From assembly GCA_965202665.1 (NCBI GenBank), contig OZ241841.1:1735367-1799366 (forward strand): a stretch of 64,000 nucleotides of DNA, in the 5' to 3' direction. The notes beneath the pieces were generated by a model that was not told the origin of the DNA, ran no database searches, and saw only the letters and a list, made by a program, of their open reading frames with translations. This document shows positions 1-64,000 of the stretch, in pieces; positions within the stretch are counted from its first letter, which is position 1; the number at the start of each line of letters is the position of its first letter. Source of the DNA: Candidatus Spongiisociaceae bacterium. GTDB lineage: Bacteria > Actinomycetota > Acidimicrobiia > Spongiisociales > Spongiisociaceae. Position numbers and translations under genes: made by a program.

Positions 1-33
1 GAAGCGGTTTCCCTGTCCAGCCGCGTCCGGGAT

Positions 34-1140
34 TTGCCGGTGGAGGCCCGCCAGTCGCTGGAGATAGTGCGGGCCCTGGCCTCGCAAGCGAAGATTTTGC
101 TGTTGGACGAGCCCACCGCCCTGCTCACCCCGGCCGCCGCCGAATCCCTTTTTGAAAGGCTGCGCAACCTGCGGGACGAAGGGGTGACGGCCCTGGTGGT
201 GTTGCACAAGTTGCGGGAGGTGAAGGCGGTGGCGGACACGGTGAGCGTGCTGCGGGACGGAAAGTTGGTTCTGGGCCCGCTGGAAACATCCGCCGCCGAC
301 CAGGGCCGGCTGAGCGACGCCATCGTGGGGGCCGCTGAACGGGTCGCGGCCGGGACGGCGGCGATGGGCCAGACGGCGTCCCTTCCGGGCGGCGATGAGA
401 TTCGCCTGGAACTGACCGGGGCGTCGGCCAAAGGCTCCGCCCATGAAGTGGGACTGCGCGGGGTTGACATGCGGGTGGGGGCGGGGGAGATCGTGGGCGT
501 CGCCGGGGTGGAAGGAAACGGCCAGCGCAACCTGGTGTCGGCCATCGCCGGGCTGACCCGGTTGGAAAAAGGGGAAATCAGGTTGGGCGGGCGTTCCGTC
601 AACGACGACGACCCGGCCCGGAGGCGGCGCCGGGGCCTGCGGCTGGTGCCCTTCGACCGCCACACGGAAGGGGTTTCGTCCAGCGCCCCCCTGTGGTTGA
701 ACCAGTCGGCTTTGAAGTTGGCCGCCGGGGAGCGGCGCCGCCCGTTCGTCTCGGTGCGCCGCATGCGGGAGGAGGCCAAGTCGGCCATGGACAAATGGCG
801 GGTGCGTTACCAGGCGGTCGCCCAACCGGCCGGTTCTTTATCGGGGGGCAACATTCAGCGCTTGATTTTGTCCCGGGAGCTGGCCGACGGGGCGGAGATG
901 CTGATCGCCGCCCAGCCCACCCGCGGCCTGGATTTCGCAGCCACCGAATTCGTGCGGGCTTCCCTTTCCGGGATGCGGGATCTGGGGGCGGGGGTGCTGT
1001 TGGTGTCCTCCGATTTGGACGAGTTGTTTGAGCTGTCCGACCGCCTGCTGGTGATGCTGGGCGGCCGGATAACGGCCGAATTCGCGCCCCCCTACGACCG
1101 GCGGGCGGTGGGGGATGCGATGATCGGGGCGGTGCGGTGA
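34..1140 (+). CDS. ABC transporter ATP-binding protein with duplicated ATPase domains; 5' end lies outside the window
   Basis: ABC signature and Walker B regions LLLDEPTALLTP and LSGGNIQRLILSRELADGAEMLIAAQPTRGLD occur in two tandem ATPase halves. A second Walker A, GVEGNGQRN, is present. The ORF runs from the window start and is followed by two permease genes. Confidence 0.8.
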   Translation: MPVEARQSLEIVRALASQAKILLLDEPTALLTPAAAESLFERLRNLRDEGVTALVVLHKLREVKAVADTVSVLRDGKLVLGPLETSAADQGRLSDAIVGAAERVAAGTAAMGQTASLPGGDEIRLELTGASAKGSAHEVGLRGVDMRVGAGEIVGVAGVEGNGQRNLVSAIAGLTRLEKGEIRLGGRSVNDDDPARRRRRGLRLVPFDRHTEGVSSSAPLWLNQSALKLAAGERRRPFVSVRRMREEAKSAMDKWRVRYQAVAQPAGSLSGGNIQRLILSRELADGAEMLIAAQPTRGLDFAATEFVRASLSGMRDLGAGVLLVSSDLDELFELSDRLLVMLGGRITAEFAPPYDRRAVGDAMIGAVR

Positions 1141-2201
1141 CCGGACGTTTGGCCAAAGTTGCGTCCACCGCGGCCCTGGTGGCGGCCGCTTTCGCCATCA
1201 CCTCCCTGATTTTGTGGATCAGCGGATACAGCGTGGCCGAGGTTTTCTCCGGAACCGTCCAAGGGGCGATCACCGCCAAAGGGGCGGTGGCTTCCACCGT
1301 CCGCTGGACCATCCCCCTGTTGCTGATCGCCTGGGGGGTGACCATCGGGTTCCGGGCCGGTTTTTTCAACATCGGCGGGCAGGGCCAGTTCTACGTGGGG
1401 GCTTGCGCCTCCCTGGCGGTGGCTTTGGGGTGGCGGACCGGGCCCGCCTGGTTGGTGATCATCGTCGGAACGGCGGCGGCGGTGACGGCGGGGGCCGCCT
1501 GGTCGCTGATCCCCGGTTGGCTGCGGGTGCGGTTCGGGGCCGACGAGGTGCTGACCACGCTGATGATGAGTTTCATCGGTTCCCTGGTGCTGCAGTATTT
1601 GACTTCCGGTCCGATGCGCAACCCGCAGGGCACCGGTCAGACGGCGGCCAGCGAACGGATACCCGACGCCTTTCGCCTGACCGGCAGCTCCGGCGTGTCG
1701 CTGGTTTTGCTGGCGATCGTCGTCTTGACCGGGGCGGCGGTGTGGGTTTTGTTGGAGCGCACCCGGTTCGGGCTGTCCGTGGATTTGGCGGGCCGCAATC
1801 CGGTGATGGCCCGCTGGCAGGGAATCAACGTCCGCCGGGTGGGTTTGGCTTCTTTCGGTTTGGCGGGGGCGCTGGCCGGTTTGGCGGGGGCGATGGAACT
1901 GTTCGGGCCGGCGGCCCGTCTGATAACCGGTTTTTCACCGACGGTGGGGTTCAACGCGGTGGTGGTGGCTTTGGTGGGTTTGCTGAGCGTGCCCGGGGTG
2001 GCCCTGTCCGCCCTGTTCTTCGGCGGCTTGCAGTCGGCGATCCTGTTTCTGCCGATAGTGACCGATGTCCCGCCCCCCGCCCTGGTGGTCCTGAACGGGA
2101 TGGTGGCTTTGCTGGTAACCATCCGGTTCCGCGCCCGCCGTCGCCGCGTCGCATCCGGCCCCGCCGTTGCGGAGGGGGCCGACGGGGAGGCCGGCGGCTG
2201 A
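1137..2201 (+). CDS. ABC transporter permease (branched-chain/sugar-type BPD_transp_2 family)
   Basis: A 354 aa multi-TM protein with a permease-like motif (RFGLSVDLAGRNPVMARWQGINV). ATGA overlap with the upstream ATPase gene at 1137-1140. Confidence 0.8.
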   Translation: MTGRLAKVASTAALVAAAFAITSLILWISGYSVAEVFSGTVQGAITAKGAVASTVRWTIPLLLIAWGVTIGFRAGFFNIGGQGQFYVGACASLAVALGWRTGPAWLVIIVGTAAAVTAGAAWSLIPGWLRVRFGADEVLTTLMMSFIGSLVLQYLTSGPMRNPQGTGQTAASERIPDAFRLTGSSGVSLVLLAIVVLTGAAVWVLLERTRFGLSVDLAGRNPVMARWQGINVRRVGLASFGLAGALAGLAGAMELFGPAARLITGFSPTVGFNAVVVALVGLLSVPGVALSALFFGGLQSAILFLPIVTDVPPPALVVLNGMVALLVTIRFRARRRRVASGPAVAEGADGEAGG

Positions 2202-3118
2202 TGGAACAGGTCCTGGCCACCACCCTGCGGGCCGCCGCCCCGTTGATTTTGGCGGCCTTGGCGGGGGTGTTCGCCTGGAGGGCGGGCGTCTTCCACCTGG
2301 GCTTGGAGGGCCTGATGATCACCGGGGCTTTCTCGGCGGCGGCGGTGGGGCACGCCACCGGTTCGGTGTGGCTGGGAATTTTGTCGGGGGTGGCGGCCTG
2401 CTCGGTCCTGTCGTTTCTGTTCTGGTGGGTTATCGGCCCCCTGCGGGCCAATATGATCATCGCCGGGTTGGGGCTGACTTCCCTCGGTTTGGGGGGAACC
2501 GCCTACGCCCTGACCGCCGTTTTCGACACGCGGGGCACGATTTTCACCGAGGTGACCCTGCCCCGGCCGGTGCGGGGAGTGAACGAGGGGCTGGGGGTGA
2601 TAGTTTCCGAATCGTCCATTTTGGTGTGGCTGGCTCCGCTGTTCGTGTTGGCCTCCTGGGTGGTCCTGCGGCGCACCCGGTTCGGACTGCGCCTGACGGC
2701 GGTGGGGGAGTATCCGTTCGCGGCCCGTTCGGTGGGGGTGGACCCGTCCCGGATGCGGCTGTGGGCGTTGCTGATAGCGGGCGGGCTGAGCGCCCTGGCC
2801 GGCGCCGAACTGTCGGTGGGGGCGTTGCGCAATTTCACGGAGAACATGACCGCCGGGCGGGGTTTCATAGCCTTCGTGGCCGTCATTTTCGGGGCCTGGC
2901 ATCCGATCGGGGCGGCGGCCGCCGCCTTGTTTTTCGGTTTGGCGGACGCCATAGGGGCCCAGTCGCAGATCAACATCACCGAGTCGGTCCCCCGGGAGTT
3001 CGTGCTGATGATCCCCTACCTGCTGACCATCGTCGCCGTGTGGGTGGGCGGAATGCTGCGCCGCCGCCAAACGGAAGCTTCCGCCGGCTACGCCGAACTA
3101 AGAGAACCCGACGATTAG
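2201..3118 (+). CDS. ABC transporter permease (second subunit)
   Basis: Starts at an ATG at 2201 that overlaps the stop of the previous permease (the track ORF 1214..3118 is this frame, with a spurious upstream extension). Hydrophobic, with the permease motif RRTRFGLRLTAVGEYPFAARSVGV. Confidence 0.75.
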   Translation: MEQVLATTLRAAAPLILAALAGVFAWRAGVFHLGLEGLMITGAFSAAAVGHATGSVWLGILSGVAACSVLSFLFWWVIGPLRANMIIAGLGLTSLGLGGTAYALTAVFDTRGTIFTEVTLPRPVRGVNEGLGVIVSESSILVWLAPLFVLASWVVLRRTRFGLRLTAVGEYPFAARSVGVDPSRMRLWALLIAGGLSALAGAELSVGALRNFTENMTAGRGFIAFVAVIFGAWHPIGAAAAALFFGLADAIGAQSQINITESVPREFVLMIPYLLTIVAVWVGGMLRRRQTEASAGYAELREPDD

Positions 3119-3152
3119 CCGCCCGCCTGGAGAGGGACGGGAGGGGCGGCTG

Positions 3153-3971
3153 TCAGGACAGGAAGTCCAGGATGACGGCGATGGATTTCTCCGCCTGTTC
3201 CACGTAGTGGCCGTGGCCGCTCCCTTCGAAGACGGCCAAGCGTCCGTTGGGCAGATGTTCCGCCACGTAACGGGCGCAGGCCCCGGGCATCGGGGCGTCC
3301 ATGGGCGTCAAATTGTCCTCCGACCCCACCATCACCAGGGTGGGGCAGGCGATGTCCGCCAACAGGTGGGTCACGTCGGTGTCGATCATCGCCTGGCATC
3401 CGTCTATGAACACTTCGGTGGAGGCGTTGCGGGCCACCACTTCCATCGTGGACAGCAACAGGGCTTCGCCCCCGTCCGGCCCGTCCAGGTAGGAGCGGGA
3501 GAAGGCCTTGGTCAGCAGTTCTTCGGCCATTTCCCGGGAGGCCGCCCCGTAGGCCCGGGCGATGTTCTGCCAGGTGCGGAAAGCCAGTTTGCCCATCCGG
3601 TCGCATCGGGCCACCGCCCCCGCCCCCAACAGCAACCGCTCCACCCGTTGCGGATATTTGGCGGCGAAGGCGAGGGCGATGAAACTCCCCATGGATCCGC
3701 CGTGAATATGGGCCCGCTCGACATCCAAGGCTTCCATCAGCCCGGCCAGGTCATCGCACCACCCTTCAAACGTATAGGTCTGTTCAGGCCGGTCGCTCTT
3801 CCCGTAACCCCGGTGGTCGTAGTCCAACACCCGGTAACGCTCAGAAAGGCCGGGGGTGATAGTGGCGTAGCCTTCATGGGCGCTGACCGCCCCCCCGATC
3901 TGCACCACCGTCTCCCCTTCGCCCTCAAACCGATACCAAAGGTCGGCCCCATTAACTTCCACTTTAGGCAT
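3153..3971 (-). CDS. alpha/beta-fold hydrolase
   Basis: GxSxG nucleophile elbow (HGGSMGSF) and an alpha/beta hydrolase pattern. Probable start at MPKVEVNG (3971); the ORF could extend to 4001. High GC. Confidence 0.75.
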   Translation of the reverse strand: MPKVEVNGADLWYRFEGEGETVVQIGGAVSAHEGYATITPGLSERYRVLDYDHRGYGKSDRPEQTYTFEGWCDDLAGLMEALDVERAHIHGGSMGSFIALAFAAKYPQRVERLLLGAGAVARCDRMGKLAFRTWQNIARAYGAASREMAEELLTKAFSRSYLDGPDGGEALLLSTMEVVARNASTEVFIDGCQAMIDTDVTHLLADIACPTLVMVGSEDNLTPMDAPMPGACARYVAEHLPNGRLAVFEGSGHGHYVEQAEKSIAVILDFLS

Positions 3972-4021
3972 ATTCCGCTCCTCGCTCCAGGCCCAAAACA
4001 ATATGCTAGGCTCCGGGTAGT

Positions 4022-7000
4022 ATGAATGCTAAGGCTAACAGCAACCGGAACCACTCCTTCAAAGTAGGTGATTTCGTGCGATTGAAGGCCACAGGCGAGG
4101 TGGGGGTGGTTGTTGAGCTTATAGGAGACGACTTTGTAAAGGTCCAGTTCGCTGACGGCGCGAAGGTGGTAAATGCGGATGCTTTAGAACCCGCAGATAA
4201 GTCTCCAGTCGGCCCGGTCGGGTTGCTAGAAGGAGGCACACTCTCCGATAGTCGAGCTTTTGGTTTACGACTTCAGGCTGCTTACCTCCGACACGCTTAC
4301 CGATATGACCCTAAGTCTGGGCTGTCCAACGCCAGGGTGGAGCCCAAGCTACATCAAGTGTTCGCCGCCCATCGGGTAACCGGCAAGCTCTTTCCTCGGA
4401 TGATACTAGCTGATGAAGTTGGTTTAGGGAAAACTATAGAGGCTGGGCTCATTTTAAAAGAACTTCGGGCTCGCGAAGTCATTGATCGCGTTCTCGTGGT
4501 TTGCCCAGCCTCTTTGCAACGCCAGTGGCAATATGAGATGGAAACCAAATTCAATGAAGAGTTCGAAATATATAATAAAACCGCAGTTGATTTTCTCGGT
4601 AAGGACGGCAGTAATCCTTGGATGAAACGAAAGGGTGCCATAGCCTCCTATGAATTTGCCATCAAGCCAAGGAATATGGAACAAATTGTGGAAGCCGACT
4701 GGGATTTGATTATTTTTGATGAAGCACACCGGGTTAGAAGAACACGCGTCGGGAACAAATATAGAGAAACCAAGGCATACAAGATGGCTAAACTTCTACA
4801 AGATCGAGACTTTGGCTTATTATTGCTTACCGCTACTCCTATGCAATTACACCTATATGAGCTCTATTCCCTTATTGACTTGATTGATTCTAGCCTTCAT
4901 ATAGATTTTGCTGAATTTGAGGACAAGATGTTAGAAATACCTGATTTGAATGATGCGATGAAGGAACTACAAGAATGGCCGTCAGTTCATAAACATCAGA
5001 GGCTCAATGCCGTTGTACGTTGGGGTTTTAAAATGGGCTACTTGAGAAAAAAATCTGTTACCGATATTTTGAACGATGATGACAAGCGGGAGAAATTAAT
5101 TAACGACTTGGTCCAACGACATCCTGTGGCACAAGTTCTTATTCGCAATCGTAAGAGTACCATAGGTGGATTTAAAGGACGAATTGCCAATCGTATACCA
5201 GTAAAGTTAACAGATGAAGAATGGGAGTTGTATAATGAAATATCAGAATATATTCGGCTAGGTTATAACCGGGCTAACAAAGAGAAGAAGAGGGCGATTG
5301 GATTTACTATGACAATATATCAAAAACTCTTGACTAGTAGCTCGTACGCCCTCCGCGAAAGTTTCAGAAATCGGGTGACTAACCTAAAGAATCAAGATAA
5401 CGTAAGGCAAAAGGAAGCAATTACAGAAAATGGATTAAACGAATTACGTGAACTTGATGATATTTCTGAAGGATTAGATCATTTAGAACAGGACGACATA
5501 GATAATTCTGAACAGAAATCAGAAATACGGGAGCTAGAGGGATATATTGACCGCCTAAATCAGATAAGAGATTCGAAAGCGGACAAATTAATAAATGAAA
5601 TAGTATTGCCAATTCTGGATAAAAATTCCAGTGAGAAGATATTGATATTCACAGGTTTCGTCAATACACAGAAATTCCTGCAGAGAGTTCTTCAATCGAT
5701 TGGCTATGAGGTCACCATTTTCAATGGTCAGATGGACTTATCCGAGAAGGAGAAGTCGGTCCAGCGATTCAGACAACAAGCGCAGATTATGATTACAACA
5801 GAAGCAGGTGGCGAAGGTCGTAACTTTCAGTTTGCGCATATTATGGTAAACTATGATCTGCCGTGGAATCCGATGAAGGTTGAACAGCGGATCGGTCGTC
5901 TTGATCGAATTGGCCAAACTCGTAAAGTTCAGATATACAATCTTTATAGTGAGAGTACACTAGAACAGCGAATTTTAGATGTATTGGAATATCGTATTCA
6001 ACTCTTTACTCGGGCAGTAGGTTCATTGGATCCTATACTTGGCGAAGTAGAACGAGATTTAGAAAGAATTATTTTCGAGCATATGGACAATCTAGATGAG
6101 TATATGGAGAAATTCGAAAAAGATCTTGCGGAAAGAATCAAAGAAGCAAGGGAAACCGAAAAGTTATTGGGTGACTTTATTTTGGATCGTACTAGCTTGA
6201 GACAAGACGAGGCAAATATACTATTAGAACGATCTACGCTGGCTAGTTTTGATGACCTGCACCGATTTATTGAGGAAGCACTAAACTATTATGGAGGAAG
6301 ATTGAGTAAGCATAATAACGGAGGTGATTATTTAACATTGTCACCCAATCTAAGACACGATATTCAGGCTGACAGTACCAATGTTCGTGGAGTATTTGAT
6401 CCGAAGGAGGCACTGGAGTGGGAAGATTTAGATTTTTTCGCTTTCGGACACAAACATATTGACCGAATAGTAGACTATGTCTATAACCAAGATGCGAAGA
6501 CGGGGGTCCGTTTTTTACCAGATGCCCCCCCAGGAGTTACGATAGAGATAATATATGAGTACGAAAGTCGAAGACCCCTTCATACAAAGGGTCAAAGAGG
6601 ACCCTTTCATGCAAAAGGTCAAATGGTCCGACATCATATAGGACAAGACTTGCAAATCCATAGTGAAATGATTACAACCATACCTGCTGTGGGTCAGGCC
6701 TGTAACAGCAAAGTAGATGTACCAGAGTGGTTACCTAGTGCTTTGGAGATAAGCCAGCAGAGAGCTATCGAGGAATTGGAGCAGTTTCAAGAGAAGACAT
6801 ATAGGGAAGGATTACCAGAACGTAGAGGGATGGAAGAGCGTTACCGGCGGGTGTTTGCTCATCAGCGTAAACAGTTGAAAGCTAAGATAGAAAAAGCAAG
6901 GGCTTGGATAGATGAAAAAACACAAAGTGGCTCCGATGATGAAAAAAAGATTCTACCTGCCCAGCGAGCGAGGTTACGGCAAATGGAACAAGAACTTCAG

Positions 7001-7099
7001 AATCTAACCTCCGAGTTACAGCACAAAATTGAAGAATTGAATCGTCCGGCAGATATCATTCAGACGATTGTATCAGCAGGATTGGTAATGAGACAATGA
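4022..7099 (+). CDS. rapA: RapA/HepA-like SNF2-family ATPase (RNA polymerase-associated Swi2/Snf2 protein homolog) with N-terminal Tudor/KOW-like domain
   Basis: Motif I ILADEVGLGKTIEAGLIL, motif II IIFDEAHRV, motif III LLLTATPMQ and helicase-C EGRNFQFAHIMVNYDLPWNPMKVEQRIGRLDRIGQ closely resemble E. coli RapA. N-terminal KVGDFVRLKATGEVGVVVEL small beta-barrel. About 40% GC against a 70% flank. Confidence 0.8.
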   Translation: MNAKANSNRNHSFKVGDFVRLKATGEVGVVVELIGDDFVKVQFADGAKVVNADALEPADKSPVGPVGLLEGGTLSDSRAFGLRLQAAYLRHAYRYDPKSGLSNARVEPKLHQVFAAHRVTGKLFPRMILADEVGLGKTIEAGLILKELRAREVIDRVLVVCPASLQRQWQYEMETKFNEEFEIYNKTAVDFLGKDGSNPWMKRKGAIASYEFAIKPRNMEQIVEADWDLIIFDEAHRVRRTRVGNKYRETKAYKMAKLLQDRDFGLLLLTATPMQLHLYELYSLIDLIDSSLHIDFAEFEDKMLEIPDLNDAMKELQEWPSVHKHQRLNAVVRWGFKMGYLRKKSVTDILNDDDKREKLINDLVQRHPVAQVLIRNRKSTIGGFKGRIANRIPVKLTDEEWELYNEISEYIRLGYNRANKEKKRAIGFTMTIYQKLLTSSSYALRESFRNRVTNLKNQDNVRQKEAITENGLNELRELDDISEGLDHLEQDDIDNSEQKSEIRELEGYIDRLNQIRDSKADKLINEIVLPILDKNSSEKILIFTGFVNTQKFLQRVLQSIGYEVTIFNGQMDLSEKEKSVQRFRQQAQIMITTEAGGEGRNFQFAHIMVNYDLPWNPMKVEQRIGRLDRIGQTRKVQIYNLYSESTLEQRILDVLEYRIQLFTRAVGSLDPILGEVERDLERIIFEHMDNLDEYMEKFEKDLAERIKEARETEKLLGDFILDRTSLRQDEANILLERSTLASFDDLHRFIEEALNYYGGRLSKHNNGGDYLTLSPNLRHDIQADSTNVRGVFDPKEALEWEDLDFFAFGHKHIDRIVDYVYNQDAKTGVRFLPDAPPGVTIEIIYEYESRRPLHTKGQRGPFHAKGQMVRHHIGQDLQIHSEMITTIPAVGQACNSKVDVPEWLPSALEISQQRAIEELEQFQEKTYREGLPERRGMEERYRRVFAHQRKQLKAKIEKARAWIDEKTQSGSDDEKKILPAQRARLRQMEQELQNLTSELQHKIEELNRPADIIQTIVSAGLVMRQ

Positions 7100-8451
7100 G
7101 AAACGTACTTGCCTGTGGTATTGACTTTGGAACAACCAATAGCTCTGTATCGATCGCGTATGATAACGGCGATGTAGAGTTAGTTACTATTGACACTAGC
7201 ACGCCCATGCCCCGTAGCTTGTCATCCATTGCATATATAGATCGTGAAGATGCTAAGCAAGCAGGACAAGAAGCTGTTAAACAGTTTATGATTACCGGAC
7301 CTATTAGTACTTCTTGCGGTAATTGTGATTTAGTAGAGATAATCAAGTTTGGTGGTTTTGCACATTATGATACAGATTGTAAGCAACATCAGCCTGGGGG
7401 TAGGTGTCAGGACGCCCGTCTGGTTAGTGGAGTGAAAAGCTTACTAGCCCCCACTGAGAATGGTACTACCCATGCTTGGGCCAGGTATTTTGAATTGGAG
7501 GATTTTGTTGCGATCATAATAAAGGAGCTTAAGAAACGGGTTGATGATATAGCAGGTGCCAATATACGTAGAGTTGTTTTAGGATATCCAGTAACTTTCG
7601 TGGGTGCTGAAGGCTCAGATTATGAAAATCTACAGGAAGGGGCAGAGGGCAGACTACAACGAGCGGCAGAAAAGGCGGGGTTCACTGATATAGAATTATT
7701 TCCGGAACCAGCTGCTGTGTTGCTGGATCAATACTTGAAGGATGGATACATACTAGCGGTAGATTTTGGTGGTGGAACTTATGATGTGGCAGTCTTAGAG
7801 AACCAGGGAAGCGAGCCGGAGATCGTAGCACTTCAGGGTGCTACGATAGGTGGAGAAAAATTCGACGGTTTGTTGTTTGATAAAAAGGTGGCTGACGCTA
7901 TAGGTCTAAACCAGAAACCCAAAGGCAAAACTTTGCCCAAATGGATAAAGATTAATATGCGAACCTTGGCTGGCATCCCTATTTTACTCAAAAATCCGTT
8001 TCTTCTGTCCACCTTATTGAATTTTGAAAGTCTAGGAGCCAATATTGATGCCATTCGTGAGATTTTGTTTGGTGGTCATGCGTATAGTTTCTATACTGAA
8101 GTGGAGAGAGCTAAAATAGAATTATCCGAAAGCCAAGTAGCTCAGATTCGCTATCATGTGCAAGGCAGGATTGATGTATCAGCCACGGTATATCGGACTG
8201 ATTTCGATCGTTGGATAAGTTCATATCTTGACAGGGTTGATACCGCTACAATAACCGCCGTAAATGAGGCTGGTGTAGCACCTCAAGATGTCCATACCGT
8301 CTTACGAGCAGGAGGTTCATCAAAAATACCGCAATTTATTGACAGACTAGAATCTATATTTCCGAATGCGGAAATCAGGGAACGGGATGCGTTTACATCC
8401 GTGGCCTATGGCCTTGGTGTACATGCATTGGAGGTATGGGGTAATGTCTGA
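7096..8451 (+). CDS. Hsp70-family actin-fold ATPase, nucleotide-binding domain only (YegD-like), no substrate-binding domain
   Basis: Motifs GIDFGTTNSSV, VDFGGGTYDVAVLE and RAGGSSKIPQF match the Hsp70 NBD phosphate-1, phosphate-2 and adenosine motifs. The protein is 451 aa with no SBD. ATGA overlap with the helicase stop. Low GC. Confidence 0.75.
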   Translation: MRNVLACGIDFGTTNSSVSIAYDNGDVELVTIDTSTPMPRSLSSIAYIDREDAKQAGQEAVKQFMITGPISTSCGNCDLVEIIKFGGFAHYDTDCKQHQPGGRCQDARLVSGVKSLLAPTENGTTHAWARYFELEDFVAIIIKELKKRVDDIAGANIRRVVLGYPVTFVGAEGSDYENLQEGAEGRLQRAAEKAGFTDIELFPEPAAVLLDQYLKDGYILAVDFGGGTYDVAVLENQGSEPEIVALQGATIGGEKFDGLLFDKKVADAIGLNQKPKGKTLPKWIKINMRTLAGIPILLKNPFLLSTLLNFESLGANIDAIREILFGGHAYSFYTEVERAKIELSESQVAQIRYHVQGRIDVSATVYRTDFDRWISSYLDRVDTATITAVNEAGVAPQDVHTVLRAGGSSKIPQFIDRLESIFPNAEIRERDAFTSVAYGLGVHALEVWGNV

Positions 8452-9196
8452 TGACAAGCAAAAGCCTCGTGAGAGGATAAGGATTCCTACGCCCAAGGAG
8501 TTAGACGAGTCCGCTACCGGTGGACAGTCGGAACAGGATGAGCCTCAGGAGCAAAAGGGCGGTCGTGCCCGGTTCCGGCGGATCCGGATGCGGATGAGGG
8601 GAGGTGTGGGGCGGAACAAGAAAGTGCTAAAGGCTCCTCGACCTGATGTAGAGACAGTAGGGGAAGGTCCTCCGGATGGAAAAGACCCAGGAGATGTCGA
8701 GCCAGGTTTTATCGTCCCCTTATCTGAGCGGGTAATAGGGGATGAAGGTGGTCAGATACAAGAAGAGGCTGTTCTTCCGAGGCAGATACCGGGACGGATC
8801 CAGCCGTTCAAGGACGAGTTTAGCGAAGAGGATAAACAAGAGGATTCTTCTAGATCGCGTGTCCGTGCTGTCAAATTCTCACCTAAGATTAAGAAAAGGA
8901 AAGAGGAACCGGTTCCTGATGATGATGCAAAGAGGCCCAAGAGTCGTGAGGAGATAGCTCGGGATTTAGCTAGTCGTAATGCTCAAGAAAATGGTCATGA
9001 TATAGGTGACTTTTTCAAGCAGGTTCGCCCAGATCGCACTAAGCACTTTACAGCTACATGTAGAAAATGTGGTTTGGATATCATAGCTGTGGTGGAGCTT
9101 GATGATTATCAGGTAAAAGGACTTCCAGGAGTTATCGGGAAGGCTAAAAACAAAAGATGTACAGAAGAAGTTAAGAATAGAGGAGTCGGTCTTTAG
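8444..9196 (+). CDS. highly charged (K/R/E/D-rich) hypothetical protein with C-terminal Cys cluster (possible zinc ribbon)
   Basis: The start MSDDKQ at 8444 overlaps the Hsp70-like stop by 8 nt. About 250 aa of low-complexity charged sequence precede a C-terminal CRKCG...(26 aa)...C. Low GC. Last gene of the island. Confidence 0.5.
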   Translation: MSDDKQKPRERIRIPTPKELDESATGGQSEQDEPQEQKGGRARFRRIRMRMRGGVGRNKKVLKAPRPDVETVGEGPPDGKDPGDVEPGFIVPLSERVIGDEGGQIQEEAVLPRQIPGRIQPFKDEFSEEDKQEDSSRSRVRAVKFSPKIKKRKEEPVPDDDAKRPKSREEIARDLASRNAQENGHDIGDFFKQVRPDRTKHFTATCRKCGLDIIAVVELDDYQVKGLPGVIGKAKNKRCTEEVKNRGVGL

Positions 9197-9227
9197 GCGA
9201 TTCTTTGCGGACGTTTCGGGGGTTGGG

Positions 9228-10019
9228 TTATTCTTCGGGTACGTCGTAGAGTTGGGCGGCTAGGCCTCCGTCTACTACCAGGTTGACGCCGGATACGTAG
9301 CGGGCGTCGTCGGAGGCCAGATACAGGAACGCGCGGGCTATGTCGTCGGGGGCGGCTAGGCGGTTGGCGGGTACGGCCGGGAAACCCTGTTTGCGCCATT
9401 TGTCCATCAGTTCTTCGCCCACCAGGTCCACTGACTGCTGGGTGTCGGCCGGGCCGGGGGAGACGCAGTTGCATCGAATGCCGTAGGGGGCGCATTCCAC
9501 AGCGATGGCTTTGGCCAGGGCCGTCAGCCCCGCTTTGGACACGCAGTAGGGGGTGAAGTTGCGCCCATGGCCTAAAGCGGCGATGGAGGCGGTGAACAGG
9601 ATGACCCCGCCCCCGGTGTCTTTCATCGCCCGGGCGGCCCGTTGCGCCAGCACGAAGTAGGCGTCCAGGTTGACCGCCAGCACCCTCCTCCACCCTTCCT
9701 GGCTGACTTCCAGAAAAGGGTCGTCCACCCAGGCGGCGGCGTTGGAAATGAGCGCATCCAGCCGGGGATGAACTTCCAAGGCCCGTTCCATCGCCGAGGC
9801 GCAGGCCCCCATGTTCTCCAAGTCGGCGAGGATGGGGACGGGGGCGGCTCCCCGCTCCGCGACCGACTCGGCCGCTTTTTCCAAGCGGTCGGGGGCCCGG
9901 TCCACCAGATAGAGGTTGGCCGCCCCTTCTTCGGCGAACAATTGGGCGGTGCGCAACCCGATACCGCTTCCCGCCCCGGTTACCAGAACGTTTTTACCTG
10001 TGAACCGTCGCCCGCTCAT
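9228..10019 (-). CDS. SDR family NAD(P)-dependent oxidoreductase
   Basis: TGAGSGIG Rossmann motif near the N-terminus (true start MSGRRFTGKNVLVTGAGSGIG at 10019), NAA motif and catalytic YCVSK. Confidence 0.8.
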   Translation of the reverse strand: MSGRRFTGKNVLVTGAGSGIGLRTAQLFAEEGAANLYLVDRAPDRLEKAAESVAERGAAPVPILADLENMGACASAMERALEVHPRLDALISNAAAWVDDPFLEVSQEGWRRVLAVNLDAYFVLAQRAARAMKDTGGGVILFTASIAALGHGRNFTPYCVSKAGLTALAKAIAVECAPYGIRCNCVSPGPADTQQSVDLVGEELMDKWRKQGFPAVPANRLAAPDDIARAFLYLASDDARYVSGVNLVVDGGLAAQLYDVPEE

Positions 10020-10081
10020 CCGTCTTCTCCTATCCGGTTGCTGAGCAGATGCCCCCAGATTAGGCGACGGCGCGCCGGTTG

Positions 10082-10342
10082 TTATCCGCTCAGGACGGGA
10101 ATTTCCACTTCGATGGCTTTGGGGAGTATCCGCCCGCCCGGTTCCAGCGGCGGCCCGCTGTAGCGTTGGGGCGGCGGTATGGGTTGGTTGTGTTCGGTCA
10201 TGGCTTCCACGTAGAGGGCGGCGGCGTCCCCCAAGTCTTCCGTAACGTCGGCGATGGTAGCGCCGACGCCGTAGGCGGCCAGACCCACCACCCACCCGGA
10301 CCAGCCTTCCGGCGTGGGCTCAATCACCGCATCGTATTTCAT
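10082..10342 (-). CDS. HicB-like antitoxin-family protein (UPF0150/RNase-H-like fold), apparently orphan
   Basis: MKYDAVIEPTPEGWSGWVVGLAAYGVGATIADVTEDLGDAAALYVEAM is typical of the HicB N-terminal domain. No HicA-like partner is visible. Confidence 0.5.
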   Translation of the reverse strand: MKYDAVIEPTPEGWSGWVVGLAAYGVGATIADVTEDLGDAAALYVEAMTEHNQPIPPPQRYSGPPLEPGGRILPKAIEVEIPVLSG

Positions 10343-10394
10343 AGAAATCCTCCGTTCCCTTCCCGGCTAGGCAACCCAACCATCCCAACCAAGT

Positions 10395-11099
10395 TCACAC
10401 GACGCGCAGGGGCGGCGACGGTTGGGAAAAGTCGGGCGGGGGGGAGCCTATGGCTACGAACATCCGCTCGGCGGCGAACACGCCCACCCCGACGTCTTTT
10501 CCTTTAACCCGCACGGTGAGGGCCCCCTGCGGGTCTTTCTGCACCAACTCCACCAGGGCATGCGGCCGCAGGTTGCTTTCGTCCAGGTAGCGCATCATTT
10601 CCGCATCCAGTTCCAACTCTTCCGAAATGCGCTCCAAAGGGTAAACGTCCCCCGGTTCCATTTCCGCCATCGGTTTCATCCGGGGCGGTTTGTATCCGGC
10701 TCCGGGGATGGGGTTGCCGTGCGGACAGGTTTTCGGGTCGTCCATCACCGCCCACATGGCGGCCTCCACATCGTCGGAGATCATCGTCTCCCAAACTTCC
10801 GCCTCCTCATGCACTTTCGCCCAGGGCAGGCGCAGCACCTCCGACAGGAAACGTTCCGCCAGGCGGTGGCGGCGCACGATCACCGCCGCCATATGGCGCC
10901 CTTCCGGGGTGAGCCGTATTTCATCCCCGATCGCCACCAGGCCTTCCTGTTCCATCCGGTGCACCATTTCCGACACGCTGGCCCGGCTCACCCCCAGCCA
11001 GTCGGAGATGCGGGCCTGGATGACGGGAATGCCCGCTTCCTCAATCTCCCAGACGGCCTCGGCGTATTCCCGGTAACGAACGGGGTAGGTGGCGTCCAT
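10395..11099 (-). CDS. DtxR/IdeR/MntR-family metal-dependent transcriptional regulator with C-terminal SH3-like/FeoA domain
   Basis: Strong similarity pattern to DtxR: IYEIEEAG-like HTH, RRHRLAERFL, KVHEEAEVWEHVMSD-like metal site and CPHGNPIPG. Confidence 0.8.
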   Translation of the reverse strand: MDATYPVRYREYAEAVWEIEEAGIPVIQARISDWLGVSRASVSEMVHRMEQEGLVAIGDEIRLTPEGRHMAAVIVRRHRLAERFLSEVLRLPWAKVHEEAEVWETMISDDVEAAMWAVMDDPKTCPHGNPIPGAGYKPPRMKPMAEMEPGDVYPLERISEELELDAEMMRYLDESNLRPHALVELVQKDPQGALTVRVKGKDVGVGVFAAERMFVAIGSPPPDFSQPSPPLRVV

Positions 11100-11164
11100 G
11101 GGCCCATAGTAGCCGCCCCCGCCCCCCGACCGCCCCCAAAAGCCCGACGATAGGCCGCAGCCGA

Positions 11165-12457
11165 TCAGTCTTTGCCGGCCTCGTACATCCAGCGGTGACC
11201 GCCTTCAGCGGCCCGGAAGTTTGCGGTCCAGCCGCTGTCGGTCAGGAAGCGGTGGGCGGCCAGGGCGTAGATTTTGGCGGCCAGGGCGGGGCCGTCGGCG
11301 GACAGGTATTCGTTGGGGCTGTGCGCCCGGGGCAGCATTCCCGGCCCGAAGGCGGCCACGCACGGAATCCCGGCCGTCAACTGGAAATGGGGGGCGTCGG
11401 TGGCCCCCGGAAAGGCGTCCAGCCGGGGGGTTTCCCCCAGCACGTCCCGGGCGGCCGACAGCAAAGTCCCCACCACCGGATCCCCGGCGCTGATTTCGGT
11501 GGCGGGCACCATCCCCACCAGGGTCAGTTCGGCGTCCAACTCCGGGTCGTCGGCCTTCGCCGCCGCCAGAAACCGCTCAATGTCGGCCCGCATCTCCTCT
11601 TCGGTCATTCCGGGCAGGGTGCGGATGTCGCAGGCGAATTCCCCCCGCCCCGGATAAACCCCGAAGAAAACCCCCCCGGACACCATCACCCCCACGTTCA
11701 CGGTGGGGGCCGGGCACAGGGGATGCGGTTCGTAGGTCAGATAGGACAGCAATTCCCGGTCCATCCGTTGGATGAGCCCCGCCATTTTCACGGTGGCGTT
11801 CACCCCTTTGATGCGGTCGGAGATGGAAGAATGCATTTGCGTGCCCCGCACCGTCACTTTCAACAGGCACGCCCCCCGGGAAACCAGATGCAGGGACTCC
11901 CATTCTTTTTCCACCCCCGCCGGTTCGCCGATGATGGCCGCGTGGGCTTCCAACAACCCGTTTTCGGCCAGCCATTGCGCCCCCAGGGCCGACCCGGCTT
12001 CTTCGTCGGCGGTGAAAACCGCGGTGAGCCGCCCCGGACGGCCGGGGTGGGCGGCTATCGCCCCCATGGCGTACACGATCCCCGCCACCGCCGCTTTCAT
12101 ATCCCCCGATCCCAAGCCGATCAGGTCTTCGCCCCGCACCACCGGATCCCACGGGTCGGTTTCCCACGCTTCCATGTCCCCGGCCGGTTTGGTGTCGATG
12201 TGGCCGGACAGCATCAGGGTCGGCCCTTCCTCGTCCCCGTCCACCTGCGCGATCAGGTTGGGCCGTTTTTCTTCCGCCCCCGCCCGCCGCACTTCGGTCA
12301 CGCCCAAGTCGGCCAGCCGGGAGGCAACCAGTTCGGCCACCGCCCTTTCGTCCCCCGGCGGGTTGGGGGAGGGGACGGCGATCAGGTCGCGGGCGAACTG
12401 CAGGATTTCGCCTTCCCGTTCTTCCAGGTAGGCCAGCAGGTTGCGTTCGACGGTCAT
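11165..12457 (-). CDS. M20-family metallopeptidase (ArgE/DapE-like deacylase)
   Basis: LMLSGHIDTKPAG, GSGDMKAAVAG and M20 metal-ligand spacing; 430 aa. Confidence 0.8.
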   Translation of the reverse strand: MTVERNLLAYLEEREGEILQFARDLIAVPSPNPPGDERAVAELVASRLADLGVTEVRRAGAEEKRPNLIAQVDGDEEGPTLMLSGHIDTKPAGDMEAWETDPWDPVVRGEDLIGLGSGDMKAAVAGIVYAMGAIAAHPGRPGRLTAVFTADEEAGSALGAQWLAENGLLEAHAAIIGEPAGVEKEWESLHLVSRGACLLKVTVRGTQMHSSISDRIKGVNATVKMAGLIQRMDRELLSYLTYEPHPLCPAPTVNVGVMVSGGVFFGVYPGRGEFACDIRTLPGMTEEEMRADIERFLAAAKADDPELDAELTLVGMVPATEISAGDPVVGTLLSAARDVLGETPRLDAFPGATDAPHFQLTAGIPCVAAFGPGMLPRAHSPNEYLSADGPALAAKIYALAAHRFLTDSGWTANFRAAEGGHRWMYEAGKD

Positions 12458-12600
12458 GGGGCCTCCATTCCGGTCGCGGGCGGTGAAACAAGAATAGTAT
12501 CAGGCGGGGGGCGGGGCCCGTCCTCCGCCCAAAGGCCGGCCCCGAACCGTCGGCCCGGCCCCGGCCCGCATAGTTCCCGCCGTAGATTAAGGAGGCGACA

Positions 12601-14346
12601 ATGTCCGACGCGCCCGCTTTTTCCGTTGAAAAGATGCCCGGTTGGGAGGTAACCGTGCAACGGGACGTCCCGGCGGCGATGCGGGACGGAACCACCCTGC
12701 GGGCCGATGTCTACCGCCCGGCGGCCGACTCCGACCTGCCGGTGCTGCTGATGCGCACCATCTACGACAAACGTTCCGGCATTCCGGTGTTCGGCAGCGC
12801 CCATCCGGCCTGGTTCGCCGCCCGCGGATACGTGGTGGTGGTGCAGGACTGCCGGGGCCGCTTTTCTTCGGAAGGCAAGTTTTACCCTTATCAGCACGAG
12901 ATTGAGGACGGATACGATTCGGTGGAGTGGGCGGCCCGGTTGCCCGGTTCGGACGGCAAAGTGGGGATGATGGGGTTTTCCTACGTGGGGGCCACCCAAC
13001 TGCTGGCCGCCATCGCCCGCCCCCCGTCCCTGGCTTCCATCACCCCCGCTTTCACCGCCTCCCAGTATTACGACGGCTGGACCTACAACGGGGGCGCCCT
13101 TTCTTTGGCGTTCATCGGCTACTGGGCGACTTTGCTGGCTTTGGAGGAGGCCCGGCGGGCGGGCGATTTGGAGGGCCGCCTGCAGTTGGAGGCCGCTTTG
13201 GGCGGGGCTCCGGTCTGGTTCTGGTCGTTGCCGGTGGCCGGATATCCGCCTTTGCAGAGCCCCCACGCCGGTTTCTTCAAAGACTGGGTGGAGCATTGCG
13301 CTTACGACGACTACTGGCGGCGGTGGAGCATCGACGAGGATTACAGCCGGGTGGAGGTTCCCGCCCTGCATCTCGGCGGCTGGTACGACGTGTTCCTGTC
13401 GGGGACGGTGCGCAATTTCACCGGCGTGTCGCAGTCGGGGGGCGGCTCGGCCCGCGGCCGGCAGAAACTGCTGGTGGGCCCGTGGGCCCATATGCCGTGG
13501 ACGCCGGTGGGCCGCTTCGGCTCGGGGGACGGCCCGTCCACCCGGGAGATAGACGACTGGCTGATCCGCTGGTTCGACGCCACTTTGAAAGGGGCCGACA
13601 ACGGGGTGTTGGACAGCCCGGTCACCTTGTTCACTTTGGACGGGGGGCGGCGGGACTTCGACGCTTGGCCTCCGCCGGGGACGGTGATGGAAGACTGGTT
13701 CATCCATTCCGGCGGGCAGGCCAACTCCAAGTTCGGGGACGGAACTTTGGACCGCACCGCCCCCGGCGACGAACCGCCCGACTTGTACGTGCACGATCCG
13801 GGGGTGCCGGTTCCGTCGCAGGGGGGCCATTCCTGCTGTTTCGACCATATCACGCCGATGGGGCCCGCCGACCAGCATGCGGCGGAGGTGGGGCGGACGG
13901 TGCTGGTCTACACTTCCGAACCGCTGGAGGAGGACGTGGAACTGGCGGGGGAGGCCCATGTCACTTTGTTTGCGGCCACCACCGCGGCGGACACCGATTT
14001 CACCGCCCGTCTGTGCGTGGTGGATGCGGCGGGGCGGTCGGTGAACCTGCAGGAGGGGATTCTGCGGGCCCGCTACCGGGAGTCGCTGTCTTCGCCTTCT
14101 TTGCTGACTCCGGGGGAGGTCTATGAGTTGCGAATTGAGTTGGGGCCGCTGGGGGCGCGGGTGGAGGCCGGTTCCCGCCTGCGGTTGAACATCGCCTCCT
14201 CCGATTTCCCGCAGTGGGATCGCAATCTGAACACGGGGGCCGTTCCGCTGACGGACGGGACGTTCGACGCCGTTCCGGCCACGCAGACGGTGTTGCACAA
14301 CCGCTCCTATCCGACGCGGGTGACTTTGCCGGTGCTGCGCTCTTGA
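12601..14346 (+). CDS. CocE/NonD-family hydrolase (S15 X-Pro dipeptidyl-peptidase-like)
   Basis: N-terminal LRADVYRPA...PVLLMRTIYDK, and GYVVVVQDCRGRFSSEG with the GFSYVG serine motif. RBS AAGGAGG lies 7 nt upstream of the ATG at 12601. Confidence 0.8.
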   Translation: MSDAPAFSVEKMPGWEVTVQRDVPAAMRDGTTLRADVYRPAADSDLPVLLMRTIYDKRSGIPVFGSAHPAWFAARGYVVVVQDCRGRFSSEGKFYPYQHEIEDGYDSVEWAARLPGSDGKVGMMGFSYVGATQLLAAIARPPSLASITPAFTASQYYDGWTYNGGALSLAFIGYWATLLALEEARRAGDLEGRLQLEAALGGAPVWFWSLPVAGYPPLQSPHAGFFKDWVEHCAYDDYWRRWSIDEDYSRVEVPALHLGGWYDVFLSGTVRNFTGVSQSGGGSARGRQKLLVGPWAHMPWTPVGRFGSGDGPSTREIDDWLIRWFDATLKGADNGVLDSPVTLFTLDGGRRDFDAWPPPGTVMEDWFIHSGGQANSKFGDGTLDRTAPGDEPPDLYVHDPGVPVPSQGGHSCCFDHITPMGPADQHAAEVGRTVLVYTSEPLEEDVELAGEAHVTLFAATTAADTDFTARLCVVDAAGRSVNLQEGILRARYRESLSSPSLLTPGEVYELRIELGPLGARVEAGSRLRLNIASSDFPQWDRNLNTGAVPLTDGTFDAVPATQTVLHNRSYPTRVTLPVLRS

Positions 14347-14374
14347 ACGGGGGCTCCGTTGCGGAGGGGGGCGG

Positions 14375-15787
14375 ATGATTCCGGTTTTGACCGCCGGGCA
14401 GTCCCGCAGCCAAGATTCCGCGACGGCGGCGCCCCCGGAGATGTTGGTGGAACGGGCCGGGCGGGCGGCGGCTTTGGCGGCGGTGCGGCTGGGGGCCGGT
14501 TACGGGACGCGGACCGCGGTTCTGGCCGGGCCGGGCAACAACGGGGCGGACGGATACGTCGCGGCCGGGGTTTTGGCCCGCCGGGGGCTGTGGGTGGATG
14601 TTTACCCGTTTTTGGAACCGCGGAGCGCGGCGGCGGCACAGGCCGGGGAGCGGGCGGCGGCCGCCGGGGCGAAGTTTCGCCCCTGGGGGGTTTTCCGCCC
14701 CGCCGATACGGTGGTGGACGCCCTGTTCGGGGGCGGTTTCCGGGGGGAGGCGCCCGACCTGTCTTTCTGGCGGGCGGGGGGAGGGCGGCGGTTGGCGGTG
14801 GACGCCCCGTCCGGTTTGGATGTTTCCACCGGTTGCGCGGCGCCGGGGACTTTGCCCGCCGATGCGACCGTCACGTTCGGCGGCCTGCGGGTGGGGCATC
14901 TGATCGGGGACGGCCCCGGCCTGTGCGGGGAGGTTGCGGTGGCCGACATCGGGTTGGCGGAGGCGGAGCCGGAGTTTTGGCTGTGCGAGGAGGGGGACGC
15001 GCCTTTGCCGGCGCGGGAGCGGACGGCCCACAAGTGGTCGGCCGGTTCGGTGCTGGTGGTGGGCGGTTCGCGGGGTTTGGACGGGGCGGCCACTTTGACC
15101 GCTAGGGCCGCGTTGCGGGCCGGGGCGGGGGCGGTGATGATCGCCTGCCCGCCCGCGGTGGAGGAGAAGGTGCGGGCCCCGGAGATTATGACCCGGGCGG
15201 TGGGGCCGGGCCCTTTCCTGGGGGAGGGGTGCCTGCCGGAGGTTCTGGAGTTAGCGTCCCGGTTCGACGTGCTGGCCCTGGGTCCCGGCTTGGGTTTGGA
15301 TCCGTCGGCGGCCGGTTTCGCGGCCGGGCTGCTAAAGGAATGGGAGGGCCCGTTGCTGGTGGACGCCGACGGTTTGAACGTTTTGGACGGTCCGGCTTCG
15401 CTGCGGCGGACGGCCCCGACCGTCATCACCCCCCACGCCGGGGAGTTTCTAAGGCTGACCGGGACGGAGGCTGATTACCGGGCGGCGGCCGCTTTGGCGG
15501 AGAGCGCCGGGGCGGTGGTCCTGCTGAAAGGGTCCCCCACTTTCGTGATGGGGGAGGGCCGGTGGGCGGTGGCGGAAGGCGGCCCCGAGTTGGCCACTAT
15601 CGGATCCGGCGACATCCTGGCCGGAATGATCGCCGCTTTCTGGGCGGCTGGCCAAGACGCCGAAACCGCCGCCCGCTCCGCCGCCTTCTGGCACGCCCGT
15701 TCCGCCGCCGTTTTAGTCCAAACCCAAACCCCCACCGCCGACTCCCTGGTGAACCACCTACCCAAAGCTACCCGCCGCCCCACCTAG
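14375..15787 (+). CDS. nnr: bifunctional NAD(P)H-hydrate repair enzyme (YjeF-N epimerase + YjeF-C dehydratase)
   Basis: YjeF-N motif GPGNNGADGYVAA; YjeF-C motif HKWSAGSVLVVGGS...GDILAG. Confidence 0.85.
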   Translation: MIPVLTAGQSRSQDSATAAPPEMLVERAGRAAALAAVRLGAGYGTRTAVLAGPGNNGADGYVAAGVLARRGLWVDVYPFLEPRSAAAAQAGERAAAAGAKFRPWGVFRPADTVVDALFGGGFRGEAPDLSFWRAGGGRRLAVDAPSGLDVSTGCAAPGTLPADATVTFGGLRVGHLIGDGPGLCGEVAVADIGLAEAEPEFWLCEEGDAPLPARERTAHKWSAGSVLVVGGSRGLDGAATLTARAALRAGAGAVMIACPPAVEEKVRAPEIMTRAVGPGPFLGEGCLPEVLELASRFDVLALGPGLGLDPSAAGFAAGLLKEWEGPLLVDADGLNVLDGPASLRRTAPTVITPHAGEFLRLTGTEADYRAAAALAESAGAVVLLKGSPTFVMGEGRWAVAEGGPELATIGSGDILAGMIAAFWAAGQDAETAARSAAFWHARSAAVLVQTQTPTADSLVNHLPKATRRPT

Positions 15788-15794
15788 GCGCACT

Positions 15795-15850
15795 CGGCCG
15801 GGAGGGGGTCTCCGGGATGCATGGCAACGCAAGGTCGTCAGCGGGGGGTT
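15795..15850. mobile_element. short remnant resembling the left end and first codons of the IS481-family element found at 36.6 kb
   Basis: gggagggggtctccgggatgcatggcaacgcaaggtcgtc is about 85% identical to 36628-36670 (IS481 left end plus MHGNARSS). Homology stops after about 50 bp. Confidence 0.3.
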
Positions 15851-15882
15851 CGGTTTCTTCTCCGCCGAGTGTTCCGAGCAGG

Positions 15883-16311
15883 CTATCGGCGGGTAATCCG
15901 GGTTCCGGCGGAGCGGCGGCGTTCCCGCCCCGGAGGGTTCGGGTTTTCACCGGCCGGTTCCCCCGGTTGTCGGTTGTAGTAGATAGCGCGGAGGGCGTAT
16001 CCCCCGCCGGGGCGTATCAGGTCGGCGAGCCCTCCGGCGCGGATGGCGTCCGTCAGCCGTTCGGCGATAGGCGGCGGGAAACTATCCCAGGGTTCCGAAC
16101 CCTCCGGTTCGGCGACTAGCAGATAGTGGTCGGTTCCCCCGCAGTCCGCCGGCAGGCGGGTAACCATTACCGCCGAGCGGTCGGAGTCGCCGGGTAGCCT
16201 TCCCGCGGACGCAACCCAGGTCCCCGCCCGCAGGGGCGGAGGGGCGGGTAGTTCCGCGGTGTCCACCGGACGAGGCTCGGCTGGTTCCGCCGGTCGCAGT
16301 TCGGTCGACAT
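15883..16311 (-). CDS. hypothetical protein
   Basis: ORF only; lies in a scar region between the IS481 and ISL3 remnants. Codon-usage support is weak. Confidence 0.25.
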   Translation of the reverse strand: MSTELRPAEPAEPRPVDTAELPAPPPLRAGTWVASAGRLPGDSDRSAVMVTRLPADCGGTDHYLLVAEPEGSEPWDSFPPPIAERLTDAIRAGGLADLIRPGGGYALRAIYYNRQPGEPAGENPNPPGRERRRSAGTRITRR

Positions 16312-16387
16312 AAACCGTCCCTTCGTTTCTATCCGTCCCGGGGGTATTCCCGCCGGGGGTTCGTCCTCCGTTATCAGGTTACGCGAG

Positions 16388-16648
16388 TTAGTCCTCCTCC
16401 GGGCGTAACGCCGCTAACCACGCCGCCTGCCATTCCGTCCAACTCCGTCGTTCGTCCGCCGTTATCGTCCGGAGGTTATACGCCGAATGTACGAGTATCT
16501 GAGCCCACTCCGCCCGGAATATTCGTTCCGCTGTCCGAGCGTCCGTCCTTTCCCGGAGTTTGGTCAAGAACCATCGCTCCAACGCCGCCACATAATCGGC
16601 ATCAGTCCGCGCCGCCGCCGCGGCGGACGGGTCGTGGCGGTTCGTCAT
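16388..16648 (-). CDS. hypothetical protein (86 aa)
   Basis: ORF with plausible composition; no recognizable motif. Confidence 0.3.
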   Translation of the reverse strand: MTNRHDPSAAAAARTDADYVAALERWFLTKLRERTDARTAERIFRAEWAQILVHSAYNLRTITADERRSWTEWQAAWLAALRPEED

Positions 16649-16880
16649 CCGCTACCCCCTCCGTCTGAACGGGTTGGCCTACTAACCAGGAACGAGCAGG
16701 CAGTGGCGGAACAGACCCTGCCGTGAAACATATGCCACAAGCAAAAAGGGGCCTCTGACCTGCGATTACGCCCAAATACAGCACCGCAAAGGCCTAACGG
16801 ATTGGACAACCCAGATCAGCCTGTGTATAATTTGGACTGCGACCGAACGGATACGGATTAGGGAAAGGCAGACACAGACA

Positions 16881-17357
16881 ATGATGGCAATGATGGGCAG
16901 AACGGTTTCCTGCTTGTTGTCCAGTGTTATGTTCTGGACTGCTCTGTCTGTTCCTGGTGGACAGGACGCTGATGATCTGCCTGCCTGCGGACACCCAGAA
17001 TGTTATCCAACATTTTGTCAGGTGTTTAACGATCCTGATAATGTCCATGATAAGTTAAAAATGTTGTCTAATGAACATAAAATACAGATTATCAGTTTCC
17101 TGATAAGTGTCCGTAAATATAGGGATAAACTAAAACGCTATCCAATACAAAACTTGGAAAATATTCTGTATGAAATATTACGACAGTCAGTTGACGCAAA
17201 TAGCATATCTGCTTATATCAGACAACAGAATATTGGAAATGACAAAGTAACAAAAATACTGTGGTATACTATAGACTTACCAGGTGTCAGGTTGTCTATA
17301 ATAGATAACCCAACGGCTGAACAACTGATAATATTAGATATAGATTTGGATAATTAA
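16881..17357 (+). CDS. hypothetical protein, low-GC (about 38%) gene with hydrophobic N-terminus
   Basis: Clean ORF in an AT-rich patch that contrasts with the genome. Possible signal peptide MMAMMGRTVSCLLSSVMFWTALSVPG. Confidence 0.4.
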   Translation: MMAMMGRTVSCLLSSVMFWTALSVPGGQDADDLPACGHPECYPTFCQVFNDPDNVHDKLKMLSNEHKIQIISFLISVRKYRDKLKRYPIQNLENILYEILRQSVDANSISAYIRQQNIGNDKVTKILWYTIDLPGVRLSIIDNPTAEQLIILDIDLDN

Positions 17358-17382
17358 AACAACAGAGCAGAGGAGGAAAACA

Positions 17383-17616
17383 ATGGAAGATAATCCGTCT
17401 GCCGCTAGCACTATGGCAGATAACATCTATCAGGCCATCCAGGAACAGGTCAGTCAGGCTCTGGATGATGTCCTGGATAGGGTTATCCGGGATGCGGGCA
17501 CTGATGTGGAAATCAGGGCCGCCCGTCCTGCTGATGAATGTCCTGCCTGCCACAGGACATTAGACCCGGAAACCAGCAGGTCTGTTCTGACCAGTCAGGC
17601 TGATAACGCTGCCTGA
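17383..17616 (+). CDS. small acidic hypothetical protein (paralogous N-terminus to ORFs at 49960-50184 and 50368-50700)
   Basis: Shares the N-terminal pattern M-A/T-D/E-N/Q...Q/A-rich with two small ORFs in the second CAGG/CCTG-rich locus. Confidence 0.35.
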   Translation: MEDNPSAASTMADNIYQAIQEQVSQALDDVLDRVIRDAGTDVEIRAARPADECPACHRTLDPETSRSVLTSQADNAA

Positions 17617-17797
17617 CATTCCAGAGCCTGGTCTATCCAAGCCTGATATGCAGAAATGCTGACCTGTGGTCAAGAGCCTGCTGAAATCCAATCGGACAGG
17701 CACAGGCCTGCGGGCAGTGTTTCCAGGATAGCCTGGTGCCTGTCCAGGTCTGACCATTCCCGAGCTGCCGTCGCAGGTCTGCCAGAGCCTGTTTCCT

Positions 17798-18005
17798 GCT
17801 GTTTTTGGGGTGGGGTCCTCCATTATGGTTTTGGTGGGGTTGGATAGGGTTGAGGTGGTAGGGGCGGAGGAGACGGGCCGGGCGGTTGACGGGGGCGGGG
17901 GCGGGCGGCGGCGTTGTGGGGGATGGGGGCTTTGGTGGGACTATAATGGGCGTTAAGGCGCCGGATTTGGCGACGGCGGTGTTATTCTGCCGTTTCAACC
18001 CTCGG
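17798..18005. mobile_element. ISL3-like element remnant (left-end region only)
   Basis: ttggggtggggtcctccat...ggttgaggt.g...ggcggaggagacgggcc matches 51028-51165, immediately upstream of the ISL3 transposase fragment. Copy 1 carries internal deletions. Confidence 0.35.
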
Positions 18006-18039
18006 GGTGACGGGGGCGGGCCGCAAGTACGGAGGAAGC

Positions 18040-20457
18040 ATGCGGGACCAGGCACAAGTTGTCATCGTCGGCGGCGGGGCCATGGGGGTGGGGTTGCTCT
18101 ACTTTTTGGCCCACGAAGGGTGGACGGATGTCCTGCTGGTGGAAAAAGACGAGCTGACCTCCGGTTCCACTTGGCACGCGGCGGGCCTCACCCCGCATTT
18201 CATCGGAGACCTCAACTATTCCAAGGTGCACCGCGACACCATCGACCTGTACAAGGTGATCGAAGAGGAAACCGGCCTGCATTCCGGATGGCACGGTTGC
18301 GGGGCGGTGCGTTTGGCCCGCACCCGGGACGAGTCGGACTGGTTTCACTACGTCAAAGGCATTTTGGACTACAACGGGGTGGAATGCCATCTGCTGAGCC
18401 CCCGGGAAGTCACCGAGGTGGCCCCCCTGCTGGATGTGGAACCCGATGTGACCCTCGGTTTCTGGACTCCGGGCGACGGCTGGACCGACCCGTCGGCCGC
18501 CGCCAACGCCATGGCCGCCGGGGCCCGCAATTTGGGGGCGGAGATCAGCCGCCGCAACCGGGTGACCGACATGAACCAGCTGCCCGACGGAACCTGGGAG
18601 GTGATCACCGAAAAAGGCCGGGTGACGGCCGAACATGTGGTGAACGCCGCCGGATCCTACACCCCGCAACTGGGGGCGATGGTCGGTTTGGAGGTCCCCA
18701 TGGAGTCGGTCATCCACCAATACCTGGTCACGGAACGGATTGCGGAGGTGGCCGCCTTGGACAAGGAGCATCCGGTGGTGCGCGACCCCCGCTCCTCCTG
18801 TTATTACCGGCAGGAGCACGACGGGCTGATCATCGGCCCCTATGAACGGGAGGGGGCCAAAGAATACGGAACGGAGGGCATCGACTGGGATCTGACTTTC
18901 CATCTCACCCCGGTGGAGTTGGAGCGCCTGTTGCCCTGGCTGGAGTTGGCCGCCGCGCGCCTGCCCTGTTTCGCCGGGGCGGGGGTCAAACAGGTGGTGT
19001 CCGGCCCGATCACCCACACCCCGGACGCCGGCTTCCTGCTGGGCCCCGCCCCCGGGTTGCGCAACTACTGGTACTGCGCGGGGGCTTCCATCGGCATAAC
19101 CCAGGGGCCGGGGGCGGGCAAATACCTGGCGCAGTGGATGGTGCACGGCCAGACCGAAATCAACGTGGGGGGAATGGATCCCCGCCGTTTCGGCCCCTAC
19201 GCCCCGGGCCGCTACACCCACGAACGTTCCATCGACGAGTTCCACGAGATGTACCAGGTGCGGATGCCCAACGAGTACCGCCCGGCCGGGCGGCCCATGA
19301 AAACCACCCCCCTCTACGACGTCTTAGATAGCAAAGGGGCGCAGTGGCAGGAGGTGTGGGGATGGGAGCGGGCCATGTATTTCGCCCCCGAACCGGAGCA
19401 GTATTCTTTCCGCCGTTCCTCCGCCCATGATTTTACGGGCCGGGAGATCCGGGCCGTCCGCCGCAACGTAGGGGTGGCCGACCTGACCGCCTTCTCCAAG
19501 TTTGAAGTCACCGGTCCGGATGCGGCCGCCCTGCTGGACCGCTTGGCGGCCAACCGGCTCCCGGCCCGGGACGGCGGAATGCGCCTGGTGCATATGCTGA
19601 CCGACTTGGGCGGCATAGAAGCCGAAATGACCATCACCCGCTTGGGCGAGCAAAGGTTTTACCTCAATTCGGGCATCACCGGCCAGTGGCACGACTTCGA
19701 CTGGCTGGTTTCCCACATCCGCCCCGGCGAGCAAGCCCAAGTCACGGACGTGACCGACCGGCGGGGGATTTTGGCGGTCACCGGCCCCCGTTCCCGCGTT
19801 CTTCTCCAAAAGCTCACCGCCGCCGACCTGTCCAACGAGGTCTTCCCGTGGCTGACCGGCCGGGAGATGGAGGTGGCGGGCGCCCCCTGCCTGGGGTTGC
19901 GGGTTTCCTATGTGGGGGAGTTGGGATGGGAGCTGCACCTTCCCCTGGAGAACCTGGCCGACGTGTATCAGGCGGTGCAGGAGGCGGGCGCCCCGCTGGG
20001 TCTGGTCGATTTCGGGAGCCGGGCGATGAACATCATGCGCTTGGAGAAGGGATATAAGGCTTTCGGGGCCGAGCTGACCACCGAAATCACCCCGGTGGAG
20101 GCCCGGCTGGGGCGGTTCGTGGATTACGACAAGGATTTTCTGGGCAAACAGGCGACCGTCGCCCGCCGCGACCAAGCCGAGCCGTTGGACATGGTGCTGG
20201 TGTACGCCGAATTGGACGCATCCGACGCCGACTGCCTGGGCAATGAACCGGCCTACGACGGGGAGAGGATCATGGGCGTCACCACCAGCGGGGCCTGGGC
20301 CCATTCGGTGGACCGCAGCATCCTGTTCGCCTACGTCGATCCCCGATTCGAATCCCCCGGTTCCGCTTTTCAGGTGGGGGTGATGGGCGAACGGAGGGAG
20401 GCGGCCGTGTTGGCCGAACCGGTCTGGGATCCGCAAAACCTGCGGATCAGGGGCTGA
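18040..20457 (+). CDS. dimethylglycine/sarcosine dehydrogenase-family flavoprotein (FAD DAO domain + GcvT-like folate-binding domain)
   Basis: Start at MRDQAQVVIVGGGAMGVG (RBS GGAGGAAG). The DAO fold is followed by an aminomethyltransferase-like C-terminal region (RLEKGYKAFGAELTTEITPVEARLGRFV). 805 aa. Confidence 0.85.
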   Translation: MRDQAQVVIVGGGAMGVGLLYFLAHEGWTDVLLVEKDELTSGSTWHAAGLTPHFIGDLNYSKVHRDTIDLYKVIEEETGLHSGWHGCGAVRLARTRDESDWFHYVKGILDYNGVECHLLSPREVTEVAPLLDVEPDVTLGFWTPGDGWTDPSAAANAMAAGARNLGAEISRRNRVTDMNQLPDGTWEVITEKGRVTAEHVVNAAGSYTPQLGAMVGLEVPMESVIHQYLVTERIAEVAALDKEHPVVRDPRSSCYYRQEHDGLIIGPYEREGAKEYGTEGIDWDLTFHLTPVELERLLPWLELAAARLPCFAGAGVKQVVSGPITHTPDAGFLLGPAPGLRNYWYCAGASIGITQGPGAGKYLAQWMVHGQTEINVGGMDPRRFGPYAPGRYTHERSIDEFHEMYQVRMPNEYRPAGRPMKTTPLYDVLDSKGAQWQEVWGWERAMYFAPEPEQYSFRRSSAHDFTGREIRAVRRNVGVADLTAFSKFEVTGPDAAALLDRLAANRLPARDGGMRLVHMLTDLGGIEAEMTITRLGEQRFYLNSGITGQWHDFDWLVSHIRPGEQAQVTDVTDRRGILAVTGPRSRVLLQKLTAADLSNEVFPWLTGREMEVAGAPCLGLRVSYVGELGWELHLPLENLADVYQAVQEAGAPLGLVDFGSRAMNIMRLEKGYKAFGAELTTEITPVEARLGRFVDYDKDFLGKQATVARRDQAEPLDMVLVYAELDASDADCLGNEPAYDGERIMGVTTSGAWAHSVDRSILFAYVDPRFESPGSAFQVGVMGERREAAVLAEPVWDPQNLRIRG

Positions 20458-20458
20458 G

Positions 20459-22021
20459 ATGGCCGACCGCCGCCGCGCCGGGGGAAGGGCCGCCCGGATG
20501 GCCGCCCGGGCCGCCCCGCTGGCCGAAGAGGAACGCCCGGTTCGGCCCGGTTTGCCGGGCGGGGCTTTCAAGCCGCTGTCCGAATCCGACTGCCAACAGG
20601 TTTACGAGACGGCCCTGGTCCTGCTGGAGGAGGTGGGGGTGGCGGACCCGGTCCCCGAATTCATGGAAGCGGTCACCGGGGCGGGCGGATGGATGGACGA
20701 AGGGGGGCGGCTCCGCTACCCGCGGGGGGTGGTGGAAAAGGTCATCACCGAAACAGCCGCCCGGAGCTGGGTGTGGCACGGCTTGGACGAAGACCGCAGC
20801 ATAGAGGTTGGCGGCGACAAGGTCCATTTCGGCACTTCGGGGGCGGCCGTTTTGATGCTGGATTACGAAAACCGCTCTTTCCGCCCCACCACCACCGCCG
20901 ATTTGTACGACGCCGCCCGATTGGTGGACGTTTTGGAGCACATCCATTTTTTCGTCCGCACCGTGGTGACCAGGGATCTGGAAACCCCCCGGGAGGTGGA
21001 TCTGAACACGGCCTACGCGGTGATGATGGGCACTTCCAAACCGCAGGGCGTCTCTTTTTTCAAACCGGAGAACGTCTACGAGGCGGTGGCGATGTACGAC
21101 CACGTTTTAGGAGGGGAGGGGGAGTTTCGCCGCCGCCCGTTCGTCGCCGCCAACAACACCTTCGTGGTGCCGCCGTTGCGTTTCGCTTACGAGTCCACCG
21201 AATGCATGGTGGCCCAGATCGACGCCGGGATGCCCGTCAAACTGCTTTCCGCCGGGCAGGCGGGGGCCACTTCCCCGGCGGCCTTGGCCGGTTCGCTGGC
21301 GCAGGCCTTGGCCGAATGCCTGGCCGGCCTGACCAGCGTCAACCTGCTTTCCCCCGGTCATCCCTGCTCGTTGGACATGTGGCCGTTCGTGTCCGATCTG
21401 CGCACCGGGGCGATGAGCGGCGGGTCGGGGGAGGAGGCGGTGATGACCGCCGCCGCCGCCCAAATGGTGAACTGGCTGGATCTGCCGTCCGGGGTGGCGG
21501 CGGGGATGGCCGACTCCAAACTTCCCGACGGCCAGGCCGGATACGAGAAGGGGATCACCACCGTCCTGGCCGGGCAGGCGGGGGCCAATTTGATCAACGA
21601 GTCGGCGGGGATGCTGGGTTCCCTGCTGGTGTTTTCCCTGGAGTCGCTGGCGGTGGACAACGACATGCTGGGGGCGGCCAACCGCACCATCCGCGGCGTG
21701 GAAGTCAACCCGGATTCCCTGTCTTTGGAAACCATCAAAGAGGCCATCTTCGGCCCCGGCCATTTCCTGGGTTCCGAGCAGACCCTGCGCCTGATGCAAC
21801 GCGACTACGTGTACCCGCAGGTGGGGGATCGCAACAGCCCCGACGATTGGCGGGATCAGGGGGCGACCAACGTGGCGGAACGGGCGGGGGAGTACGTGCG
21901 CAAAGTGATGCGCACCCATTTCCCCGCCCACATCAGCCGGGAGCAGGACGCTTGGATTAGGGAGCGGATGCCCATCGCCCTGCCCGCGGACGAGGTGGTC
22001 GGCCTCGGAACCCGCTGGTAA
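20459..22021 (+). CDS. MttB-superfamily (non-pyrrolysine) methyltransferase, glycine betaine/trimethylamine:corrinoid methyltransferase-like
   Basis: About 500 aa. N-terminal LSESDCQQVYETALVLLEEVGV fits the MttB TIM-barrel family. No in-frame amber codon. Immediately downstream of the DMGDH-like gene, 1-nt gap. Confidence 0.65.
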   Translation: MADRRRAGGRAARMAARAAPLAEEERPVRPGLPGGAFKPLSESDCQQVYETALVLLEEVGVADPVPEFMEAVTGAGGWMDEGGRLRYPRGVVEKVITETAARSWVWHGLDEDRSIEVGGDKVHFGTSGAAVLMLDYENRSFRPTTTADLYDAARLVDVLEHIHFFVRTVVTRDLETPREVDLNTAYAVMMGTSKPQGVSFFKPENVYEAVAMYDHVLGGEGEFRRRPFVAANNTFVVPPLRFAYESTECMVAQIDAGMPVKLLSAGQAGATSPAALAGSLAQALAECLAGLTSVNLLSPGHPCSLDMWPFVSDLRTGAMSGGSGEEAVMTAAAAQMVNWLDLPSGVAAGMADSKLPDGQAGYEKGITTVLAGQAGANLINESAGMLGSLLVFSLESLAVDNDMLGAANRTIRGVEVNPDSLSLETIKEAIFGPGHFLGSEQTLRLMQRDYVYPQVGDRNSPDDWRDQGATNVAERAGEYVRKVMRTHFPAHISREQDAWIRERMPIALPADEVVGLGTRW

Positions 22022-22167
22022 GCCGAACAGAACATAAGGTAAGGGGGGTGTTGGGGTGGGGCTAGGGGCGATCGTACCGGGGGTGGGGGTGTTCAGCGTT
22101 TTAGGTAGGCGGTACCGGCGGCTGAACGGCGTCACTGAGCGCGTGCCCACCGGCTATAGCATGATGT

Positions 22168-22404
22168 ATGCTAAAAAGCGGAGGGCTGATGATGGATAAC
22201 CAAACCAGCAGGGCGGTGTTGCCGGTGGAGGCGGACGCGGGCGGGTGGCATCTGCAGGTGCCGTGGCCGGTGCTCCGCCGGTTGCGGATGAGCGGCCCGC
22301 CCGGTTTGCTCGTCGCTGTGGAAGACCGCTACCCGGATCGGGCGGCGGCGGAGACGGCGGCGGGACGGATAAACGAATGGAACACCGCAAGAAGGAGCGG
22401 ATGA
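22168..22404 (+). CDS. hypothetical small protein
   Basis: ORF only. Confidence 0.25.
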   Translation: MLKSGGLMMDNQTSRAVLPVEADAGGWHLQVPWPVLRRLRMSGPPGLLVAVEDRYPDRAAAETAAGRINEWNTARRSG

Positions 22405-22928
22405 TGGCCGACAACGCCGCCGGCGCCGACGCCGGAGCCGAAGCGCCGAGTTTGGAGCGGACATTACGAACCGCTGCCGAGGCGGGAATACGCGGCGCGC
22501 TGGCGGATCTGATCGCCGGAGACGCGTGGGACTCGGTGCGCTCCGAGTGGGGAGCGGATGACACCGGATCCGATAGCAGGTCAGGGTTGGCGCGGGTGCG
22601 TAAAAAGGTGCGGGAGGCGGTGCGGAAAGAACTAGCCGAGTTCGCCCGGAGAGCGGGTGGATGACGCGGCGGAGCATGCGGGGATTAGGCAGCGGAGGTT
22701 CCGTCTGGTGACATTTCTTGACCGCTGATTTCCAGTATCAGGACGTTTAAACATTTGGGTCAGGCGGGGGAGCAGCTGGGGCGGGAGCCGCGCGGGTTTC
22801 CCCGACCGGCGGTTGCGACGGGAAGTTCCAGCGTAGACGAGTTTCGTTACCAGGACTTCCGTCTGGTCGGTTACGATCCGCATGGGGCGTTGCGGGTTCC
22901 GATAGCGGTATGACCCGGCGGAACCCGG

Positions 22929-22941
22929 TGGAACCGGGGGG
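22929..22941. repeat. poly-G homopolymer immediately downstream of the SDR gene stop
   Basis: 13 consecutive G residues. Confidence 0.5.
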
Positions 22942-22948
22942 GGGGGGG

Positions 22949-23710
22949 TCAGCGGGGGGCCATGCGGATGCCGCCGTCCATGCGGATGGTTTCCCCGTTC
23001 ATATAGTCGTGGCGGATCAGAAACACCGCCAGCTCGGCGTATTCCTCCGGGGTTCCCAGCCGCTTGGGATGCAGCACCTGCTGCCCCAGCGACTCTTTGG
23101 CCGGTTCGGGCAGGCCCGCCAGCAACGGCGTGTCGATGATGCCGGGGGCGACGGTGTTGACCCGGATTCCCAAAGAGGACAGGTCGCGGGCGATGGGCAA
23201 AGTCATTCCCACTATCCCCCCTTTGGAGGCCGAGTAGGCGGCCTGCCCGATCTGCCCGTCGTAGGCGGCCACCGAGGCGGTGTTGACCATCGCCCCCCGG
23301 CTGTTGTGTTCGCCCGGCTGGTTTCCGGCCATGGCCGCGGCCGCCAAACGGATGGTGTTGAAAGTGCCGGTCAGATTAATGTCGATCACTTTTTGGAAAT
23401 GCCGCAGGGAATGGGGGGTTCCGTCCCGGTTGAGGGTGCGGGAGGGCGGGCCGATGCCGGCGCAGTTCACCACCGCCCGGATTTCCGCCATCTCCGCCGC
23501 CGCCGCCACCCCGGCCGCAACCTCTTCTTCGTCGGTGACATCGCAGTGCACGAACGCCCCGCCCGCCTCCGCCGCCGTCCGTTCCCCCAGTTCATCGTTC
23601 ACGTCCAAGACGGCCACTTTCATGCCCCGGGCCGCCAAAGCCCGCACCGCGGCCGCTCCCAGCCCGGAGGCCCCGCCGGTCACCACCGCCGCCGCTCCTT
23701 TGATTTCCAT
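22949..23710 (-). CDS. SDR-family 3-hydroxyacyl-CoA dehydrogenase (HSD17B10-like)
   Basis: TGGASGLG, NCAG and YSASK motifs; 253 aa; divergent from paaA. Confidence 0.8.
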   Translation of the reverse strand: MEIKGAAAVVTGGASGLGAAAVRALAARGMKVAVLDVNDELGERTAAEAGGAFVHCDVTDEEEVAAGVAAAAEMAEIRAVVNCAGIGPPSRTLNRDGTPHSLRHFQKVIDINLTGTFNTIRLAAAAMAGNQPGEHNSRGAMVNTASVAAYDGQIGQAAYSASKGGIVGMTLPIARDLSSLGIRVNTVAPGIIDTPLLAGLPEPAKESLGQQVLHPKRLGTPEEYAELAVFLIRHDYMNGETIRMDGGIRMAPR

Positions 23711-23783
23711 ATTCGGTTTCCTTTCCTCGCGCCCGGCGCCGCCGGGCCTCGCCCAATGTCCGCCCCTTACACTACCACCCCGT

Positions 23784-23812
23784 TTGCCTAACGAACGTTC
23801 GTTCGCTAAAAT
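23784..23812 (+). promoter_or_regulatory. paaA promoter with overlapping PaaR-type palindromic operator
   Basis: -35 TTGCCT (23784-89), 17-nt spacer containing the perfect palindrome AACGAACGTTCGTT (23790-23803), -10 TAAAAT (23807-12), and ATG at 23821 (near-leaderless). The palindrome fits the CNAACGNNCGTTNG-type TetR/PaaR boxes reported for Thermus. Confidence 0.5.
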
Positions 23813-23820
23813 AAGACCGT

Positions 23821-24792
23821 ATGACCACCGCGGTTAGTTCCGATCAACGGCGGGCGGAGGGCCCGGAAAGGTTCGCGGCCCTGCTGGCCGCCGACCGAAA
23901 AGTGGAGCCCAAGGACTGGATGCCGGAGGAATACCGGGGCACGCTCATCCGCCAGATGGCCCAGCACGCCCATTCGGAAGTGATCGGGATGCAACCGGAG
24001 GGCAACTGGATCACCCGCGCCCCGTCCCTGTTGCGCAAAGCCATCCTGATAGCCAAAGTGCAGGACGAGGCGGGCCACGGCCTCTACCTCTACGCGGCGG
24101 CCGAAACCTTGGGGATAACCCGCGATCAGATGATGGAAATGCTGCACGACGGCCGCCACAAATACTCCTCCATTTTCAACTACCCCACCCCCACCTGGGC
24201 CGACATAGGGGCCATCGGATGGCTGGTGGACGGGGCGGCCATCGTCAACCAGTTGATGCTCACCCGTTGCTCCTTCGGCCCCTATGCGCGGGCCATGATC
24301 CGCATCTGCACCGAAGAGTCTTTCCATCAGCGGCAGGGATTTCAGATAATGCTCGCCCTCAGCCGGGGAACCCCCGAACAGCGGGAGATGGCCCAAGACG
24401 CCCTGAACCGGTGGTGGTGGCCGTCGCTTCACATGTTCGGCCCGCACGACGCCGACTCCGTCCATTCGCAACAGTCCATGGCCTGGAACATCAAACGCCA
24501 GTCCAACGATGAACTGCGGCAGGCTTTCGTGGACATGACCGTTCCCCAAGCCGACTTTCTGGGCCTGCGCGTCCCCGATCCCGACCTGGCCTGGAACCCG
24601 GAGCGCGGACATTACGACTTCGGGGAGATCGACTGGGAGGAGTTCTGGGCGGTGGTGTCCGGCGACGGCCCGCTCAACCGGGAGCGAATCGCCCACAAGC
24701 GGGCCGCCTGGGAGGAGGGGGCCTGGGTGCGGGAGGCGGCCGCCGCCTACGCCGCCCGCAACGGGGAGGCCCGGCCGCCGCGGGCCGCCTGA
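23821..24792 (+). CDS. paaA: 1,2-phenylacetyl-CoA epoxidase subunit A
   Basis: Di-iron ferritin-like motifs [13 protein letters not shown] and ESFHQRQG with PaaA-like length and context. Confidence 0.9.
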
Positions 24793-25148
24793 TGGTCTAC
24801 GAAGTCCATTCCCGACCCGGCGCCCCCCCGCCGCAAGAACCCACGGAGCCCGCGGAGGGGCGGGGAGGGCTGGGTTGGCCGCTGTGGGAGGTGTTCGTGC
24901 GCCAGCGGCGGGGCCTCCACCATGTTCACGCCGGCAGCCTGCACGCCCCCGACGCCGAAACCGCCCTGCGCAGCGCCCGCGACGTGTACACCCGCCGGGT
25001 GGAGGGCGTTTCCATCTGGGTGGCCCCTTCGGCCCTGATTACCGCCTCGGACCCGGAGGCGGCCCCGGAATGGTTCGACCCGTCCGCCGACAAGCCCTAC
25101 CGCCACCCCACCTTCTACGACCTGCCCGACGAGGCGGGGCGCATCTGA
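24792..25148 (+). CDS. paaB: 1,2-phenylacetyl-CoA epoxidase subunit B
   Basis: PLWEVFVRQRRGLHHVHAGSLHAPDAE PaaB signature; ATGA overlap with paaA. Confidence 0.85.
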   Translation: MVYEVHSRPGAPPPQEPTEPAEGRGGLGWPLWEVFVRQRRGLHHVHAGSLHAPDAETALRSARDVYTRRVEGVSIWVAPSALITASDPEAAPEWFDPSADKPYRHPTFYDLPDEAGRI

Positions 25149-25897
25149 TGCCCGCCGCCTTCGAATACGTTTTGCGGTTCGGCGACGACAACCTGATCAT
25201 CGCCCAGCGGCTGTCGGAATGGTCTTCCCATGCGCACGACCTGGAGGAGGACATCGCCCTCTCCAACATCGCCTTGGACCATCTGGGCCAGGCCCGGGCC
25301 CTGCTGGCCTACGCCGGGGAACTGGAGGGGGCCGGGCGCTCCGAAGACCACCTGGCTTTCCATCGGGGGGAGCGGGATTTCGTCAACCTGCTGTTGGCGG
25401 AGCGCCCCAACCGGGATTTCGCCCACACCATCCTCCGGCAACTGCTTTTCTCCTTATACCAGGAACTGCTGTGGGAGGGGCTGGCCGCCTCCGCCGACCG
25501 CCGCCTGGCGGGCGTGGCGGGCAAAGCGGTAAAAGAGGCCCGCTACCACCGGGAGCACGCCGCCGCCTGGGCGGTCCGGCTGGGGGCCGGAACCGAAGAG
25601 TCGCACCGCCGGATGACCGAGGCCCTGGCCGCCCTGTGGCCGTTCACGGACGAGCCATTTGCGATGGACGTCCTGGACGGGGAGATGATCGCCGCCGGGA
25701 TGGGGCCGGACATGGCCGCCCGCCGCCCGGCCTGGGCGGAGCGGACGGGGGCCGTTCTGGCCGAAGCCGGTCTGGTGGAACCCCCCGACCCGTACCGCAA
25801 ATCCGGGGGGCGGCGGGGAATGCACGGCGAAGAGTTCGGTTTCCTGCTGGCGGAGATGCAGTTTCTGCCCCGGGCCATGCCGGAGGCGGTCTGGTGA
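25148..25897 (+). CDS. paaC: 1,2-phenylacetyl-CoA epoxidase subunit C
   Basis: MPAAFEYVLRFGDDNLIIAQRLSEW...LDHLGQAR PaaC pattern; overlap-coupled start at 25148. Confidence 0.85.
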   Translation: MPAAFEYVLRFGDDNLIIAQRLSEWSSHAHDLEEDIALSNIALDHLGQARALLAYAGELEGAGRSEDHLAFHRGERDFVNLLLAERPNRDFAHTILRQLLFSLYQELLWEGLAASADRRLAGVAGKAVKEARYHREHAAAWAVRLGAGTEESHRRMTEALAALWPFTDEPFAMDVLDGEMIAAGMGPDMAARRPAWAERTGAVLAEAGLVEPPDPYRKSGGRRGMHGEEFGFLLAEMQFLPRAMPEAVW

Positions 25898-26376
25898 GCG
25901 GCCCCCCGGCCGACCCGGCCCGGCGCATACGGGAGTTGCTGGCGGCCATCCCCGACCCGGAACTGCCCGCTTTGACCATCGGCGAGCTGGGTATTCTGCG
26001 GGAAGTCCGGCTGCGGGGGGACCGGGTGCGGGTGGTGGTAACCCCCACCTATTCAGGGTGCCCGGCTACCGAAGCCATCCGGGAGGACATCGCCCGGGCG
26101 GTACGGGAGCAGGGGCTGCAGCCGGAGGTGGAAACCGCTTTTTCCCCGGCTTGGACCACCGACTGGCTCACCGAAGAGGCCAAAGCCAAACTGCTGGCCG
26201 CCGGCATAGCCCCCCCGGCCGGCCGAACAGGCGATCCCGCCCCGCCTGCGGTGCGCTGCCCCCGGTGCGCGGGCGGGGAGACGAGGACGATCAGCCGGTT
26301 CGGCTCCACCGCCTGCAAGGCCCTGCTGGCCTGCCGGGAATGCGGGGAGCCGTTCGACTATTTCAAAGTCCACTGA
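25894..26376 (+). CDS. paaD: phenylacetate-CoA oxygenase subunit PaaD (SUF-like)
   Basis: DPELPALTIGELGILREV and C-terminal CPRCAGGETRTISRFGSTACKALLACRECGEPFDYFK; GTG start overlapping the paaC stop. Confidence 0.8.
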   Translation: MSGPPADPARRIRELLAAIPDPELPALTIGELGILREVRLRGDRVRVVVTPTYSGCPATEAIREDIARAVREQGLQPEVETAFSPAWTTDWLTEEAKAKLLAAGIAPPAGRTGDPAPPAVRCPRCAGGETRTISRFGSTACKALLACRECGEPFDYFKVH

Positions 26377-27443
26377 TGCCGGCCCCGGTTTTCCACCGGT
26401 TGCGGGTGGCGGAAGTGGAACCTTTGACCGAAGAGGCGGTGGCCGTCACTTTCGCCGTCCCCGATCATCTGGCCGAAGAGTTCGCCTACCTGCCGGGACA
26501 GCACCTGGTCATCCGGGCGGAAATCGACGGGCGGGACGTCCGCCGTTCCTATTCCATCTGCGCCAACGCCAACACCGGCCGCTTGCGGGTGGGGGTGAAA
26601 AAGTTGGCGGGCGGGGCGTTTTCCACCTGGGCCAACACCCGGTTGGCGGCCGGCCAAACCTTGCAGGTGGCCCCCCCGGTGGGGGAGTTCACCATCAAAC
26701 CCGACCCCGGCCGGGCCCGCCATTACCTGGCCGTCGCCGCCGGCAGCGGGGTGACCCCCGTTTTTTCCCATCTCGCCACCGTGTTGGATACCGAACCGGA
26801 CAGCCGTTTCACCCTCGTCTACGGCAATCGGGAAACCCGTTCCGTAATGTTTTTGGAAGAGCTGCAAGCATGCAAAGACAGGTTTCCGGATCGTTTCCAT
26901 CTCATCCATTTTTTCAGCCGGGAGCCGCAGCCGGTGGAACTTTTTTCGGGGCGCATCTCCCCCGACCGCCTGCAACGGCTGTTCAGCCGGGTGGTGGACG
27001 CCGATTCGGTGGACGCCTGGCTTCTGTGCGGCCCGCAACGAATGACCGCCGAAGTAGGGGCCTTCCTGCGGGAGCGGGGGATCCCCCCGGAGGACGTCCA
27101 CAGCGAACTGTTCTACGAGGGGGAGGCGGCCGTTTCCCCCCCGCCCCTTAAGAATAAGGAGGGGGCGGCCCGGGTGGAGTTCACTTTGGACGGGCGGGCC
27201 TCGGCGGTTTCGGTGGACCCGGACGGCCCTTCCATCCTGGACTACGCCTTGGCGGTGCGCCGGGAGCTGCCTTTCGCCTGCAAAGGCGGGGTGTGCGCCA
27301 CCTGCAAGGCCCGGGTGACGGAAGGGGAGGTGCGGATGGACAAAAACTGGGCCCTTATGGAAGCGGAGGTGGGGCGGGGCCTGGTCCTCACCTGCCAGTC
27401 CCATCCGGTCTCGGAGCGGGTCGTTTTGGACTACGACGTATGA
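26376..27443 (+). CDS. paaE: phenylacetate-CoA oxygenase reductase subunit PaaE (FNR-like + 2Fe-2S ferredoxin)
   Basis: RRSYSIC FAD-binding motif, NAD-binding domain and C-terminal CKGGVCATCKARV 2Fe-2S motif. Confidence 0.85.
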   Translation: MPAPVFHRLRVAEVEPLTEEAVAVTFAVPDHLAEEFAYLPGQHLVIRAEIDGRDVRRSYSICANANTGRLRVGVKKLAGGAFSTWANTRLAAGQTLQVAPPVGEFTIKPDPGRARHYLAVAAGSGVTPVFSHLATVLDTEPDSRFTLVYGNRETRSVMFLEELQACKDRFPDRFHLIHFFSREPQPVELFSGRISPDRLQRLFSRVVDADSVDAWLLCGPQRMTAEVGAFLRERGIPPEDVHSELFYEGEAAVSPPPLKNKEGAARVEFTLDGRASAVSVDPDGPSILDYALAVRRELPFACKGGVCATCKARVTEGEVRMDKNWALMEAEVGRGLVLTCQSHPVSERVVLDYDV

Positions 27444-27991
27444 ACACCCGGGAGGACGTGGTGGCGGCCGCCGGGCGGATGTTCGCCCGCTACGGCTACG
27501 AGGGCACTTCCATGCGGGATCTGGGGCGGGAGGTGGGGCTGCTGGTGTCTTCCCTCTATTCGCACATCGGTTCCAAGCAGGATCTGCTGCTGGAGGTGGT
27601 GGCCCGGGGGGAGGAACTTTTCGGGGCGTCGGCGGAGCGGGCCCCGGCGGGGGGCAACGGCCGGGAACGTCTGCGGGGGTTGGTGGCCGGGCACATCGAC
27701 GTGGCGCTGGACCACCGGGACGAGGTGCGTACTTTTCTAAACGAGGCCCGTTCGCTGGACGAAGAGCACCGGGCGCGGGTGGTGGAGGCCCGCAACCGCT
27801 ATGAGGAAATCTTCCGGGAGGCCATCCGGGCCGGGGCGGGGGACGGTTCCCTGCGGCCGGATACCGATGCGAAGCTGACCGCCATTTTCCTGCTGTCCGT
27901 TCTCAACGCCCTGGACCGCTGGTTTTCCGAGTCGGGCCGCCTTTCCCGGCGGGAGCTGGCCGATGCGATAATGTCGTTCGCGGTGCGATAG
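27440..27991 (+). CDS. paaR: TetR-family transcriptional regulator, likely paa operon repressor
   Basis: TetR HTH AAAGRMFARYGYEGTSMRDLGREVG; overlap-coupled to the paaE stop. The paaA upstream region carries a matching palindrome. Confidence 0.7.
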   Translation: MNTREDVVAAAGRMFARYGYEGTSMRDLGREVGLLVSSLYSHIGSKQDLLLEVVARGEELFGASAERAPAGGNGRERLRGLVAGHIDVALDHRDEVRTFLNEARSLDEEHRARVVEARNRYEEIFREAIRAGAGDGSLRPDTDAKLTAIFLLSVLNALDRWFSESGRLSRRELADAIMSFAVR

Positions 27992-28004
27992 CGGGAGTAG
28001 GGCG

Positions 28005-28493
28005 GTGCCGGAGGAGACGGCGGTTTACACGGACGGGGCCTGTTTGGGCAATCCGGGGCCGGGCGGCTGGGGATGGGTGGTGCCGGACGGCCCCTTTCGG
28101 AGCGGGGCGTGCCCGGACGCCACTAACCAGCGGATGGAGTTGGCCGCCGCCTTGGAGGCCTTGCGGGAGGTTCCCCGCCCGACGCTGGTCATCAGCGACT
28201 CCACATATTTGGTGAACTGCTTCCGGGACGGATGGTGGGAGGGGTGGTTGCGCCGGGGGTGGCGAAACGCCAACCGCCGTTCGGTGGCCAACCGGGACCT
28301 GTGGGAGCCGCTGGTCGGACTGTACCGGGAGGGGGGAGTGCGGTTTCAGTGGGTGAAGGGGCATGGGGGCGACCGCTGGAACGGGGTCGCCGACTGGCTG
28401 GCGTTTCGGGCGGCGGCCGACGGGCGGGGAATGGCGGGCGAGCAGTGGCCGCCGCCGCAGTTCAGGCGCCCGCCCGCCGGCGATCCTTTCTGA
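28005..28493 (+). CDS. rnhA: ribonuclease HI
   Basis: VYTDGACLGNPGPGGWG, MELAAALEAL and GHGGDRWNGVADWLA catalytic motifs. Confidence 0.85.
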   Translation: MPEETAVYTDGACLGNPGPGGWGWVVPDGPFRSGACPDATNQRMELAAALEALREVPRPTLVISDSTYLVNCFRDGWWEGWLRRGWRNANRRSVANRDLWEPLVGLYREGGVRFQWVKGHGGDRWNGVADWLAFRAAADGRGMAGEQWPPPQFRRPPAGDPF

Positions 28494-28578
28494 AGGCCGG
28501 GGGCGCGGCACAAGCGGCACAAAGAGAACGCCCGCGGTTTCCCGCGGGCGCTCTCCGGGCGGAGGAGGTTATGGGATG

Positions 28579-29565
28579 TTACGTCTCGGCGGCCTCGGAG
28601 TCGTCGTCTTCCGACCCCGCTTTTTCGTGTTCGAAGCCATCATAGTCCGGTTTGGTTTTTATGTGTCCGGAACCGTCGTCGTCCGACTTCATCTCTTCGT
28701 ACTGGGCGAACAGTTCGGTGATGGAGTCGGCCTGTTCCCGGGTGATGACCTCGTCTTCCACCATGTCCGCCAGCATTTCCGCCGGGTTTTTGAAACTTTC
28801 CGCCAAGTCGGTTCCCTGTTCCATAATCCAGGCGGTGATGGCCGGGAGTTGCCCTTCGGAGATGATCCCTTCCGCCGCCAGCTTGCCGAACAGCGTGTCC
28901 CCGCCCCGTCGGTGATGCTTGCCTTTTTCCTTCTCTTCGTATTGGGCGAGCAGTTCGGTGATGGAGTCGGCCTGTTCCCGGGTGATGACCTCGTCTTCCA
29001 CCATGTCCGCCAGCAACCCGGCCGGGTCTTCCAGCCCTTTCAGGGCGGCGGACTCCGTCTCCAGCCAGTCCAAGATGGCCGGAATCTGTTCTTGGGAGAT
29101 GAGTCCTTTCTCCGCCAGTTTCCCCAGTTCCCGCTCGGCTTCGGCTTCCATCCGGGCGGCGAGGGCGTCCGCCTGTTCCCGGGTCATCACCCCGTCGGCC
29201 ACTAATGCGTCCAGCAGTTCAGCCGGGGAATCATAGGAGGTGTTCCAGTCGGGCCCTTGGTCGGCGAACCAGTCTTTGACGGCCGACATCTGTTCCCGGG
29301 CCGCCCCGCCTTTCTTAACGAACCCCCACCGTTGGAACCCGGAGTCCCGCAGGCGATGACGGTCGCCCGCCTCATCGCCTTCATCATCGGCGTCGCCCTC
29401 ATCGCCTTCATCGTTGTCAGCGGCGACTACCGCCGCGCCGAATACGGCGGTGGCCGCAGTCCGGGCGCCGTCGCCGTCGCGGTCGCCGCTGCGGGCCACT
29501 GCCACCACCGCAAACAGGGCGATCACGGTCAGCAGGCCGACCGCCATAGTCAACATCTTTTTCAT
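28579..29565 (-). CDS. secreted/membrane-anchored acidic repeat protein (three ~70-aa internal repeats)
   Basis: Start probably at MKKMLTMAVGLLTVIALFAV (RBS AGGAAAA). Repeats LLADMVEDEVITREQADSITEL...ISEGQLPAI. A near-exact ~240-nt duplication (28700-28940 vs 28939-29179) is visible on the ORF track. Confidence 0.55.
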   Translation of the reverse strand: MKKMLTMAVGLLTVIALFAVVAVARSGDRDGDGARTAATAVFGAAVVAADNDEGDEGDADDEGDEAGDRHRLRDSGFQRWGFVKKGGAAREQMSAVKDWFADQGPDWNTSYDSPAELLDALVADGVMTREQADALAARMEAEAERELGKLAEKGLISQEQIPAILDWLETESAALKGLEDPAGLLADMVEDEVITREQADSITELLAQYEEKEKGKHHRRGGDTLFGKLAAEGIISEGQLPAITAWIMEQGTDLAESFKNPAEMLADMVEDEVITREQADSITELFAQYEEMKSDDDGSGHIKTKPDYDGFEHEKAGSEDDDSEAAET

Positions 29566-29734
29566 TCCGGTTTTCCTTTCCATCGCGCCGATCGAATTCC
29601 GATCGTGCGCCCAGCATCCTTCCCCAACCTTTTAATAATCTGAAAGGAATCTAAGAATAATCTAAGAAAAACCATACGCCGCCCACAGGCAACCCCCGCC
29701 GGGGTTAATTAGGAGAAGGCGGTAGGATGCGGAC

Positions 29735-30430
29735 ATGTCGCGGGCCGATGTGGAGCAGATTCTCGCCGCCGCCGAATCCCGGCTGGCGGACGACCCGGCC
29801 GCCGGTTTGGCGGGAACCGGTTTCTGGTCGGCCGTGTCGCAGGTCAAACGGGACCCGGAGCTGGCCGCCGCCTACGCCGACCGCATAGCGGCGGTGGACC
29901 GGGAGGCCTTCCAAAGGTGGGCTTTCCTGGTCATCCCTGTGGGCGCGGGCACGACACTGGCGGTTCTGGGCGCCCTGCTCGGCCTGGGCTTGACCGCCCT
30001 CGCTTATTACGCGGACGACCCGTGGAACGGATTATCGCTGTTGGCCGGCATGGGGGCCTTGCTGGTTTCCACCCACGGCCTGGCTCATCTGGCGACGGGC
30101 CGGGCGGCGGGCATCCGCTTCACCCACTGGTTCATCGGAACCCCGGGGCGGCCCCAACCGGGGGTGAAAACCGACTACGCCTCCTACCTGGCCGCCCCCG
30201 CCCGGCGCCGGGCCTGGATGCACGCCTCCGGGGCCATCGTCACCAAAATCATCCCTTTCGCCCTCATCCCGGCGGCGGCCGCGGCCGCAACCCCCGGCTG
30301 GACGATGTGGCTGCTGTTTCTCGCCGGAGCGGCCGGGGTTTTCACCGACGCGGTCTGGTCGGTTCGCATCTCCGACTGGAAGAAGTTCCGCCGGGAAATG
30401 TCCTACGCCCGCCGCCCCCAAGCGCCGTAG
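29735..30430 (+). CDS. hypothetical integral membrane protein
   Basis: 231 aa with several hydrophobic helices. Confidence 0.45.
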   Translation: MSRADVEQILAAAESRLADDPAAGLAGTGFWSAVSQVKRDPELAAAYADRIAAVDREAFQRWAFLVIPVGAGTTLAVLGALLGLGLTALAYYADDPWNGLSLLAGMGALLVSTHGLAHLATGRAAGIRFTHWFIGTPGRPQPGVKTDYASYLAAPARRRAWMHASGAIVTKIIPFALIPAAAAAATPGWTMWLLFLAGAAGVFTDAVWSVRISDWKKFRREMSYARRPQAP

Positions 30431-30440
30431 TCATACCGGG

Positions 30441-31838
30441 TCATACCGGCAGGGTGAAGCCCACTTCCGCTCCGCCCTCCGGATGGTTGCGGGCGTGCAC
30501 CCGGCCGCCGTGCCTTTCCGCCATGTCTTTCACGATGGCCAGGCCCAGCCCCGACCCGGGCAGGGATCGGGCTTCCACCGCCCGATGGAAACGGTCGAAA
30601 ACGTAGGGCAGGTCCCGGTCGGGAATGCCCGGCCCGCGATCCCGCACCACAAGTTTCCCGTCCGCAAGAATGATGTCCACCGGCTGCCCCGGCGGACCCC
30701 ATTTGAGGGCGTTGTCCACCAGATTTTCCACCGCCCGCTGCAACGCCCCCGGCCGGCCCGACAGGGCCGCCCCTTCGCCGGTCACCCGCACCGGCCGCTG
30801 CCCGCGCCGGGAGGCCCGTTCCGCTACCTGGACGGCGATGGTGCGCAGGGCCACCGGCGCGGTCGGTTCGTCCGCTTCCTGGGCGGACTGCTCGGAGGCC
30901 AAATCCACCAGTTCGGTCACCAGGGCGGCCAGCTCCCGTATTTCGTGATGCACATCGGACAGCAACCGTTGCCGCTCCGCCGGTTCCAGCTCGTCGACCC
31001 GTCCCAGCATTTCCACGTTGGTGCGCAGGCTGGTGAGGGGGGTGCGCAGTTCGTGGCTGGCGTCCTGCACCAACCGCCGCTGCTGGTCGCGGGAGTCGCG
31101 CAGGGCGGCGATCATGCTGTTGAAACTGTCGGCCAGCCGCCCCGCCTCCCCGGAGGCCCGGGCGTCGATCGGCTCCAGCAGCTCCCGGGTTTGCGCCACT
31201 TCTTCCGCCGCCCGGGTGAGGATTTCCATGGGCCGCGTCACCCGGCGGGCGATCAGCCACCCGCCCCCTCCGGCGGCGGCCGCGATGAGCAGGCCGATGA
31301 AAAAGATGCGGCCGCCCAGGATGGCCGCCACTTCCCGCTGTTCGCTCACATCCCGGGCGATTTGCACCACCGAATCCCCGGTGGCCAAGATGGTCAACAT
31401 CCGGTAGGGGACCTCGTCCGCCTCCACCCAGTCGAACCGATGCGGAACCGGATTGCTTCTGGTCGGCTTCTCCGGGTAGAGAATGGGCAGCTGGGGCGTC
31501 CCCCCCAGTATCACCAGGGGCTTGCCCGTTTTCAGATCCGACCAGCGGAACACCGCGTCCGGCCCGATCAAAATTTCGGCGATCCCCAAAAAGGGATCCT
31601 GGTCCCGGTCCCGCCCGTCCCGGATTTGGATTTCAACCGGGTTGTCCGCATCCACCAGTTCCAGCAGTTCGGCGAAGGAGAAGGCCACCGCCAGGGCGGC
31701 GGCCCGTTCCTGTAAGAAGGAGTCGGTTTCCGAATCCAAGGCGCGGCGGGTGGTCACGAAGGCGGCCGACGCCACCAGCAGGGTCGCCAGCGCCGCCCCG
31801 CCCGCGAACAGGAGAACGAATTTCCAGCGCAGGCTCAT
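30441..31838 (-). CDS. sensor histidine kinase (HAMP/HisKA/HATPase)
   Basis: [18 protein letters not shown]-box; C-terminal G-boxes; two N-terminal TM segments; overlaps the response-regulator stop. Confidence 0.85.
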
Positions 31839-32518
31839 CGGTCCCTCAACACGTAGCCCACGCCCCGCACGGTATGGATAAGGCGGGGCTCCCCTTCCCC
31901 TTCCACTTTGCGGCGCAGGTAGCCGATGTAAACATCCAGCGAGTTGGAGGTGGTTTCAAACCCGATGTCCCAGATGCGCTGGTAGATGAGGTCCCGGTCC
32001 AGCACCACCCCGGCGTTGGACATCAACAGCTCCAGCAGGTCGAATTCGGTTTTGGTGAGGTCGATGAGGCGCTCCCCGCGGCGGGCGCGGCGGCTTCTCA
32101 TGTCCAGTTCCAAATCCTGATAGCGCAAAACTTCGGCCAGGACGGAGTCGTCGCTGCGCCGCAACAGGGCCCGGATGCGGGCCAGCAGTTCGTCTAAGGC
32201 GAAGGGTTTGGTGAGATAGTCGTCCGCTCCGGCGTCCAGCCCCGCCACCCGGTCTCCCACTTCGTGGCGGGCGGTGAGCATCAACACCGGGGTGCGGTCG
32301 CCCCGGGAGCGCAAAGTCCGGCACACGGACAGGCCGTTCACATAGGGCATCAGCACATCCAGGATGATTAAGTCGACCCTGTTCCGATCCAAAGCGGTCA
32401 GCGCTTCGGAACCGTCGGCGGCCAAAGCCACCTCGTAGCCTTCCAGCCGCAACGCCCGCCGCAACGCATCCCGCACCGCCCGGTCGTCCTCCGCGATCAG
32501 AATTTTGGTGTTCAACAT
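31835..32518 (-). CDS. OmpR/PhoB-family response regulator
   Basis: Receiver domain ([10 protein letters not shown], phospho-accepting Asp) plus a winged-helix C-terminal domain. Confidence 0.9.
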
Positions 32519-32593
32519 GACGCCAGGTTACAACCCGACTCTAAGAACAAAATGAGAAACCCCGCCCCGCCCGCGGCCCCCGAAGCGGGGGTT

Positions 32594-35308
32594 TCAGGAG
32601 GACGGGGTTGCGTCTCCGCCCGCATCCGCATCCGGATCGGGGGAGTCCGGGGAGCGGGGGGCGGCGGGGGGAACCGGGGCGAAGTAGCCGACTACCAGCA
32701 ACAGCGCCCCCACCCCCAGGAAGGACACCACCCTGGTCAGGGCCCCGGTGTTGCCCAGGTCGATCAGGAAAAGTTTGACCACCACCACCCCCATCAGGGA
32801 CGCCCCGGCGATCCAGCCCGCCCGCTGCGCCTTCCACTTGCCGAAGATCATCCCCCCCAGCCCGGCCAGGCCCCACAGGATGGACAGGGCGGCCTGCAAG
32901 ATGGTGGAGCCGAACAGATCCCCGAAGGTGAACGGCGCCTCCCGCCAGTGGTGGACGGTGCGGGCCGCGGTCATGGTCAGCACGATCATCCCCATGGCGG
33001 CGGTCCATCCCAGCCAGTTCCGCCGCACCGCGGACAGGGCCGGGCCTTGATAGCGGCCGGTGCGTTTCCGCCACCAGAAGGCCGCCGCAACCAGCAACAC
33101 GCTCACCGCCTCCAAAGGATTAAGCAACGGAAGATAGGGCCACGGGGCGGGGTCGCCGTCCGAGAAAATATTGAGAACCACCGCCGCTACGGCCAGCCCG
33201 GCCAGTATCGCGCCCGACCCGGAAGCGAGGTAGATGCGCCGGCGGATCCCCAACGGCCAACCGTTTTCCCCGGCGCCGAGCAGGGGAAGGGCCGCCACCG
33301 CCAGCGCCGCCGCCAAAGAGGCCGCCGCCGGCCAGACGCCGCCGCCCGCCCGCCCGGCCAGCCAGTGAACCTCCGCCCCGATCAGCAACGCCAACCCCCA
33401 AAACCCGCCGCTGTGCAAAACGGCGAGCAATTTGGGAAACATTTCTTCCCGCAGCCGCAGGAACAGGTAGAGCGCCCCGAAGGCCAACGGCCAAGCCGCC
33501 CATCCGTAATCGTCCAACGGGTGGGAAAGATCAAATTCGCCCCCGCTCCGCACCGCCAAAGCCAGGAAGAGGAATATCGCTATCAAAGGAAGGAGCAGGG
33601 TTCCCAGAACGTTCAATTTGGGCCAGCGCACCGCCGGTGCCGCCAGGAATCCGGCCCCCAGCGCCGCGGCGACCACAGCCATCGAACCGTACAGTTCGGC
33701 GGAGCCCAGTTGGTTGACCGCTTCCATGACCAGGCCCCCCAGCAGCCAACCCGCGCCCCAGGACATTCCCAGCCAAGCCGCCTGCGACGCGGTTTCCGAT
33801 CGGTGGCGCCCCCGGTCCAGCAACCAGGCCGAGAACAGCCCGGCGGCGGCCAGCAACAGGGCCCCCGGCAGGTAGCGGTTGGCTACCGGGAGGGCGCCGT
33901 CCGGGTAGGGGAGTTGGCCGGCGAGGAACCACGCAAAAGAAATCCCGGCCAGGATTTGCAAGGCCCCTCCCCCCGCCGCCAGCCAGAACCGGTTGCGGCG
34001 CAGGTTGAGCCACACCATCGCCGCCCCCTGCGCCGCCCACGCCGCGGCCGTGTAATAGGCGTCGAAAGCCAGCGGGACGGCCAAGGCCAGAAAAACCGCG
34101 CCCAAACCGAGGTTGGATTCGCCCAGCGGACGGAGGTTCCGGCGGGGCGAGCGGGCGATCCGCCACAGCAGAAAGCAGAAGGCGGCCAGGCCCAGGGAGC
34201 TCCACGCCGGCCCGTAAGCGATGTGCCCCGCCAGCTGGTTCTGCAAGGCGAAGAAAACAAACGGGGTGCCGAAGGTCAAAGGCCCGTCGCTTATCCAGCG
34301 GCGGAAGGGGCCGTTTTCCGGACGGCGGGCGAGCAGCAGGGGGGCGGCCATGTAGGCGGCGGCGAACAGGGCGGGGAAGGGCCAAGCGGAGGCCAGCTGG
34401 TCGACCGTGTAGCGGAACAATATCCAATGGGCGCTGATCCCGAACGTGAACGCCCAACCCAGCAGGTTGAGCTCCGGCCACGTTTTGAACCAGGCGACGA
34501 ACAGGATGGCCAAGTTGAGGGCCGACAGGAAGCCGAACAGGATCAGGTGGGAGCCGTCGTCCGCCGAAATCAGGACGGGGGCCAGGAAACCGCCGATGAT
34601 GCCCAGCGTCGCCAACGAGCGGGAGTTTTGGACGATGGCCAGAACCCCCGCCGCGGCGGTGACGACCGCCACCGAAGCGAAGGCCGGCGGAGCCGCCAGA
34701 ACCTCATAGAGGACCAGCGAGGCGTACACGGCCAGGTACAGGACGGCCACGCCGCCTCCCTGCAGGCTGAGGGCGTAAACCAGGTTGCGGCCCCGCACCC
34801 ATAACCCGATGGCCAACATGGCCAGGCCGCACGCCGCCACTACCGCCAGCCGCATTTCCAGGGTGAGTGTGATCCATCCCCGGTTCAGGGCCGTCTGGAT
34901 CAGAAACCCCAGCCCGAGCAAGGACAGGATCACCCCCACCTTCACCGGAACGTTGCCGGTGGTGAACCATCTTTTGACCGCTCCCGCCGCCCGGCCGAAG
35001 GGAGACGGACCCGAGGCGCGCGGCGGAGGCGGTGGTGGTGGTGGCGGGGTCTTCGGCTCCGCCGGGGCCGCGGCCGGGACGGGGTCGGGTTCCCGAGGCG
35101 GCGGCGCGGGCGGAGGCTCCGCAACTTCCGGTTCCGGCGACGGCGGGGCGGCCGGGGTAGGGTAGGGGGGAGCAGGCCGGCCGGATTCCAAATGTTCCAC
35201 CCGACGGCGCAGGTTGGCCGTTTGGACCAACAGCACCACCAAGAGAACCGGCCCCGCAACCAGCACGATGAACAACAGAAAAGCCAGCAAACCTATCATC
35301 CCGGGCAC
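32594..35308 (-). CDS. large polytopic membrane protein (DUF2339-like) with Pro-rich N-terminal region
   Basis: 904 aa. N-terminal TM segment and coiled segment, a PPPPPPP-rich linker, then more than 20 predicted TM helices. Upstream of the two-component system on the same strand. Confidence 0.55.
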   Translation of the reverse strand: MPGMIGLLAFLLFIVLVAGPVLLVVLLVQTANLRRRVEHLESGRPAPPYPTPAAPPSPEPEVAEPPPAPPPREPDPVPAAAPAEPKTPPPPPPPPPRASGPSPFGRAAGAVKRWFTTGNVPVKVGVILSLLGLGFLIQTALNRGWITLTLEMRLAVVAACGLAMLAIGLWVRGRNLVYALSLQGGGVAVLYLAVYASLVLYEVLAAPPAFASVAVVTAAAGVLAIVQNSRSLATLGIIGGFLAPVLISADDGSHLILFGFLSALNLAILFVAWFKTWPELNLLGWAFTFGISAHWILFRYTVDQLASAWPFPALFAAAYMAAPLLLARRPENGPFRRWISDGPLTFGTPFVFFALQNQLAGHIAYGPAWSSLGLAAFCFLLWRIARSPRRNLRPLGESNLGLGAVFLALAVPLAFDAYYTAAAWAAQGAAMVWLNLRRNRFWLAAGGGALQILAGISFAWFLAGQLPYPDGALPVANRYLPGALLLAAAGLFSAWLLDRGRHRSETASQAAWLGMSWGAGWLLGGLVMEAVNQLGSAELYGSMAVVAAALGAGFLAAPAVRWPKLNVLGTLLLPLIAIFLFLALAVRSGGEFDLSHPLDDYGWAAWPLAFGALYLFLRLREEMFPKLLAVLHSGGFWGLALLIGAEVHWLAGRAGGGVWPAAASLAAALAVAALPLLGAGENGWPLGIRRRIYLASGSGAILAGLAVAAVVLNIFSDGDPAPWPYLPLLNPLEAVSVLLVAAAFWWRKRTGRYQGPALSAVRRNWLGWTAAMGMIVLTMTAARTVHHWREAPFTFGDLFGSTILQAALSILWGLAGLGGMIFGKWKAQRAGWIAGASLMGVVVVKLFLIDLGNTGALTRVVSFLGVGALLLVVGYFAPVPPAAPRSPDSPDPDADAGGDATPSS

Positions 35309-35339
35309 CTCCCGTCGCCGATGCTAGTCCCCGGAGACA

Positions 35340-35575
35340 GGTGCGGGGAGCGGCTTAGTCCGCAAAACCCGCCCCCGGAGCCGGGGAGTCCGGGGAGCGG
35401 GGGGAACCGGGGCGAAGTAGCCGACCACCGACAACAGCGCGCCCACCCCCGGGAAGGAAACCACCCTGGTCAGGGCCCCGGTGTTGCCCAGGTCCATCAG
35501 GAAAAGTTTGACCACCACCATCAGGGACGCCCCGGCGATCCAGCCCGCCCGTTGCCCTTTCGCCCGAGCCCGCCC
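35340..35575 (-). pseudogene. partial duplicate of the 3' end of the 32594-35308 membrane-protein gene
   Basis: 35380-35570 is about 90% identical to 32640-32830 and encodes ...AGWIAGASLM..KLFLMDLGNTGALTRVVSF... Confidence 0.5.
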
Positions 35576-35596
35576 CGATAAAAACGTTCCCCCGCC

Positions 35597-35630
35597 CCAA
35601 GCGCAACCCCCTAATCCCACGCGAAGAGCC
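35597..35630 (-). repeat. ISL3-type terminal-repeat-like motif (copy 1 of 5)
   Basis: The reverse complement gives GGCTCTTCGCGTGGGATTAGGGGGTTGCGCTTGG. It is similar to the motifs at 44398, 44957 (reverse), 50978 and 51679. Confidence 0.45.
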
Positions 35631-35636
35631 CTTAAC

Positions 35637-35673
35637 AGGAGGAGCCTCCCCCGCTCAGCGGGGGAGGCCTCCT
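35637..35673. other. conserved 3'-UTR hairpin of the surface-protein cassettes (copy 1 of 3)
   Basis: GGAGGAGCCTCCCCCGCTCAGCGGGGGAGGCCTCC has an 11-bp perfect stem. It recurs at 44353-44389 and 44965-45002, each 20-25 nt after a cassette stop codon. Confidence 0.5.
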
Positions 35674-35697
35674 GGCGTGTTGGGTTGCGTGAAAGGC

Positions 35698-36522
35698 TTA
35701 TCGGGTGATCTGGTAAACAGTCAGCAACCGAGGACTGCTCCCCATAGGCGCGTCGTCAACCGTGCCCTCTTCCCTTATACCGGAGTACAGGGCACCAGAT
35801 GTTTTGTCGTAGGTGGTCTGCCATCCCAGACGGGCGTTGACCCGGGGACCCAGGAACTCTTCGTCCGGGGTGCTGTCGGTAGCCCATCCGGTTGCGGGCT
35901 TCGTGAAGGTCACCACCGAACCCCGGAAGTCGCCTTCCTGTCGATAATGACGACCGGCCGCGATCTCCGAACCGTCGCTTTTGATGGCGACGTACTGGCC
36001 GAACACATCCTGATTTCTGGGAGATGATACGGTCAGATTAAATCCGGCGGTAGCCGCAATCGAATCAGCATGTTGGGCGTGTAAAACCCCCCAGCCGTCC
36101 GCATGGTCAGGCTTAACGTACACGCGCATCGAACCGGGCACGTTAGCCTGAGCCTGGAAGTGGTTGGAGATGACGAGGGTGTTTCCATCCTCGGAGAGGG
36201 CCACGTACTTGCCAAACTCATTGTAGGCGGGTTGCGCTAAGCGGTTAGCCCATTTGGCATGGCCATCTGCATGGGTGGCGTCACCGATATCCGTCCAACC
36301 ACCAGCGGGCTTGACATACAAGAATACCAATCCTAGACAGACACCGGAAGAAAGACTGCAGTGGGTGGAGGCGATCGTGTCCCCATCTCCGTCGATGGCA
36401 ATGGACCGCTCGTTGTTCCAACCAGTGCCGACAAACAACACATGAGTGTCGGCATCGGTGTGATCGTTATCGTCATCCCAATTACCGGCCGTGGGATTCG
36501 CGGGTTTTTCGTATACCAACAC
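35698..36522 (-). pseudogene. 3' (C-terminal FG-GAP/beta-propeller) portion of a surface-protein cassette, separated from its 5' part by the IS481 insertion
   Basis: Homologous to the C-termini of the 40750 and 45026 proteins (..SPRNQDVFGQYVAIKSDGSEIAAGRHYRQEGDFRGSVVTF..LTVYQITR). The ORF begins right at the IS481 left end. Confidence 0.6.
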
Positions 36523-36536
36523 TGCCCCGCTGCTAT

Positions 36537-37629
36537 CGCTAGCTGTACTTGGCCAGGACGTTGGTGACGGTTTGGTTGTTGCATAAGTGAAGACCTCCTG
36601 GTGTTATGGGGAGTGAAAGCACCCTATAGCACGGGAGGAGGTCTTCAGGGATGCATGGTAACGCGAGGTCGTCGCCTTTGGGACGTTTGGGGATGGTGTT
36701 GCGGGTGATAGAAGAAGGGGAACCGGTAGCGCGGGTGGCTCGGGGGATGGGCCTGTCCCGGCAGTGCGTGTCCAAGTGGGTGCGCCGCTACCGGGAAGAA
36801 GGCCAAGCCGGTTTGGAAGACCGGTCGTCTCGGCCGCGTTGTTCCCCTATGCGTACCAGCCCGGAGGTGGAAGAGCTGGTGCTGCGGGCGCGGCGGCGGT
36901 TGCGGGCGGGGCCCGCTCGGTTGTCGGCGTTTACGGGGGTGCCGGAGCGGACGATCAGCCGTATCCTCCGCCGCCATGGAGTGTTGCGTCTGTGGGAATG
37001 CGACCCGCTGACCGGCGAACCGCTCAAGTCCCCTCCCGGGCCGGTGGTGCGGTATGAACGGGACAGGCCTGGTGAGTTGCTGCATATGGATGTTAAGAAG
37101 CTTTCTTCCATACCGCCCGGCGGGGGATGGAAGGTACACGGCCGGGGCAACGCCCCCGCCAGCGGAGCGGGATGGACTTTTGTGCACTCTGTCGTGGACG
37201 ACTACACCCGCCTCGCCTACTCCGAAACGCTATCAGACGAGAAAGGAACCACCGTCGCCGCGTTCACCGCCCGCGCCCTCAACCACTTCCGCCAACTAGG
37301 CATAACCCACATCGCGGAGATCATGACCGACAACCACTGGAGCTACACCCGCAGCCGCCTATTCTCTTCCCTGCTCGCCCAGCACGACATCCGTCATATC
37401 ACGATCAGACCGTATCATCCCCAGCAGAACGGCAAAGTGGAACGATACAACCAAACCCTCAAACGAGAATGGGCCAACTCCCAATCCTGGCCCGACAACC
37501 AAACCCGAAACCAAGCCCTCCGCCACTGGCTCCACTACTACAATAACCACCGGCCCCACTACAGCCTCGGAGGCAAACCACCAACCTCCAGACTGTAACC
37601 AACCTATTGGCCATGTACAGCTAGCCGGT
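36537..37629 (+). mobile_element. intact IS481-family insertion sequence
   Basis: Imperfect terminal inverted repeats GCTAGCTGTACTTGGCCA / TGGCCATGTACAGCTAGC. Flanked by a 7-bp direct repeat GCTGCTA (36529-36535 and 37630-37636). One transposase ORF. Confidence 0.8.
36651..37598 (+). CDS. IS481-family transposase (DDE integrase core)
   Basis: N-terminal HTH (ARGMGLSRQCVSKWVRRYREEG) and rve-domain DDE core (HMDVKK...TDNHWSY...YHPQQNGKVERYNQT). Confidence 0.9.
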   Translation: MHGNARSSPLGRLGMVLRVIEEGEPVARVARGMGLSRQCVSKWVRRYREEGQAGLEDRSSRPRCSPMRTSPEVEELVLRARRRLRAGPARLSAFTGVPERTISRILRRHGVLRLWECDPLTGEPLKSPPGPVVRYERDRPGELLHMDVKKLSSIPPGGGWKVHGRGNAPASGAGWTFVHSVVDDYTRLAYSETLSDEKGTTVAAFTARALNHFRQLGITHIAEIMTDNHWSYTRSRLFSSLLAQHDIRHITIRPYHPQQNGKVERYNQTLKREWANSQSWPDNQTRNQALRHWLHYYNNHRPHYSLGGKPPTSRL

Positions 37630-37636
37630 GCTGCTA

Positions 37637-39715
37637 CTGCGATGGTGGAGCCGTCGGAGGATATGGCAACCCCCTCCCCGAAACCATGGTTGAAGGGGTT
37701 GGTAGCAGACGGTTCTAGGGTGGCGTCTAGCGACCAAGTGCCATTGCTTTGACGGGTGTAGACATAGACTTTTTTGAGTCCTTCTCGGCTTCCGACTACT
37801 ACCGTGTCGCCGCTGATGTCCACATCCCACCCGAAGTAACCATTTTGCATGATGGTTGGGGGGGTGAGTTTGACGATGGCGCTGGCGGCGGTGTTCATCC
37901 CGTTGGGGTAGATGTACACCATCCCCGCCCTAGTACGCGTCACGTCATCTGCAGCATCGTTGTTGCCCATGTCGTCTACAACGCTTTCGTAAGAGGCTCC
38001 GACGACTATTACTCCGTTGTCGGCTGCTACGGCTTGCCCGTAGCGGGCGATGGCCCCGGCCCTGGCCCCGTCGGGGTGGTTGAGGCTGGGCCATTCCTCC
38101 TGCAAAGCGAAGGTGCTGACTTTGCCCGCTTCGTCCTGGTAGGCGGTTACTTTCAGGTGAGCCCCCGCCGGGTCGGCGTCCTCCGCTAAGGGTTTCTCGA
38201 ACTCGGCCATCACGGTGGGTCCGTCGAAGTTGGAGAACTGGTCGTTGGCGTCGTATTTGACCAGCATCAGTTTCTCCTCAGCGGCTACTACCAGCTGGTC
38301 GTTGTCGGGGTCTTTCACCAGGATGCGGCCGGTGAACGGCGCCCCGTCCGGTTCCTCCACCCAGTAATGGTAGACACGAGCCTCATGGGAGTTCAGATCA
38401 ATGTCGACGCCGTCGTTTTCAGGCCGATCTTCGCTACCGTCCGCTACTCCCACCACCTCGCTGAAGGTGGCCCAGATGGTTTCGATGACGCTGTCGGTGC
38501 TGTCGTAGTTGTAACCGAGGTTGGCCCGGCCGTCCCGTCCGGTGGTCCGCGTATACCGGCCCGTACCCGACAGCGTACGCTTCCCGCCGGATGAGCCGAC
38601 GGTGATACCGGCGGGCGCGGTGGAACCCACCCCCAAAATAACGGAGCAATCCGCGTCCTCATCTTTGGCCTTGGTGCACAAAGAGTCGGAAAGGAAACTG
38701 ATCCGTTTGCCGCGTACTGGGTCGCCGAACTGGTCGGTCAGTGTGGCCGTGACCGTGTTGCCGGCCCCTTGGCCTTCGTCCGACGCCAGAACGAACTCGT
38801 TGCGGGATGTGACCGTCAGCGTGGCCGGCCTCGGCGCTTCGTCCGACCAGCTGTAGGTGTCGGAGGAGAAGTCGCTTCCGTCCTCGTTTTTGAACGGCAA
38901 CCCGGCCGGCGGGTTGGTCAACGTCAACGTCACCGTCGCGCTGTCGCCGGTGTTGGTGCTGGGATCGGTTTGGGTGAATTCCAAAACGATTTTCCCGTCG
39001 GCGTCGGTCGTCATGCTGTTGGTGGAGGACGTGGTGTTGTCCCCCACCGTAGTGCTCTGCGCGACGGTTACCCGTTTGCCTTTGTCGGCTACGGCTTTGT
39101 CGTCCGGGTCGGCGATTTGGATGGTGACGGTGACGGTTTCCCCGAACTTGGAGCGGGTCTGCCCTTCCTCCAAGTTGTCGGTCACCAAAGTTTGGGTGGC
39201 CGCTTTGGAGAACCCGACGGTCAGTTGGGCGCGGGTGGTGTCATCGGAGTCGAACTTGTCGCCCCGGTCGCCGGTCCAGGCCCACACCGTCGCGTCCGCG
39301 TCCGTGATCTGCAAGGACAAATCGGTGAGGTCCCCCGACGCGTCGGTGGTGCTGTCCCCCAAATCCACCTCGCACGCCGTCTGCCCCACTTGCCCCACCC
39401 GATTCACATTCGCCGTAACGCACGCCCCGTCGTCCCCGAACGCCTCATCCGCGTCAGCGGAACGGAACACGTCCACCGACGCGTCCTGCACCGGCTGGAA
39501 GTTCACATCCCGCACCGACACAATCAACGGCACGCCCTGCGCCCCCAGCACCATATCCTGCTCGCTCTGAATCGACACCCCCGCCGGACGGGCGATGGTA
39601 TGCGCAAACGCCCGGGTGATGAACGACGCCGAATACATCGGAGCGAAATCAATGTCCTCCTCCTTACCATGCGTCCCCACCGCACCCGGAGGAGAAACCC
39701 CCAACCGAACATCAA
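37637..39715 (-). pseudogene. surface-protein cassette fragment (Ig-like middle plus start of propeller); lacks signal peptide/SLH region and is 3'-truncated by IS481
   Basis: Near-identical to the 45026-48565 protein from GVSPPGAVGTHG through ...SLNHPDGA. The SLH-domain segment is deleted (MYSA|SFITRAFAHT). The far 5' end is fused to an IS481 fragment. Confidence 0.65.
38100..39700. repeat. about 1.6 kb near-exact repeat (direct copy at ~46358-47958; inverted copy within 40801-42415)
   Basis: Identical translated ORFs appear on the track: 38857-39570(+) = 47115-47828(+) = 41538-42251(-), and 38367-38594 = 46625-46852. Confidence 0.8.
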
Positions 39716-40060
39716 GCGGGCGCACCGCCACCGGCAGGAGAGGAAGACCGGTCTGGGAAGACCGGTCATCGCGGCCGCGCGTTCCCCGGGCGTGCGCCAC
39801 CCCAGCGACGGAAGAAGAACAGGTGTTACGCACGCGGCGGGCCTTCCCGAGCGGGTTGCCGACGTCGATGGGCAGCCGGGGAGCTGGCTATCAACCGCAT
39901 CCTCCGCCGCGATGGGAAACGCTACTCTGCAGGAATCCGATCAGCTGACCGGCGAGCCGCTCAGAACCAGTCCCGGGCGGATGGTGCGGCATGAGCGCGG
40001 CAGGCCGGGAAAGTCGCCGCACAGGAACGTTGACAACCGTCTTGTTTTGAACCCCTTCAC
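39715..40060 (+). mobile_element. 5'-truncated, degenerate IS481 transposase-gene fragment
   Basis: About 80% nucleotide identity to 36758-37100 of the intact IS481 (..CGCCGCTACCGGGAAGAAGG..). Frames are broken. Confidence 0.5.
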
Positions 40061-40632
40061 CGGCTCGCGGTGCCCGCGCTGAATGAAACCACCACCCGGA
40101 TTTGAAATCGACGAACAGATGGCGAGGCGGCGGACAGGCGGATAGCCGACTGTCGATGAAGCTGTCCTCCGTCCCCAACTGGAAAATGCCTACCGGAAGG
40201 CCGTTCGCATCCCAGCCCCTCGTCAGACCGCGCAAAGCCCGCTTCCGTCGTCATCCGCAGTTCGTCCAGTCGTCTGCCCCGCTTCGCCGCGGGGCGACGA
40301 GGCGGGTGAGAACTTGGCGGGAGTCTGGCCGCCCTCCTTAATACATGGGACCCGCTCTCCGCTCCGAAGTGCCGGCTCATCCATCTCGCAACTGAGCAAA
40401 CGCCCGCTCCCCGCTTGTTGGAACCGAAACGCGGCCGAGCGAACCTACCGCACCGTTCTTGGGCCGCCGATGTTTGCGCCGGGCGGCCGGCGGGCCGGCG
40501 GGAGGCGTCGGCGCCGGTTGGGATGGCGTTGGAGAGCCCGGCGCGGCGTGCGGTTTTGCCGTCCCGGCCAGCGGCCGCGACCGGCTTCTCGGGCCGGGCC
40601 GAAAATCGTTTTAAGAAATTTCCGATTTTGAC

Positions 40633-40660
40633 TTGACAAGTTTTTTGGGGACGCTAATGT
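40633..40660 (+). promoter_or_regulatory. candidate sigma-70-type promoter of the only intact surface-protein gene
   Basis: TTGACA (40633-38), 16-nt spacer, TAATGT (40655-60). RBS GGAAGGA lies 10 nt before the ATG at 40750. Confidence 0.4.
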
Positions 40661-40749
40661 ATCGCGTGTTGAGGCGTAGGCCCCGGTATTGCCCTCCGGT
40701 AGCCAGCGTGTTAGGCAAACGAAAAATGGGCTTGGAAGGAGTAGTCGTG

Positions 40750-43700
40750 ATGGCGAAAGTGTCGGGTCGGGTTTGGATGGTGGGTCTTTTAGTGTTGGGT
40801 TTGGTGGTGAGTTTGTTGGGGGTTTCTCCTCCGGGTGCGGTGGGGACGCATGGGGAGGAGGAGGACATTGATTTCGCTCCCATGTATTCGGCGTGCGTGG
40901 GGCGGGCGACGGATTCGGCCGGTTTTGAGGACACGGCGGGCATCGGCGCGGAGGAGGCGATTGATTGCTTGTTCCATTATGGGATCACGAAAGGCCGGTC
41001 GGAGACCATGTACGCTCCGTCGGAGTCGGTGCTGCGGTGGCAGATGGCCCTGTTTTTGGCCCGGGCGTCGATGGCGGCGGGGATCGTGTTGGACAACCCG
41101 GCTGAGGATCAGGGGTTCACGGACATCAGCGCGGTGTCGGAAGAGGCCCAAAACGCCATCAACGGTTTAGCCAAAGAAGGGATCATGCCCGGCACGTCCG
41201 CGACGACGTTCAGCCCGAATTCGTCAGTGAACCGGGGTTCCATGGCGATGCTGCTGGACGCGTTCCTTTCCAAGGCCACTCCGGGGACGGGGGCGTTCGG
41301 GGAAGCGACGGAGAAGTACGCGGATGTAAAAGCCGACAACTTCAACGTGTTCACGGATGTGAACACGGTGTCGCTGAACACCTACAACGCCATATACCGC
41401 ATTTACGAGCTGGGGGTCACGAAAGGGGTGGCGGAACATCAGTTCAACCCGGCCGGGCTGGTAACGCGGGGGCAGATGGCGTCGTTCATCACCCGGGCGT
41501 TTGCTCATACCATCGCCCGTCCGGCGGGGGTGTCGATTCAGAGCGAGCAGGATATGGTGCTGGGGGCGCAGGGCGTGCCGTTGATTGTGTCGGTGCGGGA
41601 TGTGAACTTCCAGCCGGTGCAGGACGCGTCGGTGGACGTGTTCCGTTCCGCTGACGCGGATGAGGCGTTCGGGGACGACGGGGCGTGCGTTACGGCGAAT
41701 GTGAATCGGGTGGGGCAAGTGGGGCAGACGGCGTGCGAGGTGGATTTGGGGGACAGCACCACCGACGCGTCGGGGGACCTCACCGATTTGTCCTTGCAGA
41801 TCACGGACGCGGACGCGACGGTGTGGGCCTGGACCGGCGACCGGGGCGACAAGTTCGACTCCGATGACACCACCCGCGCCCAACTGACCGTCGGGTTCTC
41901 CAAAGCGGCCACCCAAACTTTGGTGACCGACAACTTGGAGGAAGGGCAGACCCGCTCCAAGTTCGGGGAAACCGTCACCGTCACCATCCAAATCGCCGAC
42001 CCGGACGACAAAGCCGTAGCCGACAAAGGCAAACGGGTAACCGTCGCGCAGAGCACTACGGTGGGGGACAACACCACGTCCTCCACCAACAGCATGACGA
42101 CCGACGCCGACGGGAAAATCGTTTTGGAATTCACCCAAACCGATCCCAGCACCAACACCGGCGACAGCGCGACGGTGACGTTGACGTTGACCAACCCGCC
42201 GGCCGGGTTGCCGTTCAAAAACGAGGACGGAAGCGACTTCTCCTCCGACACCTACAGCTGGTCGGACGAAGCGCCGAGGCCGGCCACGCTGACGGTCACA
42301 TCCCGCAACGAGTTCGTTCTGGCGTCGGACGAAGGCCAAGGGGCCGGCAACACGGTCACGGCCACACTGACCGACCAGTTCGGCGACCCAGTACGCGGCA
42401 AACGGATCACGTTCACCTCCGACACTCTGTGCGTGAAGAAGCAACCGACTGACGCGGAGTGCGTCACGCACGGCGTGGGCGCCAACAACTACATGCGCAC
42501 CACCGGACGGGACGGCCGGGCCAACCTCGGTTACAACTACGACAACACGAACAGCGTCATCGAGGCCATCCGGGCCACCTACACCTACGTCGGCACCGAG
42601 GGAGTGCGGGGAGTGGTCGACACCACCGACCCCCTTCCCATGGGCGACCCGAAGGACGAGACCGTGTTGACGTCTGAGCCCGTTCACCATTACTGGGTGG
42701 AGGAACCGACCGGGGACCCGTTCACCGGGCGCATCTTGGTGAAAGACCCCGACAACGACCAGGTGGTGGTAGCCGCTGAAGAGAAACTGATGCTGGTCAA
42801 ATACGACGGGAACGACCAGTTCAACCTCGAGTCGGGAACCACCATCTTCTCCGAGTTCGAGAAACTGCTGGAAGAAAACGCCGACCCGGCGGGAGCCCAC
42901 CTGAAGGTAACCTCCTACGAAGACGCCGCCGCCGACGTTAGCGTCTTCACCGTACAAGAAGAATGGCCCGGCCTAGACCACCCCGCAGGCGCCAACGGCC
43001 GCTTCAACTACCCAATCGTGGTAGCCGACAACGGCATAATCGTCGTCGGGCATTACCTTGAGACGGTGACGTCGGGCGGCACCCAGATGCCACATGCGGG
43101 CGCAGTTTACATTTATCCGAACGGGATGGACACCGCCGCGAACAATATCGTGAAGCTGACCGCCCCCACTCCTTTCGCTTGCGGGTATTTCGGATATGAT
43201 GTGGACATCACCGACAACACGGTGGTAGTCGGCAACGCGTTCGTCGGCATCGACTCCGGTAGGTTGCGTCCGGTGGTGGGATTGGGCGAGGGTCAAACTT
43301 GCGCTATGTCCTCCTCCTATGAGAAAAAGGTCTACGTGTACACCCGCACAGATAGCGGATGGCCCATCGACGCCACATTTACCAGCGTCGATGCCCAGAA
43401 CAACACTGGTTTCGGGGAGGGGGTGGCTATCTCCTCCGATGGTTCCACCATCGCGGTGGTAGGACCCGGCTCGAATAATAATGGGGCCGTGTTCGTGTTC
43501 GAGAAGCCCCAAACCGGAGGCTGGGTGGACAACACCACCGCCGGTCAAGGCCGTCTGAGGGGCGGTGGCGGCGATGGGGTCGGATGGATTCGAACCGAAC
43601 GGTCTGTCGCTATCTCCGGGGACGGTTCGGTAATCGCCGCTGGCGGTTGCAACAACGAAGGCAGCACCGGCACGTGCGGAGGGTGGCTGTATGTGTACGA

Positions 43701-44328
43701 GAAGGACCCCACCGCCAGCTGGGACGGGGTCACCAAAGCCGATGGCGACGCCCGCTTCCTGGCCTATGAGGGAACGGGTGATCCTAATGTCGCTACCGAT
43801 TACGGTCAAGGGCGGCAATCTAGACATGAGTTCGCCAAGTACGTGGCGCTCTCCGACGACGGAACCGTGTTGGTCGCCTCCGGGCACTACCGAGCTGAGG
43901 CTGAAAAGCCGGGGGAAGTGTACGTGTGGAACAAACCGGAAACAGGCGGCTGGAGAGTGCATCACATCGATCGGCGGCTACCCGGCATGACCCCCAACGT
44001 TGGCTTCAAGTTGAAGGTCTCGTCTCCCCGTAACAGCGACGTGTTCGGACAATACATCGCCGTAACCGGCGACGGTTCGGAGATAGCCGCTTCCCGCCAC
44101 TACCGGCAGGAAGGCACCTTCCGGGGTTCGGTGGTGACCTTCAAGCGTCCCGCCGACGGCGCCTGGGCAAACGACAGCACACCCGACGACGAGTACTTGG
44201 GTCCCTATGTCCGAGCCCACCTGGGGTGGCAGACCACCTACGACAAATCCAACAGTGATCTATACACCGCGGTGTCCGCGGCCAATGATATGGAAAGCCC
44301 GCTTTCCATCTTCAAGATCACCCGATAA
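40750..44328 (+). CDS. large S-layer-homology (3x SLH) domain surface protein with bacterial Ig-like (Big) domains and C-terminal FG-GAP beta-propeller repeats; intact expression copy
   Basis: Signal peptide MAKVSGRVWMVGLLVLGLVV. Three SLH repeats (FxD...AIxxL...GIxxG...F.P...V.RGQMA.FL.RA). Ig-like T/V-rich domains. FGEGVAISSDGSTIAV-type FG-GAP repeats. 1192 aa. Confidence 0.8.
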   Translation: MAKVSGRVWMVGLLVLGLVVSLLGVSPPGAVGTHGEEEDIDFAPMYSACVGRATDSAGFEDTAGIGAEEAIDCLFHYGITKGRSETMYAPSESVLRWQMALFLARASMAAGIVLDNPAEDQGFTDISAVSEEAQNAINGLAKEGIMPGTSATTFSPNSSVNRGSMAMLLDAFLSKATPGTGAFGEATEKYADVKADNFNVFTDVNTVSLNTYNAIYRIYELGVTKGVAEHQFNPAGLVTRGQMASFITRAFAHTIARPAGVSIQSEQDMVLGAQGVPLIVSVRDVNFQPVQDASVDVFRSADADEAFGDDGACVTANVNRVGQVGQTACEVDLGDSTTDASGDLTDLSLQITDADATVWAWTGDRGDKFDSDDTTRAQLTVGFSKAATQTLVTDNLEEGQTRSKFGETVTVTIQIADPDDKAVADKGKRVTVAQSTTVGDNTTSSTNSMTTDADGKIVLEFTQTDPSTNTGDSATVTLTLTNPPAGLPFKNEDGSDFSSDTYSWSDEAPRPATLTVTSRNEFVLASDEGQGAGNTVTATLTDQFGDPVRGKRITFTSDTLCVKKQPTDAECVTHGVGANNYMRTTGRDGRANLGYNYDNTNSVIEAIRATYTYVGTEGVRGVVDTTDPLPMGDPKDETVLTSEPVHHYWVEEPTGDPFTGRILVKDPDNDQVVVAAEEKLMLVKYDGNDQFNLESGTTIFSEFEKLLEENADPAGAHLKVTSYEDAAADVSVFTVQEEWPGLDHPAGANGRFNYPIVVADNGIIVVGHYLETVTSGGTQMPHAGAVYIYPNGMDTAANNIVKLTAPTPFACGYFGYDVDITDNTVVVGNAFVGIDSGRLRPVVGLGEGQTCAMSSSYEKKVYVYTRTDSGWPIDATFTSVDAQNNTGFGEGVAISSDGSTIAVVGPGSNNNGAVFVFEKPQTGGWVDNTTAGQGRLRGGGGDGVGWIRTERSVAISGDGSVIAAGGCNNEGSTGTCGGWLYVYEKDPTASWDGVTKADGDARFLAYEGTGDPNVATDYGQGRQSRHEFAKYVALSDDGTVLVASGHYRAEAEKPGEVYVWNKPETGGWRVHHIDRRLPGMTPNVGFKLKVSSPRNSDVFGQYIAVTGDGSEIAASRHYRQEGTFRGSVVTFKRPADGAWANDSTPDDEYLGPYVRAHLGWQTTYDKSNSDLYTAVSAANDMESPLSIFKITR
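40801..42415. repeat. about 1.6 kb segment identical, in inverted orientation, to 46954-48568 (5' conserved region of the surface-protein genes)
   Basis: Track ORFs 40835-41170(+) = 48196-48531(-) and 41109-41381(-) = 47985-48257(+) are identical at the amino-acid level. Confidence 0.8.
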
Positions 44329-44352
44329 GCCTTTCACGCAACCCAACACGCC

Positions 44353-44389
44353 AGGAGGCCTCCCCCGCTTAGCGGGGGAGGCTCCTCCT
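44353..44389. other. conserved cassette 3'-UTR hairpin (copy 2, inverted)
   Basis: AGGAGGCCTCCCCCGCTTAGCGGGGGAGGCTCCTCCT. Confidence 0.5.
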
Positions 44390-44397
44390 GTTAAAGC

Positions 44398-44957
44398 GGC
44401 TCTTGTTTTAGGGGGGAGTTAGAGGTTAAGGGGGTTGCGTTTGGGGCGGGGGGCGAGCGTTTTATTGGGGCGGGGTGGGGCGGCGGCCGGTCAGCTAACG
44501 TTCATAGCCGTGCCGGACGGTCGCCCCGGAGCCGTCCAGCCTTTCCAGCGACGGAACTGCGTATTTGCGGGTCAGCCCCATCGCGTCCCGGAAGGCGGCC
44601 ACCGTGAACCGCTCCGGCAAGTCGCCCAAGCGGGCCAGAAGTTCTTCAATCTGTTCGGGCAGATAGACCAGATGGTCGGAGATCCGCACCAGCCGGCCTT
44701 CCCGCACCAGGATGTGCACCGGGTTCCGGGTCCGCCCGCAGTTCCGCCACCCGGGGGGCTTGCAGCCCTGCCCCCCGCAACTCCCGCTGTATGCGTTCCC
44801 GCTTGGCGTTTTCCCCCTCTCGGAAGGCGAGGGCGAAACCGGCCTCCGCCACCGCCGAACCCCTTGCTGAAGATCGTCCCTCGTATTTAGAGGCGATGAC
44901 AGCCAGTAGCGACCCCCGCCCTAAACCAGCGCAACCCCCTAATCCCACGCGGAGAGC
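44398..44957. mobile_element. inverted-repeat-flanked segment carrying a duplicated selB 3' fragment (MITE-like/ISL3-derived)
   Basis: IR-like GGCTCTTGTTTTAGGGGGGAGTTAGAGGTTAAGGGGGTTGCGTTTGG at 44398-44444, with its inverted counterpart at 44911-44957. The interior 44440-44860 is about 90% identical to 51690-52140 (selB C-terminus plus downstream). Confidence 0.55.
44495..44900 (-). pseudogene. selB C-terminal fragment (duplicate)
   Basis: Encodes ..HILVREGRLVRISDHLVYLPEQIEELLARLGDLPERFTVAAFRDAMGLTRKYAVP.LE.LDGSGATVRHG.ER, matching the winged-helix C-terminus of the full selB at 51745. Confidence 0.7.
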
Positions 44958-44964
44958 CCTTAAC

Positions 44965-45002
44965 AGGAGGAGCCTCCCCCGCTGAGCGGGGGAGGCCTCC
45001 TG
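44965..45002. other. conserved cassette 3'-UTR hairpin (copy 3)
   Basis: AGGAGGAGCCTCCCCCGCTGAGCGGGGGAGGCCTCC, 24 nt downstream of the stop of the 45026 gene. Confidence 0.5.
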
Positions 45003-45025
45003 GCGTGTTGGGTTGCGTGAAAGGC

Positions 45026-48000
45026 TTATCGGGTGATCTGGTAAACAGTCAGCAACGTGCCGGCTTCGACAGACTCTCGTATCCCGGAGTACAGGGTGCC
45101 GGAGGTCTTGTCGTAGGTGGTCGCCCATCCCATACGGGCGTTAACCCGGGGACCCAAGAACTCTTCGTCCGGTGTGCTGTCGGAGGCCCATCCAGTAGCG
45201 GGCTTCGTGAATGTCACCACCGAACCCCGGAAGTCGCCTTCCTGCCGATAATGACGACCGGACGCGATCTCCGAACCGTCGCCTTTGATGGCAATGTACT
45301 GGCCGAACACATCCTGGTTTCTGGGGGACGACACGGTCAGATCAAATCCTGTTGTCGCTTCCTCCGAATCCGCTTGAGTGTCAACGTGCCAACTTTCCCA
45401 GCTCGTGCCGGGCCTGACGTACACACGTATCGTCCCGGGCACATTTCTAGGACTAGTCTGACCCTGGTAGTGGTTGGAGACGACCAGGGTTGTCCCGTCA
45501 TCGGTGAGAGCCAAGTACTTGGCAAACTGAGTTCCGCTACCACCCATTCCGCGATTGCGGATGCGAGCACCGTCGGTTCCTGAACCTCCGTCGGACTGGT
45601 CCGCCCAGCCGCCAGCAGGCTTCTTATACACGTATATCCATCCTCCGGTATTGCCAGCGGCGATCGTCTCCCCATCCCCGGAGATAGCAATGGCCCGTTC
45701 GTTGCTATAGCCATTCCCGATTCTCAGTTCAGGTTCATCAGCGTGAGTGGCATCGGCAGCCCAGCCCGTGCCGGGCTCTTCATATACCACTATCCTTCCT
45801 TCGTTGCCCTGGTCGTCAGCCCCGATCACCGCAATGGTGGAACCGTCGTCGGATATGGCAACTCCCTCTCCGAACCCCTGGCCGAAATCGGCATTCTCAG
45901 TACTCGGATTCGGGGACAATATCTTAGTAGTGGTGGTCGGCCAACCAGCACTCTCCTTTTCATAAATGTAGACCTTCCGCAACCCTCTTTGCCCCGCGGG
46001 CAACTGATGGTGGTATCGGGTTCCGACGACGATGGTGTCGCCTGCGATGTCCACGTCGTGTCCGAAGAAGCCGTTGGCTACGATATCCGTGGCTGGGGGG
46101 GTAAGTTTGACGATGTTGCCGGCGGCGGTGTTCATCCCGTTGGGGTAGATGTACACCATCCCCGCGTTAGTACGCGTCACGTCATCAGTTTCCATGCAAG
46201 TGGCCAGAGCGTCGCGGCAGGAGCCCATTTGCACCACAATGGTTTCTCTGGGGGCTCCGACGACTATTACTCCGTTGTCGGCTGCTACCGCCTCCCCAAA
46301 TCTGGCGGCGGCTCCGTCTTCTGCCCCGTCGGGGTGGTTGAGGCTGGGCCATTCCTCCTGCAAAGCGAAGGTGCTGACTTTGCCCGCTTCGTCCTGGTAG
46401 GCGGTTACTTTCAGGTGAGCCCCCGCCGGGTCGGCGTCCTCCGCTAAGGGTTTCTCGAACTCGGCCATCACGGTGGGTCCGTCGAAGTTGGAGAACTGGT
46501 CGTTGGCGTCGTATTTGACCAGCATCAGTTTCTCCTCAGCGGCTACTACCAGCTGGTCGTTGTCGGGGTCTTTCACCAGGATGCGGCCGGTGAACGGCGC
46601 CCCGTCCGGTTCCTCCACCCAGTAATGGTAGACACGAGCCTCATGGGAGTTCAGATCAATGTCGACGCCGTCGTTTTCAGGCCGATCTTCGCTACCGTCC
46701 GCTACTCCCACCACCTCGCTGAAGGTGGCCCAGATGGTTTCGATGACGCTGTCGGTGCTGTCGTAGTTGTAACCGAGGTTGGCCCGGCCGTCCCGTCCGG
46801 TGGTCCGCGTATACCGGCCCGTACCCGACAGCGTACGCTTCCCGCCGGATGAGCCGACGGTGATACCGGCGGGCGCGGTGGAACCCACCCCCAAAATAAC
46901 GGAGCAATCCGCGTCCTCATCTTTGGCCTTGGTGCACAAAGAGTCGGAAAGGAAACTGATCCGTTTGCCGCGTACTGGGTCGCCGAACTGGTCGGTCAGT
47001 GTGGCCGTGACCGTGTTGCCGGCCCCTTGGCCTTCGTCCGACGCCAGAACGAACTCGTTGCGGGATGTGACCGTCAGCGTGGCCGGCCTCGGCGCTTCGT
47101 CCGACCAGCTGTAGGTGTCGGAGGAGAAGTCGCTTCCGTCCTCGTTTTTGAACGGCAACCCGGCCGGCGGGTTGGTCAACGTCAACGTCACCGTCGCGCT
47201 GTCGCCGGTGTTGGTGCTGGGATCGGTTTGGGTGAATTCCAAAACGATTTTCCCGTCGGCGTCGGTCGTCATGCTGTTGGTGGAGGACGTGGTGTTGTCC
47301 CCCACCGTAGTGCTCTGCGCGACGGTTACCCGTTTGCCTTTGTCGGCTACGGCTTTGTCGTCCGGGTCGGCGATTTGGATGGTGACGGTGACGGTTTCCC
47401 CGAACTTGGAGCGGGTCTGCCCTTCCTCCAAGTTGTCGGTCACCAAAGTTTGGGTGGCCGCTTTGGAGAACCCGACGGTCAGTTGGGCGCGGGTGGTGTC
47501 ATCGGAGTCGAACTTGTCGCCCCGGTCGCCGGTCCAGGCCCACACCGTCGCGTCCGCGTCCGTGATCTGCAAGGACAAATCGGTGAGGTCCCCCGACGCG
47601 TCGGTGGTGCTGTCCCCCAAATCCACCTCGCACGCCGTCTGCCCCACTTGCCCCACCCGATTCACATTCGCCGTAACGCACGCCCCGTCGTCCCCGAACG
47701 CCTCATCCGCGTCAGCGGAACGGAACACGTCCACCGACGCGTCCTGCACCGGCTGGAAGTTCACATCCCGCACCGACACAATCAACGGCACGCCCTGCGC
47801 CCCCAGCACCATATCCTGCTCGCTCTGAATCGACACCCCCGCCGGACGGGCGATGGTATGAGCAAACGCCCGGGTGATGAACGACGCCATCTGCCCCCGC
47901 GTTACCAGCCCGGCCGGGTTGAACTGATGTTCCGCCACCCCTTTCGTGACCCCCAGCTCGTAAATGCGGTATATGGCGTTGTAGGTGTTCAGCGACACCG

Positions 48001-48570
48001 TGTTCACATCCGTGAACACGTTGAAGTTGTCGGCTTTTACATCCGCGTACTTCTCCGTCGCTTCCCCGAACGCCCCCGTCCCCGGAGTGGCCTTGGAAAG
48101 GAACGCGTCCAGCAGCATCGCCATGGAACCCCGGTTCACTGACGAATTCGGGCTGAACGTCGTCGCGGACGTGCCGGGCATGATCCCTTCTTTGGCTAAA
48201 CCGTTGATGGCGTTTTGGGCCTCTTCCGACACCGCGCTGATGTCCGTGAACCCCTGATCCTCAGCCGGGTTGTCCAACACGATCCCCGCCGCCATCGACG
48301 CCCGGGCCAAAAACAGGGCCATCTGCCACCGCAGCACCGACTCCGACGGAGCGTACATGGTCTCCGACCGGCCTTTCGTGATCCCATAATGGAACAAGCA
48401 ATCAATCGCCTCCTCCGCGCCGATGCCCGCCGTGTCCTCAAAACCGGCCGAATCCGTCGCCCGCCCCACGCACGCCGAATACATGGGAGCGAAATCAATG
48501 TCCTCCTCCTCCCCATGCGTCCCCACCGCACCCGGAGGAGAAACCCCCAACAAACTCACCACCAAACCGG
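45026..48570 (-). CDS. SLH-domain surface-protein paralog with a distinct C-terminal propeller variant; 5' end (signal peptide/start) disrupted by a poly-G tract and IS481 fragment
   Basis: Identical to the 40750 protein from VVSLLGVSPPGAVGTHG through ..PVRGKRI, then divergent. Ends ..LLTVYQITR. There is no start codon, RBS or promoter; the sequence runs into GGGGGGGGGGGGGCGGCGGGGGGGGGGGGG at 48571-48601. Confidence 0.65.
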
Positions 48571-48601
48571 GGGGGGGGGGGGCGGCGGGGGGGGGGGGGG
48601 G
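48571..48601. repeat. poly-G homopolymer tract (probable sequencing/assembly artefact)
   Basis: A run of 14 G, then CGGC, then 13 G. It sits exactly at the junction between the surface-protein 5' region and the IS481 fragment. Confidence 0.7.
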
Positions 48602-49210
48602 CCGCTACCGGGAGGAAGGTGAGGCTGGTTTGGGGAAGACCCGTCGTCGCGGCCGCGTGCCCCCGGCCGCGCGCCACCCCAGCGGTAGAAGAAGAACAAC
48701 AGGCGTTACGCGCGCGGCGGGCGTTCCGGACGGCCAGGCCGGTTATCCGACGTTGATAGGGCGCCGGGAAGACGGCTATCAACCGCACCCTCCGCCGCTA
48801 TAGGAACATTGCTCAGTAGGAACGCCATCAGCCGACCAGCAAGCCGCTCAGAACCAGTCCCAGACGGGTGATGCTGCACGAACGCAGCAAGTCGGGAAAA
48901 TCGCCGCTGGACCCGTTGGAGCCAGTGGCGGAGGGCTTGGTTTCGGGTTTGGTTGTATCGCTCTACTTTGCCGTTCTGCTGGGGATGATAGGGTTTGATC
49001 GTGATATGACGGATGCCGTGCTGGGAGAGCAGGGAAGCGAATGCTCGGCTGCGGGTGTAGCTCCAGTGGTTGTCGGTCATGATCTCCGCGATGTGGGTTT
49101 ATGCCTAGTTGGTGGAAGTGGTGGAGGGCGCGGGCGGTGAACGCGGCGACGGTGGTTCCTTTCCCGTCCGGCAACGGCTCGGAGTAGGCGAGGCGGGTGT
49201 AGTCGTCCAC
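48601..49210. mobile_element. rearranged degenerate IS481 copy (5'-truncated N-terminal part on + strand, C-terminal part inverted)
   Basis: 48601-48900 is about 80% identical to IS481 36773-37070. Minus-strand ORFs encode MDDYTRLAYSE...GTTVAAFTARAL and MTDNHWSYTRSR...YHPQQNGKVERYNQT. Confidence 0.55.
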
Positions 49211-49420
49211 AGTCCCAGCCTGAATTAGGATGTCCAGGTTTCCAGGCCATCAGCAGGCACCATCATCCAGGCTGTATATGACCTCTGGTTCAGCCTGTGC
49301 CTGGTCAGGCTGATAGTGGTCTGTGGCATACACAGGCAACAGGTATCTGACCTGCTGTTTGTTGGATGTAGCAGGTTTCTGCTGTGGATGGCCGCAATGA
49401 GGGGGGCTAGGCTCTGCTGG

Positions 49421-49912
49421 TTAGCATCGTGTCATAAAAGCAGTATCGCTTGTTCTTATGTTAAAAATATATGGGTCAGATAGGCCAGTGGGGGATATTT
49501 CTAGAGCAGCATCTGACGCTGCTAGCGTATCAAAGTTTTGGTCTCCATCGGGTATAAAATCTAAACGCATCCAACGGCATCGATAACTACCTGTTCGATA
49601 TCGTCCAGGTTCAATATAACGGATATGTGTCTGATTATCATACCAAATCTCACCATTTGAATTGCGTATATTCTGAATATTATCACCGCCAGGGTTAGCC
49701 CTTACAAAAAAGATTTGGGTTCCACTTTGAAAATCAAATTGAACATAACCTGGTATTTGTTGTTTCACCCTTTGTCGCCATTGGTTCCCTGCGACTATGA
49801 ATGAGGCGAATTCAGCTCTGGTTATTCCATCATCAAACGCCCTTTGTAGTACTTTCAATAGACCATCTATCCTGCTCCTGGATGGCCTGCTGGATGGCCC
49901 GCACGGTGGCAA
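49421..49912 (-). CDS. hypothetical protein in low-GC patch
   Basis: ORF in a roughly 35% GC segment. Confidence 0.3.
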   Translation of the reverse strand: MPPCGPSSRPSRSRIDGLLKVLQRAFDDGITRAEFASFIVAGNQWRQRVKQQIPGYVQFDFQSGTQIFFVRANPGGDNIQNIRNSNGEIWYDNQTHIRYIEPGRYRTGSYRCRWMRLDFIPDGDQNFDTLAASDAALEISPTGLSDPYIFNIRTSDTAFMTRC

Positions 49913-49959
49913 ACTGGATTGCCATTTGGATGTTCTGCTGGTCAGACATCAGGCCTGTC

Positions 49960-50184
49960 CTATTCTGCTATCAGAGCATTCTGGATAGTCAGGATGACGG
50001 CAGGGAAACCGCAATCCTGGATGGACTGGTTGGCCTGCTGAACATCAGGTTCTGCCTGCTGGATACCTGGATGGTCTGACAGAGCCTGGACAGCATCATC
50101 CAAATCCTGGACTGACCATTTCAGTTTGTAATACAGAGCATCCAGTTGTTTTTGAATACCAGTGTCAGGGTTCTGTTCTGCCAT
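49960..50184 (-). CDS. small acidic hypothetical protein
   Basis: MAEQNPDTGIQKQLDALYYKL...; its N-terminus resembles the ORFs at 50368-50700 and 17383-17616. Confidence 0.3.
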   Translation of the reverse strand: MAEQNPDTGIQKQLDALYYKLKWSVQDLDDAVQALSDHPGIQQAEPDVQQANQSIQDCGFPAVILTIQNALIAE

Positions 50185-50367
50185 CAGCCTATCCTGATTA
50201 TCTGCTCTGCCTGGTTCTGCGTCAGGCCTGTGCGGTCAGTGCTATCAGTCCATCATCAGGCAGGACAGGAATAGTCAGGCAATTACCTGACATCCGAACC
50301 TGACGGAGCAGACCCTTGGTCTGGTCAGAGCCTGATAGATGTGGCCTGACAGACTGGTCTGGCGCCA

Positions 50368-50700
50368 TCAGGCAGGCTCCATCCAGGCAGGGTCAGATTT
50401 CACCATTGCCACTACAGCGTTCCAGGCCATCAGGACAGACACTATTTCATCCCTGACTTCCAGCAGATTTTCAAATGCCTGATCGACAGATTTCCATTGG
50501 TTATGGAACATCAGGGCAGTGTCTGTGTCCAGACCAGCAGGCAGGACAGGAAATGGCAGAACAGGCTCGGGTTCATCAGTCAGGCCTGCCTTCTGTATGA
50601 CCTGTCTCATAACCTTGTCCAGACTGGCACCTGCCACAATGGACTGGATGATGTCCAGCAGGTCTGCCCTGACCTGCTCCGCCGTGTTCTGCTCTGTCAT
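50368..50700 (-). CDS. small acidic hypothetical protein
   Basis: MTEQNTAEQVRADLLDIIQSIV...; paralog-like to the neighbouring small ORF. Confidence 0.3.
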   Translation of the reverse strand: MTEQNTAEQVRADLLDIIQSIVAGASLDKVMRQVIQKAGLTDEPEPVLPFPVLPAGLDTDTALMFHNQWKSVDQAFENLLEVRDEIVSVLMAWNAVVAMVKSDPAWMEPA

Positions 50701-50977
50701 TGTTCCCTTCCATCTCGGGTGCTTACCCTATTTATACATCAGGCTGATATGATTTGTCCAGTCCATCAGGCTCTGGTGGTGCCGTAAATTGGCATAACCG
50801 CAGGTCATAGGCGGTTTCTGCTAACGGCAAATGTTTCACGGCAGGGTCTGTTCTGCCGCTTACCACAGGTCTGTCAGGTCAGGTTCCAGGCAGATGTCAT
50901 CAGGCCTGGACATTCAGCAGTCTGCCATTCCAGGCTGGATGTGGTCAGTCCGTTCCTGTCAGGTCTGGTGGAATAGT

Positions 50978-51678
50978 GGCTCTTCGGATTTGAGGGGGGA
51001 GTAGGGGGTTAGGGGGGTTGCGTTGGTTTTGGGGTGGGGTCCTCCATAATCGGGGTTGTAAACCTATTCCCGAGGGTTAGGAGGACCCCTGTGGTGACCG
51101 ATTATAAGCGGGTGTGTAGGGTTTTGGCGGGGGTTGGAGGTTGAGGTAGTGGGGGCCGGAGGAGACGACCGGGGGCCTGGCGGTGGGGGTGCGGTTGGTG
51201 GGGAGGCCGCGGTGCGGGGTGTTGAGCAAGGGTTGGAGGAGGGCTCGGTTGGCGGATCAGCCCTGTTTCGGCCGGGCGGTGATTTTGGAATGGTCCAAAC
51301 GGCGGCGGCGGTGTCCTGATGCGGGGTGCGGGGTGGGGTCGTTTGCGGAGCAGGACCCGCGGATAGCCCCGGTGCGGGCCCGGTTGACTTCTCGGGCGGC
51401 TAGGTGGGCGACGCAGCAGGTGGGCCGGGGGCGGACGGCGGCGGGGGTGGCGGAGGAGATTGGTTGCGACTGGCGTACCGTAGCGAAGGAGGTGAACCGG
51501 TGGGGGGAAGCCCTGCTGGAAGCCGACCGGGATCGGGCGGGGATAGTGGAGGCTTAGGGTTGGACGAGACCCTGTTCCTCCGTCAGGGCCCTTGGCGGCG
51601 GAGGATGTGGATAACCGCGGCGGTGGACATCCGCAACCGTCGGCTGATCGACGTTTTCCCAGGTAAAGACGCTAAAGG
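50978..51678 (+). mobile_element. ISL3-family element remnant (left terminal repeat + frameshifted N-terminal half of transposase)
   Basis: Terminal motif GGCTCTTCGGATTTGAGGGGGG at 50978. Transposase fragments encode C..C zinc-ribbon CPDAGCGV, RTVAKEVNRW and LGLDETLFLRQGPWRRRMWITAAVDIRNRRLIDVFPGKDA, the ISL3 signature region. Interrupted at 51679 by another copy of the terminal motif. Confidence 0.6.
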
Positions 51679-51694
51679 GGTTCTTCGCGTTTGA
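51183..51694 (+). pseudogene. ISL3-family transposase, N-terminal ~190 residues, frameshifted and truncated
   Basis: Two overlapping frames (51183-51557 and 51404-51694) together reconstruct an ISL3 transposase N-terminus. Confidence 0.6.
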
Positions 51695-51731
51695 GGGGGG
51701 AGTTGGAGGTAAGGGGGTGACGCTGGTTTGG
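51679..51731 (+). repeat. ISL3-type terminal-repeat-like motif (copy 5), abutting the selB 3' end
   Basis: GGTTCTTCGCGTTTGAGGGGGGAGTTGGAGGTAAGGGGGTGACGCTGGTTTGG. Confidence 0.45.
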
Positions 51732-51744
51732 GGCGGGGGCGCGT

Positions 51745-53553
51745 TTATCGGGGCGGGGCGGGGCGGCGGCCGGTCAGCGAACGTTCATCGCCGTGCCGGA
51801 CGGTCGCCCCGGAGCCGTCCAGCCATTCCAGCAACGGAACCGCGTATTTGCGGGTCAGCCCCATCGCGTCCCGGAAGGCGGCCACCGTGAACCGCTCCGG
51901 CAGGTCGCCCAAGCGGGCCAGAAGTTCTTCAATCTGTTCGGGCAGGTAGACCAGATGGTCGGAGATCCGCACCAGCCGGCCCTCCCGCACCAGGATGTGA
52001 ACCAGTTCCGGGTCCGCCCGCAGTTCCGCCACCCGGGGGGCTTGCAGCCCCGCCTCCCGCAGCTCCCGCCGGATGCGCTCCCATTCGGCGTTTTCCCCCT
52101 CTTGGAAGGCGGGGGCGAAACCGGCTTCCGCCACCGCCGAGCCCTTTTCCTCCAGGCGGGGTTCCAAAGACAGAAGCGCGGACAGGGCCTCGGCCTCCAC
52201 CCCCAGCCGGCTGGCCAAGCTGGCTTTGGGAATGCCCGGACGCAACGGGTTTTCCCGGTGGTAGGAGGCGACCGTCCGCCGGGCCCGCTCGGCCAGCCGG
52301 GCGGCCCGTTCCCCGGCTAAAAACATTTCGCCCGCCTCCAGGCCGTTTGCCGGCCGCCCGCCTCCCGAATGGGCGGCCAGCACCCGGGACTTTTCCATCC
52401 CCCGCCCCTCCAGCAACGCATCGGCCCGTTGGCCGGGGGAGCCGTCCAACGCCCCCCGCAGCCGGGCGGCCAAACCGGCCCGCACTTTCGCCTGCGGGGG
52501 GGCGAACGGCTCCAACACCCGTCCGCCGCCCGCGATCAGGCGGCGTCCCGAATCCCGCACAACGAACCGGTCGCCCATCCGCACCGGGGCCGGGCGGTCC
52601 AGTTCCAACACCGCCAGCTGCTCGCCGGTTTCCGTTTCCGATACGGGACGCAGGCGAATCGTCCATGTCCCGCTGCCCAAATGCATCTGATAGGCCCCCC
52701 GCCCGGTGAAAGGCCGCTCCCGGTAGCGGGCGCGGCGCAACAGGGCCAACAGGCGGCGGGAGGGGACCCATTCCCCGGGGCGGCCCAGCATCGCCCCCCG
52801 CTCCGTCTTCTCCCGTTCCAAACCGGCCAGCCCCACCGCCGTTCTGCAACCCGGCCCCACCGTTCGCCGTTCGGCTTCGTGCGACTGCAGGGAACGGATG
52901 CGGCTTTTCCATCCACCGGGGTGAAACTCCACCGGATCCCCTATCGCCAGCGGGCCGCCCACCAGCGTCCCGGTGGCCACCGTGCCCGTTCCGGCGACGG
53001 TGAAAGAACGATCCACCCACAGGCGGGGGCGCCCTTCGTCCCGCACCGGACAGCCGTCGGCCATTTGCGCCAGACGCTCCCGCAGCCGCTCCATCCCCTC
53101 CCCGGTGACCGCCGACACCGGGACGATCGGCGACCCGTCCAGCGAAGTTCCCGCCAGGCGCTCCGAAACTTCCAAAGCGGCCAACTCGGCCAAATCTTCG
53201 TCCACCCGGTCCGCTTTGGTGAGGGCGATCACCCCCCGGCGGACGTCCAGCGCGTCCAGCGCCGCCAAATGCTCCTCCGACTGCGGCATCCAGCCTTCGT
53301 CGGCGGCCACCGCCATCAGGGCGGCGTCGAAGCCTTCCGTTCCGGCCAGCATGTTTTTGATGAAACGTTCATGGCCGGGGACGTCCACGAACGAAACCTC
53401 CCCCCGCCCCAGACGGGTCCAGGCGAAACCCAGGTCGATGGTGAGGCCCCGTTCTTTCTCCTCCCGCCAGCGGTCCGGGTCGCGGCCGGTGAGGGCCGCC
53501 ACCAGGGTGGATTTGCCGTGGTCGACGTGGCCGGCGGTTCCTATGACCGGCAT
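51745..53553 (-). CDS. selB: selenocysteine-specific translation elongation factor
   Basis: MPVIGTAGHVDHGKSTLVAALTG G1 motif, DVPGHE G3 motif, and winged-helix C-terminal domains for SECIS binding; 602 aa. Confidence 0.9.
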   Translation of the reverse strand: MPVIGTAGHVDHGKSTLVAALTGRDPDRWREEKERGLTIDLGFAWTRLGRGEVSFVDVPGHERFIKNMLAGTEGFDAALMAVAADEGWMPQSEEHLAALDALDVRRGVIALTKADRVDEDLAELAALEVSERLAGTSLDGSPIVPVSAVTGEGMERLRERLAQMADGCPVRDEGRPRLWVDRSFTVAGTGTVATGTLVGGPLAIGDPVEFHPGGWKSRIRSLQSHEAERRTVGPGCRTAVGLAGLEREKTERGAMLGRPGEWVPSRRLLALLRRARYRERPFTGRGAYQMHLGSGTWTIRLRPVSETETGEQLAVLELDRPAPVRMGDRFVVRDSGRRLIAGGGRVLEPFAPPQAKVRAGLAARLRGALDGSPGQRADALLEGRGMEKSRVLAAHSGGGRPANGLEAGEMFLAGERAARLAERARRTVASYHRENPLRPGIPKASLASRLGVEAEALSALLSLEPRLEEKGSAVAEAGFAPAFQEGENAEWERIRRELREAGLQAPRVAELRADPELVHILVREGRLVRISDHLVYLPEQIEELLARLGDLPERFTVAAFRDAMGLTRKYAVPLLEWLDGSGATVRHGDERSLTGRRPAPPR

Positions 53554-54899
53554 ACGGTGCGCAGGGCGGCCGCCACCCGGGGGTCGTCATCGGGATGAAC
53601 CGCCCGCAAATCAAGCAACAGGTCGCCGCCGCTCCGGCGGGCCGCCACCGCCGGGTCGGTTCGCAGCAGGGCCCCCCACAGGCGCTCCCCCTCCCCGGCC
53701 AAGGCCAAAACCGGGGAGGGCACGGTCATTCCCGGAACGGAACCGGCCCCCGCCGCCGCCTCCGACTCCCGCAGAACGGGGGCTGTCCCGGCCGCCCCGG
53801 CCACCGCCCGCAACCGTTCCCCCAGGGCCTCCACCGGTGTGGCGGCCATCGCCCAGAAAGGTATTTCCCCGGCCCGCCCGGAGGCGTACAGTTCGGCGGT
53901 GACGGTGAGCCCGGCGATGGTCGGGCCGTCCAGCCGCAGGGCCCGGGCCAGCGGGTTGCGCCGCAGCCGGGACACCAACTCTTCCCGTCCGGCGATGATT
54001 CCCGCCTGGCATCCCCCGAACAGTTTGTCCCCCGAAAACATGGCCAGATCGGCTCCCCGTTGCAAGGTTTGGCGCACCCCCGGTTCGTCGGCCAGCCAAG
54101 CGGGGGGAGGGCCCGCCGCCCAGGGAACGGTTTCGTCCAGCAGGCCGCTCCCCAGGTCGTAGGCCGCCGGCAAACCCCGCTCGGCCCCCAGATGCGCCAA
54201 CTCCGAGATCCCGGTGTGTTCTTCGAACCCGGCGATGCGGAAGTTGGAAGGATGCACTTTGAGCAACAGGGCGGAGTCGTCGCCCAAGGCCCGTTGGTAG
54301 TCGGACAGGCGGGTGCGGTTGGTGGTTCCCACTTCCACCAGCCGCGCCCCGGAGGCGGCCATCAAATCCGGCAGGCGGTAGGAGCCCCCGATTTCGATTA
54401 ACTCCCCGCGGGAGACCGGAACCTCCCGCCCGGCGGCCAAAGTGTGCAAAACCAGAAACAGGGCGGCGGCGTTGTTGTTCACCGCCAAAACCGCCTCCGC
54501 CCCGGTCAGGCGGGCCAGCAGGCCCTCCAAATAGGCGCCCCGGGAGCCCCTCCCCCCCCGGTTCAGGTCGAACTCCAGGTTGCCGTAGCCGACGGCCGCC
54601 GCCCGGGCTTCTTCGGCGGCCGCCCGATGGAGGGGGGCGCGGCCCAGGTTGGTGTGCAGGAGCACCCCGGTGGCGTTGATCACCGGGCGGTGCCGCAGAA
54701 AGCGCAGGCGGCGAATTTCCCGCCGGGCCCGTTCCTCCGGGTCGGCTTCCCGCCCGGCCATCCGGTCGGCGCGGGCGGAATCGATGGCGGCCCTCGCCGC
54801 TTCCACCACCAGGGCCCCGGGCAGGCCGTAATCCTCCCCGGAGGCGGCCAACCGGCCGACTAGGGCGTCAACGGCGGGCAGGCCGCGCAGGTTAGTCAT
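53541..54899 (-). CDS. selA: L-seryl-tRNA(Sec) selenium transferase
   Basis: PVINATGVLLHTNLGRAPL, NNNAAALFL, SRGELIEIGGSYRLPD (PLP lysine region) and VGTTNRT are all strongly SelA-like. 13-nt overlap with the selB start. Confidence 0.9.
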   Translation of the reverse strand: MTNLRGLPAVDALVGRLAASGEDYGLPGALVVEAARAAIDSARADRMAGREADPEERARREIRRLRFLRHRPVINATGVLLHTNLGRAPLHRAAAEEARAAAVGYGNLEFDLNRGGRGSRGAYLEGLLARLTGAEAVLAVNNNAAALFLVLHTLAAGREVPVSRGELIEIGGSYRLPDLMAASGARLVEVGTTNRTRLSDYQRALGDDSALLLKVHPSNFRIAGFEEHTGISELAHLGAERGLPAAYDLGSGLLDETVPWAAGPPPAWLADEPGVRQTLQRGADLAMFSGDKLFGGCQAGIIAGREELVSRLRRNPLARALRLDGPTIAGLTVTAELYASGRAGEIPFWAMAATPVEALGERLRAVAGAAGTAPVLRESEAAAGAGSVPGMTVPSPVLALAGEGERLWGALLRTDPAVAARRSGGDLLLDLRAVHPDDDPRVAAALRTVCRS

Positions 54900-54933
54900 C
54901 GGCTAAGAATAACGATAGCGTAAAATAGGGGGC

Positions 54934-55305
54934 ATGGGGTGGTTGCTTCGCCTGGCTTTCTTTCTGGTCCCGGCCGCGGAACTGGGGCTGTTCGCGGTCG
55001 TGTGGAGCCGCATCGGGCTGGGATGGGCCCTTTTGGCGGTGGCGGCCACCGCCCTGATCGGGGCGGCCCTGGTGCGCCGTCAAGGGCTGGCCGTTTGGGA
55101 GAAGATGCGGGAAGACCTGGCCGCGGGCGGAACCCCGGCCCGGCATTTGGCGCACGGCGTCCTGTTGCTGGTGGGCGGCGCGCTGTTGCTGACCCCCGGG
55201 TTTTTGACCGACGGGGCCGGGTTCGCCCTGATGATCCCCCCGGTGCGGGAGGCTTTGTACAATGCGGGCGTCCGCCGCTTGCGCCGCCGCGCCGTCAACA
55301 TTTGA
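54934..55305 (+). CDS. fxsA: FxsA-family cytoplasmic membrane protein
   Basis: LVRRQGLAVWEKMREDLAAGGTPA...LLLTPGFLTDGAGFALMIPPVRE parallels E. coli FxsA LVRNQGF...LLLPGFFTD...LLLPP. Confidence 0.75.
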   Translation: MGWLLRLAFFLVPAAELGLFAVVWSRIGLGWALLAVAATALIGAALVRRQGLAVWEKMREDLAAGGTPARHLAHGVLLLVGGALLLTPGFLTDGAGFALMIPPVREALYNAGVRRLRRRAVNI

Positions 55306-55979
55306 TGACCCCCCGGCCCGCTTCCACCCTGGTTCTGTTGCGTACGGCGGGGGGGCGGATGGAGACGTTGATGATTAAACGGCAGGCGGCCCTGTTCGGG
55401 GCCGGATGGTGGGTGTTCCCCGGCGGGTCGCTGGAACCCGCCGACCGGCTCCCCGAAAACCGGGAGTTGGTGGCCGGGGCGGGGCGGGAAGAAGACATCC
55501 CCTGGATAGCGGCCGCTTTGCGGGAAACCGCCGAAGAAGTCGGGTTGTGCCCGACCCGGCCCGACCGGTTGGCGGAACGGCCCGACCCGGCGGACGTGTA
55601 CGGGTGGCTGCGCCGGTCGGGGGTCCGGATGGACGGGGGCGGGTTGGCTTTGCTGTCCAACTGGGTCACGCCCGCCGGGGTGCGCAAACGTTTCGACACC
55701 CGCTTCTACGTAGCTCAGTGGGGCGGCCCGGGGGAACCCCGTCCGGATCGGGCGGAAGTGGCGGAGGCGGAATGGGTGGCCCCGGAGGCGATGCTGGGGC
55801 GGGAACGCCGGGAATATCCGCTAATCCAACCCACCTATGAGACTTTGGAACTGTTGGCCCGGTTTGACTCCCCGCAGGCGGTGGTTGATTTCGCACGCGG
55901 GCGGGAAGTGGTTCCCATTCATCCTCCGCTGGAATGGGCGCCGCCGGAAAGCGGGCGGGCCGCGGGGGCGGGGGGGTAG
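55305..55979 (+). CDS. NUDIX hydrolase
   Basis: Nudix box GGSLEPADRLPENRELVAGAGREEDIPWIAAALRETAEEVGL (the ordinary 23-residue box has an insertion here). ATGA-coupled to fxsA. Confidence 0.7.
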   Translation: MTPRPASTLVLLRTAGGRMETLMIKRQAALFGAGWWVFPGGSLEPADRLPENRELVAGAGREEDIPWIAAALRETAEEVGLCPTRPDRLAERPDPADVYGWLRRSGVRMDGGGLALLSNWVTPAGVRKRFDTRFYVAQWGGPGEPRPDRAEVAEAEWVAPEAMLGRERREYPLIQPTYETLELLARFDSPQAVVDFARGREVVPIHPPLEWAPPESGRAAGAGG

Positions 55980-55982
55980 CGG

Positions 55983-56807
55983 ATGTTTTCGACGGTGCGC
56001 ATCCTGGCCCCCAACCCCGGCGTTTTCACCGGGCCGGGCACCAACACCTATGTCGCGGTTTCCGGCGGTGAATGTGTGATAATCGACCCGGGGCCGGTGG
56101 AAGAATCCCATCGGCGGGCGATTCTGGGAGCGGTGGATGGCTTGCAGCCCAGGGCGGTGCTGGTTACGCACACCCACCCCGACCATGCGCCGCTGGCCAA
56201 TCCGCTGGCGGAGCGGCTGGGCGTCGCCGCCTACGGCTTTGCGCCCGGCCCCGAATTCGCGCCCGATCGGCGGTTGCGGGACGGCGACCGCCTGCGTTTC
56301 GGAGAGGAGGTTCTGGAGGTGTTGCACACCCCCGGCCATTCCGACGATCATCTGTGTTTCCGGCTGGGAGGCGCGGTGTTCACCGGCGACCACATCATGG
56401 GGGGCTCCACGGTGATAGTGGAGGACATGGCCCTTTATCTCCGCTCCCTGGAAAGGCTTCGCGGATGGGAGATGACCCGCCTGCTGCCCGGCCACGGGGA
56501 GCCGATGGACCGCCCCTATCAGACGGTGGACGACTATTTGGCCCACCGTCTGATGCGGGAAAGGCAGATTACGGCGGCCCTGGAAGGGGGAGCGGCGCGG
56601 GTGGGGGAGATAGTGGAGGCGGTCTACCGCGATGTGGATCGGGTGTTGCATCCTTTGGCGGCCCGTTCCGTTTTGGCCCACCTGGTAAAACTGGAAGCGG
56701 AAGGAAAAGTGGAGTTGCCGCCGCTGGCGTCGGGCGGGGACGGGGGCGGGGACGCCGGGCGGTGGGAGCGGAGGGCGGTTCTTGTGACGGGGCGGGAGGG
56801 GCGATGA
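55983..56807 (+). CDS. MBL-fold metallo-hydrolase
   Basis: HTHPDH metal-binding motif, HTPGHSDDH and LLPGHG. Confidence 0.8.
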   Translation: MFSTVRILAPNPGVFTGPGTNTYVAVSGGECVIIDPGPVEESHRRAILGAVDGLQPRAVLVTHTHPDHAPLANPLAERLGVAAYGFAPGPEFAPDRRLRDGDRLRFGEEVLEVLHTPGHSDDHLCFRLGGAVFTGDHIMGGSTVIVEDMALYLRSLERLRGWEMTRLLPGHGEPMDRPYQTVDDYLAHRLMRERQITAALEGGAARVGEIVEAVYRDVDRVLHPLAARSVLAHLVKLEAEGKVELPPLASGGDGGGDAGRWERRAVLVTGREGR

Positions 56808-58228
56808 GGTTGCGCAGGTGGGCGCTGGCGATGCTGGCCGTTTTAGCGGTCGCTTCCCCGGCGTCGGCCCAAACCGAACCGGACATCGCCGACGCGGCCG
56901 TGCGGGAAGCCCAGGCGGAACTGGACCGGTTGCACGCCGAAGCCCAAGAGTTGGCCGACCGCTATCAGCAGGTTTGGGGCGAAGAGGCCTCCCTGTCGGA
57001 TGAGATTTCCAGCATTGAGGCCTCCTTAGCCGACCGGCGGGTTGACTTGGAGAAGTTGCGGGCCGCGGCCGGCCAGCGGGCGGTGGAATTGTATATGGAC
57101 GCCGCCTCGGGGGTGCTGTCCGATGTGTTTTTATCGGTTTCCCCCTCCGAGATGGACACCCGGGTGGCGTATTTGAGCGAGGTTCGGGAACGCGACCAGC
57201 AGTTGTTCGAAGAGTTGCGGGTGGAGACCCGTTTGCTGGCGGAAGAAGGCAATCGCCTGCGACGGCAACAGGAGCGCAGCCTGGAGGTTTTAGCCGAGTT
57301 CGAACAGGTGGGATCCGACCTGAACCAGCGCCTGGAGCAGGCCCAAGCCTCCTTCGAGGCCTTACGGGAAGCCGAAGCCCAAGCCGCAGCCGCAGCCGCA
57401 ACGACCACCACCGTCCCGCCCCCGGAAACCCCGTCCCCAACGACTGCGCCGACCCCTTCCCCCACCACCACCGTTCCCGTCACGACCATTCCCGCAACCG
57501 TCGATTCTTCCACCACCACCACCACCGTCCCAACCACCACGACTACCACTGTCCCCGCCGCGACCACCACCACCATTCCGACAACGACTACCACATCCAC
57601 GACCACCACGACCGCTCCCCCCACTACCACCACGACTACGACCACCACCACTATTCCAACAACGACCACCACCACGACCACGACGACCACCACGATTCCC
57701 CCCACCACGACCACCGCCGCCGTAGTAACCCTCCCCCCGGCGGACGGGCCGGACGAGGCCGACCCGCCGGAGGATGGGGGGGAGGTGGGTCAGCGGCCGG
57801 AGGGGGAGGAGATGGCGGAAAGGCCGTCCACCCATTGTCCGGTGGACGGGTACATGGTTTTCTCCGACACGTGGGGGGCGCCCCGTTCCGGCGGCCGCCG
57901 CCACGAAGGGGTTGATTTCCTAGCCGCCCGGGGAACCCCGGTGGTGGCGGTGGAAGACGGAACCATCAGGCGGATGCGCAACGGCGGCTTGGGAGGCATC
58001 ACGGTGTGGCTGGCCGGCGAAAGCGGCCACCATTACTACTACGCCCACCTAAACGAATGGGCGCCGGGCTTGGCGGTGGGCCAGACGGTGGCCGCCGGAG
58101 CCCTGCTGGGAACGGTGGGAACCACCGGCAATTCCCCGGCCCACATCCCCCATCTGCACTGGGAATATCACCCCAACGGCGGCTCGGCCGTAAACCCCAC
58201 TCCACTGGCCCGCCAACTCTGCAACTAG
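56804..58228 (+). CDS. secreted M23-family peptidoglycan endopeptidase with coiled-coil N-terminal region and Thr/Pro-rich linker
   Basis: Signal peptide MRLRRWALAMLAVLAVASPASA. Coiled-coil region. TTTTVPTTTT low-complexity linker (57400-57720). M23 motifs HEGVDF, HYYYAHL, PHLHWEY. Confidence 0.8.
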   Translation: MRLRRWALAMLAVLAVASPASAQTEPDIADAAVREAQAELDRLHAEAQELADRYQQVWGEEASLSDEISSIEASLADRRVDLEKLRAAAGQRAVELYMDAASGVLSDVFLSVSPSEMDTRVAYLSEVRERDQQLFEELRVETRLLAEEGNRLRRQQERSLEVLAEFEQVGSDLNQRLEQAQASFEALREAEAQAAAAAATTTTVPPPETPSPTTAPTPSPTTTVPVTTIPATVDSSTTTTTVPTTTTTTVPAATTTTIPTTTTTSTTTTTAPPTTTTTTTTTTIPTTTTTTTTTTTTIPPTTTTAAVVTLPPADGPDEADPPEDGGEVGQRPEGEEMAERPSTHCPVDGYMVFSDTWGAPRSGGRRHEGVDFLAARGTPVVAVEDGTIRRMRNGGLGGITVWLAGESGHHYYYAHLNEWAPGLAVGQTVAAGALLGTVGTTGNSPAHIPHLHWEYHPNGGSAVNPTPLARQLCN

Positions 58229-58283
58229 CGGCTGTTGCGTTGGCAACGCCGGTTTCCGACTCACCGTAATCCGGTTATCCTAC

Positions 58284-58312
58284 AAGCCTTGTATAATGCT
58301 ATTAAGCAACGT
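58284..58312 (+). promoter_or_regulatory. candidate promoter (extended -10 TGTATAAT) for the 58327 gene
   Basis: cttGTATAATgct at ~58288-58296; RBS GGAAGGGA before the ATG at 58327. Confidence 0.3.
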
Positions 58313-58326
58313 GAGCGGAAGGGACG

Positions 58327-59067
58327 ATGATGAATTCGGTCGCTGAAAGGTTGGCGCCGTTTTTGCCCGGTCCGGATGAGTTCTATCCGCCGGGCGGCTG
58401 GCGGCGCGTGGCATGGACCTGGTGCTGGAATCAGGGGAAACAGGTGGAGTTCCCGCAGTTGGAACCACAGACGGAGACGTTGCGCCGCGATTTACAGGCG
58501 CACCTGGTAGGGCTGGGTTCATCGGAAAAACGGGCGATGGCGGTTACCAAGTGGGCGATCTTCGAGTACATGAAAGATCGGCGGGGCATGTGGGAACACC
58601 GGCACGAGCCTCCGCCCGTCAACCCCATGCGTCCCTATCCTGTTTTCTTAGTCACCGATTTACCTCATCTGATGCGGAAGCCAAACGGGCGGGGCCGCTA
58701 TCGATCGCTAGTCCAATTTTCCAAAGACTGGGCCGTATATCCTCTGCGACGGAAAGAAATGATGGCCGACCCTCCACCGCCGGACACCGAATTCGGGATA
58801 GCGGTCAGCATAGCCGCCGTGGTACACGCCTTATGCGACCTAGACGGCCTCCCCCCGCCGAACTGGGTGTTCGCCCACCGCTCCCCGGAACCAATGAAAC
58901 CATGGGGAGTATCACCATCTCTTAAACCGGAGTTCACCAGTAAAACTCCTCCAGCTTGCCTCTATCACAACGTTTACTTCGATTACCACTTTATCGAAGG
59001 CCCCCTGTGGATCAGCCTCCCCCCAACCGCTTGTCGAAACAACCCAGAGGAGGCCCTAAGCCGATGA
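58327..59067 (+). CDS. hypothetical protein (first gene of lower-GC island)
   Basis: 246 aa; GC about 55%, against a 70% flank; translationally coupled to the next gene. Confidence 0.4.
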   Translation: MMNSVAERLAPFLPGPDEFYPPGGWRRVAWTWCWNQGKQVEFPQLEPQTETLRRDLQAHLVGLGSSEKRAMAVTKWAIFEYMKDRRGMWEHRHEPPPVNPMRPYPVFLVTDLPHLMRKPNGRGRYRSLVQFSKDWAVYPLRRKEMMADPPPPDTEFGIAVSIAAVVHALCDLDGLPPPNWVFAHRSPEPMKPWGVSPSLKPEFTSKTPPACLYHNVYFDYHFIEGPLWISLPPTACRNNPEEALSR

Positions 59068-59720
59068 CCAGCAATCAAAAAGAACTAAACGGCCCGCTCA
59101 TATGGCGCCTACTGGAAAAGGTGGACTCCAACCTACGAGGCCACTTCACCGAGGTGCTTATTGTCGGTGGCGCCGCACTGTCGATACATTGGATGATACA
59201 ACAGACGCATGAGAGAGGAACCTTCGACGTTGATGTGGTGCATCTCCTACCTCAACCTTCCGAACGCACTACCCGATCCGTTGACTCATTAACTATCCCG
59301 CTTCCCTATCATCTTGACCAAGCTGTACAAGCAGTAGCCCGCCGAGAGGATTTGGGCGTAAGATGGCTCAACAATGATGCCAGAGGTTCCATACCACCTA
59401 TCTCCGATCTGCAACAAGAGATGCTATTTCGAGGAAAAAATCTTCATGTATACCGGCCGAGCCTACCAGTCTTGTTGGCTATGAAATTGACTGCCCACCG
59501 CCTAGATAAAGACTTAGAAGATACAATAAAACTAGCAATAGAAACAGGTATCACCGAAAAAGATGAAATGCTTAAACTACTTGAAGATACATATGGACCA
59601 GGACACATAAATTCTGATATTAGAGAGTTTATAAACAAAGCAACCAACCGTATACCTTCCCGATATAAACCAGAAAATCAAATCTCTTCCCGCGGAGACA
59701 ATAGCGACCTAGATCTATAA
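59064..59720 (+). CDS. putative nucleotidyltransferase of the AbiEii/MNT-like family
   Basis: VLIVGGAALSIHWMIQQTHERGTFDVDVV fits the GG.AL...R.T.D.D minimal-nucleotidyltransferase pattern of AbiEii/DUF1814 proteins. ATGA overlap with the upstream gene. Lower GC. Confidence 0.35.
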   Translation: MTSNQKELNGPLIWRLLEKVDSNLRGHFTEVLIVGGAALSIHWMIQQTHERGTFDVDVVHLLPQPSERTTRSVDSLTIPLPYHLDQAVQAVARREDLGVRWLNNDARGSIPPISDLQQEMLFRGKNLHVYRPSLPVLLAMKLTAHRLDKDLEDTIKLAIETGITEKDEMLKLLEDTYGPGHINSDIREFINKATNRIPSRYKPENQISSRGDNSDLDL

Positions 59721-59901
59721 ACCTTCTTTAACTCTTCAATGCGACGACCGATGTTCTGTCTGTCTGGTCAGCAGGAACAGGCAAAACCAGGTGTCCGTAC
59801 AGGCTCATACAGGCCTGTTTCTGATGGTGCCCTGAACTGGACACTAGGGAAATCGGAGACTGACAGGCAAAATCCAGGCCTGGACAGGCCTGTTCCAGCC
59901 C

Positions 59902-60108
59902 CTATCCGTCAGGTCGCCCTTCCCCGGCCAAACGGGCCAAGTGAGATCTGTACACCTGCTCCATATTGGCCCAAAGCCGGGCGGGTATGTCCGTGGCGCG
60001 TTCCAACCTGATAGCGGTTTCCGCGTTTATAGGATCCTCCCCGTTTATTAGTTGGCTTATATGTTTTTCGGACAGTCCGGTATGGCGAGCCAAGTCCGCC
60101 CGGCTCAT
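59902..60108 (-). CDS. XRE/HigA-family HTH antitoxin-like protein
   Basis: LARHTGLSEKHISQLINGEDPINAETAIRLERATDIPARLWANMEQVY is typical of the HigA/VapI HTH_XRE domain. Probable start at MSRADL (60108). Confidence 0.55.
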   Translation of the reverse strand: MSRADLARHTGLSEKHISQLINGEDPINAETAIRLERATDIPARLWANMEQVYRSHLARLAGEGRPDG

Positions 60109-60329
60109 AGAGCGCTCTTCGAGGGGACAACCTGAGCCCAATCAATCACCTTCCCAAAATAAAAAGGGCAAAACTGCTGGCGGTGGCGCGGGTTTGAGGA
60201 GTTTTTTTCGGCGCGAACAACCAGGGAGAAAGAGCACTGCCCGGCCCCGTTCCCCGACTTGCTTCCGCAACCGCCTTTTACCGCCCGCCCCGCACTTTCG
60301 GCTCCGCCGTCCAGTGTTTGGCGAACCAC
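60105..60329 (-). CDS. hypothetical small protein translationally coupled upstream of the HigA-like gene (candidate toxin partner)
   Basis: Its stop overlaps the HigA-like ATG. No recognizable RelE/HigB motifs, so the call is weak. Confidence 0.25.
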   Translation of the reverse strand: MVRQTLDGGAESAGRAVKGGCGSKSGNGAGQCSFSLVVRAEKNSSNPRHRQQFCPFYFGKVIDWAQVVPSKSAL

Positions 60330-63195
60330 GCCGCGGTCTTCTCCCGGTGCTTGGCGGGGACGCCCAGGATGTCGGCGGCGGCCAGATCCAGTTTCCTCCG
60401 GTTGTCGTCGCAGTCCGCGTAAACCGCTGGCTCCAACTCCATCCCGAACAGATCGTCGCGCCGCTCCAAGTAGGGTTCAGCGCGTGCGGCGAGTTTGGGG
60501 TCCGTGAAGTTGGGGCAGGGGATGCGGCGTATGTCTCCAATCTGTGTCCGGGTGCGTCCGGTGTGCTGACGGGAGCCCACCGCCCAGTGGTTGACGAACC
60601 CGAAGATGCTGTTCGCCCACACCGCAAACGCGAAGCGGGTTATCTCCGACCCGCCCCGCAACGGTGCCCAGACACTGCCCCCCAGCACCGGCTCGGCGGT
60701 AACGGCGGTCAAGATTTTTTGAGATGTCCAAGACATGTTTCGCTGATAGAACAGGTCGGTCTTGCGGGCGATTTCCCGCGCAGTCTTGTCCCTCCGATAA
60801 ATCTCCCCATAGTGTGTGGGTTCGGTCAGGATAGTTACCTTGCCGCCGCCGTCGGCGGCCCACAAAGAGAGATGGGTCGTTTCCCTGCCCAACTGTCCGG
60901 GGATTCTTTCATGTATGGTAAAAGCCCCGATGGGCTCGCGGCCAACTAGATGTCCAATGAGGTGGTGAGTGGGCCCGACCTCTTCGAACAACTCTCCGAT
61001 GGTCGTCATAGGAAACGCAACCAGACGTATCCCTTCCTTACTCACGACACCCGTTATCAGGTTGTGAGCGTCCGGGTAAAACCCCATCAAACTCTCCATC
61101 CCCACCCCATACCAAGGGGAACCCGGAGAGGCTGGAGGAGCGGCGTAAAAAGAACCTACCTGGTCCTCGCCGACTATCAGCGGGCCGAAGTCCCCGGGCT
61201 TCGCTTTATCCAGCACACCTACCATCGCCCGCGCTATCTCAGCGCCCGCGTTGGCGGAGGCAAGTGGGGCGTCTATATGAACGTATCCGACGCCTTCCCG
61301 CCCAGAGTTTCCCTTACGGGCGAACAATGTCATCTCCCCCATGTTGGTGTCGGCGCTTATAGACCCATCCCCTCCGAAAGCGGCGGCTATCACATCCCGG
61401 TAACACTCCTCGAACATTGCCCGCATCTTTCTGAACGACCCTGCCGCGGCGGCGGTAAGCGGGAGTATCAGCCCCACCTTTCCCCCGTCTTTTATTTTGC
61501 GGTCGGCTATGGCCGCGAACGCGGTGCTCATGCCCGCCTTCTTGTCCCGGCAGGTTCCTTTGCTGAGACGGGCGTCCCGCTTTAGCAACAGCATTCTGTC
61601 CGAAACAGTTATACCCGGTAGGTCGTAGGCCTTATGCCCACCTCTAGTTCCTGAATAGGGGGGGTTCATCAGCACCGCGTCGAAAGATTTATCTTCGGCG
61701 CTCACCCTGTTTATATCCCCGCCCTCAACGGGCTGGGAACCTCTGAGCTGGGAGAAGTCGTAGGTGAGCAGATGCTGTTGGGAGGAGTCTTTGTCGAGCA
61801 GTTCTATGGAACCGCAACGCACATCGTCCGTACCCGCCGGGGCGGTTTTAGTCTTTCCCAGTTTCATCCCGCCGATGTTGGTGTCGTGGTAGGCGGTTTC
61901 CGGTTGCAGGCCGACTATCCCGGCGGCGGTGAGGTGGACGGCTATCGGGTTGATGTCCAACCCGCACAACCCGCTCTCCATCATCCGCCGGTGGAACTCC
62001 CCCATGTCCGGGGGGGGGGGGGGGGCTCGGCGTCGGCGAGCTTTCTCAGCCGCCGATATCCGGCGCGGAGGAGTGCCCCCGTCCCGCAAGCGAAGTCGGC
62101 TATCCGCCACCGCCCGGGGTCGGAGGGGAGCCCGGCGCGGTCGGGGAGGACGGCGTGCGCCAAAAACTCGGCGTTCTCCGGTCTCGTGTAAAAAGCCGCC
62201 GATTTTTTCCGCTCGCCGCCGTCCATCACCCTGGCGAACACCTCCCCTCCGATGTTGGCGGTCTTCCCCAGCAACTCGCCCTCCACCGCGGCAACCGCTT
62301 TATCCAGGTTGGCGAAGACGCCCCGGTAGTCGGGGGAGGACATCACCTGCGGATAGCATTCTACGGCCACATCGAAGATGGAGCGGTAGTTCTCCTCCAA
62401 CACTAACTTCCAGGCCTCCTTCACTTTGCGGCCGTCCAGTCCCCCCTGGGTGCGGCAGGCGTCGACCGACTTGTAGGGTTTCCCGGCACGGGACAACTCG
62501 TTGAGGATGAGTAGCGAATCGAACCAGACGACGCACGCCACCCGCAGCCCCGCCTCCGGGTTGCCCGGATAGCCCATCCTCGCGGAGATGCGCTCCACCT
62601 CTCCGGGGTGTTTGCGGAGTGCCCCTCTCAGCGCGGCGGCGGCGGCCGAAACGTGGAACGCCACCGCCACCCCCGCCTTGGTTATTACCGAAACATCGGC
62701 GGAGGAGTTCTCCACGCTGGACGCAAAGTCGGAGATCGTTCCGGTCAGGTAACCGGCCTTCGGCCAAACTACCGTCCCCCCGCCCCTGGCTTTGGTGATG
62801 AACTTCCATCTGACCTCAGCGCCCTTCAAAAACTCGGCTTCCATTTCGCTCCGAGGCCAATCTTTGGCCTCCTGGGGGTAGCGCACCGCAATCCCCTTGC
62901 GGACATACTCGCCGTTGCTCCGGCTCGGCTTATCAGAAAGCGGTGCCACCCCCAGTTTCTTCTTGGCGTCCTCCACCGGGTCGTCGGCGACGTCGCTCTC
63001 CTTGCACTCCACCAGCATCGGCGGGTGGGCGGGGAGCGTCAGCAGCACATCCGGTTTTATCTGCCTCCCTTCGAACATGTCGCCAGCTTTGCGGTCGTCC
63101 GCCACGACATCGGCGGGATCCCACCCGGACACCCGGAGCAGGGCGTCTCGGAAGCTGACGTTGATGTACGTCTCGGCGGCCATCAGGAAGAGCAC
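60278..63195 (-). CDS. MmeI-like Type IIG/IIL restriction-modification enzyme (N-terminal PD-ExK endonuclease fused to N6-adenine methyltransferase and TRD); apparent frameshift at poly-G tract
   Basis: N-terminal D...PDVLLTLPAHPPMLVECKE (D-x-ExK nuclease motif). Methyltransferase motif X AAFYTRPE, motif I DFACGTGALL and motif IV VLMNPPY. The two ORFs (61981-63195 and 60278-62110) are joined by a run of Pro codons spanning the 62011-62026 C/G homopolymer. Confidence 0.65.
62011..62026. repeat. poly-G homopolymer (probable sequencing artefact causing apparent frameshift)
   Basis: 16 consecutive G residues inside the methyltransferase gene. Confidence 0.65.
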
Positions 63196-64000
63196 TGGGG
63201 GTCGGGGAGTTGCGCGGCCAGGTTGTGGAGTGACTGAGCCGCCTCATTGTCGCCCCTGCCTCTCGGCGGCGCGGATGTTGGCCTCGATGGCATGCTGGGT
63301 AGATACCTGCTCGTAGCCTCGGCCGCTCTCGCGTCCGATGCGCATCCCATCCTTAAGGCCGCTCCGGTAGCCCGCCCGTAGTCCTGGGCGGGGGGCGGTT
63401 TCCGGTTGTCTAACGGCGGCCTGGGCGGGTTGTCCGCTACTGGACGGGGGTCGTCCTCCGGTTCGTATTCGACGACCGGGAGTACGGCGGGGGTTACCCG
63501 AACGGCGGCGGTTAGGGGGAGAATAGTCCGGGAGTCGTAGAACCGAATCCAGACGCGGCGGGGATTTCCCGTTATCCGCAGTCCTCCGTTCAGCCGCCCG
63601 CCAAAGGCGGCGGGGGGTTCGTCCTGGGCGGCCTGTTCGGTAGCGACCGGAGTCGTCCGGGCGGGAGTCGCAGTCGCCATCGTTCGTCCTTTCCACCGGG
63701 GGCTATCCGGTGCGGGTTCGGCGACGGAGGGCTATCCCGCCGTCCGTTATCGCAGAACATTAGCCGATTCGGCGGCGGGGCGTAAAGTCGGCGTGGTTCG
63801 TCCGGAGTTGTCCGGGCTCGTAACACCGCCGCAGTCCGCCGATGCGGGCGGTTACCGGTTTCGTCCTATAACCCACCGAGTTCCCGCCGTCCGTTTTCTC
63901 GGGTTCGTTATTCGCCGCGGTATGTATATACCGGATTACAAGGCCGTTTGTACCGGGGTATCCAGTTGTCGTATTCGTCGGTGACGTAGGCGGCCGCGTC

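Follow-up and report, generated by a model that had tools for sequence, protein, structure and literature searches.

An SNF2 ATPase, an NBD-only Hsp70 and a charged tail protein form a low-GC three-gene operon that most likely represents a new defence-island module

Results

A low-GC operon of three overlapping genes

In the 64,000-nt stretch of DNA analysed here, which we call the window, a low-GC island is made up of exactly three genes that form an operon at positions 4022-9196 of the + strand, flanked by a divergent alpha/beta hydrolase gene on the left and a convergent SDR gene on the right (Table 1). The two gene overlaps given in a preliminary description of this DNA were both read in the sequence. 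The operon promoter presumably lies in the left junction, in which a sigma-70 consensus scan yielded nothing above chance, and no terminator-like site was found at the right junction.

Table 1 Features of the three-gene island and its borders (positions in the window)
Feature	Position	Strand	Remarks
Left junction	3974..4021	.	~48 nt, from likely hydrolase start to SNF2 ATG; sequence read
Gene 1, BrxHII/RapA-class Swi2/Snf2 ATPase	4022..7099	+	1025 aa; Pfam, PADLOC, NCBIfam and PDB matches
Predicted single N-terminal SH3-like (Tudor/KOW-type) barrel	4043..4237	+	aa 8-72; strand pattern kept in 17 orthologues
SNF2 motif I (Walker A), DEVGLGKT	4412..4435	+	aa 131-138; invariant in 17 orthologues
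SNF2 motif II, DEAH (GATGAAGCACAC)	4718..4729	+	aa 233-236; invariant in 17 orthologues
SNF2 motif VI, QRIGRLDRIGQ	5885..5917	+	aa 622-632; sequence read, orthologue alignment
Gene 1/gene 2 ATGA stop/start overlap	7096..7099	+	4 nt; sequence read
Gene 2, Hsp70 nucleotide-binding domain (NBD) only	7096..8451	+	451 aa; no substrate-binding domain; Pfam HSP70 2e-25
Four-cysteine (Cys4) insertion in NBD lobe I	7315..7407	+	C74, C77, C95, C104; invariant in 26 homologues
Gene 2/gene 3 overlap, ATGTCTGA	8444..8451	+	8 nt; sequence read
Gene 3, charged, largely disordered tail protein	8444..9196	+	250 aa from ATG 8444
Gene-3 N-terminal peptide, IPTPKELD	8483..8506	+	family pattern [IVL]P[TS][PSGA]x[ED][LIF][EDQ]; invariant
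Gene-3 basic-aromatic segment, RARFRRIRMRMRGGVG	8564..8611	+	type of segment kept across all variants
Gene-3 C-terminal head, small alpha+beta domain	8942..9193	+	H-x20-C-x2-C-x29-C
Right junction	9197..9227	.	~30 nt, gene-3 stop to SDR end; GC at host level again

The operon has a GC content of 0.437, versus 0.673 and 0.662 in its flanks and 0.67 in the genome, so that its description as compositionally foreign holds. Along the profile, the flanks lie at 0.65-0.70 and the segments at ~4400-8400 and 8800-9200 at 0.36-0.46. The island had been called sharply bounded as well, which is correct for the right edge, where GC rises again within ~200 nt of the stop codon at 9196, but not for the left edge, a gradient without a step at 4010 along which GC stands at 0.50-0.56 over the initial ~190 SNF2 codons. 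GC is also raised in the middle of gene 3 (0.56 at 8400-8800). Our scans confirmed the reported lack of mobility features, with no integrase at the island or among the flanking genes, no tRNA or tmRNA gene in the whole window and no meaningful repeats at the island edges.

The abrupt compositional contrast is the sole support for an assembly artefact, that is, a chimeric join with sequence from a low-GC contaminant. This explanation is effectively refuted: in L001 (a 2.76-Mb contig) and L083 (a 41-kb scaffold), independent assemblies from different samples, the operon has the same hydrolase gene on one side and the same SDR gene on the other, with alleles that differ from the window's. As its site is shared with these two independent assemblies, the island is no chimera. 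In addition, both junctions are tight gene-to-gene intergenic regions, and the module has a reduced GC content in several unrelated hosts.

At this site, the flank proteins of the window and these two assemblies are 93-99.6% identical, the SNF2 proteins 79-81%, the Hsp70 proteins 70-86% and the gene-3 products 48-53%. The corresponding dS values are 0.23-0.51 for the island versus 0.01-0.11 for the flanks, and the alleles at this site are far older than the DNA around them. Since AT<->GC change among the three alleles is balanced despite dS values of 0.2-0.5, there has been no GC amelioration, and the earlier reading of the composition as a classic sign of horizontal acquisition, while right about its foreign character, is too simple. 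In 18 of 19 loci the GC content of the operon does not exceed that of its flanks, and related genomes have the module at differing insertion sites.

Conservation as a unit

A gene-neighbourhood search found an SNF2 gene directly upstream of the Hsp70 gene of this clade in 33 of the 43 decidable loci and, when sampled from the SNF2 side, an Hsp70 gene directly downstream in 3/3 relatives; no SNF2 relative occurred within 10 kb in the 78 YegD/DnaK control loci. The adjacency is kept down to 34-45% identity and in unrelated genomic contexts, and the possibility raised in the preliminary description, that it might be conserved in no other genome, therefore fails. The 4-nt overlap of the SNF2 and Hsp70 genes is common to 16/17 orthologous loci, overlaps of a few nt between genes 2 and 3 recur at other loci, and the pairwise identities of the SNF2 and Hsp70 proteins are correlated (r = 0.95; 0.52 among distant pairs). 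Sequence comparison supports the view that the three genes travel as a unit.

The SNF2 ATPase

Gene 1 belongs to the SNF2 class used in BREX type 3, BR, ARMADA and DISARM. Its Pfam matches are SNF2-rel_dom (8e-24) and Helicase_C (3e-21), and a PADLOC search, which had been recommended in the preliminary description, placed it in the BrxHI/BrxHII class as its best family (3e-108 and 3e-78, model positions 305-953 of 971), followed by a DrmD match (6e-81); the NCBIfam DrmD score of 303 bits falls short of both cut-offs (610 and 950 bits). The claimed likeness to RapA is real, E. coli RapA being the best solved relative in the PDB (E = 2e-67) and the SNF2 family profile matching RapA at E = 3e-99 over residues 114-447 and 500-836. 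Identity with RapA does not follow: the score against the NCBIfam RapA equivalog, 352 bits, is under the cut-off of 576, and only one barrel is predicted. The matches of this barrel are all weak (Spt5 KOW, E = 0.011; PcrA/UvrD Tudor, 0.013; MutS2/Smr SH3, 4e-4 in 5/13 members). All SNF2 motifs are invariant among the 17 orthologues, dN/dS is 0.23 (versus L001), and the predicted motor is intact. The motifs listed earlier for genes 1 and 3 (DEVGLGKTIEAG, EGRNFQFA, QRIGRLDRIGQ and CRKCG...C) are all present.

The NBD-only Hsp70

The best NCBIfam model for gene 2 is the YegD equivalog PRK11678 (1e-34), at 120 bits and thus under its cut-off of 331. In the AlphaFold model of a close homologue the NBD has a pLDDT of >90, and Foldseek matched Hsp70 NBDs at a TM of ~0.7. 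The equivalents of DnaK D8, T11, E171, D194, T199 and D201 are kept, the catalytic residues are invariant, and dN/dS is 0.32. The Cys4 insertion, which is absent from YegD-like outgroups, has confident beta structure in the model of the close homologue and may bind a metal. The protein had been introduced as a YegD-like, NBD-only Hsp70; the domain assignment stands, while the likeness to YegD holds only as a resemblance, as its sequence places it in a clade apart from YegD-like proteins that is marked by the Cys4 insertion. A sub-branch of the same clade occurs solo, without an SNF2 gene, beside genes for PEP carboxykinase and a sigma factor, and an NBD of this clade can therefore work without SNF2.

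The charged tail protein

The product of gene 3 had no match in Pfam, PADLOC, NCBIfam or the PDB, and PADLOC has no model for gene 2 or gene 3. We found ~25 close relatives, whose contigs match in length those with Hsp70 matches, and gene 3 is naturally fused to the Hsp70 gene in P0012, P0014, P0031 and P0032. Its N-terminal peptide pattern gave 24 matches in 47 loci, each located 27-45 nt beyond the point where the Hsp70 alignment ends and on that same strand, and three further ones in L127-L129, with no match elsewhere in 1.03 million six-frame residues. In a model of the Hsp70-gene 3 fusion the linker is disordered, the peptide has a pLDDT of <50 without predicted docking on the NBD in cis, and the position equivalent to the basic-aromatic segment is predicted to form a short helix. 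Within the family, the peptide and the basic segment are constant and the C-terminal heads swappable; gene 3 has a dN/dS of 0.65. The protein is charged, disordered and ends in the cysteine motif, as described before, but its head, with invariant His185, Cys206, Cys209 and Cys239, is a small His+3Cys domain and not the classical zinc ribbon that had been proposed.

Neighbourhoods of the module

McrB and McrC genes adjoin the module in L004, L101 and L105, the last of which also has an Eco57I-type methylase. In L086, DrmB (4e-82) and DrmC (1e-62) lie upstream and the SNF2 gene follows directly, in the usual place of DrmD, and in L084/85 a Type II MTase gene (9e-152) takes the place of gene 3 in the same orientation. 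Other neighbours are PDC-S37/Hhe, DruE-like and GmrSD-like genes and PDC-S68, which adjoins the module in six or seven loci in varying relative orientation. A TrwC relaxase gene is adjacent in L104, several loci have adjoining genes for RecD/TraA-like helicases (which were scored as PDC-S68), and in L129 a tyrosine integrase gene is found at a distance of two genes; several of the adjacent 'defence' matches, namely PDC-S68 and relaxase-like helicases, may only mark mobile elements. In the window, no defence gene occurs within 7 kb and the neighbours are metabolic and transport genes; those in L002 are likewise metabolic. Searches of 72,556 plasmid records (E <= 1e-40), 50,697 phage records (E <= 1e-20) and viral contigs of IMG/VR found no relatives.

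Discussion

In agreement with the preliminary description, no described system combining SNF2 with an NBD-only Hsp70 was found in the literature and databases searched, and the three-gene composition appears not to have been described previously. With E. coli RapA (HepA), gene 1 shares a profile alignment that runs through the ATPase core into the RapA C-terminal domains. It differs in having one N-terminal barrel instead of a tandem pair, the alignment beginning at RapA residue ~114, and in being mobile and accessory whereas RapA is a core gene; we know of no Hsp70 or tail-protein partner of RapA. In the eukaryotic remodellers INO80, SWR1 and BAF, an SNF2 motor is paired with an actin/Arp module of the ASKHA fold. 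The resemblance would be one of analogy only; in the present module the motor is paired with an NBD of the Hsp70 type and not with actin, and no HSA helix was identified.

BrxHII shares with gene 1 its length class (~1000 aa) and an apparent layout that combines one Tudor-like barrel at the N terminus with a Swi2/Snf2 core, a C-terminal region resembling that of RapA, and long terminal helices, and a single Tudor domain is also the published layout of BrxHII (PMC12839542). However, BrxHII is always accompanied by a BrxC/DUF499 ATPase and a PglX/BrxXI methyltransferase, usually also by PglZ (PMC12839542), all of which are absent from the operon and its surroundings in the window; the fixed partners here are the Hsp70 NBD and the disordered tail protein, neither of which belongs to those systems, and Hsp70 is not mentioned in the paper on BrxHII systems (PMC12839542). 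The DrmD/ArmA helicases of DISARM class 1 and ARMADA, which are of the same SNF2 class, occur with a YprA-family helicase and a PglX-like methylase and without an Hsp70 component (PMC12458937), whereas the window has no YprA/DrmA, DrmB, DrmC or methylase. Like YegD, a protein of no known function (PMC13580251), gene 2 encodes an Hsp70 NBD alone, but it is only 24-29% identical to the YegD-like proteins of Pseudomonas and relatives, in which the Cys4 insertion is missing and whose genes are never next to one for SNF2. Recruitment of an Hsp70-like ATPase into a predicted defence system is also seen in CoCoNuT type III CnuD and in Hsp70-McrB fusions (PMC11090510), and McrBC genes occasionally, not constantly, adjoin the module described here. 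CnuD combines an NBD with an SBD and HEAT repeats, its Walker motifs are degenerate, and its partners are McrBC-type GTPases and HEPN RNases (PMC11090510); the NBD of the present module is a stand-alone domain whose catalytic residues are intact, and its partner is an SNF2 motor.

A defence-type module is probable because the operon is found again in many bacteria, frequently with phage-defence genes as neighbours. We give about an even chance to the reading that the island is one instance of a three-gene module that is widespread and moves horizontally, and whose role most likely lies in genetic conflict (anti-phage or anti-plasmid defence). Against it speak the metabolic neighbours in the window and L002, the absence from the operon of any recognisable nuclease, methyltransferase or toxin, the undocked gene-3 peptide and the solo Hsp70 sub-branch. 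Alternatively, the trio could be an accessory motor plus regulator that works only with an adjacent restriction module (McrBC, DISARM DrmABC, Type II or PglX-like methylases, PDC-S68), much as BrxHII and DrmD serve BREX and DISARM. The abutting McrBC genes, the DrmD-like position in L086, the co-oriented MTase in L084/85 and the frequent PDC-S68 genes fit this idea, as does the fact that the systems described so far use BrxHII-class helicases only as accessory components (PMC12839542, PMC12458937). We nevertheless regard it as unlikely, because only the trio is constant and its partners vary by locus, no adjacent partner of this sort exists in the window, L001, L002 and L083, and the orientation relative to PDC-S68 is not fixed.

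The missing nuclease or toxin, the housekeeping neighbours, the nearest solved relative RapA (~720 residues), the weak barrel similarity to RNA-polymerase-binding KOW/Tudor domains and the solo branch with its PEP carboxykinase and sigma-factor neighbours would also suit a RapA-like remodeller outside defence, which under stress would recycle or remove RNA polymerase that has stalled, or other nucleoprotein complexes, with the Hsp70 as a cofactor or as an Hsp110-like exchange partner recruiting host DnaK; Hsp110-like roles have been proposed for NBD-only Hsp70s in a 2026 review (PMC13580251). To this we assign a small probability, given the patchy, mobile distribution, the foreign composition and varying insertion sites, the extreme allelic divergence at one site, the recurrent defence and mobile-element neighbours, a variable tail head typical of recognition modules, and the sub-threshold RapA score and single barrel. 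It is improbable that the module is cargo of ICEs or conjugative elements that aids the element, for example by shielding or remodelling DNA as it enters (anti-restriction, establishment) or by competitor exclusion, and not the host: the relaxase in L104, the RecD/TraA-like helicases, the integrase in L129 and the foreign GC point that way, but there are no relatives in the plasmid, phage and viral records searched, the island in the window has no mobility gene, repeat or tRNA, and divergent alleles occupy the same site in otherwise near-identical chromosomes.

For a module acting in genetic conflict, the three proteins may form a single complex. The SNF2 protein would be the working motor, moving along DNA while pushing or stripping protein-nucleic acid complexes, comparable to RapA on RNA polymerase, and the Hsp70 NBD could be a nucleotide-gated switch that keeps this motor off or on. 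The tail protein would be tethered to the NBD via its constant N-terminal module, and its variable head may recognise the target or trigger. As most copies of the module do not encode a methyltransferase or nuclease, self/foreign discrimination would depend on the sensor head, or on restriction modules encoded alongside, rather than on methylation. Of the remodelling machine moved as a unit that was originally envisaged, the unit is upheld by the adjacency conserved in unrelated contexts, and the anti-phage option fits the neighbourhoods; judged from these neighbourhoods, the operon most likely represents a new defence-island module.

Results

The trio is a conserved unit in a low-GC island

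The preliminary description proposed a low-GC island of three overlapping forward-strand ORFs, and the GC profile, the ORFs and the overlaps, all read directly, bear this out. In a 400-nt sliding profile, GC amounts to 0.36-0.46 over most of positions 4400-9200, compared with 0.65-0.70 in the flanks, and the whole operon has a GC content of 0.437 versus 0.673 and 0.662 in the 4 kb on either side. The genes overlap by ATGA (gene 1/gene 2) and by ATGTCTGA (gene 2/gene 3). The supposedly sharp boundaries were confirmed in part: the low GC stands, whereas the left edge is a gradient, since the first ~190 codons of the SNF2 gene have a GC of 0.50-0.56. A GC higher than in the rest of the island was likewise seen midway through gene 3.

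Exactly three genes make up the island. A divergent alpha/beta hydrolase gene lies about 48 nt away on one side and a convergent SDR gene about 30 nt away on the other, and ABC transporter, repressor and peptidase genes complete the flanks. The hallmarks of an integrase-mediated genomic island (integrase, tRNA/tmRNA target, flanking direct repeats) are absent from the window, as had been noticed before: there is no integrase in the island flanks and no tRNA in the whole 64 kb, and border repeats occur at chance level only. Promoter and terminator scans likewise gave chance-level results.

The adjacency of a RapA-like gene and a gene for an Hsp70 consisting only of the nucleotide-binding domain (NBD) is conserved in other genomes, as the preliminary description had supposed. 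Close homologues of Hsp70 or of gene 3 led to eight loci, all of which contain the SNF2-Hsp70 pair. A further 38 loci came from scanning metagenomes with patterns specific for the clade, that is, the Hsp70 NBDs with a four-cysteine (Cys4) insertion, and derived from a closer subset of its members; overall, the SNF2 gene is located directly upstream of the Hsp70 gene in 33 of the 43 decidable loci. Nine of the ten exceptions belong to one derived sub-branch in which the Hsp70 gene stands alone and which a neighbor-joining tree without bootstrap places inside the SNF2-coupled clade; in the tenth (L090), the operon has decayed but retains gene 3. From the SNF2 side, we found more than 120 relatives (90% clusters, 45-93% identity), and all three sampled carry both Hsp70 and gene 3. 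No SNF2 relative was detected within 10 kb of YegD- or DnaK-like proteins at 78 control loci, the remainder of 80 loci from a generic Hsp70-pattern scan after two clade members had been set aside. All but one of 17 loci retain the 4-nt overlap of the SNF2 and Hsp70 genes, and the pairwise divergences of the two proteins correlate (r = 0.95 overall, 0.52 for distant pairs). The trio is a conserved unit.

Three loci of the solo sub-branch (L112, L117, L118) were confirmed to adjoin PEP carboxykinase and possess neither SNF2 nor tail protein; a YCII protein and a sigma-70-family gene are also close by in L118. This arrangement suggests a separate, possibly housekeeping, use of the Cys4 NBD.

Positions of the trio, its alleles and further features in the window and in related loci (L numbers, loci from other assemblies or contigs)
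Feature	Sequence	Position	Strand
Gene 1, SNF2 ORF	window	4022-7099	+
Gene 2, Hsp70 NBD ORF	window	7096-8451	+
Gene 3, tail protein ORF	window	8444-9196	+
Operon allele	window	4022-9196	+
Operon allele	L001	5600-10723	
Operon allele	L083	4963-9800	
SNF2 orthologue with PadR-type domain	L129	316-3717	
Tail-protein gene omitted from annotation	L127	12394-12964	
Solo Cys4 Hsp70	L117	9824-11116	
Solo Cys4 Hsp70	L118	5239-6534	
PDC-S68-like neighbor	L096	6850-10536	
PDC-S68-like neighbor	L098	2196-5900	
PDC-S68-like neighbor	L101	8160-11837	
PDC-S68-like neighbor	L103	11595-14963	
PDC-S68-like neighbor	L128	12986-16279	
TrwC relaxase-helicase neighbor	L104	10167-14075	
Out-of-clade YegD-like Hsp70 set	L087	8001-11264	
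Out-of-clade YegD-like Hsp70 set	L088	418-3681	
HicA gene and partner	L001	11635-12151	
Spot matching L001 HicA	window	~10361-10399	
Low-GC patch after YjeF	window	16881-18055	
DAO/GCV_T fusion gene	window	18007-20457	
MttB-family methyltransferase	window	20459-22021	+
Rfam PYLIS_3 match	window	21506-21605	
S-layer/FG-GAP protein	window	45026-48565	-
Low-GC patch	window	49000-51000	
Low-GC patch	window	58300-61000	
Weak DUF6036 match	window	58956-59720	

Gene 1 is predicted to encode a BrxHII/RapA-class motor

Gene 1 matches SNF2-rel_dom and Helicase_C in Pfam, and RapA_C matches are present in its homologues. The best PADLOC models were BrxHI|BrxHII (3e-108 and 3e-78, reaching model position 953 of 971), followed by DrmD and HmaA. 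Its NCBIfam scores, 352.4 bits for the RapA equivalog NF003426 (cut-off 576) and 303 and 268 bits for DrmD (NF038317 and NF038318; cut-offs 610 and 950), fall below the thresholds, so that gene 1 is a member of no curated family. The closest solved protein is E. coli RapA (2e-67), a protein that binds RNA polymerase and promotes its recycling. A profile of 17 SNF2 orthologues, in which motifs I (DEVGLGKT), II (DEAH), III, V and VI are invariant, aligns to RapA residues 114-447 and 500-836 (3e-99). The two proteins share the Swi2/Snf2 core, intact motifs and the C-terminal domains, but RapA begins with a tandem Tudor-like pair (~107 aa), whereas gene 1 has only ~70 residues ahead of the part aligning to RapA residue 114. 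These residues show a conserved five-strand pattern corresponding to one barrel-like unit, with weak matches to the Spt5 KOW (0.011), MutS2/Smr SH3 (4e-4) and PcrA/UvrD Tudor (0.013) domains. Of the earlier assignment to a RapA-like SNF2 protein with an N-terminal Tudor/KOW-like barrel, the resemblance therefore remains and the family membership, at 352.4 bits, does not.

[quoted passage not shown] The apparent layout of gene 1, with its one barrel-like unit, agrees with it in a comparison made by sequence only. Judged by these matches, gene 1 is an intact BrxHII/RapA-class SNF2 motor. In some SNF2 orthologues (in L129 and the homologues P0277, P0279 and P0282, 1129-1133 aa; P0282 represents 30 sequences), the N terminus bears a PadR-type DNA-binding domain, which hints at self-regulation or DNA targeting.

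Gene 2 is predicted to encode a lone Hsp70 NBD of a separate clade

The Pfam HSP70 match of the 451-aa gene 2 product is limited to the NBD portion of the profile; linker, SBD-beta and lid are missing, no substrate-binding domain (SBD) was found by Pfam or in the structural model, and genes for a J-protein or GrpE are missing from the operon. An alignment of 26 homologues shows invariant phosphate-1, phosphate-2 and adenosine motifs, together with four invariant cysteines (C74, C77, C95, C104) in a lobe I insertion, which YegD-like outgroups lack. Residues D10, T13, E204, D223, T228 and D230 align to DnaK D8, T11, E171, D194, T199 and D201; T13 is conserved in at least 90% of the family and the other five are invariant. 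Canonical Hsp70/DnaK thus has the catalytic Asp, Thr, Glu and Asp in common with gene 2, whereas SBD, lid and DnaJ/GrpE are found only with DnaK. In the AlphaFold model of a natural fusion homologue, the NBD including the cysteine insertion reached a pLDDT above 90, and a Foldseek search with it returned only Hsp70 NBDs (TM ~0.7).

Gene 2 had been considered a YegD-like NBD-only Hsp70. It is NBD-only like YegD, but its score against the YegD equivalog NF008673 (120.2 bits, cut-off 331), its Cys4 insertion and its partners set it apart. A profile search of 1.84 billion representatives gave a clade of roughly 40-55 full-length members at 50% clustering, beyond which the scores grade into insertion-less YegD-like proteins. 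Going by its residues, gene 2 is a lone Hsp70 NBD with an apparently intact ATPase site and belongs to a separate clade.

Gene 3 combines a constant N-terminal module with variable heads

Gene 3 had no match in Pfam, PADLOC, NCBIfam or PDB and only about 25 close relatives, and an exact search with the window's copy retrieved no recorded contig. When the genes following Hsp70 were compared over all loci, they proved to be one family with a constant N-terminal module, consisting of the peptide [IVL]P[TS][PSGA]x[ED][LIF][EDQ] (IPTPKELD in the window) and a basic-aromatic segment. The pattern has 24 matches in 47 loci, always on the same strand and 27-45 nt beyond the end of the Hsp70 alignment, and is absent elsewhere in 1.03 million six-frame residues; the peptide was also seen in three further loci, one of which lacks a gene call there. 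The C-terminal heads vary: a His+3Cys domain in the window and L002, occurring as one copy in the fusion protein P0031 and as two in P0032; a short IRIDPSVKERRGLG tail; and Trp-rich repeats fused to Hsp70 (L124, L125). Hsp70 and tail protein form a single chain in P0012, P0014, P0031 and P0032. The zinc ribbon assigned to gene 3 in the preliminary description had to be given up, as the window head is a His+3Cys domain that lacks the two CxxC (or equivalent) knuckles carried by the beta-hairpins of rubredoxin-like ribbons.

The tail-protein gene is missing from the public annotation of L127, yet both the motif and a full ORF can be seen 27 nt past the end of the Hsp70 gene; annotations probably often overlook gene 3.

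Old alleles and an unameliorated low GC content

An assembly chimera, the alternative that had called for a check, is ruled out, since in two independent assemblies (L001 and L083) the operon is flanked by the same hydrolase and SDR genes. Across the three alleles, protein identity is 93-99.6% in the flanks and 79-81% for SNF2, 70-86% for Hsp70 and 48-53% for gene 3, and dS reaches 0.23-0.51 within the island versus 0.01-0.11 outside. Together with dN/dS values of 0.23 (SNF2), 0.32 (Hsp70) and 0.65 (gene 3), this indicates that the genes are functional and that the alleles are much older than the surrounding chromosome. In a related lineage, a version with 48% identity occupies another site nearby.

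The low GC content of the island proved, unexpectedly, to be at equilibrium. GC3 is 0.32-0.41 in all three alleles versus 0.83-0.86 in the flanks. Polarized AT->GC and GC->AT substitutions are balanced (285 vs 287 in SNF2, 53 vs 53 in the N-terminal half of Hsp70), where a host-type bias would give about 8:1. There is no amelioration, and a simple recent acquisition with ongoing amelioration was rejected. The low GC content could be kept by repeated import of divergent alleles from low-GC sources, or by selection for AT-richness.

Neighborhoods and known systems

We inspected 111 flanking ORFs from 19 loci and three more neighborhoods (22 in total), mostly soil metagenome contigs with many mutually related loci. 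McrB and McrC adjoin the trio in 3 of the 22; other neighbors are an Eco57I-type methylase, UvrD, a helicase that contains an MTES_1575 REase domain, PDC-S37/Hhe, GmrSD-like, NERD-kinase, HNH and DruE-like genes, a TrwC relaxase and a tyrosine integrase. PDC-S68 is near the trio in six or seven loci. DrmB (4e-82) and DrmC (1e-62) lie directly upstream of the trio in a single locus (L086), and a Type II methyltransferase (9e-152) takes the place of gene 3 in L084/85. The operon GC is at or below the flank GC in 18 of 19 loci. Such surroundings point towards mobile DNA and conflict systems. Evidence to the contrary is that the window and L002 have metabolic neighbors only and that no Hsp70 clade relatives were found in PLSDB plasmids, INPHARED phages or viral contigs. 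On this genomic association, we put the chance that the module is an autonomous genetic-conflict system at about even; that it serves as a plug-in accessory, rather improbable by itself, adds to the chance of a role in genetic conflict.

The PDC-S68 neighbor is a RecD-like helicase of ~1100-1230 aa (E = 0 for the best matches to this PADLOC candidate), which adjoins the trio in either orientation and may be a partner in function, belong to a separate system or mark a mobile element; in L104 the neighbor is a TrwC relaxase-helicase. In L087 and L088, two conserved uncharacterized genes (417 and 186 aa) come after an out-of-clade YegD-like Hsp70 (30% identity); this set, which in L087 adjoins Mrr-like nucleases and a Type ISP restriction enzyme, may represent another Hsp70-centered module.

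Membership in BREX, DISARM, ARMADA and CoCoNuT was rejected because the defining partners are absent. The partners of BrxHII in type 3 BREX (BrxC, PglX/BrxXI, PglZ, BrxA and BrxF) accompany the trio in none of the 22 neighborhoods, nor do any other BREX genes. DrmD of DISARM shares an operon with DrmA, DrmB and DrmC/DrmMI, and the window has no Drm genes. ARMADA combines a YprA-family helicase with an MZB domain, a BrxHII-like protein and a PglX-like methyltransferase (PMC12458937); neither the YprA-like helicase nor the methyltransferase occurs in the operon of the window or in the flanks. CnuD of CoCoNuT has NBD/SBD and HEAT repeats and occurs with an NxD-type McrB GTPase and McrC, whereas gene 2 lacks SBD and HEAT repeats and there is no McrBC in the window. 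Hsp70-like domains are known from other predicted defense architectures without SNF2, namely CoCoNuT CnuD and Hsp70-McrB fusions (PMC11090510) and DnaK-like fusions to EACC1-protease modules (bioRxiv 10.1101/2025.11.14.688446), and a 2026 review of Hsp70 diversification treats the function of NBD-only paralogues as open (PMC13580251).

The suggested PADLOC check (PADLOC-DB v2.0.0) revealed no known anti-phage system: only the SNF2 gene matched, to generic helicase models, and genes 2 and 3 had no match at E <= 0.01. A description of an SNF2 translocase paired with a lone Hsp70 ATPase was not found in the literature searched, mostly outside subscription journals, where absence is no proof; within this scope and that of the database, the preliminary claim that no such system had been described holds. 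We rate the trio as a putative SNF2-based defense-island module with an undescribed partner set.

Other features of the window

A second foreign-looking low-GC patch (0.48 GC at 17-18 kb) with two ORFs lacking Pfam matches follows the YjeF gene directly. L001 and L083 have a 957-aa, weakly PglX-like gene at this position, and L084/L085 carry a separate SNF2-Hsp70-methylase copy after YjeF; the site looks like a second variable hotspot. The ORFs of two more low-GC patches (0.50-0.53) yielded one Pfam match, a weak DUF6036 nucleotidyltransferase-like hit. Between SDR and the iron-dependent repressor, where the window has only ~38 nt, L001 contains a gene for a HicA toxin and one for an 86-aa partner, a small toxin-antitoxin indel near the island. 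Adjacent to the DAO/GCV_T fusion gene is an uninterrupted MttB-family methyltransferase gene (520 aa), which is probably a non-pyrrolysine MttB given that it has no in-frame stop; the PYLIS_3 match in it (60.9 bits) probably reflects coding-sequence similarity. The cell-envelope type of the host may be hinted at by a 1179-aa protein that bears S-layer homology and FG-GAP repeats.

Discussion

The SNF2 protein is closest to BrxHII/DrmD/ArmA and RapA, to which we also liken its working, and is a member of none of them. We have much lower confidence in the detailed division of labor among the three proteins than in a conflict role. They may form one complex in which the Hsp70 NBD would act as a nucleotide-gated switch, while the constant N-terminal module of the tail protein would be the tether and its variable head the recognition element. 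The SNF2 protein would provide the output, displacing polymerases or other complexes by RapA-like DNA translocation. Most copies occur without a methylase and nuclease, so self would have to be told from non-self by the head or by neighboring systems.

A more far-reaching reading, which we regard as a long shot, is that the module is the first prokaryotic case of an SNF2-family motor with an obligate actin/Hsp70-fold ATPase partner that is regulatory rather than a chaperone and licenses the motor against foreign DNA. The NBD-only Hsp70 would be a nucleotide-gated regulatory subunit docked on the remodeler, the tethered disordered adaptor with exchangeable heads would sense phage or plasmid components, and the motor, once licensed, would clear foreign DNA of polymerases or replication complexes.

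The module is not rare; it has been missed by current defense finders, and gene 3 is sometimes skipped by gene callers. Its stable, unameliorated low GC content and very old alleles at one site make it a clean case of the upkeep of foreign composition. BrxHII/RapA-class SNF2 proteins recur in BREX, DISARM, ARMADA and related systems, where their role is poorly understood, and the trio, in which the motor is tied to two new partners without methylase or nuclease, offers a simpler system for studying that role. YegD and other NBD-only Hsp70s are widespread, and the fixed SNF2 partner, the fixed adaptor and the natural fusions make the function of this one directly testable. If the obligate-partner reading were true, it would mean a new immunity logic, with a remodeler as effector and without methylation or nuclease, a first function for YegD-like NBD-only Hsp70s and a functional counterpart of the actin/Arp modules in the chromatin remodelers of eukaryotes.

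Follow-up and report, generated by a model that had tools for sequence, protein, structure and literature searches.

A 64,000-nucleotide stretch of the genome of a Candidatus Spongiisociaceae bacterium (hereafter the window) contains three short segments that do not resemble the high-GC DNA around them, which raises the question of what these segments are and where they came from. Their GC content is 0.46 in patch A (16794-17810), 0.50 in patch B (49210-50975) and 0.55 in patch C (59735-59900), whereas the window as a whole stands at 0.63 and ordinary host stretches at 0.67. When the AT-rich ORFs are set aside, the remaining parts, which are rich in CAG and CTG (together CWG), have a GC content of 0.50-0.56 and show CpG odds of 0.06-0.59 (background, 1.0), TpG/CpA odds of 1.45-1.73 and CWG odds of 3-4. 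The alien composition that the initial annotation ascribed to the three segments is thus borne out. A scan for CAGG plus CCTG (300-nt windows, mean + 2.5 sd) flagged the three patches and one marginal window (34501-34800), and CWG odds above 3 in 200-nt windows were reached in the three patches only. The words that had been described as dense are indeed concentrated there, with GACAGG/CCTGTC being 7-fold, CTGGTCAG/CTGACCAG 34-fold and CCWGG 2.8-fold enriched inside versus outside the segments. The trinucleotide spectra of A3, B3, B5 and C correlate pairwise at 0.82-0.96, with lower values (0.60-0.72) for A5 (16794-16960), while the best correlation with the patches among 297 background 400-nt windows was 0.35; the k-mer and GC check across the window therefore sets the patches apart from their background. 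In the pooled CWG-rich DNA (7.6 kb), CWG stands at 3.5x, CG at 0.32, TA at 0.50 and CCC/GGG at 0.38. The CWG frequency is equal on both strands, and likewise in coding and non-coding parts, and the spacing of CWG shows a 3-nt (codon) periodicity and a CWG-N2-CWG peak, with no helical phasing.

All three patches map onto one type of island, which is more complete in the related metagenome contigs L005 and L040; the features in the window are listed in Table 1. The most complete islands measure 3-5 kb (sampled up to 5.2 kb). The mutual similarity of the patches exceeds what composition would give: the leaders of A and B have 130 nt in common at 78% identity, in inverted orientation (16702-16830 in patch A), and the homologue of patch C is the post-cargo segment found in L005 (3005-3125) and L040 (2894-3015). 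The segment at 49210-49420 is weakly homologous to patch C. As we reconstruct it, a complete island would carry co-oriented, small, helical, Gln-rich ORFans (g1-g4) with overlapping stops and starts, at least one copy of a promoter-leader module of 130-160 nt that would drive an AT-rich cargo gene, and, after this gene, a conserved post-cargo segment. The islands would have borrowed this cargo from the host lineage, in which it belongs to a family of small, secreted beta-sandwich proteins with SLH anchors.

Table 1. Features of the three patches and their borders, with positions in the window.
Feature	Position	Strand	Remarks
Predicted leader/promoter module, patch A	16665..16880	+	homology to patch B leader
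ORF158, AT-rich gene	16881..17357	+	36.7% GC, CpG not depleted
ORF77, small acidic ORFan in CWG-rich DNA	17383..17616	+	
CWG-rich non-coding tail, patch A	17617..17805	.	highest CAGG/CCTG density of the window
Presumed ISL3 left-end remnant, internally deleted	17800..17900	+	without terminal inverted repeat
IS481-family (rve) transposase fragment	48706..49210	-	left junction of patch B
CWG-rich segment after patch B cargo gene	49210..49420	-	CpG odds 0.06
ORF163, N-terminally truncated SLH-family cargo gene (small, secreted, AT-rich)	49421..49912	-	42.5% GC
g2 remnant, first 31 codons (MSDQQN...)	49833..49949	-	
ORF74, homologue of island gene g4	49960..50184	-	65-68% identical to L005 1696-1948
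ORF110, island gene g1	50368..50700	-	
Patch B leader and CWG-rich upstream DNA	50703..50976	-	leader 50703-50860, core motif 50794-50810
Presumed ISL3 left end (GGCTCTTCG...)	50977..51690	+	truncated transposase N-terminus 51183-51557
Segment C, 166-nt CWG-rich fragment	59735..59900	+	three CAGGCCTG sites

On this scheme, patch B would read leader-g1-g4-g2'-cargo'-post-cargo, trimmed by IS481 and ISL3 elements. It is 96-99.8% identical to L008, and its g1 is about 91% identical to that of L005. The g1 gene is the first gene at the left island boundary in L004 and L038; the AlphaFold model of its product ORF110 (pLDDT 73) has four long helices, which may pack as a bundle, and all public data hold three near and two distant homologues. 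The 5' end of ORF163 runs through the frame-shifted g2 remnant, and the protein shares 37% identity with the cargo of L005 and 44-47% with chromosomal members of its family in L034 and L036. In strains L001 and L002, the junction with the IS481-family fragment lies at 49395 instead, and a different deletion joins about 75 g2 codons to the last 49 codons of the cargo gene. The upstream DNA of patch B stops at the terminus of an element (50977-51690) that we take to be a member of the ISL3 family on account of its terminal repeat and zinc-finger/HTH N-terminus. An ISL3-like left end had been reported to abut both A and B; at B it is real and carries a truncated transposase, but at A it amounts to only about 100 nt and is internally deleted. 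The proposed paralogy of the small acidic ORFs is not detectable, as pairwise BLASTP among ORF77, ORF74 and ORF110 gave E-values of 0.055, 1.6 and 0.27; all that recurs among them is a short start of the form M-x-[ED]-Q-N and, upstream, an initiation region of the GGAGCAGAAC type.

Patch A would correspond to leader-ORF158-ORF77, trimmed by the ISL3 remnant. Its left edge truly lies at about 16665-16700 rather than at 16794, and its leader contains the core motif CTCTGACCTGCGATTAC (16753-16769) and a promoter-like TGGACA-17-TATAAT (16803-16831). ORF158, whose hydrophobic N-terminus resembles a signal peptide, has no family match and no relative in other islands, and is partly deleted in strains L026 and L030; an identical ORF77 protein occurs on 11 independent contigs. 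AT-rich ORFs do adjoin the CWG-rich DNA in both A and B, as first described, at GC contents of 36.7% and 42.5% instead of 33-38%. The locus is flanked by a YjeF-family gene (14375-15787) and a dimethylglycine-oxidase-like gene (18007-20457), and at least six independent assemblies, from strains with 93-99% identity, keep it between these genes. Patch C, which would be a lone post-cargo fragment, sits 3' of a low-GC DUF6036 nucleotidyltransferase gene (58956-59720), and strain L001, which is 97% identical, has unrelated sequence with an IS fragment in its place. More generally, the presence or absence of islands varies between strains, close strains have different IS junctions and deletions, and the islands of relatives are located at yet other loci. 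The islands would thus have been cut down by deletions together with IS481 and ISL3 elements.

The island ORFs look coding, with G at 0.27-0.44 in codon position 1 and 0.07-0.18 in position 2, indels in frame, dN/dS of 0.44-0.9, and CAG (Gln) and CTG (Leu) frequent in frame; their GC3 is 0.49-0.65 in a host of 67% GC. This host GC, together with DUF222/HNH and SLH proteins, would point to Actinomycetota. Relatives of g1 and g3 number 2-5 among 5.8 billion proteins plus 1.8 billion representatives, all from one sample series. The g1 homologues that are only 38-41% identical (L037, L038/L039 and L040) still lie in CWG-rich, CpG-poor DNA, indicating that this composition is a maintained property, and the edges of their islands are sharp against host DNA. 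Searches of Pfam, NCBIfam, PHROGs and PADLOC were empty except for two matches, namely an SLH domain in the cargo homologue from L005 and a weak PHROG tail-fibre match for g3 (E 9e-5, 22.6 bits; coiled-coil bias possible). The SLH cargo family has at least 46 members, of which those in L034, L036 and L041 lie in ordinary host DNA with no CWG flanks. As ORF163 is also nearer to these members than to the cargo of other islands, the cargo appears to be a borrowed gene. The AlphaFold model of the cargo has a helical SLH region and a beta-rich C-terminal domain, and neither this model nor that of g1 has significant PDB neighbours. The patches hold neither tRNAs nor, by Rfam at gathering thresholds, any structured RNA, the single match being a PYLIS element elsewhere.

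The island DNA is also marked by a loss of short palindromes. Among the 16 four-base palindromes, 13 are at or below 0.41 in the 7.6 kb of pooled CWG-rich DNA. Against max-order Markov expectations for 9.7 kb of pooled DNA from the patches and their relatives, CATG was observed once (44.6 expected, ratio 0.02), TGCA 3 times (75 expected, 0.04), AGCT 5 times (34 expected, 0.15), GATC 10 times (51 expected, 0.20) and ACGT twice (11.6 expected, 0.17), with ratios of 0.09 for GCWGC and 0.21 for ACWGT; the overall ratio for four-base palindromes in the host is 0.75. A composition-matched internal control in 11.8 kb of island DNA gave 110 CAGCAG plus CTGCTG versus 2 CAGCTG plus CTGCAG, and the corresponding counts in the window patches alone are 17 and 0. 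Such avoidance is absent from unrelated CWG-rich metagenome contigs (in L170, for example, TGCA occurs 73 times and CAGCTG or CTGCAG 38 times). Palindrome avoidance alone leaves the filling with CAG/CTG and the enrichment of CAGGCCTG unexplained.

Under-representation of palindromes relative to Markov expectation, the hallmark by which restriction-site avoidance is recognised, is therefore present in this DNA. Earlier work on such avoidance in phage and mobile DNA was reportedly done by Sharp 1986 and Rocha et al. 2001. The patches resemble those cases in that several 4-6 bp Type II-like palindromes are nearly eliminated and in that the surrounding host DNA avoids palindromes only mildly. Unlike them, the patches are integrated fragments that have lost at least six classes of palindrome together and are, in addition, globally depleted in CpG and TpA. 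Phages of both the dsDNA and the ssDNA kind are documented to eliminate orthodox Type II sites as a strategy (PMC6286503). Strong avoidance is found mainly among virulent phages, and temperate ones show less of it (Rusinov et al. 2018, PMC6286503), so that its extreme degree in integrated DNA is unusual. Near the patches, the only R-M gene recognised is an Eco57I-like one of Type IIG, a type whose sites are as a rule not avoided (PMC6286503). We infer that the palindrome loss reflects restriction-site avoidance acquired in a mobile life amid many R-M systems, and the avoided words may be tied to actual restriction enzymes.

A vehicle for such a life was sought among genes and databases. No integrase, transposase, replication or virion genes were found inside any sampled island, up to 5.2 kb. 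A scan of Pfam, PHROGs and NCBIfam with the proteins of the window and of the L005, L037 and L040 islands revealed no prophage hallmark genes (integrase, terminase, portal, capsid, tail) other than the weak g3 match; relaxase, T4SS and replication domains were also absent, as was, among the scanned ORFs, a tyrosine recombinase such as the IntI integrase of integron gene cassettes. By eye, no att-like direct repeats, target duplications or terminal inverted repeats were evident at the island edges. The comparison with phage and plasmid databases that the initial annotation had proposed returned no match among 50,697 phage records (blastn, distant mode) or 72,556 plasmid records. The 19-nt leader pattern gave 16 single matches in unrelated genome contigs, about chance level, and none in IMG/VR, while scans for triple CAGGCCTG in IMG/VR and JGI metagenomes returned unrelated repeats and probable eukaryotic DNA, with neither palindrome avoidance nor homology. 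A reservoir genome was thus not found in the phage, plasmid, IMG/VR and JGI collections.

Taking the observed composition, palindrome loss, homology map and strain-level erosion together, we consider it probable that the patches are what erosion has left of small foreign islands, which would belong to a rare family restricted to one lineage and shaped by restriction avoidance. The island DNA would have been under a long-maintained regime of its own, in which CpG and TpA were depleted, G/C triplets were avoided and nearly all short Type II-like palindromes were eliminated, so that a sequence made largely of CAG and CTG would remain. We also infer a mobile or phage reservoir behind the islands; if one specific source had to be named, a phage would be the likeliest guess. 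Any function of the island ORFans is conjectural. The islands are similar to genomic islets and phage 'moron' cassettes in their sharp compositional boundaries, strain-level presence/absence and IS association, as well as in having a predicted promoter-leader that would drive a cargo gene of different GC. They differ in that no integrase, tRNA target or direct repeats were found, and in that the vehicle DNA is the exotic part, the cargo being an AT-rich member of an SLH family of the host lineage.

Among the other explanations, one attributes the density of these words to iterated sites with a function, whether as Dcm-type methylation targets (CCWGG) or as repeated binding sites for a protein. 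The density of CCWGG in the patches fits this idea, and so does CAGGCCTG, the sole palindrome class spared in island DNA. This palindrome occurs 8 times inside the three segments versus 2 times in the other 61 kb of the window (83-fold per kb), and 39 copies are present in 11.8 kb of island DNA versus 0 in 34.9 kb of host DNA. The expectation for 11.8 kb is about 0.24 from base composition and about 7.6 from CAGG x CCTG; the observed count exceeds the first (mononucleotide) expectation about 165-fold and the second about 5-fold. In addition, the 17-nt leader core CYNTGACCTGSNNTTAY recurs 3 times in L005 and once per leader in the window, versus 0.06 expected. Beyond CAGGCCTG and this core, however, the suggestion of iterated protein-binding sites finds nothing to build on, as under the max-order Markov model no word of 6-8 nt emerges beyond the tri- and tetranucleotide bias; the evenness of CWG across strands and across coding and non-coding parts also speaks against it. 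As for methylation targets, CCWGG is at 0.89 of its max-order Markov expectation, indicating that it rides on CWG richness, and no cytosine methyltransferase was present in the partial set of window ORFs that was scanned. The patches thus resemble Dcm (CCWGG) and very-short-patch repair sites in having more CCWGG than the host, but differ from Dcm arrays in that no excess is left once CWG richness is considered and no dcm-like gene is found in the scanned ORFs; a Dcm/CCWGG target array was rejected on the first of these grounds. Overall, we regard functional iterated sites as an unlikely explanation of the word density.

The behaviour of CAGGCCTG is comparable to that of HIP1 (GCGATCGC) of cyanobacteria, another palindromic octamer far above its mononucleotide expectation (PMC5861425, PMC4390886). 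Like HIP1, CAGGCCTG occurs at about 1 per 300 nt, in coding and non-coding parts, amid palindrome-poor sequence. It is hyper-abundant relative to composition, but it is local rather than spread genome-wide and no cognate orphan methyltransferase was identified; unlike the genome-wide HIP1, it stays within a few kb of island DNA and is explained by lower-order (7-mer) statistics.

The explanation offered by the initial annotation was that a single foreign element (phage, ICE or plasmid) had been fragmented and that IS-mediated rearrangement within the genome had carried the fragments to three loci. The foreign type of the DNA, the assignment of the three patches to one island type and the IS481/ISL3 debris flanking A and B all agree with this account, as does the mutual inversion of A and B; the single element and its dispersal are not supported. 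The A and B leaders are only 78% identical, far below the values for patch B and L008 or for g1 and L005, and the genes of A (ORF158 and ORF77) have no counterpart in B, L005, L040 or L037. Furthermore, locus A is syntenic in the at least six assemblies mentioned above, the relatives' islands occupy yet other loci, and the ISL3 remnants are in direct orientation, which predicts deletion, not inversion. Neither consistent bracketing by two IS copies nor IS-IS recombination was found, patch B being bracketed by fragments of two different IS families (IS481 and ISL3). Dispersal of one element by IS is therefore quite unlikely.

A more speculative proposal, to which we give little weight, is that the CWG-rich islets form a hitherto overlooked class of mobile or recombining DNA, only 0.2-5 kb in size, which would spread in an uncultured high-GC lineage with no known recombinase. 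Their vocabulary, saturated with CAG/CTG, devoid of CpG and palindromes and including a HIP-like CAGGCCTG, would then have a function of its own instead of being a passive mark left by restriction avoidance; a system dedicated to modification, uptake or recombination might act on it, or it might serve to decoy host defences.

It is highly doubtful that the patches are native, fast-evolving accessory genes whose composition results from Gln/Leu/Ala-rich helical proteins and relaxed selection. The family is known from a single lineage and a single sample series, mobility genes were not detected, and the dN/dS values and the in-frame frequency of CAG and CTG are as this account would have them. 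However, the signature is also present in non-coding DNA (17617-17805, 49210-49420, segment C and L005 3000-4200) and in all three codon frames, the GC3 of the ORFs shows no amelioration towards the host, and islands vary in presence/absence and differ in locus among relatives. Moreover, amino-acid composition cannot account for the palindrome loss.

An origin from host-type high-GC DNA through CpG-targeted, RIP-like cytosine deamination (CCG/CGG to CTG/CAG) is very improbable. The patches share a CpG deficit, a TpG/CpA excess and a lowered GC with RIP in fungi and 5mC deamination, the loss of CpG with gain of TpG/CpA being the expected footprint, and simulated conversion of CpG to TpG/CpA on host DNA raised its 4-mer correlation with the patches from 0.07 to about 0.6. 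Nevertheless, the simulation reached a maximum of 0.081 CWG per nt versus 0.116 observed, it predicted abundant CCCA/TGGG, GGGG and CACC, all of which are strongly depleted in reality, and deamination cannot remove CATG, TGCA, AGCT and GATC. Unlike RIP products, the ORFs retain a coding-type codon-position bias and in-frame indels, and a transition-collapsed (R/Y) alignment to about 190 kb of host DNA detected no progenitor above shuffled controls. This origin was rejected on the simulation mismatch and the missing progenitor. Finally, an assembly chimera or contamination, conceivable for a metagenome assembly, can practically be dismissed, as the patch/host junctions recur in many independent assemblies from different samples and pipelines (A in L003 and L025-L033; B in L001, L002 and L008).

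If the patches are remnants of a foreign island family shaped by restriction avoidance, they would bear witness to a mobile element, probably viral, that has not been seen itself and that lived in an uncultured high-GC bacterium; in other respects they would be a matter of ordinary genome archaeology, with decayed island remnants and ORFan genes. The element would have been under Type II pressure heavy enough to lose CpG and at least six palindrome classes. This would lead to testable predictions on the R-M repertoire and the methylome of the community, and would provide a k-mer fingerprint (CWG odds >2.5, CpG <0.5, no CATG/TGCA) by which the missing element might be retrieved, while CAGGCCTG would offer a small, tractable analogue of the HIP1 puzzle.

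The odd composition of three segments, claimed in the initial annotation, was confirmed and sharpened by a GC scan, by CWG (CAG/CTG) odds and by trinucleotide comparison with 297 background windows. The GC content is 63% over the whole window and about 67% in ordinary host stretches; it is 46% in patch A, 50% in patch B and 55% in segment C. A CAGG+CCTG scan (300-nt windows, cut-off mean + 2.5 sd) flagged these three places as well as one marginal window. The signal beneath this density is the trinucleotide CWG, which reaches 3-4 times expectation in the patches, and CWG odds above 3 were confined to them (200-nt windows, whole window). Their CpG odds are 0.06-0.59 (background 1.0), and their TpG/CpA odds are 1.45-1.73. 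Segment C and the patch parts A3, B3 and B5 showed pairwise trinucleotide-spectrum correlations of 0.82-0.96, part A5 was less similar to the other parts (0.60-0.72), and the best background value was 0.35. The AT-rich ORFs within patches A and B (36.7% and 42.5% GC) lack CpG depletion (odds 0.70 and 0.97, respectively), and thus form a compositional class separate from the CWG-rich DNA.

Exact-protein look-ups placed the window in the metagenome series PANK22-1, which has many strain variants. The earlier claim of foreign DNA of one family is supported; all three patches map onto the island type of two fuller islands in related contigs, L005 and L040. In L005, CWG-rich and CpG-poor DNA extends uniformly over about 5 kb, broken solely by an AT-rich gene. 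Its gene order, the fullest, is g1 (114 aa), g2 (174 aa), g3 (225 aa), g4 (about 75 aa), a leader (130-160 nt), the AT-rich cargo gene encoding a 218-aa secreted SLH-domain protein, a conserved post-cargo segment and further CWG-rich DNA. In L040 the island spans about 3 kb, with host DNA on one side and a Fic gene on the other; in L004 and L006 the island seen in L005 begins immediately after an MFS transporter gene; and in L038 host genes enclose a patch of about 650 nt that holds a single gene. The window patches fit the plan of L005. On the minus strand, patch B runs from a leader through g1 (ORF110) to 40 nt left over from the g2/g3 junction; next come g4 (ORF74), codons 1-31 of g2 and a cargo gene truncated at its N-terminus (ORF163; E 2e-29 against the L005 cargo), with a post-cargo segment last. 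In patch A, a leader copy (78% identical) with a promoter-like TGGACA-17-TATAAT site (11/12 positions matched) is followed by ORF158 and ORF77, both unique to this patch. Segment C shows homology to one part of L005 and L040, the post-cargo segment (core CTGGACACTAGGGAAA). The 17-nt leader core CYNTGACCTGSNNTTAY occurs three times in L005 and once per window leader, with a chance expectation of 0.06.

The CWG-rich ORFs show the usual coding asymmetry (G 0.27-0.44 at codon position 1 and 0.07-0.18 at position 2), indels between homologues are in frame, and CWG spacing is 3-nt periodic. The dN/dS of 0.44-0.9 indicates weak constraint. These genes are very rare: ORF110 has just three close homologues among 5.8 billion proteins and two more distant ones when 1.8 billion representatives were searched exhaustively with a profile, while g3, the longest island protein, matched only itself and one variant. 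The small acidic ORFs did not hold up as paralogues, since no homology was detectable pairwise among ORF77, ORF74 and ORF110 (E 0.055-1.6); the "related N-termini" noticed initially are probably the M-[TAS]-[ED]-Q-N start that several non-homologous island genes have after a GGAGCAGAAC-type initiation region. A start cassette, ...GGAGCAGAAC(A)ATGAC(R)GAGCAGAAC..., giving M-T-E-Q-N N-termini, is common to such genes and may mark a junction at which modules recombine, or a signal that they share. The predicted g1 structure has four long helices (pLDDT 73), for which a helical bundle is the simplest reading. The cargo model combines helices over the SLH region with a confident beta-rich C-terminal domain. 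Neither model had a significant PDB neighbour, and matches in Pfam, NCBIfam, PHROGs and PADLOC were limited to SLH, in the cargo homologue of L005, and a weak tail-fibre hit of g3 in PHROGs.

The cargo family has at least 46 members (46-79% identity). In L034, L036 and L041 its genes are chromosomal, as tandem pairs in the first two and a single copy in the third, downstream of topA or arsP-type genes; they have about 43-53% GC and lie in ordinary host DNA without CWG flanks. ORF163 is nearer these copies (44-47% identity) than other islands' cargo (36-37%). The islands have therefore acquired their cargo from a family of surface proteins of the host lineage, and they exchange its members. Cargo and island DNA differ in origin.

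The association of the patches with IS elements was borne out. One end of patch B coincides exactly with an ISL3 terminal repeat (GGCTCTTCG...), and the patch has an IS481 junction; L005 likewise starts with an IS481 end. Next to patch A, about 100 nt remain of an ISL3 left end that has lost internal sequence, and this remnant points the same way as the ISL3 of patch B. The initially proposed dispersal of a single element by IS activity, taken as a recent split, does not fit: patches A and B have no genes in common, their sole shared DNA is 78% identical, and ISL3 remnants in direct orientation would not yield the observed A/B inversion. Locus A is flanked by the same genes in L025-L032, with two deletions in L026 and L030. 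In the 97% identical strain L001, the IS481 junction is shifted, a different deletion joins g2 to the cargo 3' end, and unrelated sequence with an IS fragment replaces segment C. The picture is one of progressive erosion through deletions and IS activity. Separately, a duplicated selB 3' end with adjoining ISL3-like left-end motif, together with recurring G-rich motifs, suggests that IS-associated rearrangements have recurred here.

Other features of the window are collected in the table. A second low-GC island, larger than the patches, has genes for a 1025-aa SNF2 helicase, whose match to BrxHI/DrmD defence profiles has E 3e-108, for a 451-aa Hsp70-like ATPase and for an ORFan of 276 aa; it is a candidate defence operon, compositionally unrelated to the CWG-rich patches. 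PYLIS_3 is the pyrrolysine insertion sequence of mttB; the organism may use pyrrolysine, or the gene may be a non-Pyl MttB homologue. The long repeats fall inside two or three giant surface-protein genes interleaved with IS481 copies, a pattern suggesting that S-layer-type paralogues underwent gene conversion or duplication very recently. The Eco57I-like Type IIG restriction-modification gene, single (966 aa) in L001, is seemingly split, perhaps through a frameshift or phase variation. Directly upstream of segment C, a low-GC pair encodes a 246-aa ORFan and a protein resembling DUF6036 nucleotidyltransferases, whose match (E 3e-4) falls narrowly short of the Pfam cutoff; the arrangement parallels the island layout of an AT-rich gene followed by a post-cargo CWG segment.

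Coordinates of features in the window, unless another contig is named
Feature	Position (strand)	Detail
Patch A	16794-17810	
Part A5	16794-16960	
Patch B	49210-50975 (-)	
Segment C	59735-59900	
CAGG+CCTG scan	17301-17900; 49101-51100; 59601-60100	marginal: 34501-34800
Deleted in L026, L030	16427-16958; 17129-17355	
Patch B IS481 junction	49210	49395 in L001
ISL3 terminal repeat	50977	
ISL3-end-like G-rich motifs	44392; 50975; 51676	
selB 3'-end duplication	44407-44865; 51690-52147	~460 nt, 89-90% identity
Start cassette	50700-50715 (-)	L038 4395-4410; L037 410-425, 770-800
Low-GC island (candidate defence operon)	4022-9196 (+)	38-45% GC, CpG normal
Dimethylglycine-oxidase-like gene	18007-20457	adjoins MttB-family ORF
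MttB-family ORF	20459-22021	
PYLIS_3 (Rfam), within it	21506-21605 (+)	60.9 bits (gathering score 38)
99-nt coding repeat x3	28692-29231 (-)	within ORF 28579-29583; 93% and 65% identical to reference copy; spacing 201-240 nt
Giant SLH/FG-GAP genes	40633-44328 (+); 45026-48565 (-); 37359-39833 (-)	
Inverted repeat	40798-42432; 46934-48568	1635 nt, 100% identity
Repeat	38676-39630; 41478-42432	99% identity
Low-GC gene pair	58327-59720 (+)	
Eco57I-like overlapping ORFs	60278-62110 (-); 61981-63195 (-)	610 + 404 aa

The compositional signature reaches deeper than CCWGG. Pooled island DNA (window patches and homologous DNA of related contigs, 7.6-11.8 kb in total) is depleted in CG (0.32), TA (0.50), CCC/GGG (0.38), AAG/CTT (0.27) and GAG/CTC (0.37), and 13 of 16 four-base palindromes do not exceed 0.41; the host background, at 0.75, is mildly palindrome-poor. 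Against maximal-order Markov expectations, which already absorb trinucleotide bias, 9.7 kb of island DNA contained CATG once (expected 44.6, ratio 0.02), TGCA 3 times (75, 0.04), AGCT 5 times (34.4, 0.15), GATC 10 times (50.8, 0.20) and ACGT twice (11.6, 0.17), with ratios of 0.09 for GCWGC and 0.21 for ACWGT. CCWGG stood at 0.89, so the Dcm-type reading of the initial annotation is wrong. In a composition-matched internal control (11.8 kb), tandem CAGCAG+CTGCTG occurred 110 times versus 2 for palindromic CAGCTG+CTGCAG (17 versus 0 in the window patches alone). The avoidance was absent from unrelated CWG-rich contigs of JGI metagenomes, indicating that palindrome loss is no automatic consequence of CWG richness. 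Such extreme avoidance of many sites simultaneously is one unusual feature. The second is a HIP-like palindrome, CAGGCCTG, inside DNA otherwise palindrome-free: GGCC (ratio 1.02) is the sole palindrome class spared, and CAGGCCTG has 39 copies in 11.8 kb of island sequence versus 0 in 34.9 kb of host DNA (in the window, 8 in 2.9 kb of patch DNA versus 2 in the remaining 61 kb).

An origin of this composition by CpG deamination fitted poorly, both in simulation and in transition-collapsed alignment to host DNA. The best-supported cause is selection against restriction sites, which would have acted when the DNA was mobile. That dsDNA and ssDNA phages eliminate orthodox Type II sites is well documented, and avoidance is reported to be weaker in temperate phages (PMC6286503). 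This last point, together with the lack of phage hallmark genes within the sampled islands (up to 5.2 kb) and of similarity to phage or plasmid collections, IMG/VR or JGI sequences, argues against a confident "phage" label. Like HIP1, a methylase-linked palindrome (PMC4390886, PMC5861425), CAGGCCTG may have been spared and enriched via a cognate GGCC- or AGGCCT-type methylase, which is one possibility. Overall, we read the patches as remnants of a very rare foreign island with a restriction-avoidance signature. Its composition would be a regime kept up outside the chromosome rather than a fading import, because homologues only 38-41% identical retain the same signature, GC3 values of 0.49-0.65 contrast with a host GC of 67%, and the islands occupy different loci in relatives.

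Follow-up and report, generated by a model that had tools for sequence, protein, structure and literature searches.

The window, that is, the whole 64-kb stretch of DNA that was analysed, carries a selB gene and a DUF2339 gene that are separated by a group of SLH (S-layer homology) genes and insertion sequences. In the relative L103 (88% nt identity), the selB-DUF2339 gap is 0.94 kb long and holds a DUF5615/DUF433 gene pair, and in L105 it is 1.7 kb. Since selB adjoins DUF2339 in both, positions 35324-51745 of the window represent a 16.4-kb island between the two genes. The features of the island, its borders and one outlying fragment are as follows:

17800-17921, plus strand: tipless sixth ISL3 left-end fragment (IS positions about 47-73 and 140-242)
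35324-51745, no strand: island of SLH genes and insertion sequences, 16.4 kb (L103/L105 comparison)
35369-35561, minus strand: DUF2339', fragment duplicated from the adjacent DUF2339 gene, last ~65 codons (Pfam; alignment)
35562-35581, plus strand: copy of the selB end, ~20 nt of coding sequence and the TA of the stop, GCCCGAGCCCGCCCCGATA (3'-end alignment)
35586-35630, minus strand: copy A, short-type left-end relic (motif profile; copy alignment)
35636-35674, minus strand: SLH1 3' hairpin (fold; repeat comparison)
35698-39833, minus strand: SLH1, S-layer-type gene (SLH-family N-terminus, Ig-like and FG-GAP repeats)
40633-44328, plus strand: SLH2, full-length, SLH / Big_1 / FG-GAP protein (domain search)
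44352-44390, plus strand: SLH2 3' hairpin (fold; repeat comparison)
44398-44462, plus strand: copy B, long-type left-end relic (motif profile; copy alignment)
44463-44872, minus strand: selB', pseudogene copy of the last ~135 selB codons (alignment to selB)
44873-44911, no strand: filler of ~40-45 nt between selB' and copy C (compared with ISL3 subterminal regions)
44912-44958, minus strand: copy C, short-type left-end relic with a 17-nt deletion in the terminal repeat (motif profile)
44964-45002, minus strand: SLH3 3' hairpin (fold; repeat comparison)
45026-48565, minus strand: SLH3, full-length paralogue (domain search; repeat analysis)
50978-51678, plus strand: copy D, the 5' 701 bp of an ISL3-family IS (L098, L040, Pfam and tblastn matches)
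51679-51745, plus strand: copy E, left-end relic (67 nt) of another ISL3, nested within D (motif profile; selB 3'-end alignment)
51745-53553, minus strand: selB, intact, C-terminus ...SLTGRRPAPPR (Pfam; 3'-end alignment)

Relics A and E form the edges of the island; both are joined to sequence from the selB end, and their tips point inward. At the left edge, DUF2339' (Pfam DUF2339 profile positions 597-659) is 85.6% identical to 32626-32834. SLH1 is interrupted by an IS481 element (36538-37625), and the 5' 1635 nt of SLH3 form a 99.6-100% inverted repeat with SLH2. The hairpin found 3' of each SLH gene occurs exactly three times, with a 17-bp stem, energies of -37 to -40 kcal/mol and z-scores of -3.4 to -4.6, and ends 6-8 nt from a motif tip. 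The 80-nt blocks that bear it are 99% identical (inverted repeats I14 and I15), and it is kept, with stem changes, in the distant homologue L106.

A search of the 64 kb at maximum sensitivity, using a profile made from the copies, returned five copies of the motif (E-values 4.5e-14 to 6.2e-06) and no sixth match. Their tips lie at 35630(-) (A), 44398(+) (B), 44958(-) (C), 50978(+) (D) and 51679(+) (E), and the chance expectation in shuffles was 0 matches for the tip pattern and for the subterminal pattern each. These results agree with the five places given in the preliminary description. Its statement that the copies always lie beside the hairpin or selB holds for A, B, C and E, which are left-end relics of 45-67 nt each, but not for D, which heads the 701-bp IS remnant. 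Copies A and C are without the 17-nt block TTGAGGGGGGAGTTGGA, and the GGGGGGAG part of the motif as first written is missing in both; copy E reads GGGGGTGACG where GGGGGTTGCG had been given. The tipless fragment at 17800-17921 falls outside the range covered by that description.

The identity of the motif is best seen in copy D, which aligns with nt 1-711 of an ISL3 element in L098, a related metagenome contig, at 91.6% identity over 713 columns. The L098 element is near-complete (1.4 kb, 474-1880), with matching inverted repeats (IRL GGCTCTTCGGATTTAAAGGGGGAGT, IRR GGCTCTTCGGATTTTAGGGGGGTGT), an 8-bp target duplication (CTTTAACC on both sides) and a DDE_Tnp_ISL3 transposase; the target duplication in L102 is CTTATCC(G), and the tip GGCTCTTCG..TTT.AGGGGGGAGT bounds ~1.44-kb elements in >15 loci. 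Within D, the IRL (about 50978-51042) precedes a frameshifted stretch for the N-terminal portion of the transposase (zinc ribbon, HTH and DDE start), and the copy ends at GCTAAAGG, cut by the tip of E. It is 70% identical to the IS of L040 over 736 nt, scores 22.5 bits with Pfam Zn_ribbon_ISL3 and 25.9 bits with HTH_Tnp_ISL3 (each just below cut-off), and by tblastn is 85-95% aa identical to P0087, a protein carrying DDE_Tnp_ISL3 (PF01610) and PF13542. The DDE domain itself is missing from the remnant, and neither an ISL3 DDE region nor a complete ISL3 copy was found anywhere in the window. The published ISL3 element ISArsp7 of Arthrobacter is 1,451 bp long, with GGCTCTTCGCG termini (IRL GGCTCTTCGCGGTTGG..., IRR GGCTCTTCGCGTTTCG...) and an 8-bp direct repeat (PMC6305408 Table 3). 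The terminal sequence in the window is the same as in ISArsp7 and L098 (GGCTCTTCGCG/GGATTT). The full-length relative is ~1.4 kb long, with an 8-bp duplication and a transposase that combines a zinc ribbon, HTH_Tnp_ISL3 and DDE_Tnp_ISL3, whereas the window has no right end and holds left-end pieces alone: the 701-bp 5' remnant, the four 45-67-nt relics and the tipless fragment. ISL3 insertion sequences of this type occur in Actinomycetota, ISArsp7 being an example.

These sequence matches support the motif as a genuine ISL3 terminus, and the original assignment to this family is strengthened by the near-complete L098 element, from the metagenome of a close relative, whose termini match. The position of three copies immediately 3' of a conserved hairpin might instead suggest a host REP-like or regulatory repeat, unrelated to IS and kept for termination or for cassette-switching recombination. 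However, the motif forms one continuous, homologous stretch with the left end of transposase-encoding ISL3 elements, its copies decay by indels next to a hairpin kept at 99% identity, and the five copies in 64 kb are all inside the island. Contradicted on these three points, a host repeat is scarcely credible. REP-like spread was not seen, with exactly five copies in 64 kb, and a metagenome pattern scan for the motif gave unrelated chance matches only; both refuting conditions set in the preliminary description thus turn out in its favour.

The relics have recombined internally: every combination of the 17-nt and 4-nt deletions is represented, with both in A, the 4-nt deletion alone in B, the 17-nt deletion alone in C, and neither in D or E. 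Copy A is a mosaic, its tip half like C and its inner half like B, and is also present at the same place in the relative L101. Copy B has a further 3-nt deletion near the tip (positions 8-10). The tip of B abuts the SLH2 terminator tail (GTTAAAGC) and that of C the SLH3 terminator tail, while the tip of E (GGTTCTTCGCGTTTGAGGGGGGAGT) is identical to that in L099 and its layout is the same in the sister strain L100.

The stop codon of selB is completed by the inner end of copy E: its TA is native and its last base is an A contributed by the relic, giving TAA in the window versus TAG in L103. The selB sequences of the window and L103 are identical through ...CCCCGATA, and homology ends after the TA. 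The same join of relic to TATCGGGG... is found at E, B and A, and in L101. At A, the ~20-nt selB piece is attached to the inner end of the relic, inverted relative to real selB, and its L101 counterpart reads TATCGGGGCGGAGTGGGGCG. At B, the ~410 nt of selB' are joined to the relic at the same junction as in E. Positions 44392-44865 match 51673-52147 at 90.4% over 481 columns, bearing out the earlier observation that the 44398-44957 pair encloses a duplicate of the selB 3' end. The downstream flank of selB, also said to have been copied, is not part of it: the relic starts at the third base of the stop codon. Divergence of the fragment, proposed at that stage as a check, is appreciable, as selB' is 90.6% identical to selB (9.4% diverged) and carries a 1-nt frameshift insertion. 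Its changes are mostly unique to it, and L100 and the window are 98.6% identical over the same region. Relatives carry these junctions too, that of A being present in L101 (92.5% identity) and that of E in L100 (97.4%). As the same junction occurs in A, B and E, and in a relative at 92.5% identity, it arose once, long ago, and was then copied. All of the relics are old, since selB' is diverged and frameshifted and the A and E junctions are common to relatives at 92-97% identity.

This single origin bears directly on whether ISL3 elements inserted independently by each SLH terminator and selB, drawn to AT-rich targets beside hairpins, and were each truncated separately. ISL3 elements in related loci do sit in AT-rich 8-mers, the tip flanks differ slightly (GTTAAAGC at B, GTTAAG at A and C, GTTAAACC in L101), and ISL3-in-ISL3 nesting is seen both in the window and in L102, at points 21 nt apart. 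Against this, the common inner junction of A, B and E to the selB end cannot arise independently, copies A and C are 98% identical including the flank (repeat family D6), and the CGCGT tip variant is common to A, B, C and E, with CGGAT in D. For A, B and E, separate insertion is largely refuted by the selB junction; it is possible only for C, or for a first insertion beside a terminator, and as a general explanation it is distinctly improbable.

Copies B and C enclose a unit of 561 bp overall, in which two IS ends with their tips outward are separated by ~450 bp of non-transposase DNA. Both are left ends and neither terminal repeat is intact: C lacks 17 of its 29 terminal nt, including the family-conserved AGGGGGGAGT, and B lacks 3 nt. 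The flanks, GTTAAAGC on the left (44390-44397) and CTTAACAG on the right (44959-44966), are inverted copies of one terminator tail; their comparison revealed no 8-bp direct target duplication around 44398-44958, and past both tips the sequences go on matching in inverted orientation, at 99% over 80 nt. The filler scored 17 against ISL3 subterminal regions (shuffle mean 18.6, not significant) and had no other match in the window or the fetched loci. Neither the window nor the related loci nor the metagenome pattern scan yielded another copy of the unit. The proposal that this unit had transposed as a non-autonomous element is not supported, given the missing duplication, the two left ends, one of them damaged, and the lack of another copy in the sequences searched. 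What survives of the suggested one-ended or MITE-like pattern is the copying, to SLH 3' flanks, of the selB 3' end together with an attached ISL3 end. Passive copying by duplication and recombination fits the unit better, and on this reading it is simply the junction region of two convergent SLH paralogues, each with its own relic.

Mobile insertion cassettes (MICs) and MITEs consist of IS ends flanking passenger DNA without a transposase, the IS231-derived MICs of Bacillus cereus being an example, while one-ended or surrogate-end mobilisation of adjacent DNA is known for ISEcp1 (IS1380 family) and IS91/ISCR, systems in which the moving piece includes an entire, transposase-encoding IS and the whole unit becomes bracketed by target duplications. 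The B...C unit resembles the former in its outward-facing inverted IS ends and ~450-bp passenger, but differs in the points given above, in being flanked by long inverted paralogous repeats and in having a decaying gene fragment as passenger. It resembles the latter in that an IS end occurs with variable host DNA (~20 nt, ~410 nt, full gene) at several places; however, there is no duplication, and in place of a complete IS with transposase at one end, B and E hold 65-67 nt of IS.

A non-autonomous element of either kind could nevertheless have arisen if a transposase acting in trans cut at the tip of relic E and at a surrogate end inside selB, the relic plus ~410 nt of selB then inserting immediately downstream of an SLH terminator, at the favoured target GTTAAAG, and being spread by later duplications. 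The left edge of the B/E duplication lies at the IS tip within a few nt (44392/51673), just where transposase cleavage would place it, and this counts against passive copying. The tips of A, B, C, E and the L098 element abut similar short AT-rich sequences (GTTAAG, GTTAAAGC, GCTAAAGG, GGTTAAAG), and this looks like a real insertion-site preference. Where the copied segment ends, real selB has the 9-mer CGCCGAGCC (52135-52143, 7/9 matches to the tip CGAAGAGCC), which could be a surrogate end, a chance match near the boundary being estimated at roughly 3-5%. Internally deleted ISL3 derivatives also exist in the family, such as that of 527 bp at L056 5431-5957. Set against these points are the lack of a target duplication between flanks that are inverted paralogous sequence, a second end (C) that is again a left end short of 17 nt of the conserved repeat, the 67 nt of IS with no transposase nearby and no intact ISL3 in the window, the failure to find another copy of the unit, and the age and decay of all copies. 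A mobile unit of this kind is, on balance, unlikely.

We consider it fairly probable that the five motifs are decayed ISL3-family left ends (IRL), carried passively and not part of a working mobile element. The proposed sequence of events would begin with an ISL3 (D) landing in the variable selB-DUF2339 gap, after which a second ISL3, of the E type, would have entered D at nt 701. A deletion from about nt 67-74 of the second IS to the selB stop would then have left the hybrid TAA. D, L040, L056, L059 and L025 all keep the subterminal box AATCGGGG at IS nt about 72-79 (AATCGGAG in L098); the D-versus-E alignment runs through ATCGGGG, and the same ATCGGGG occurs at the end of selB, so that the deletion may have used this microhomology. 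The single relic-selB junction would later have been copied to SLH 3' flanks with differing lengths of selB, ~410 nt to SLH2 (B) and ~20 nt to SLH1 (A), and the SLH genes presumably duplicated in direct and inverted orientation, their 3' ends being homogenised by gene conversion. The sequences themselves show what the motif is, that the junction has one origin, that the copies are old, that a target duplication is absent and that the relics have recombined internally. We infer the order of these events, and the part played by microhomology, from the end products alone, as neither intermediates nor polymorphic states were observed.

Homology-facilitated illegitimate recombination and microhomology-mediated deletion are general mechanisms of bacterial recombination, and the island resembles their products in two ways: copied segments end on one side in homology (relic or terminator) and on the other in non-homologous sequence, and the IS-selB junction lies within the shared 7-nt ATCGGGG. 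Relic C is cut within about 10-15 nt of the interior point of A, B and E although the sequence attached to it is unrelated filler, and passive copying must take this truncation point as coincidence or as G-run microhomology. The preliminary description saw the element as marking breakpoints throughout 35-52 kb; several homology breakpoints do coincide with relics, but many others lie at IS481 copies or inside SLH genes, so that the statement goes too far.

The repeated motif is probably ordinary genome scarring and not an active new mobile element. It is improbable that a ~67-nt left-end-only ISL3 derivative was mobilised in trans with variable host DNA and targeted to the GTTAAAG hairpin tail of S-layer-type genes. 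If such left-end mobilisation were true, ISL3 ends would have had a part in assembling and rearranging this cell-surface gene island, and would have done more than scar it.

The preliminary description of this stretch had reported five copies of an ISL3-type terminal motif. A profile derived from these copies and run at maximum sensitivity against the 64-kb window returned five and no others (E-values 4.5e-14 to 6.2e-06), and the chance expectation is zero matches for each of two independent motif sub-patterns. The copies are listed by the position of the tip, the outer end of each.

Copies of the ISL3-type motif
35630, minus strand, copy A, short form
44398, plus strand, copy B, long form
44958, minus strand, copy C, short form
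50978, plus strand, copy D, long form
51679, plus strand, copy E, long form

The tip variant is CGCGT in A, B, C and E, and CGGAT in D. The short-form copies lack a 17-nt block, TTGAGGGGGGAGTTGGA, and A and C are 98% identical, flank included. A 4-nt deletion is common to A and B and absent from C, D and E. The two deletions are thus found in all four combinations (both in A, 4-nt only in B, 17-nt only in C, neither in D and E), which indicates either recombination within the relics (the 45-67-nt left-end remnants A, B, C and E) or recurrent deletion. A sixth ISL3 left-end fragment, without a tip, occurs at 17800-17921, beyond the range given in the preliminary description. A 130-nt sequence beside D (50732-50860) recurs inverted at 16702-16830 (78% identity), and words resembling CAGGTCTG abound in both neighbourhoods; this suggests another old rearrangement involving the D-type IS.

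When species-representative genomes were scanned, the tip pattern matched many elements in Acidimicrobiales and sponge-symbiont MAGs; they are ~1.44 kb long, have GGCTCTTCG..TTT.AGGGGGGAGT as the boundary on either side and encode DDE_Tnp_ISL3 transposases. A protein search with the frameshifted transposase remnant of the window found metagenome contig L098, in which a near-complete ISL3 element (474-1880) has matching inverted repeats and is flanked by the 8-bp duplication CTTTAACC; its transposase, P0087, has HTH_Tnp_ISL3 and DDE_Tnp_ISL3 domains. The published actinobacterial ISL3 element ISArsp7 has the same GGCTCTTCGCG termini as those seen here, and an 8-bp repeat (PMC6305408). Positions 50978-51678 are 91.6% identical to nt 1-711 of the L098 element, so D is the true left end of a 701-bp remnant. 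All five copies match the left end of the family; inside the right end the sequence is different, since it codes for the transposase C-terminus. The subterminal pattern GGWTWRGGGGGTTGCGYTKG matched 32 metagenome loci, all of them by chance and unrelated. The closest ISL3 relatives come from Acidimicrobiales. Both the motif and its ISL3 assignment, as first described, are borne out by these searches, and the window holds a hitherto undescribed representative of this well-known IS family, together with the scars it left.

Homology to the L098 element stops after ...GACGCTAAAGG, and copy E begins at precisely that point, which makes it a second ISL3, nested in D. The tip variant of E, GGTTCTTCGCGTTTGAGGGGGGAGT, is found again in contig L099. 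Nesting of one ISL3 in another also occurs in L102 (3344-5205, inner element from 3807), only 21 nt from the E-in-D position, and the two cases hint at an insertion hot spot within the ISL3 transposase gene (...LIDVF/PGKDAKG). The sister strain L100 (97.4%) has the same layout of D, E and selB.

Genes at the right-hand junction
51745-53553, minus strand, selB
53541-54899, minus strand, selA

At the selB junction the related locus L103 (88% nt identity) is free of ISs. Its sequence is identical to that of the window up to and including the SelB tail (...SLTGRRPAPPR) and the TA of the stop codon; from there the two diverge, showing that the relic starts at the third base. The stop codon at 51745-51747, TAA in the window and TAG in L103, is a hybrid, with TA native and the third base supplied by the IS relic, of which ~67 nt are left; the deletion that truncated the IS thus ended within the selB stop codon and left SelB undamaged. 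A reading of the 28 nt following a 'TGA' as native selB 3' flank was rejected, since this TGA is not in frame and the 28 nt belong to the SelB coding tail. The sequence AATCGGGG is conserved in ISL3 relatives at about nt 72-79, the selB end on the same strand reads TATCGGGG, and the alignment of D with E continues through its ATCGGGG. From these sequences we infer a deletion between 7-nt microhomologies (IS AATCGGGG and selB-end ATCGGGG), which would have taken out what remained of both ISs along with the native intergenic DNA. Under this model an intact E-type ISL3 would read ...GGGGCGGGGGCGCGTTTATCGGGG... within nt 60-85.

An identical join of relic to selB end is present at E, B and A, and is followed by the whole of selB at E, by ~410 nt of selB at B, and by ~20 nt of selB and then a DUF2339 fragment at A. 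The A junction is also found in the relative L101 (92.5% identity over 8.6 kb). The relic/selB junction has a single origin and was copied afterwards. The duplicate (44392-44865 versus 51673-52147) is 90.4% identical, and the pseudogene copy selB' (44463-44872) has 90.6% identity to selB, compared with 98.6% between the window and L100 over the same region. It carries a 1-nt frameshift, and its differences are mostly its own, with a few sites retaining the L103/L105 state. This pattern places the copying after the split of the L103 lineage and well before that of the window strain and L100, with decay since.

Genes and fragments between DUF2339 and selB
32594-35308, minus strand, DUF2339 gene
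35369-35561, duplicated C-terminal fragment of DUF2339
35698-39833, minus strand, SLH1, S-layer-type gene with SLH, Ig-like and FG-GAP domains, split by an IS481 element (36538-37625)
40633-44328, plus strand, SLH2, paralogue with the same domains
45026-48565, minus strand, SLH3, paralogue with the same domains

The gap between selB and DUF2339 is 0.94 kb in L103 (7846-8783), where it holds a toxin-antitoxin-like DUF5615/DUF433 pair, and 1.7 kb with three small genes in L105 (3072-4822; SelB 77% identical). Given these short gaps, 35324-51745 is a 16.4-kb island of SLH genes and insertion sequences. Its edges are relics A and E, each joined to selB-end sequence, mutually inverted and with tips inward. 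Relic A with SLH1 (35589-40020) and relic C with SLH3 (44913-48907) form a direct duplication, while SLH1/SLH2 are a head-to-head inverted pair and SLH2/SLH3 are convergent. A terminator-like hairpin (17-bp stem, -37 to -40 kcal/mol) occurs in exactly three copies, at a distance of 6-8 nt from the tips of A, B and C. A head-to-head SLH pair and 3' hairpin are present too in the distant relative L106. With the SLH C-terminal region as query, only four matches were obtained, all distant; they include L101, with its conserved A junction, and L106, which ends at the hairpin. A promoter/terminator consensus scan of the divergent SLH1/SLH2 region found nothing.

Several other features of the island were observed. 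The 5' 1635 nt of SLH2 and SLH3 (40798-42432 and 46934-48568) form a 99.6-100% inverted repeat, and identity falls to 72-76% in the 3' parts. If the arms recombined, 42433-46933 would be inverted and the variable parts exchanged, and judging from this layout the pair may be a switching arrangement for S-layer genes. The IS481-family element (36538-37625) has a transposase gene (36651-37598) and 44-nt inverted repeats. Upstream of SLH1 and SLH3, but not of SLH2, there are further IS481 pieces, diverged or partial (39713-40021, 48595-48907 and 48917-49210); L100 has a fuller copy where the window keeps only 48917-49210, and a 42-nt end fragment is found at 15799-15839. The DUF2339 fragment (last ~65 codons, 85.6% identity) lies immediately upstream of the full gene in an open frame (35324-35620), is conserved in L101, and could be a tandem-duplication remnant or a templated insertion.

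The unit bounded by B and C (44398-44958) is best read, with reasonable though not strong confidence, as the product of passive copying: a module of SLH gene, hairpin, relic and selB end would have undergone segmental and inverted duplication, accompanied by gene conversion of 3' ends. The main alternative, that the relic-bounded unit was mobilised in trans, would fit with B/E homology beginning at the tip, with the similar AT-rich sequences adjoining all tips, and with a tip-like sequence (7/9) in the authentic selB at the distal limit of the copied segment. It appears unlikely, however, as the unit has no 8-bp direct repeat, B and C are both left ends, and in C most of the conserved terminal repeat is missing. 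Moreover, the terminator tail, in inverted copies, forms the two flanks (GTTAAAGC and CTTAACAG), with 99% inverted identity over a further 80 nt, the 45-nt filler beside C is not IS-like, no second such unit was found by the window profile search or the metagenome pattern scan, and everything is old. For the filler, an ISL3 interior was rejected (similarity not significant) and no other source was found. The original proposal that the element had picked up selB is right in substance, as seen from the join at E, B and A; the transposition step added to it (MITE or one-ended) is unsupported, given the missing repeat, the two left ends and the damage to C.

Elsewhere in the window, a PYLIS_3 pyrrolysine insertion element (21506-21605, 60.9 bits, Rfam) lies within an MTTB trimethylamine methyltransferase gene (20459-22021), so that the organism probably uses pyrrolysine as well as selenocysteine. 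The region 4001-9000 is low in G+C (~43%, versus ~67% elsewhere) and codes for an SNF2/helicase protein of 1025 aa and an Hsp70-like protein; a foreign origin is likely, and the region may be a defence module. Among named SelB relatives the nearest come from Acidimicrobiia/Actinomycetota MAGs, and the source is probably a lineage of high-G+C actinobacterial type, in which SLH-domain S-layer-type proteins are unusual. The close relatives all belong to one sample series, PANK22-1.

Mobilisation in trans, if true, would represent a one-ended, non-autonomous mode of movement new to the ISL3 family and would tie in with cell-surface gene variation, a reading the evidence does not favour. The locus is chiefly of value as a case study in genome archaeology, with events dated relative to sister lineages, in which a repeated 'terminal motif' around a gene fragment is not necessarily a mobile element. 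The analysis also defines the 16.4-kb island that lies between selB and DUF2339 and consists of S-layer-type genes and insertion sequences; at its edge selB, a gene of an essential pathway, had its stop codon rebuilt at an IS deletion junction.
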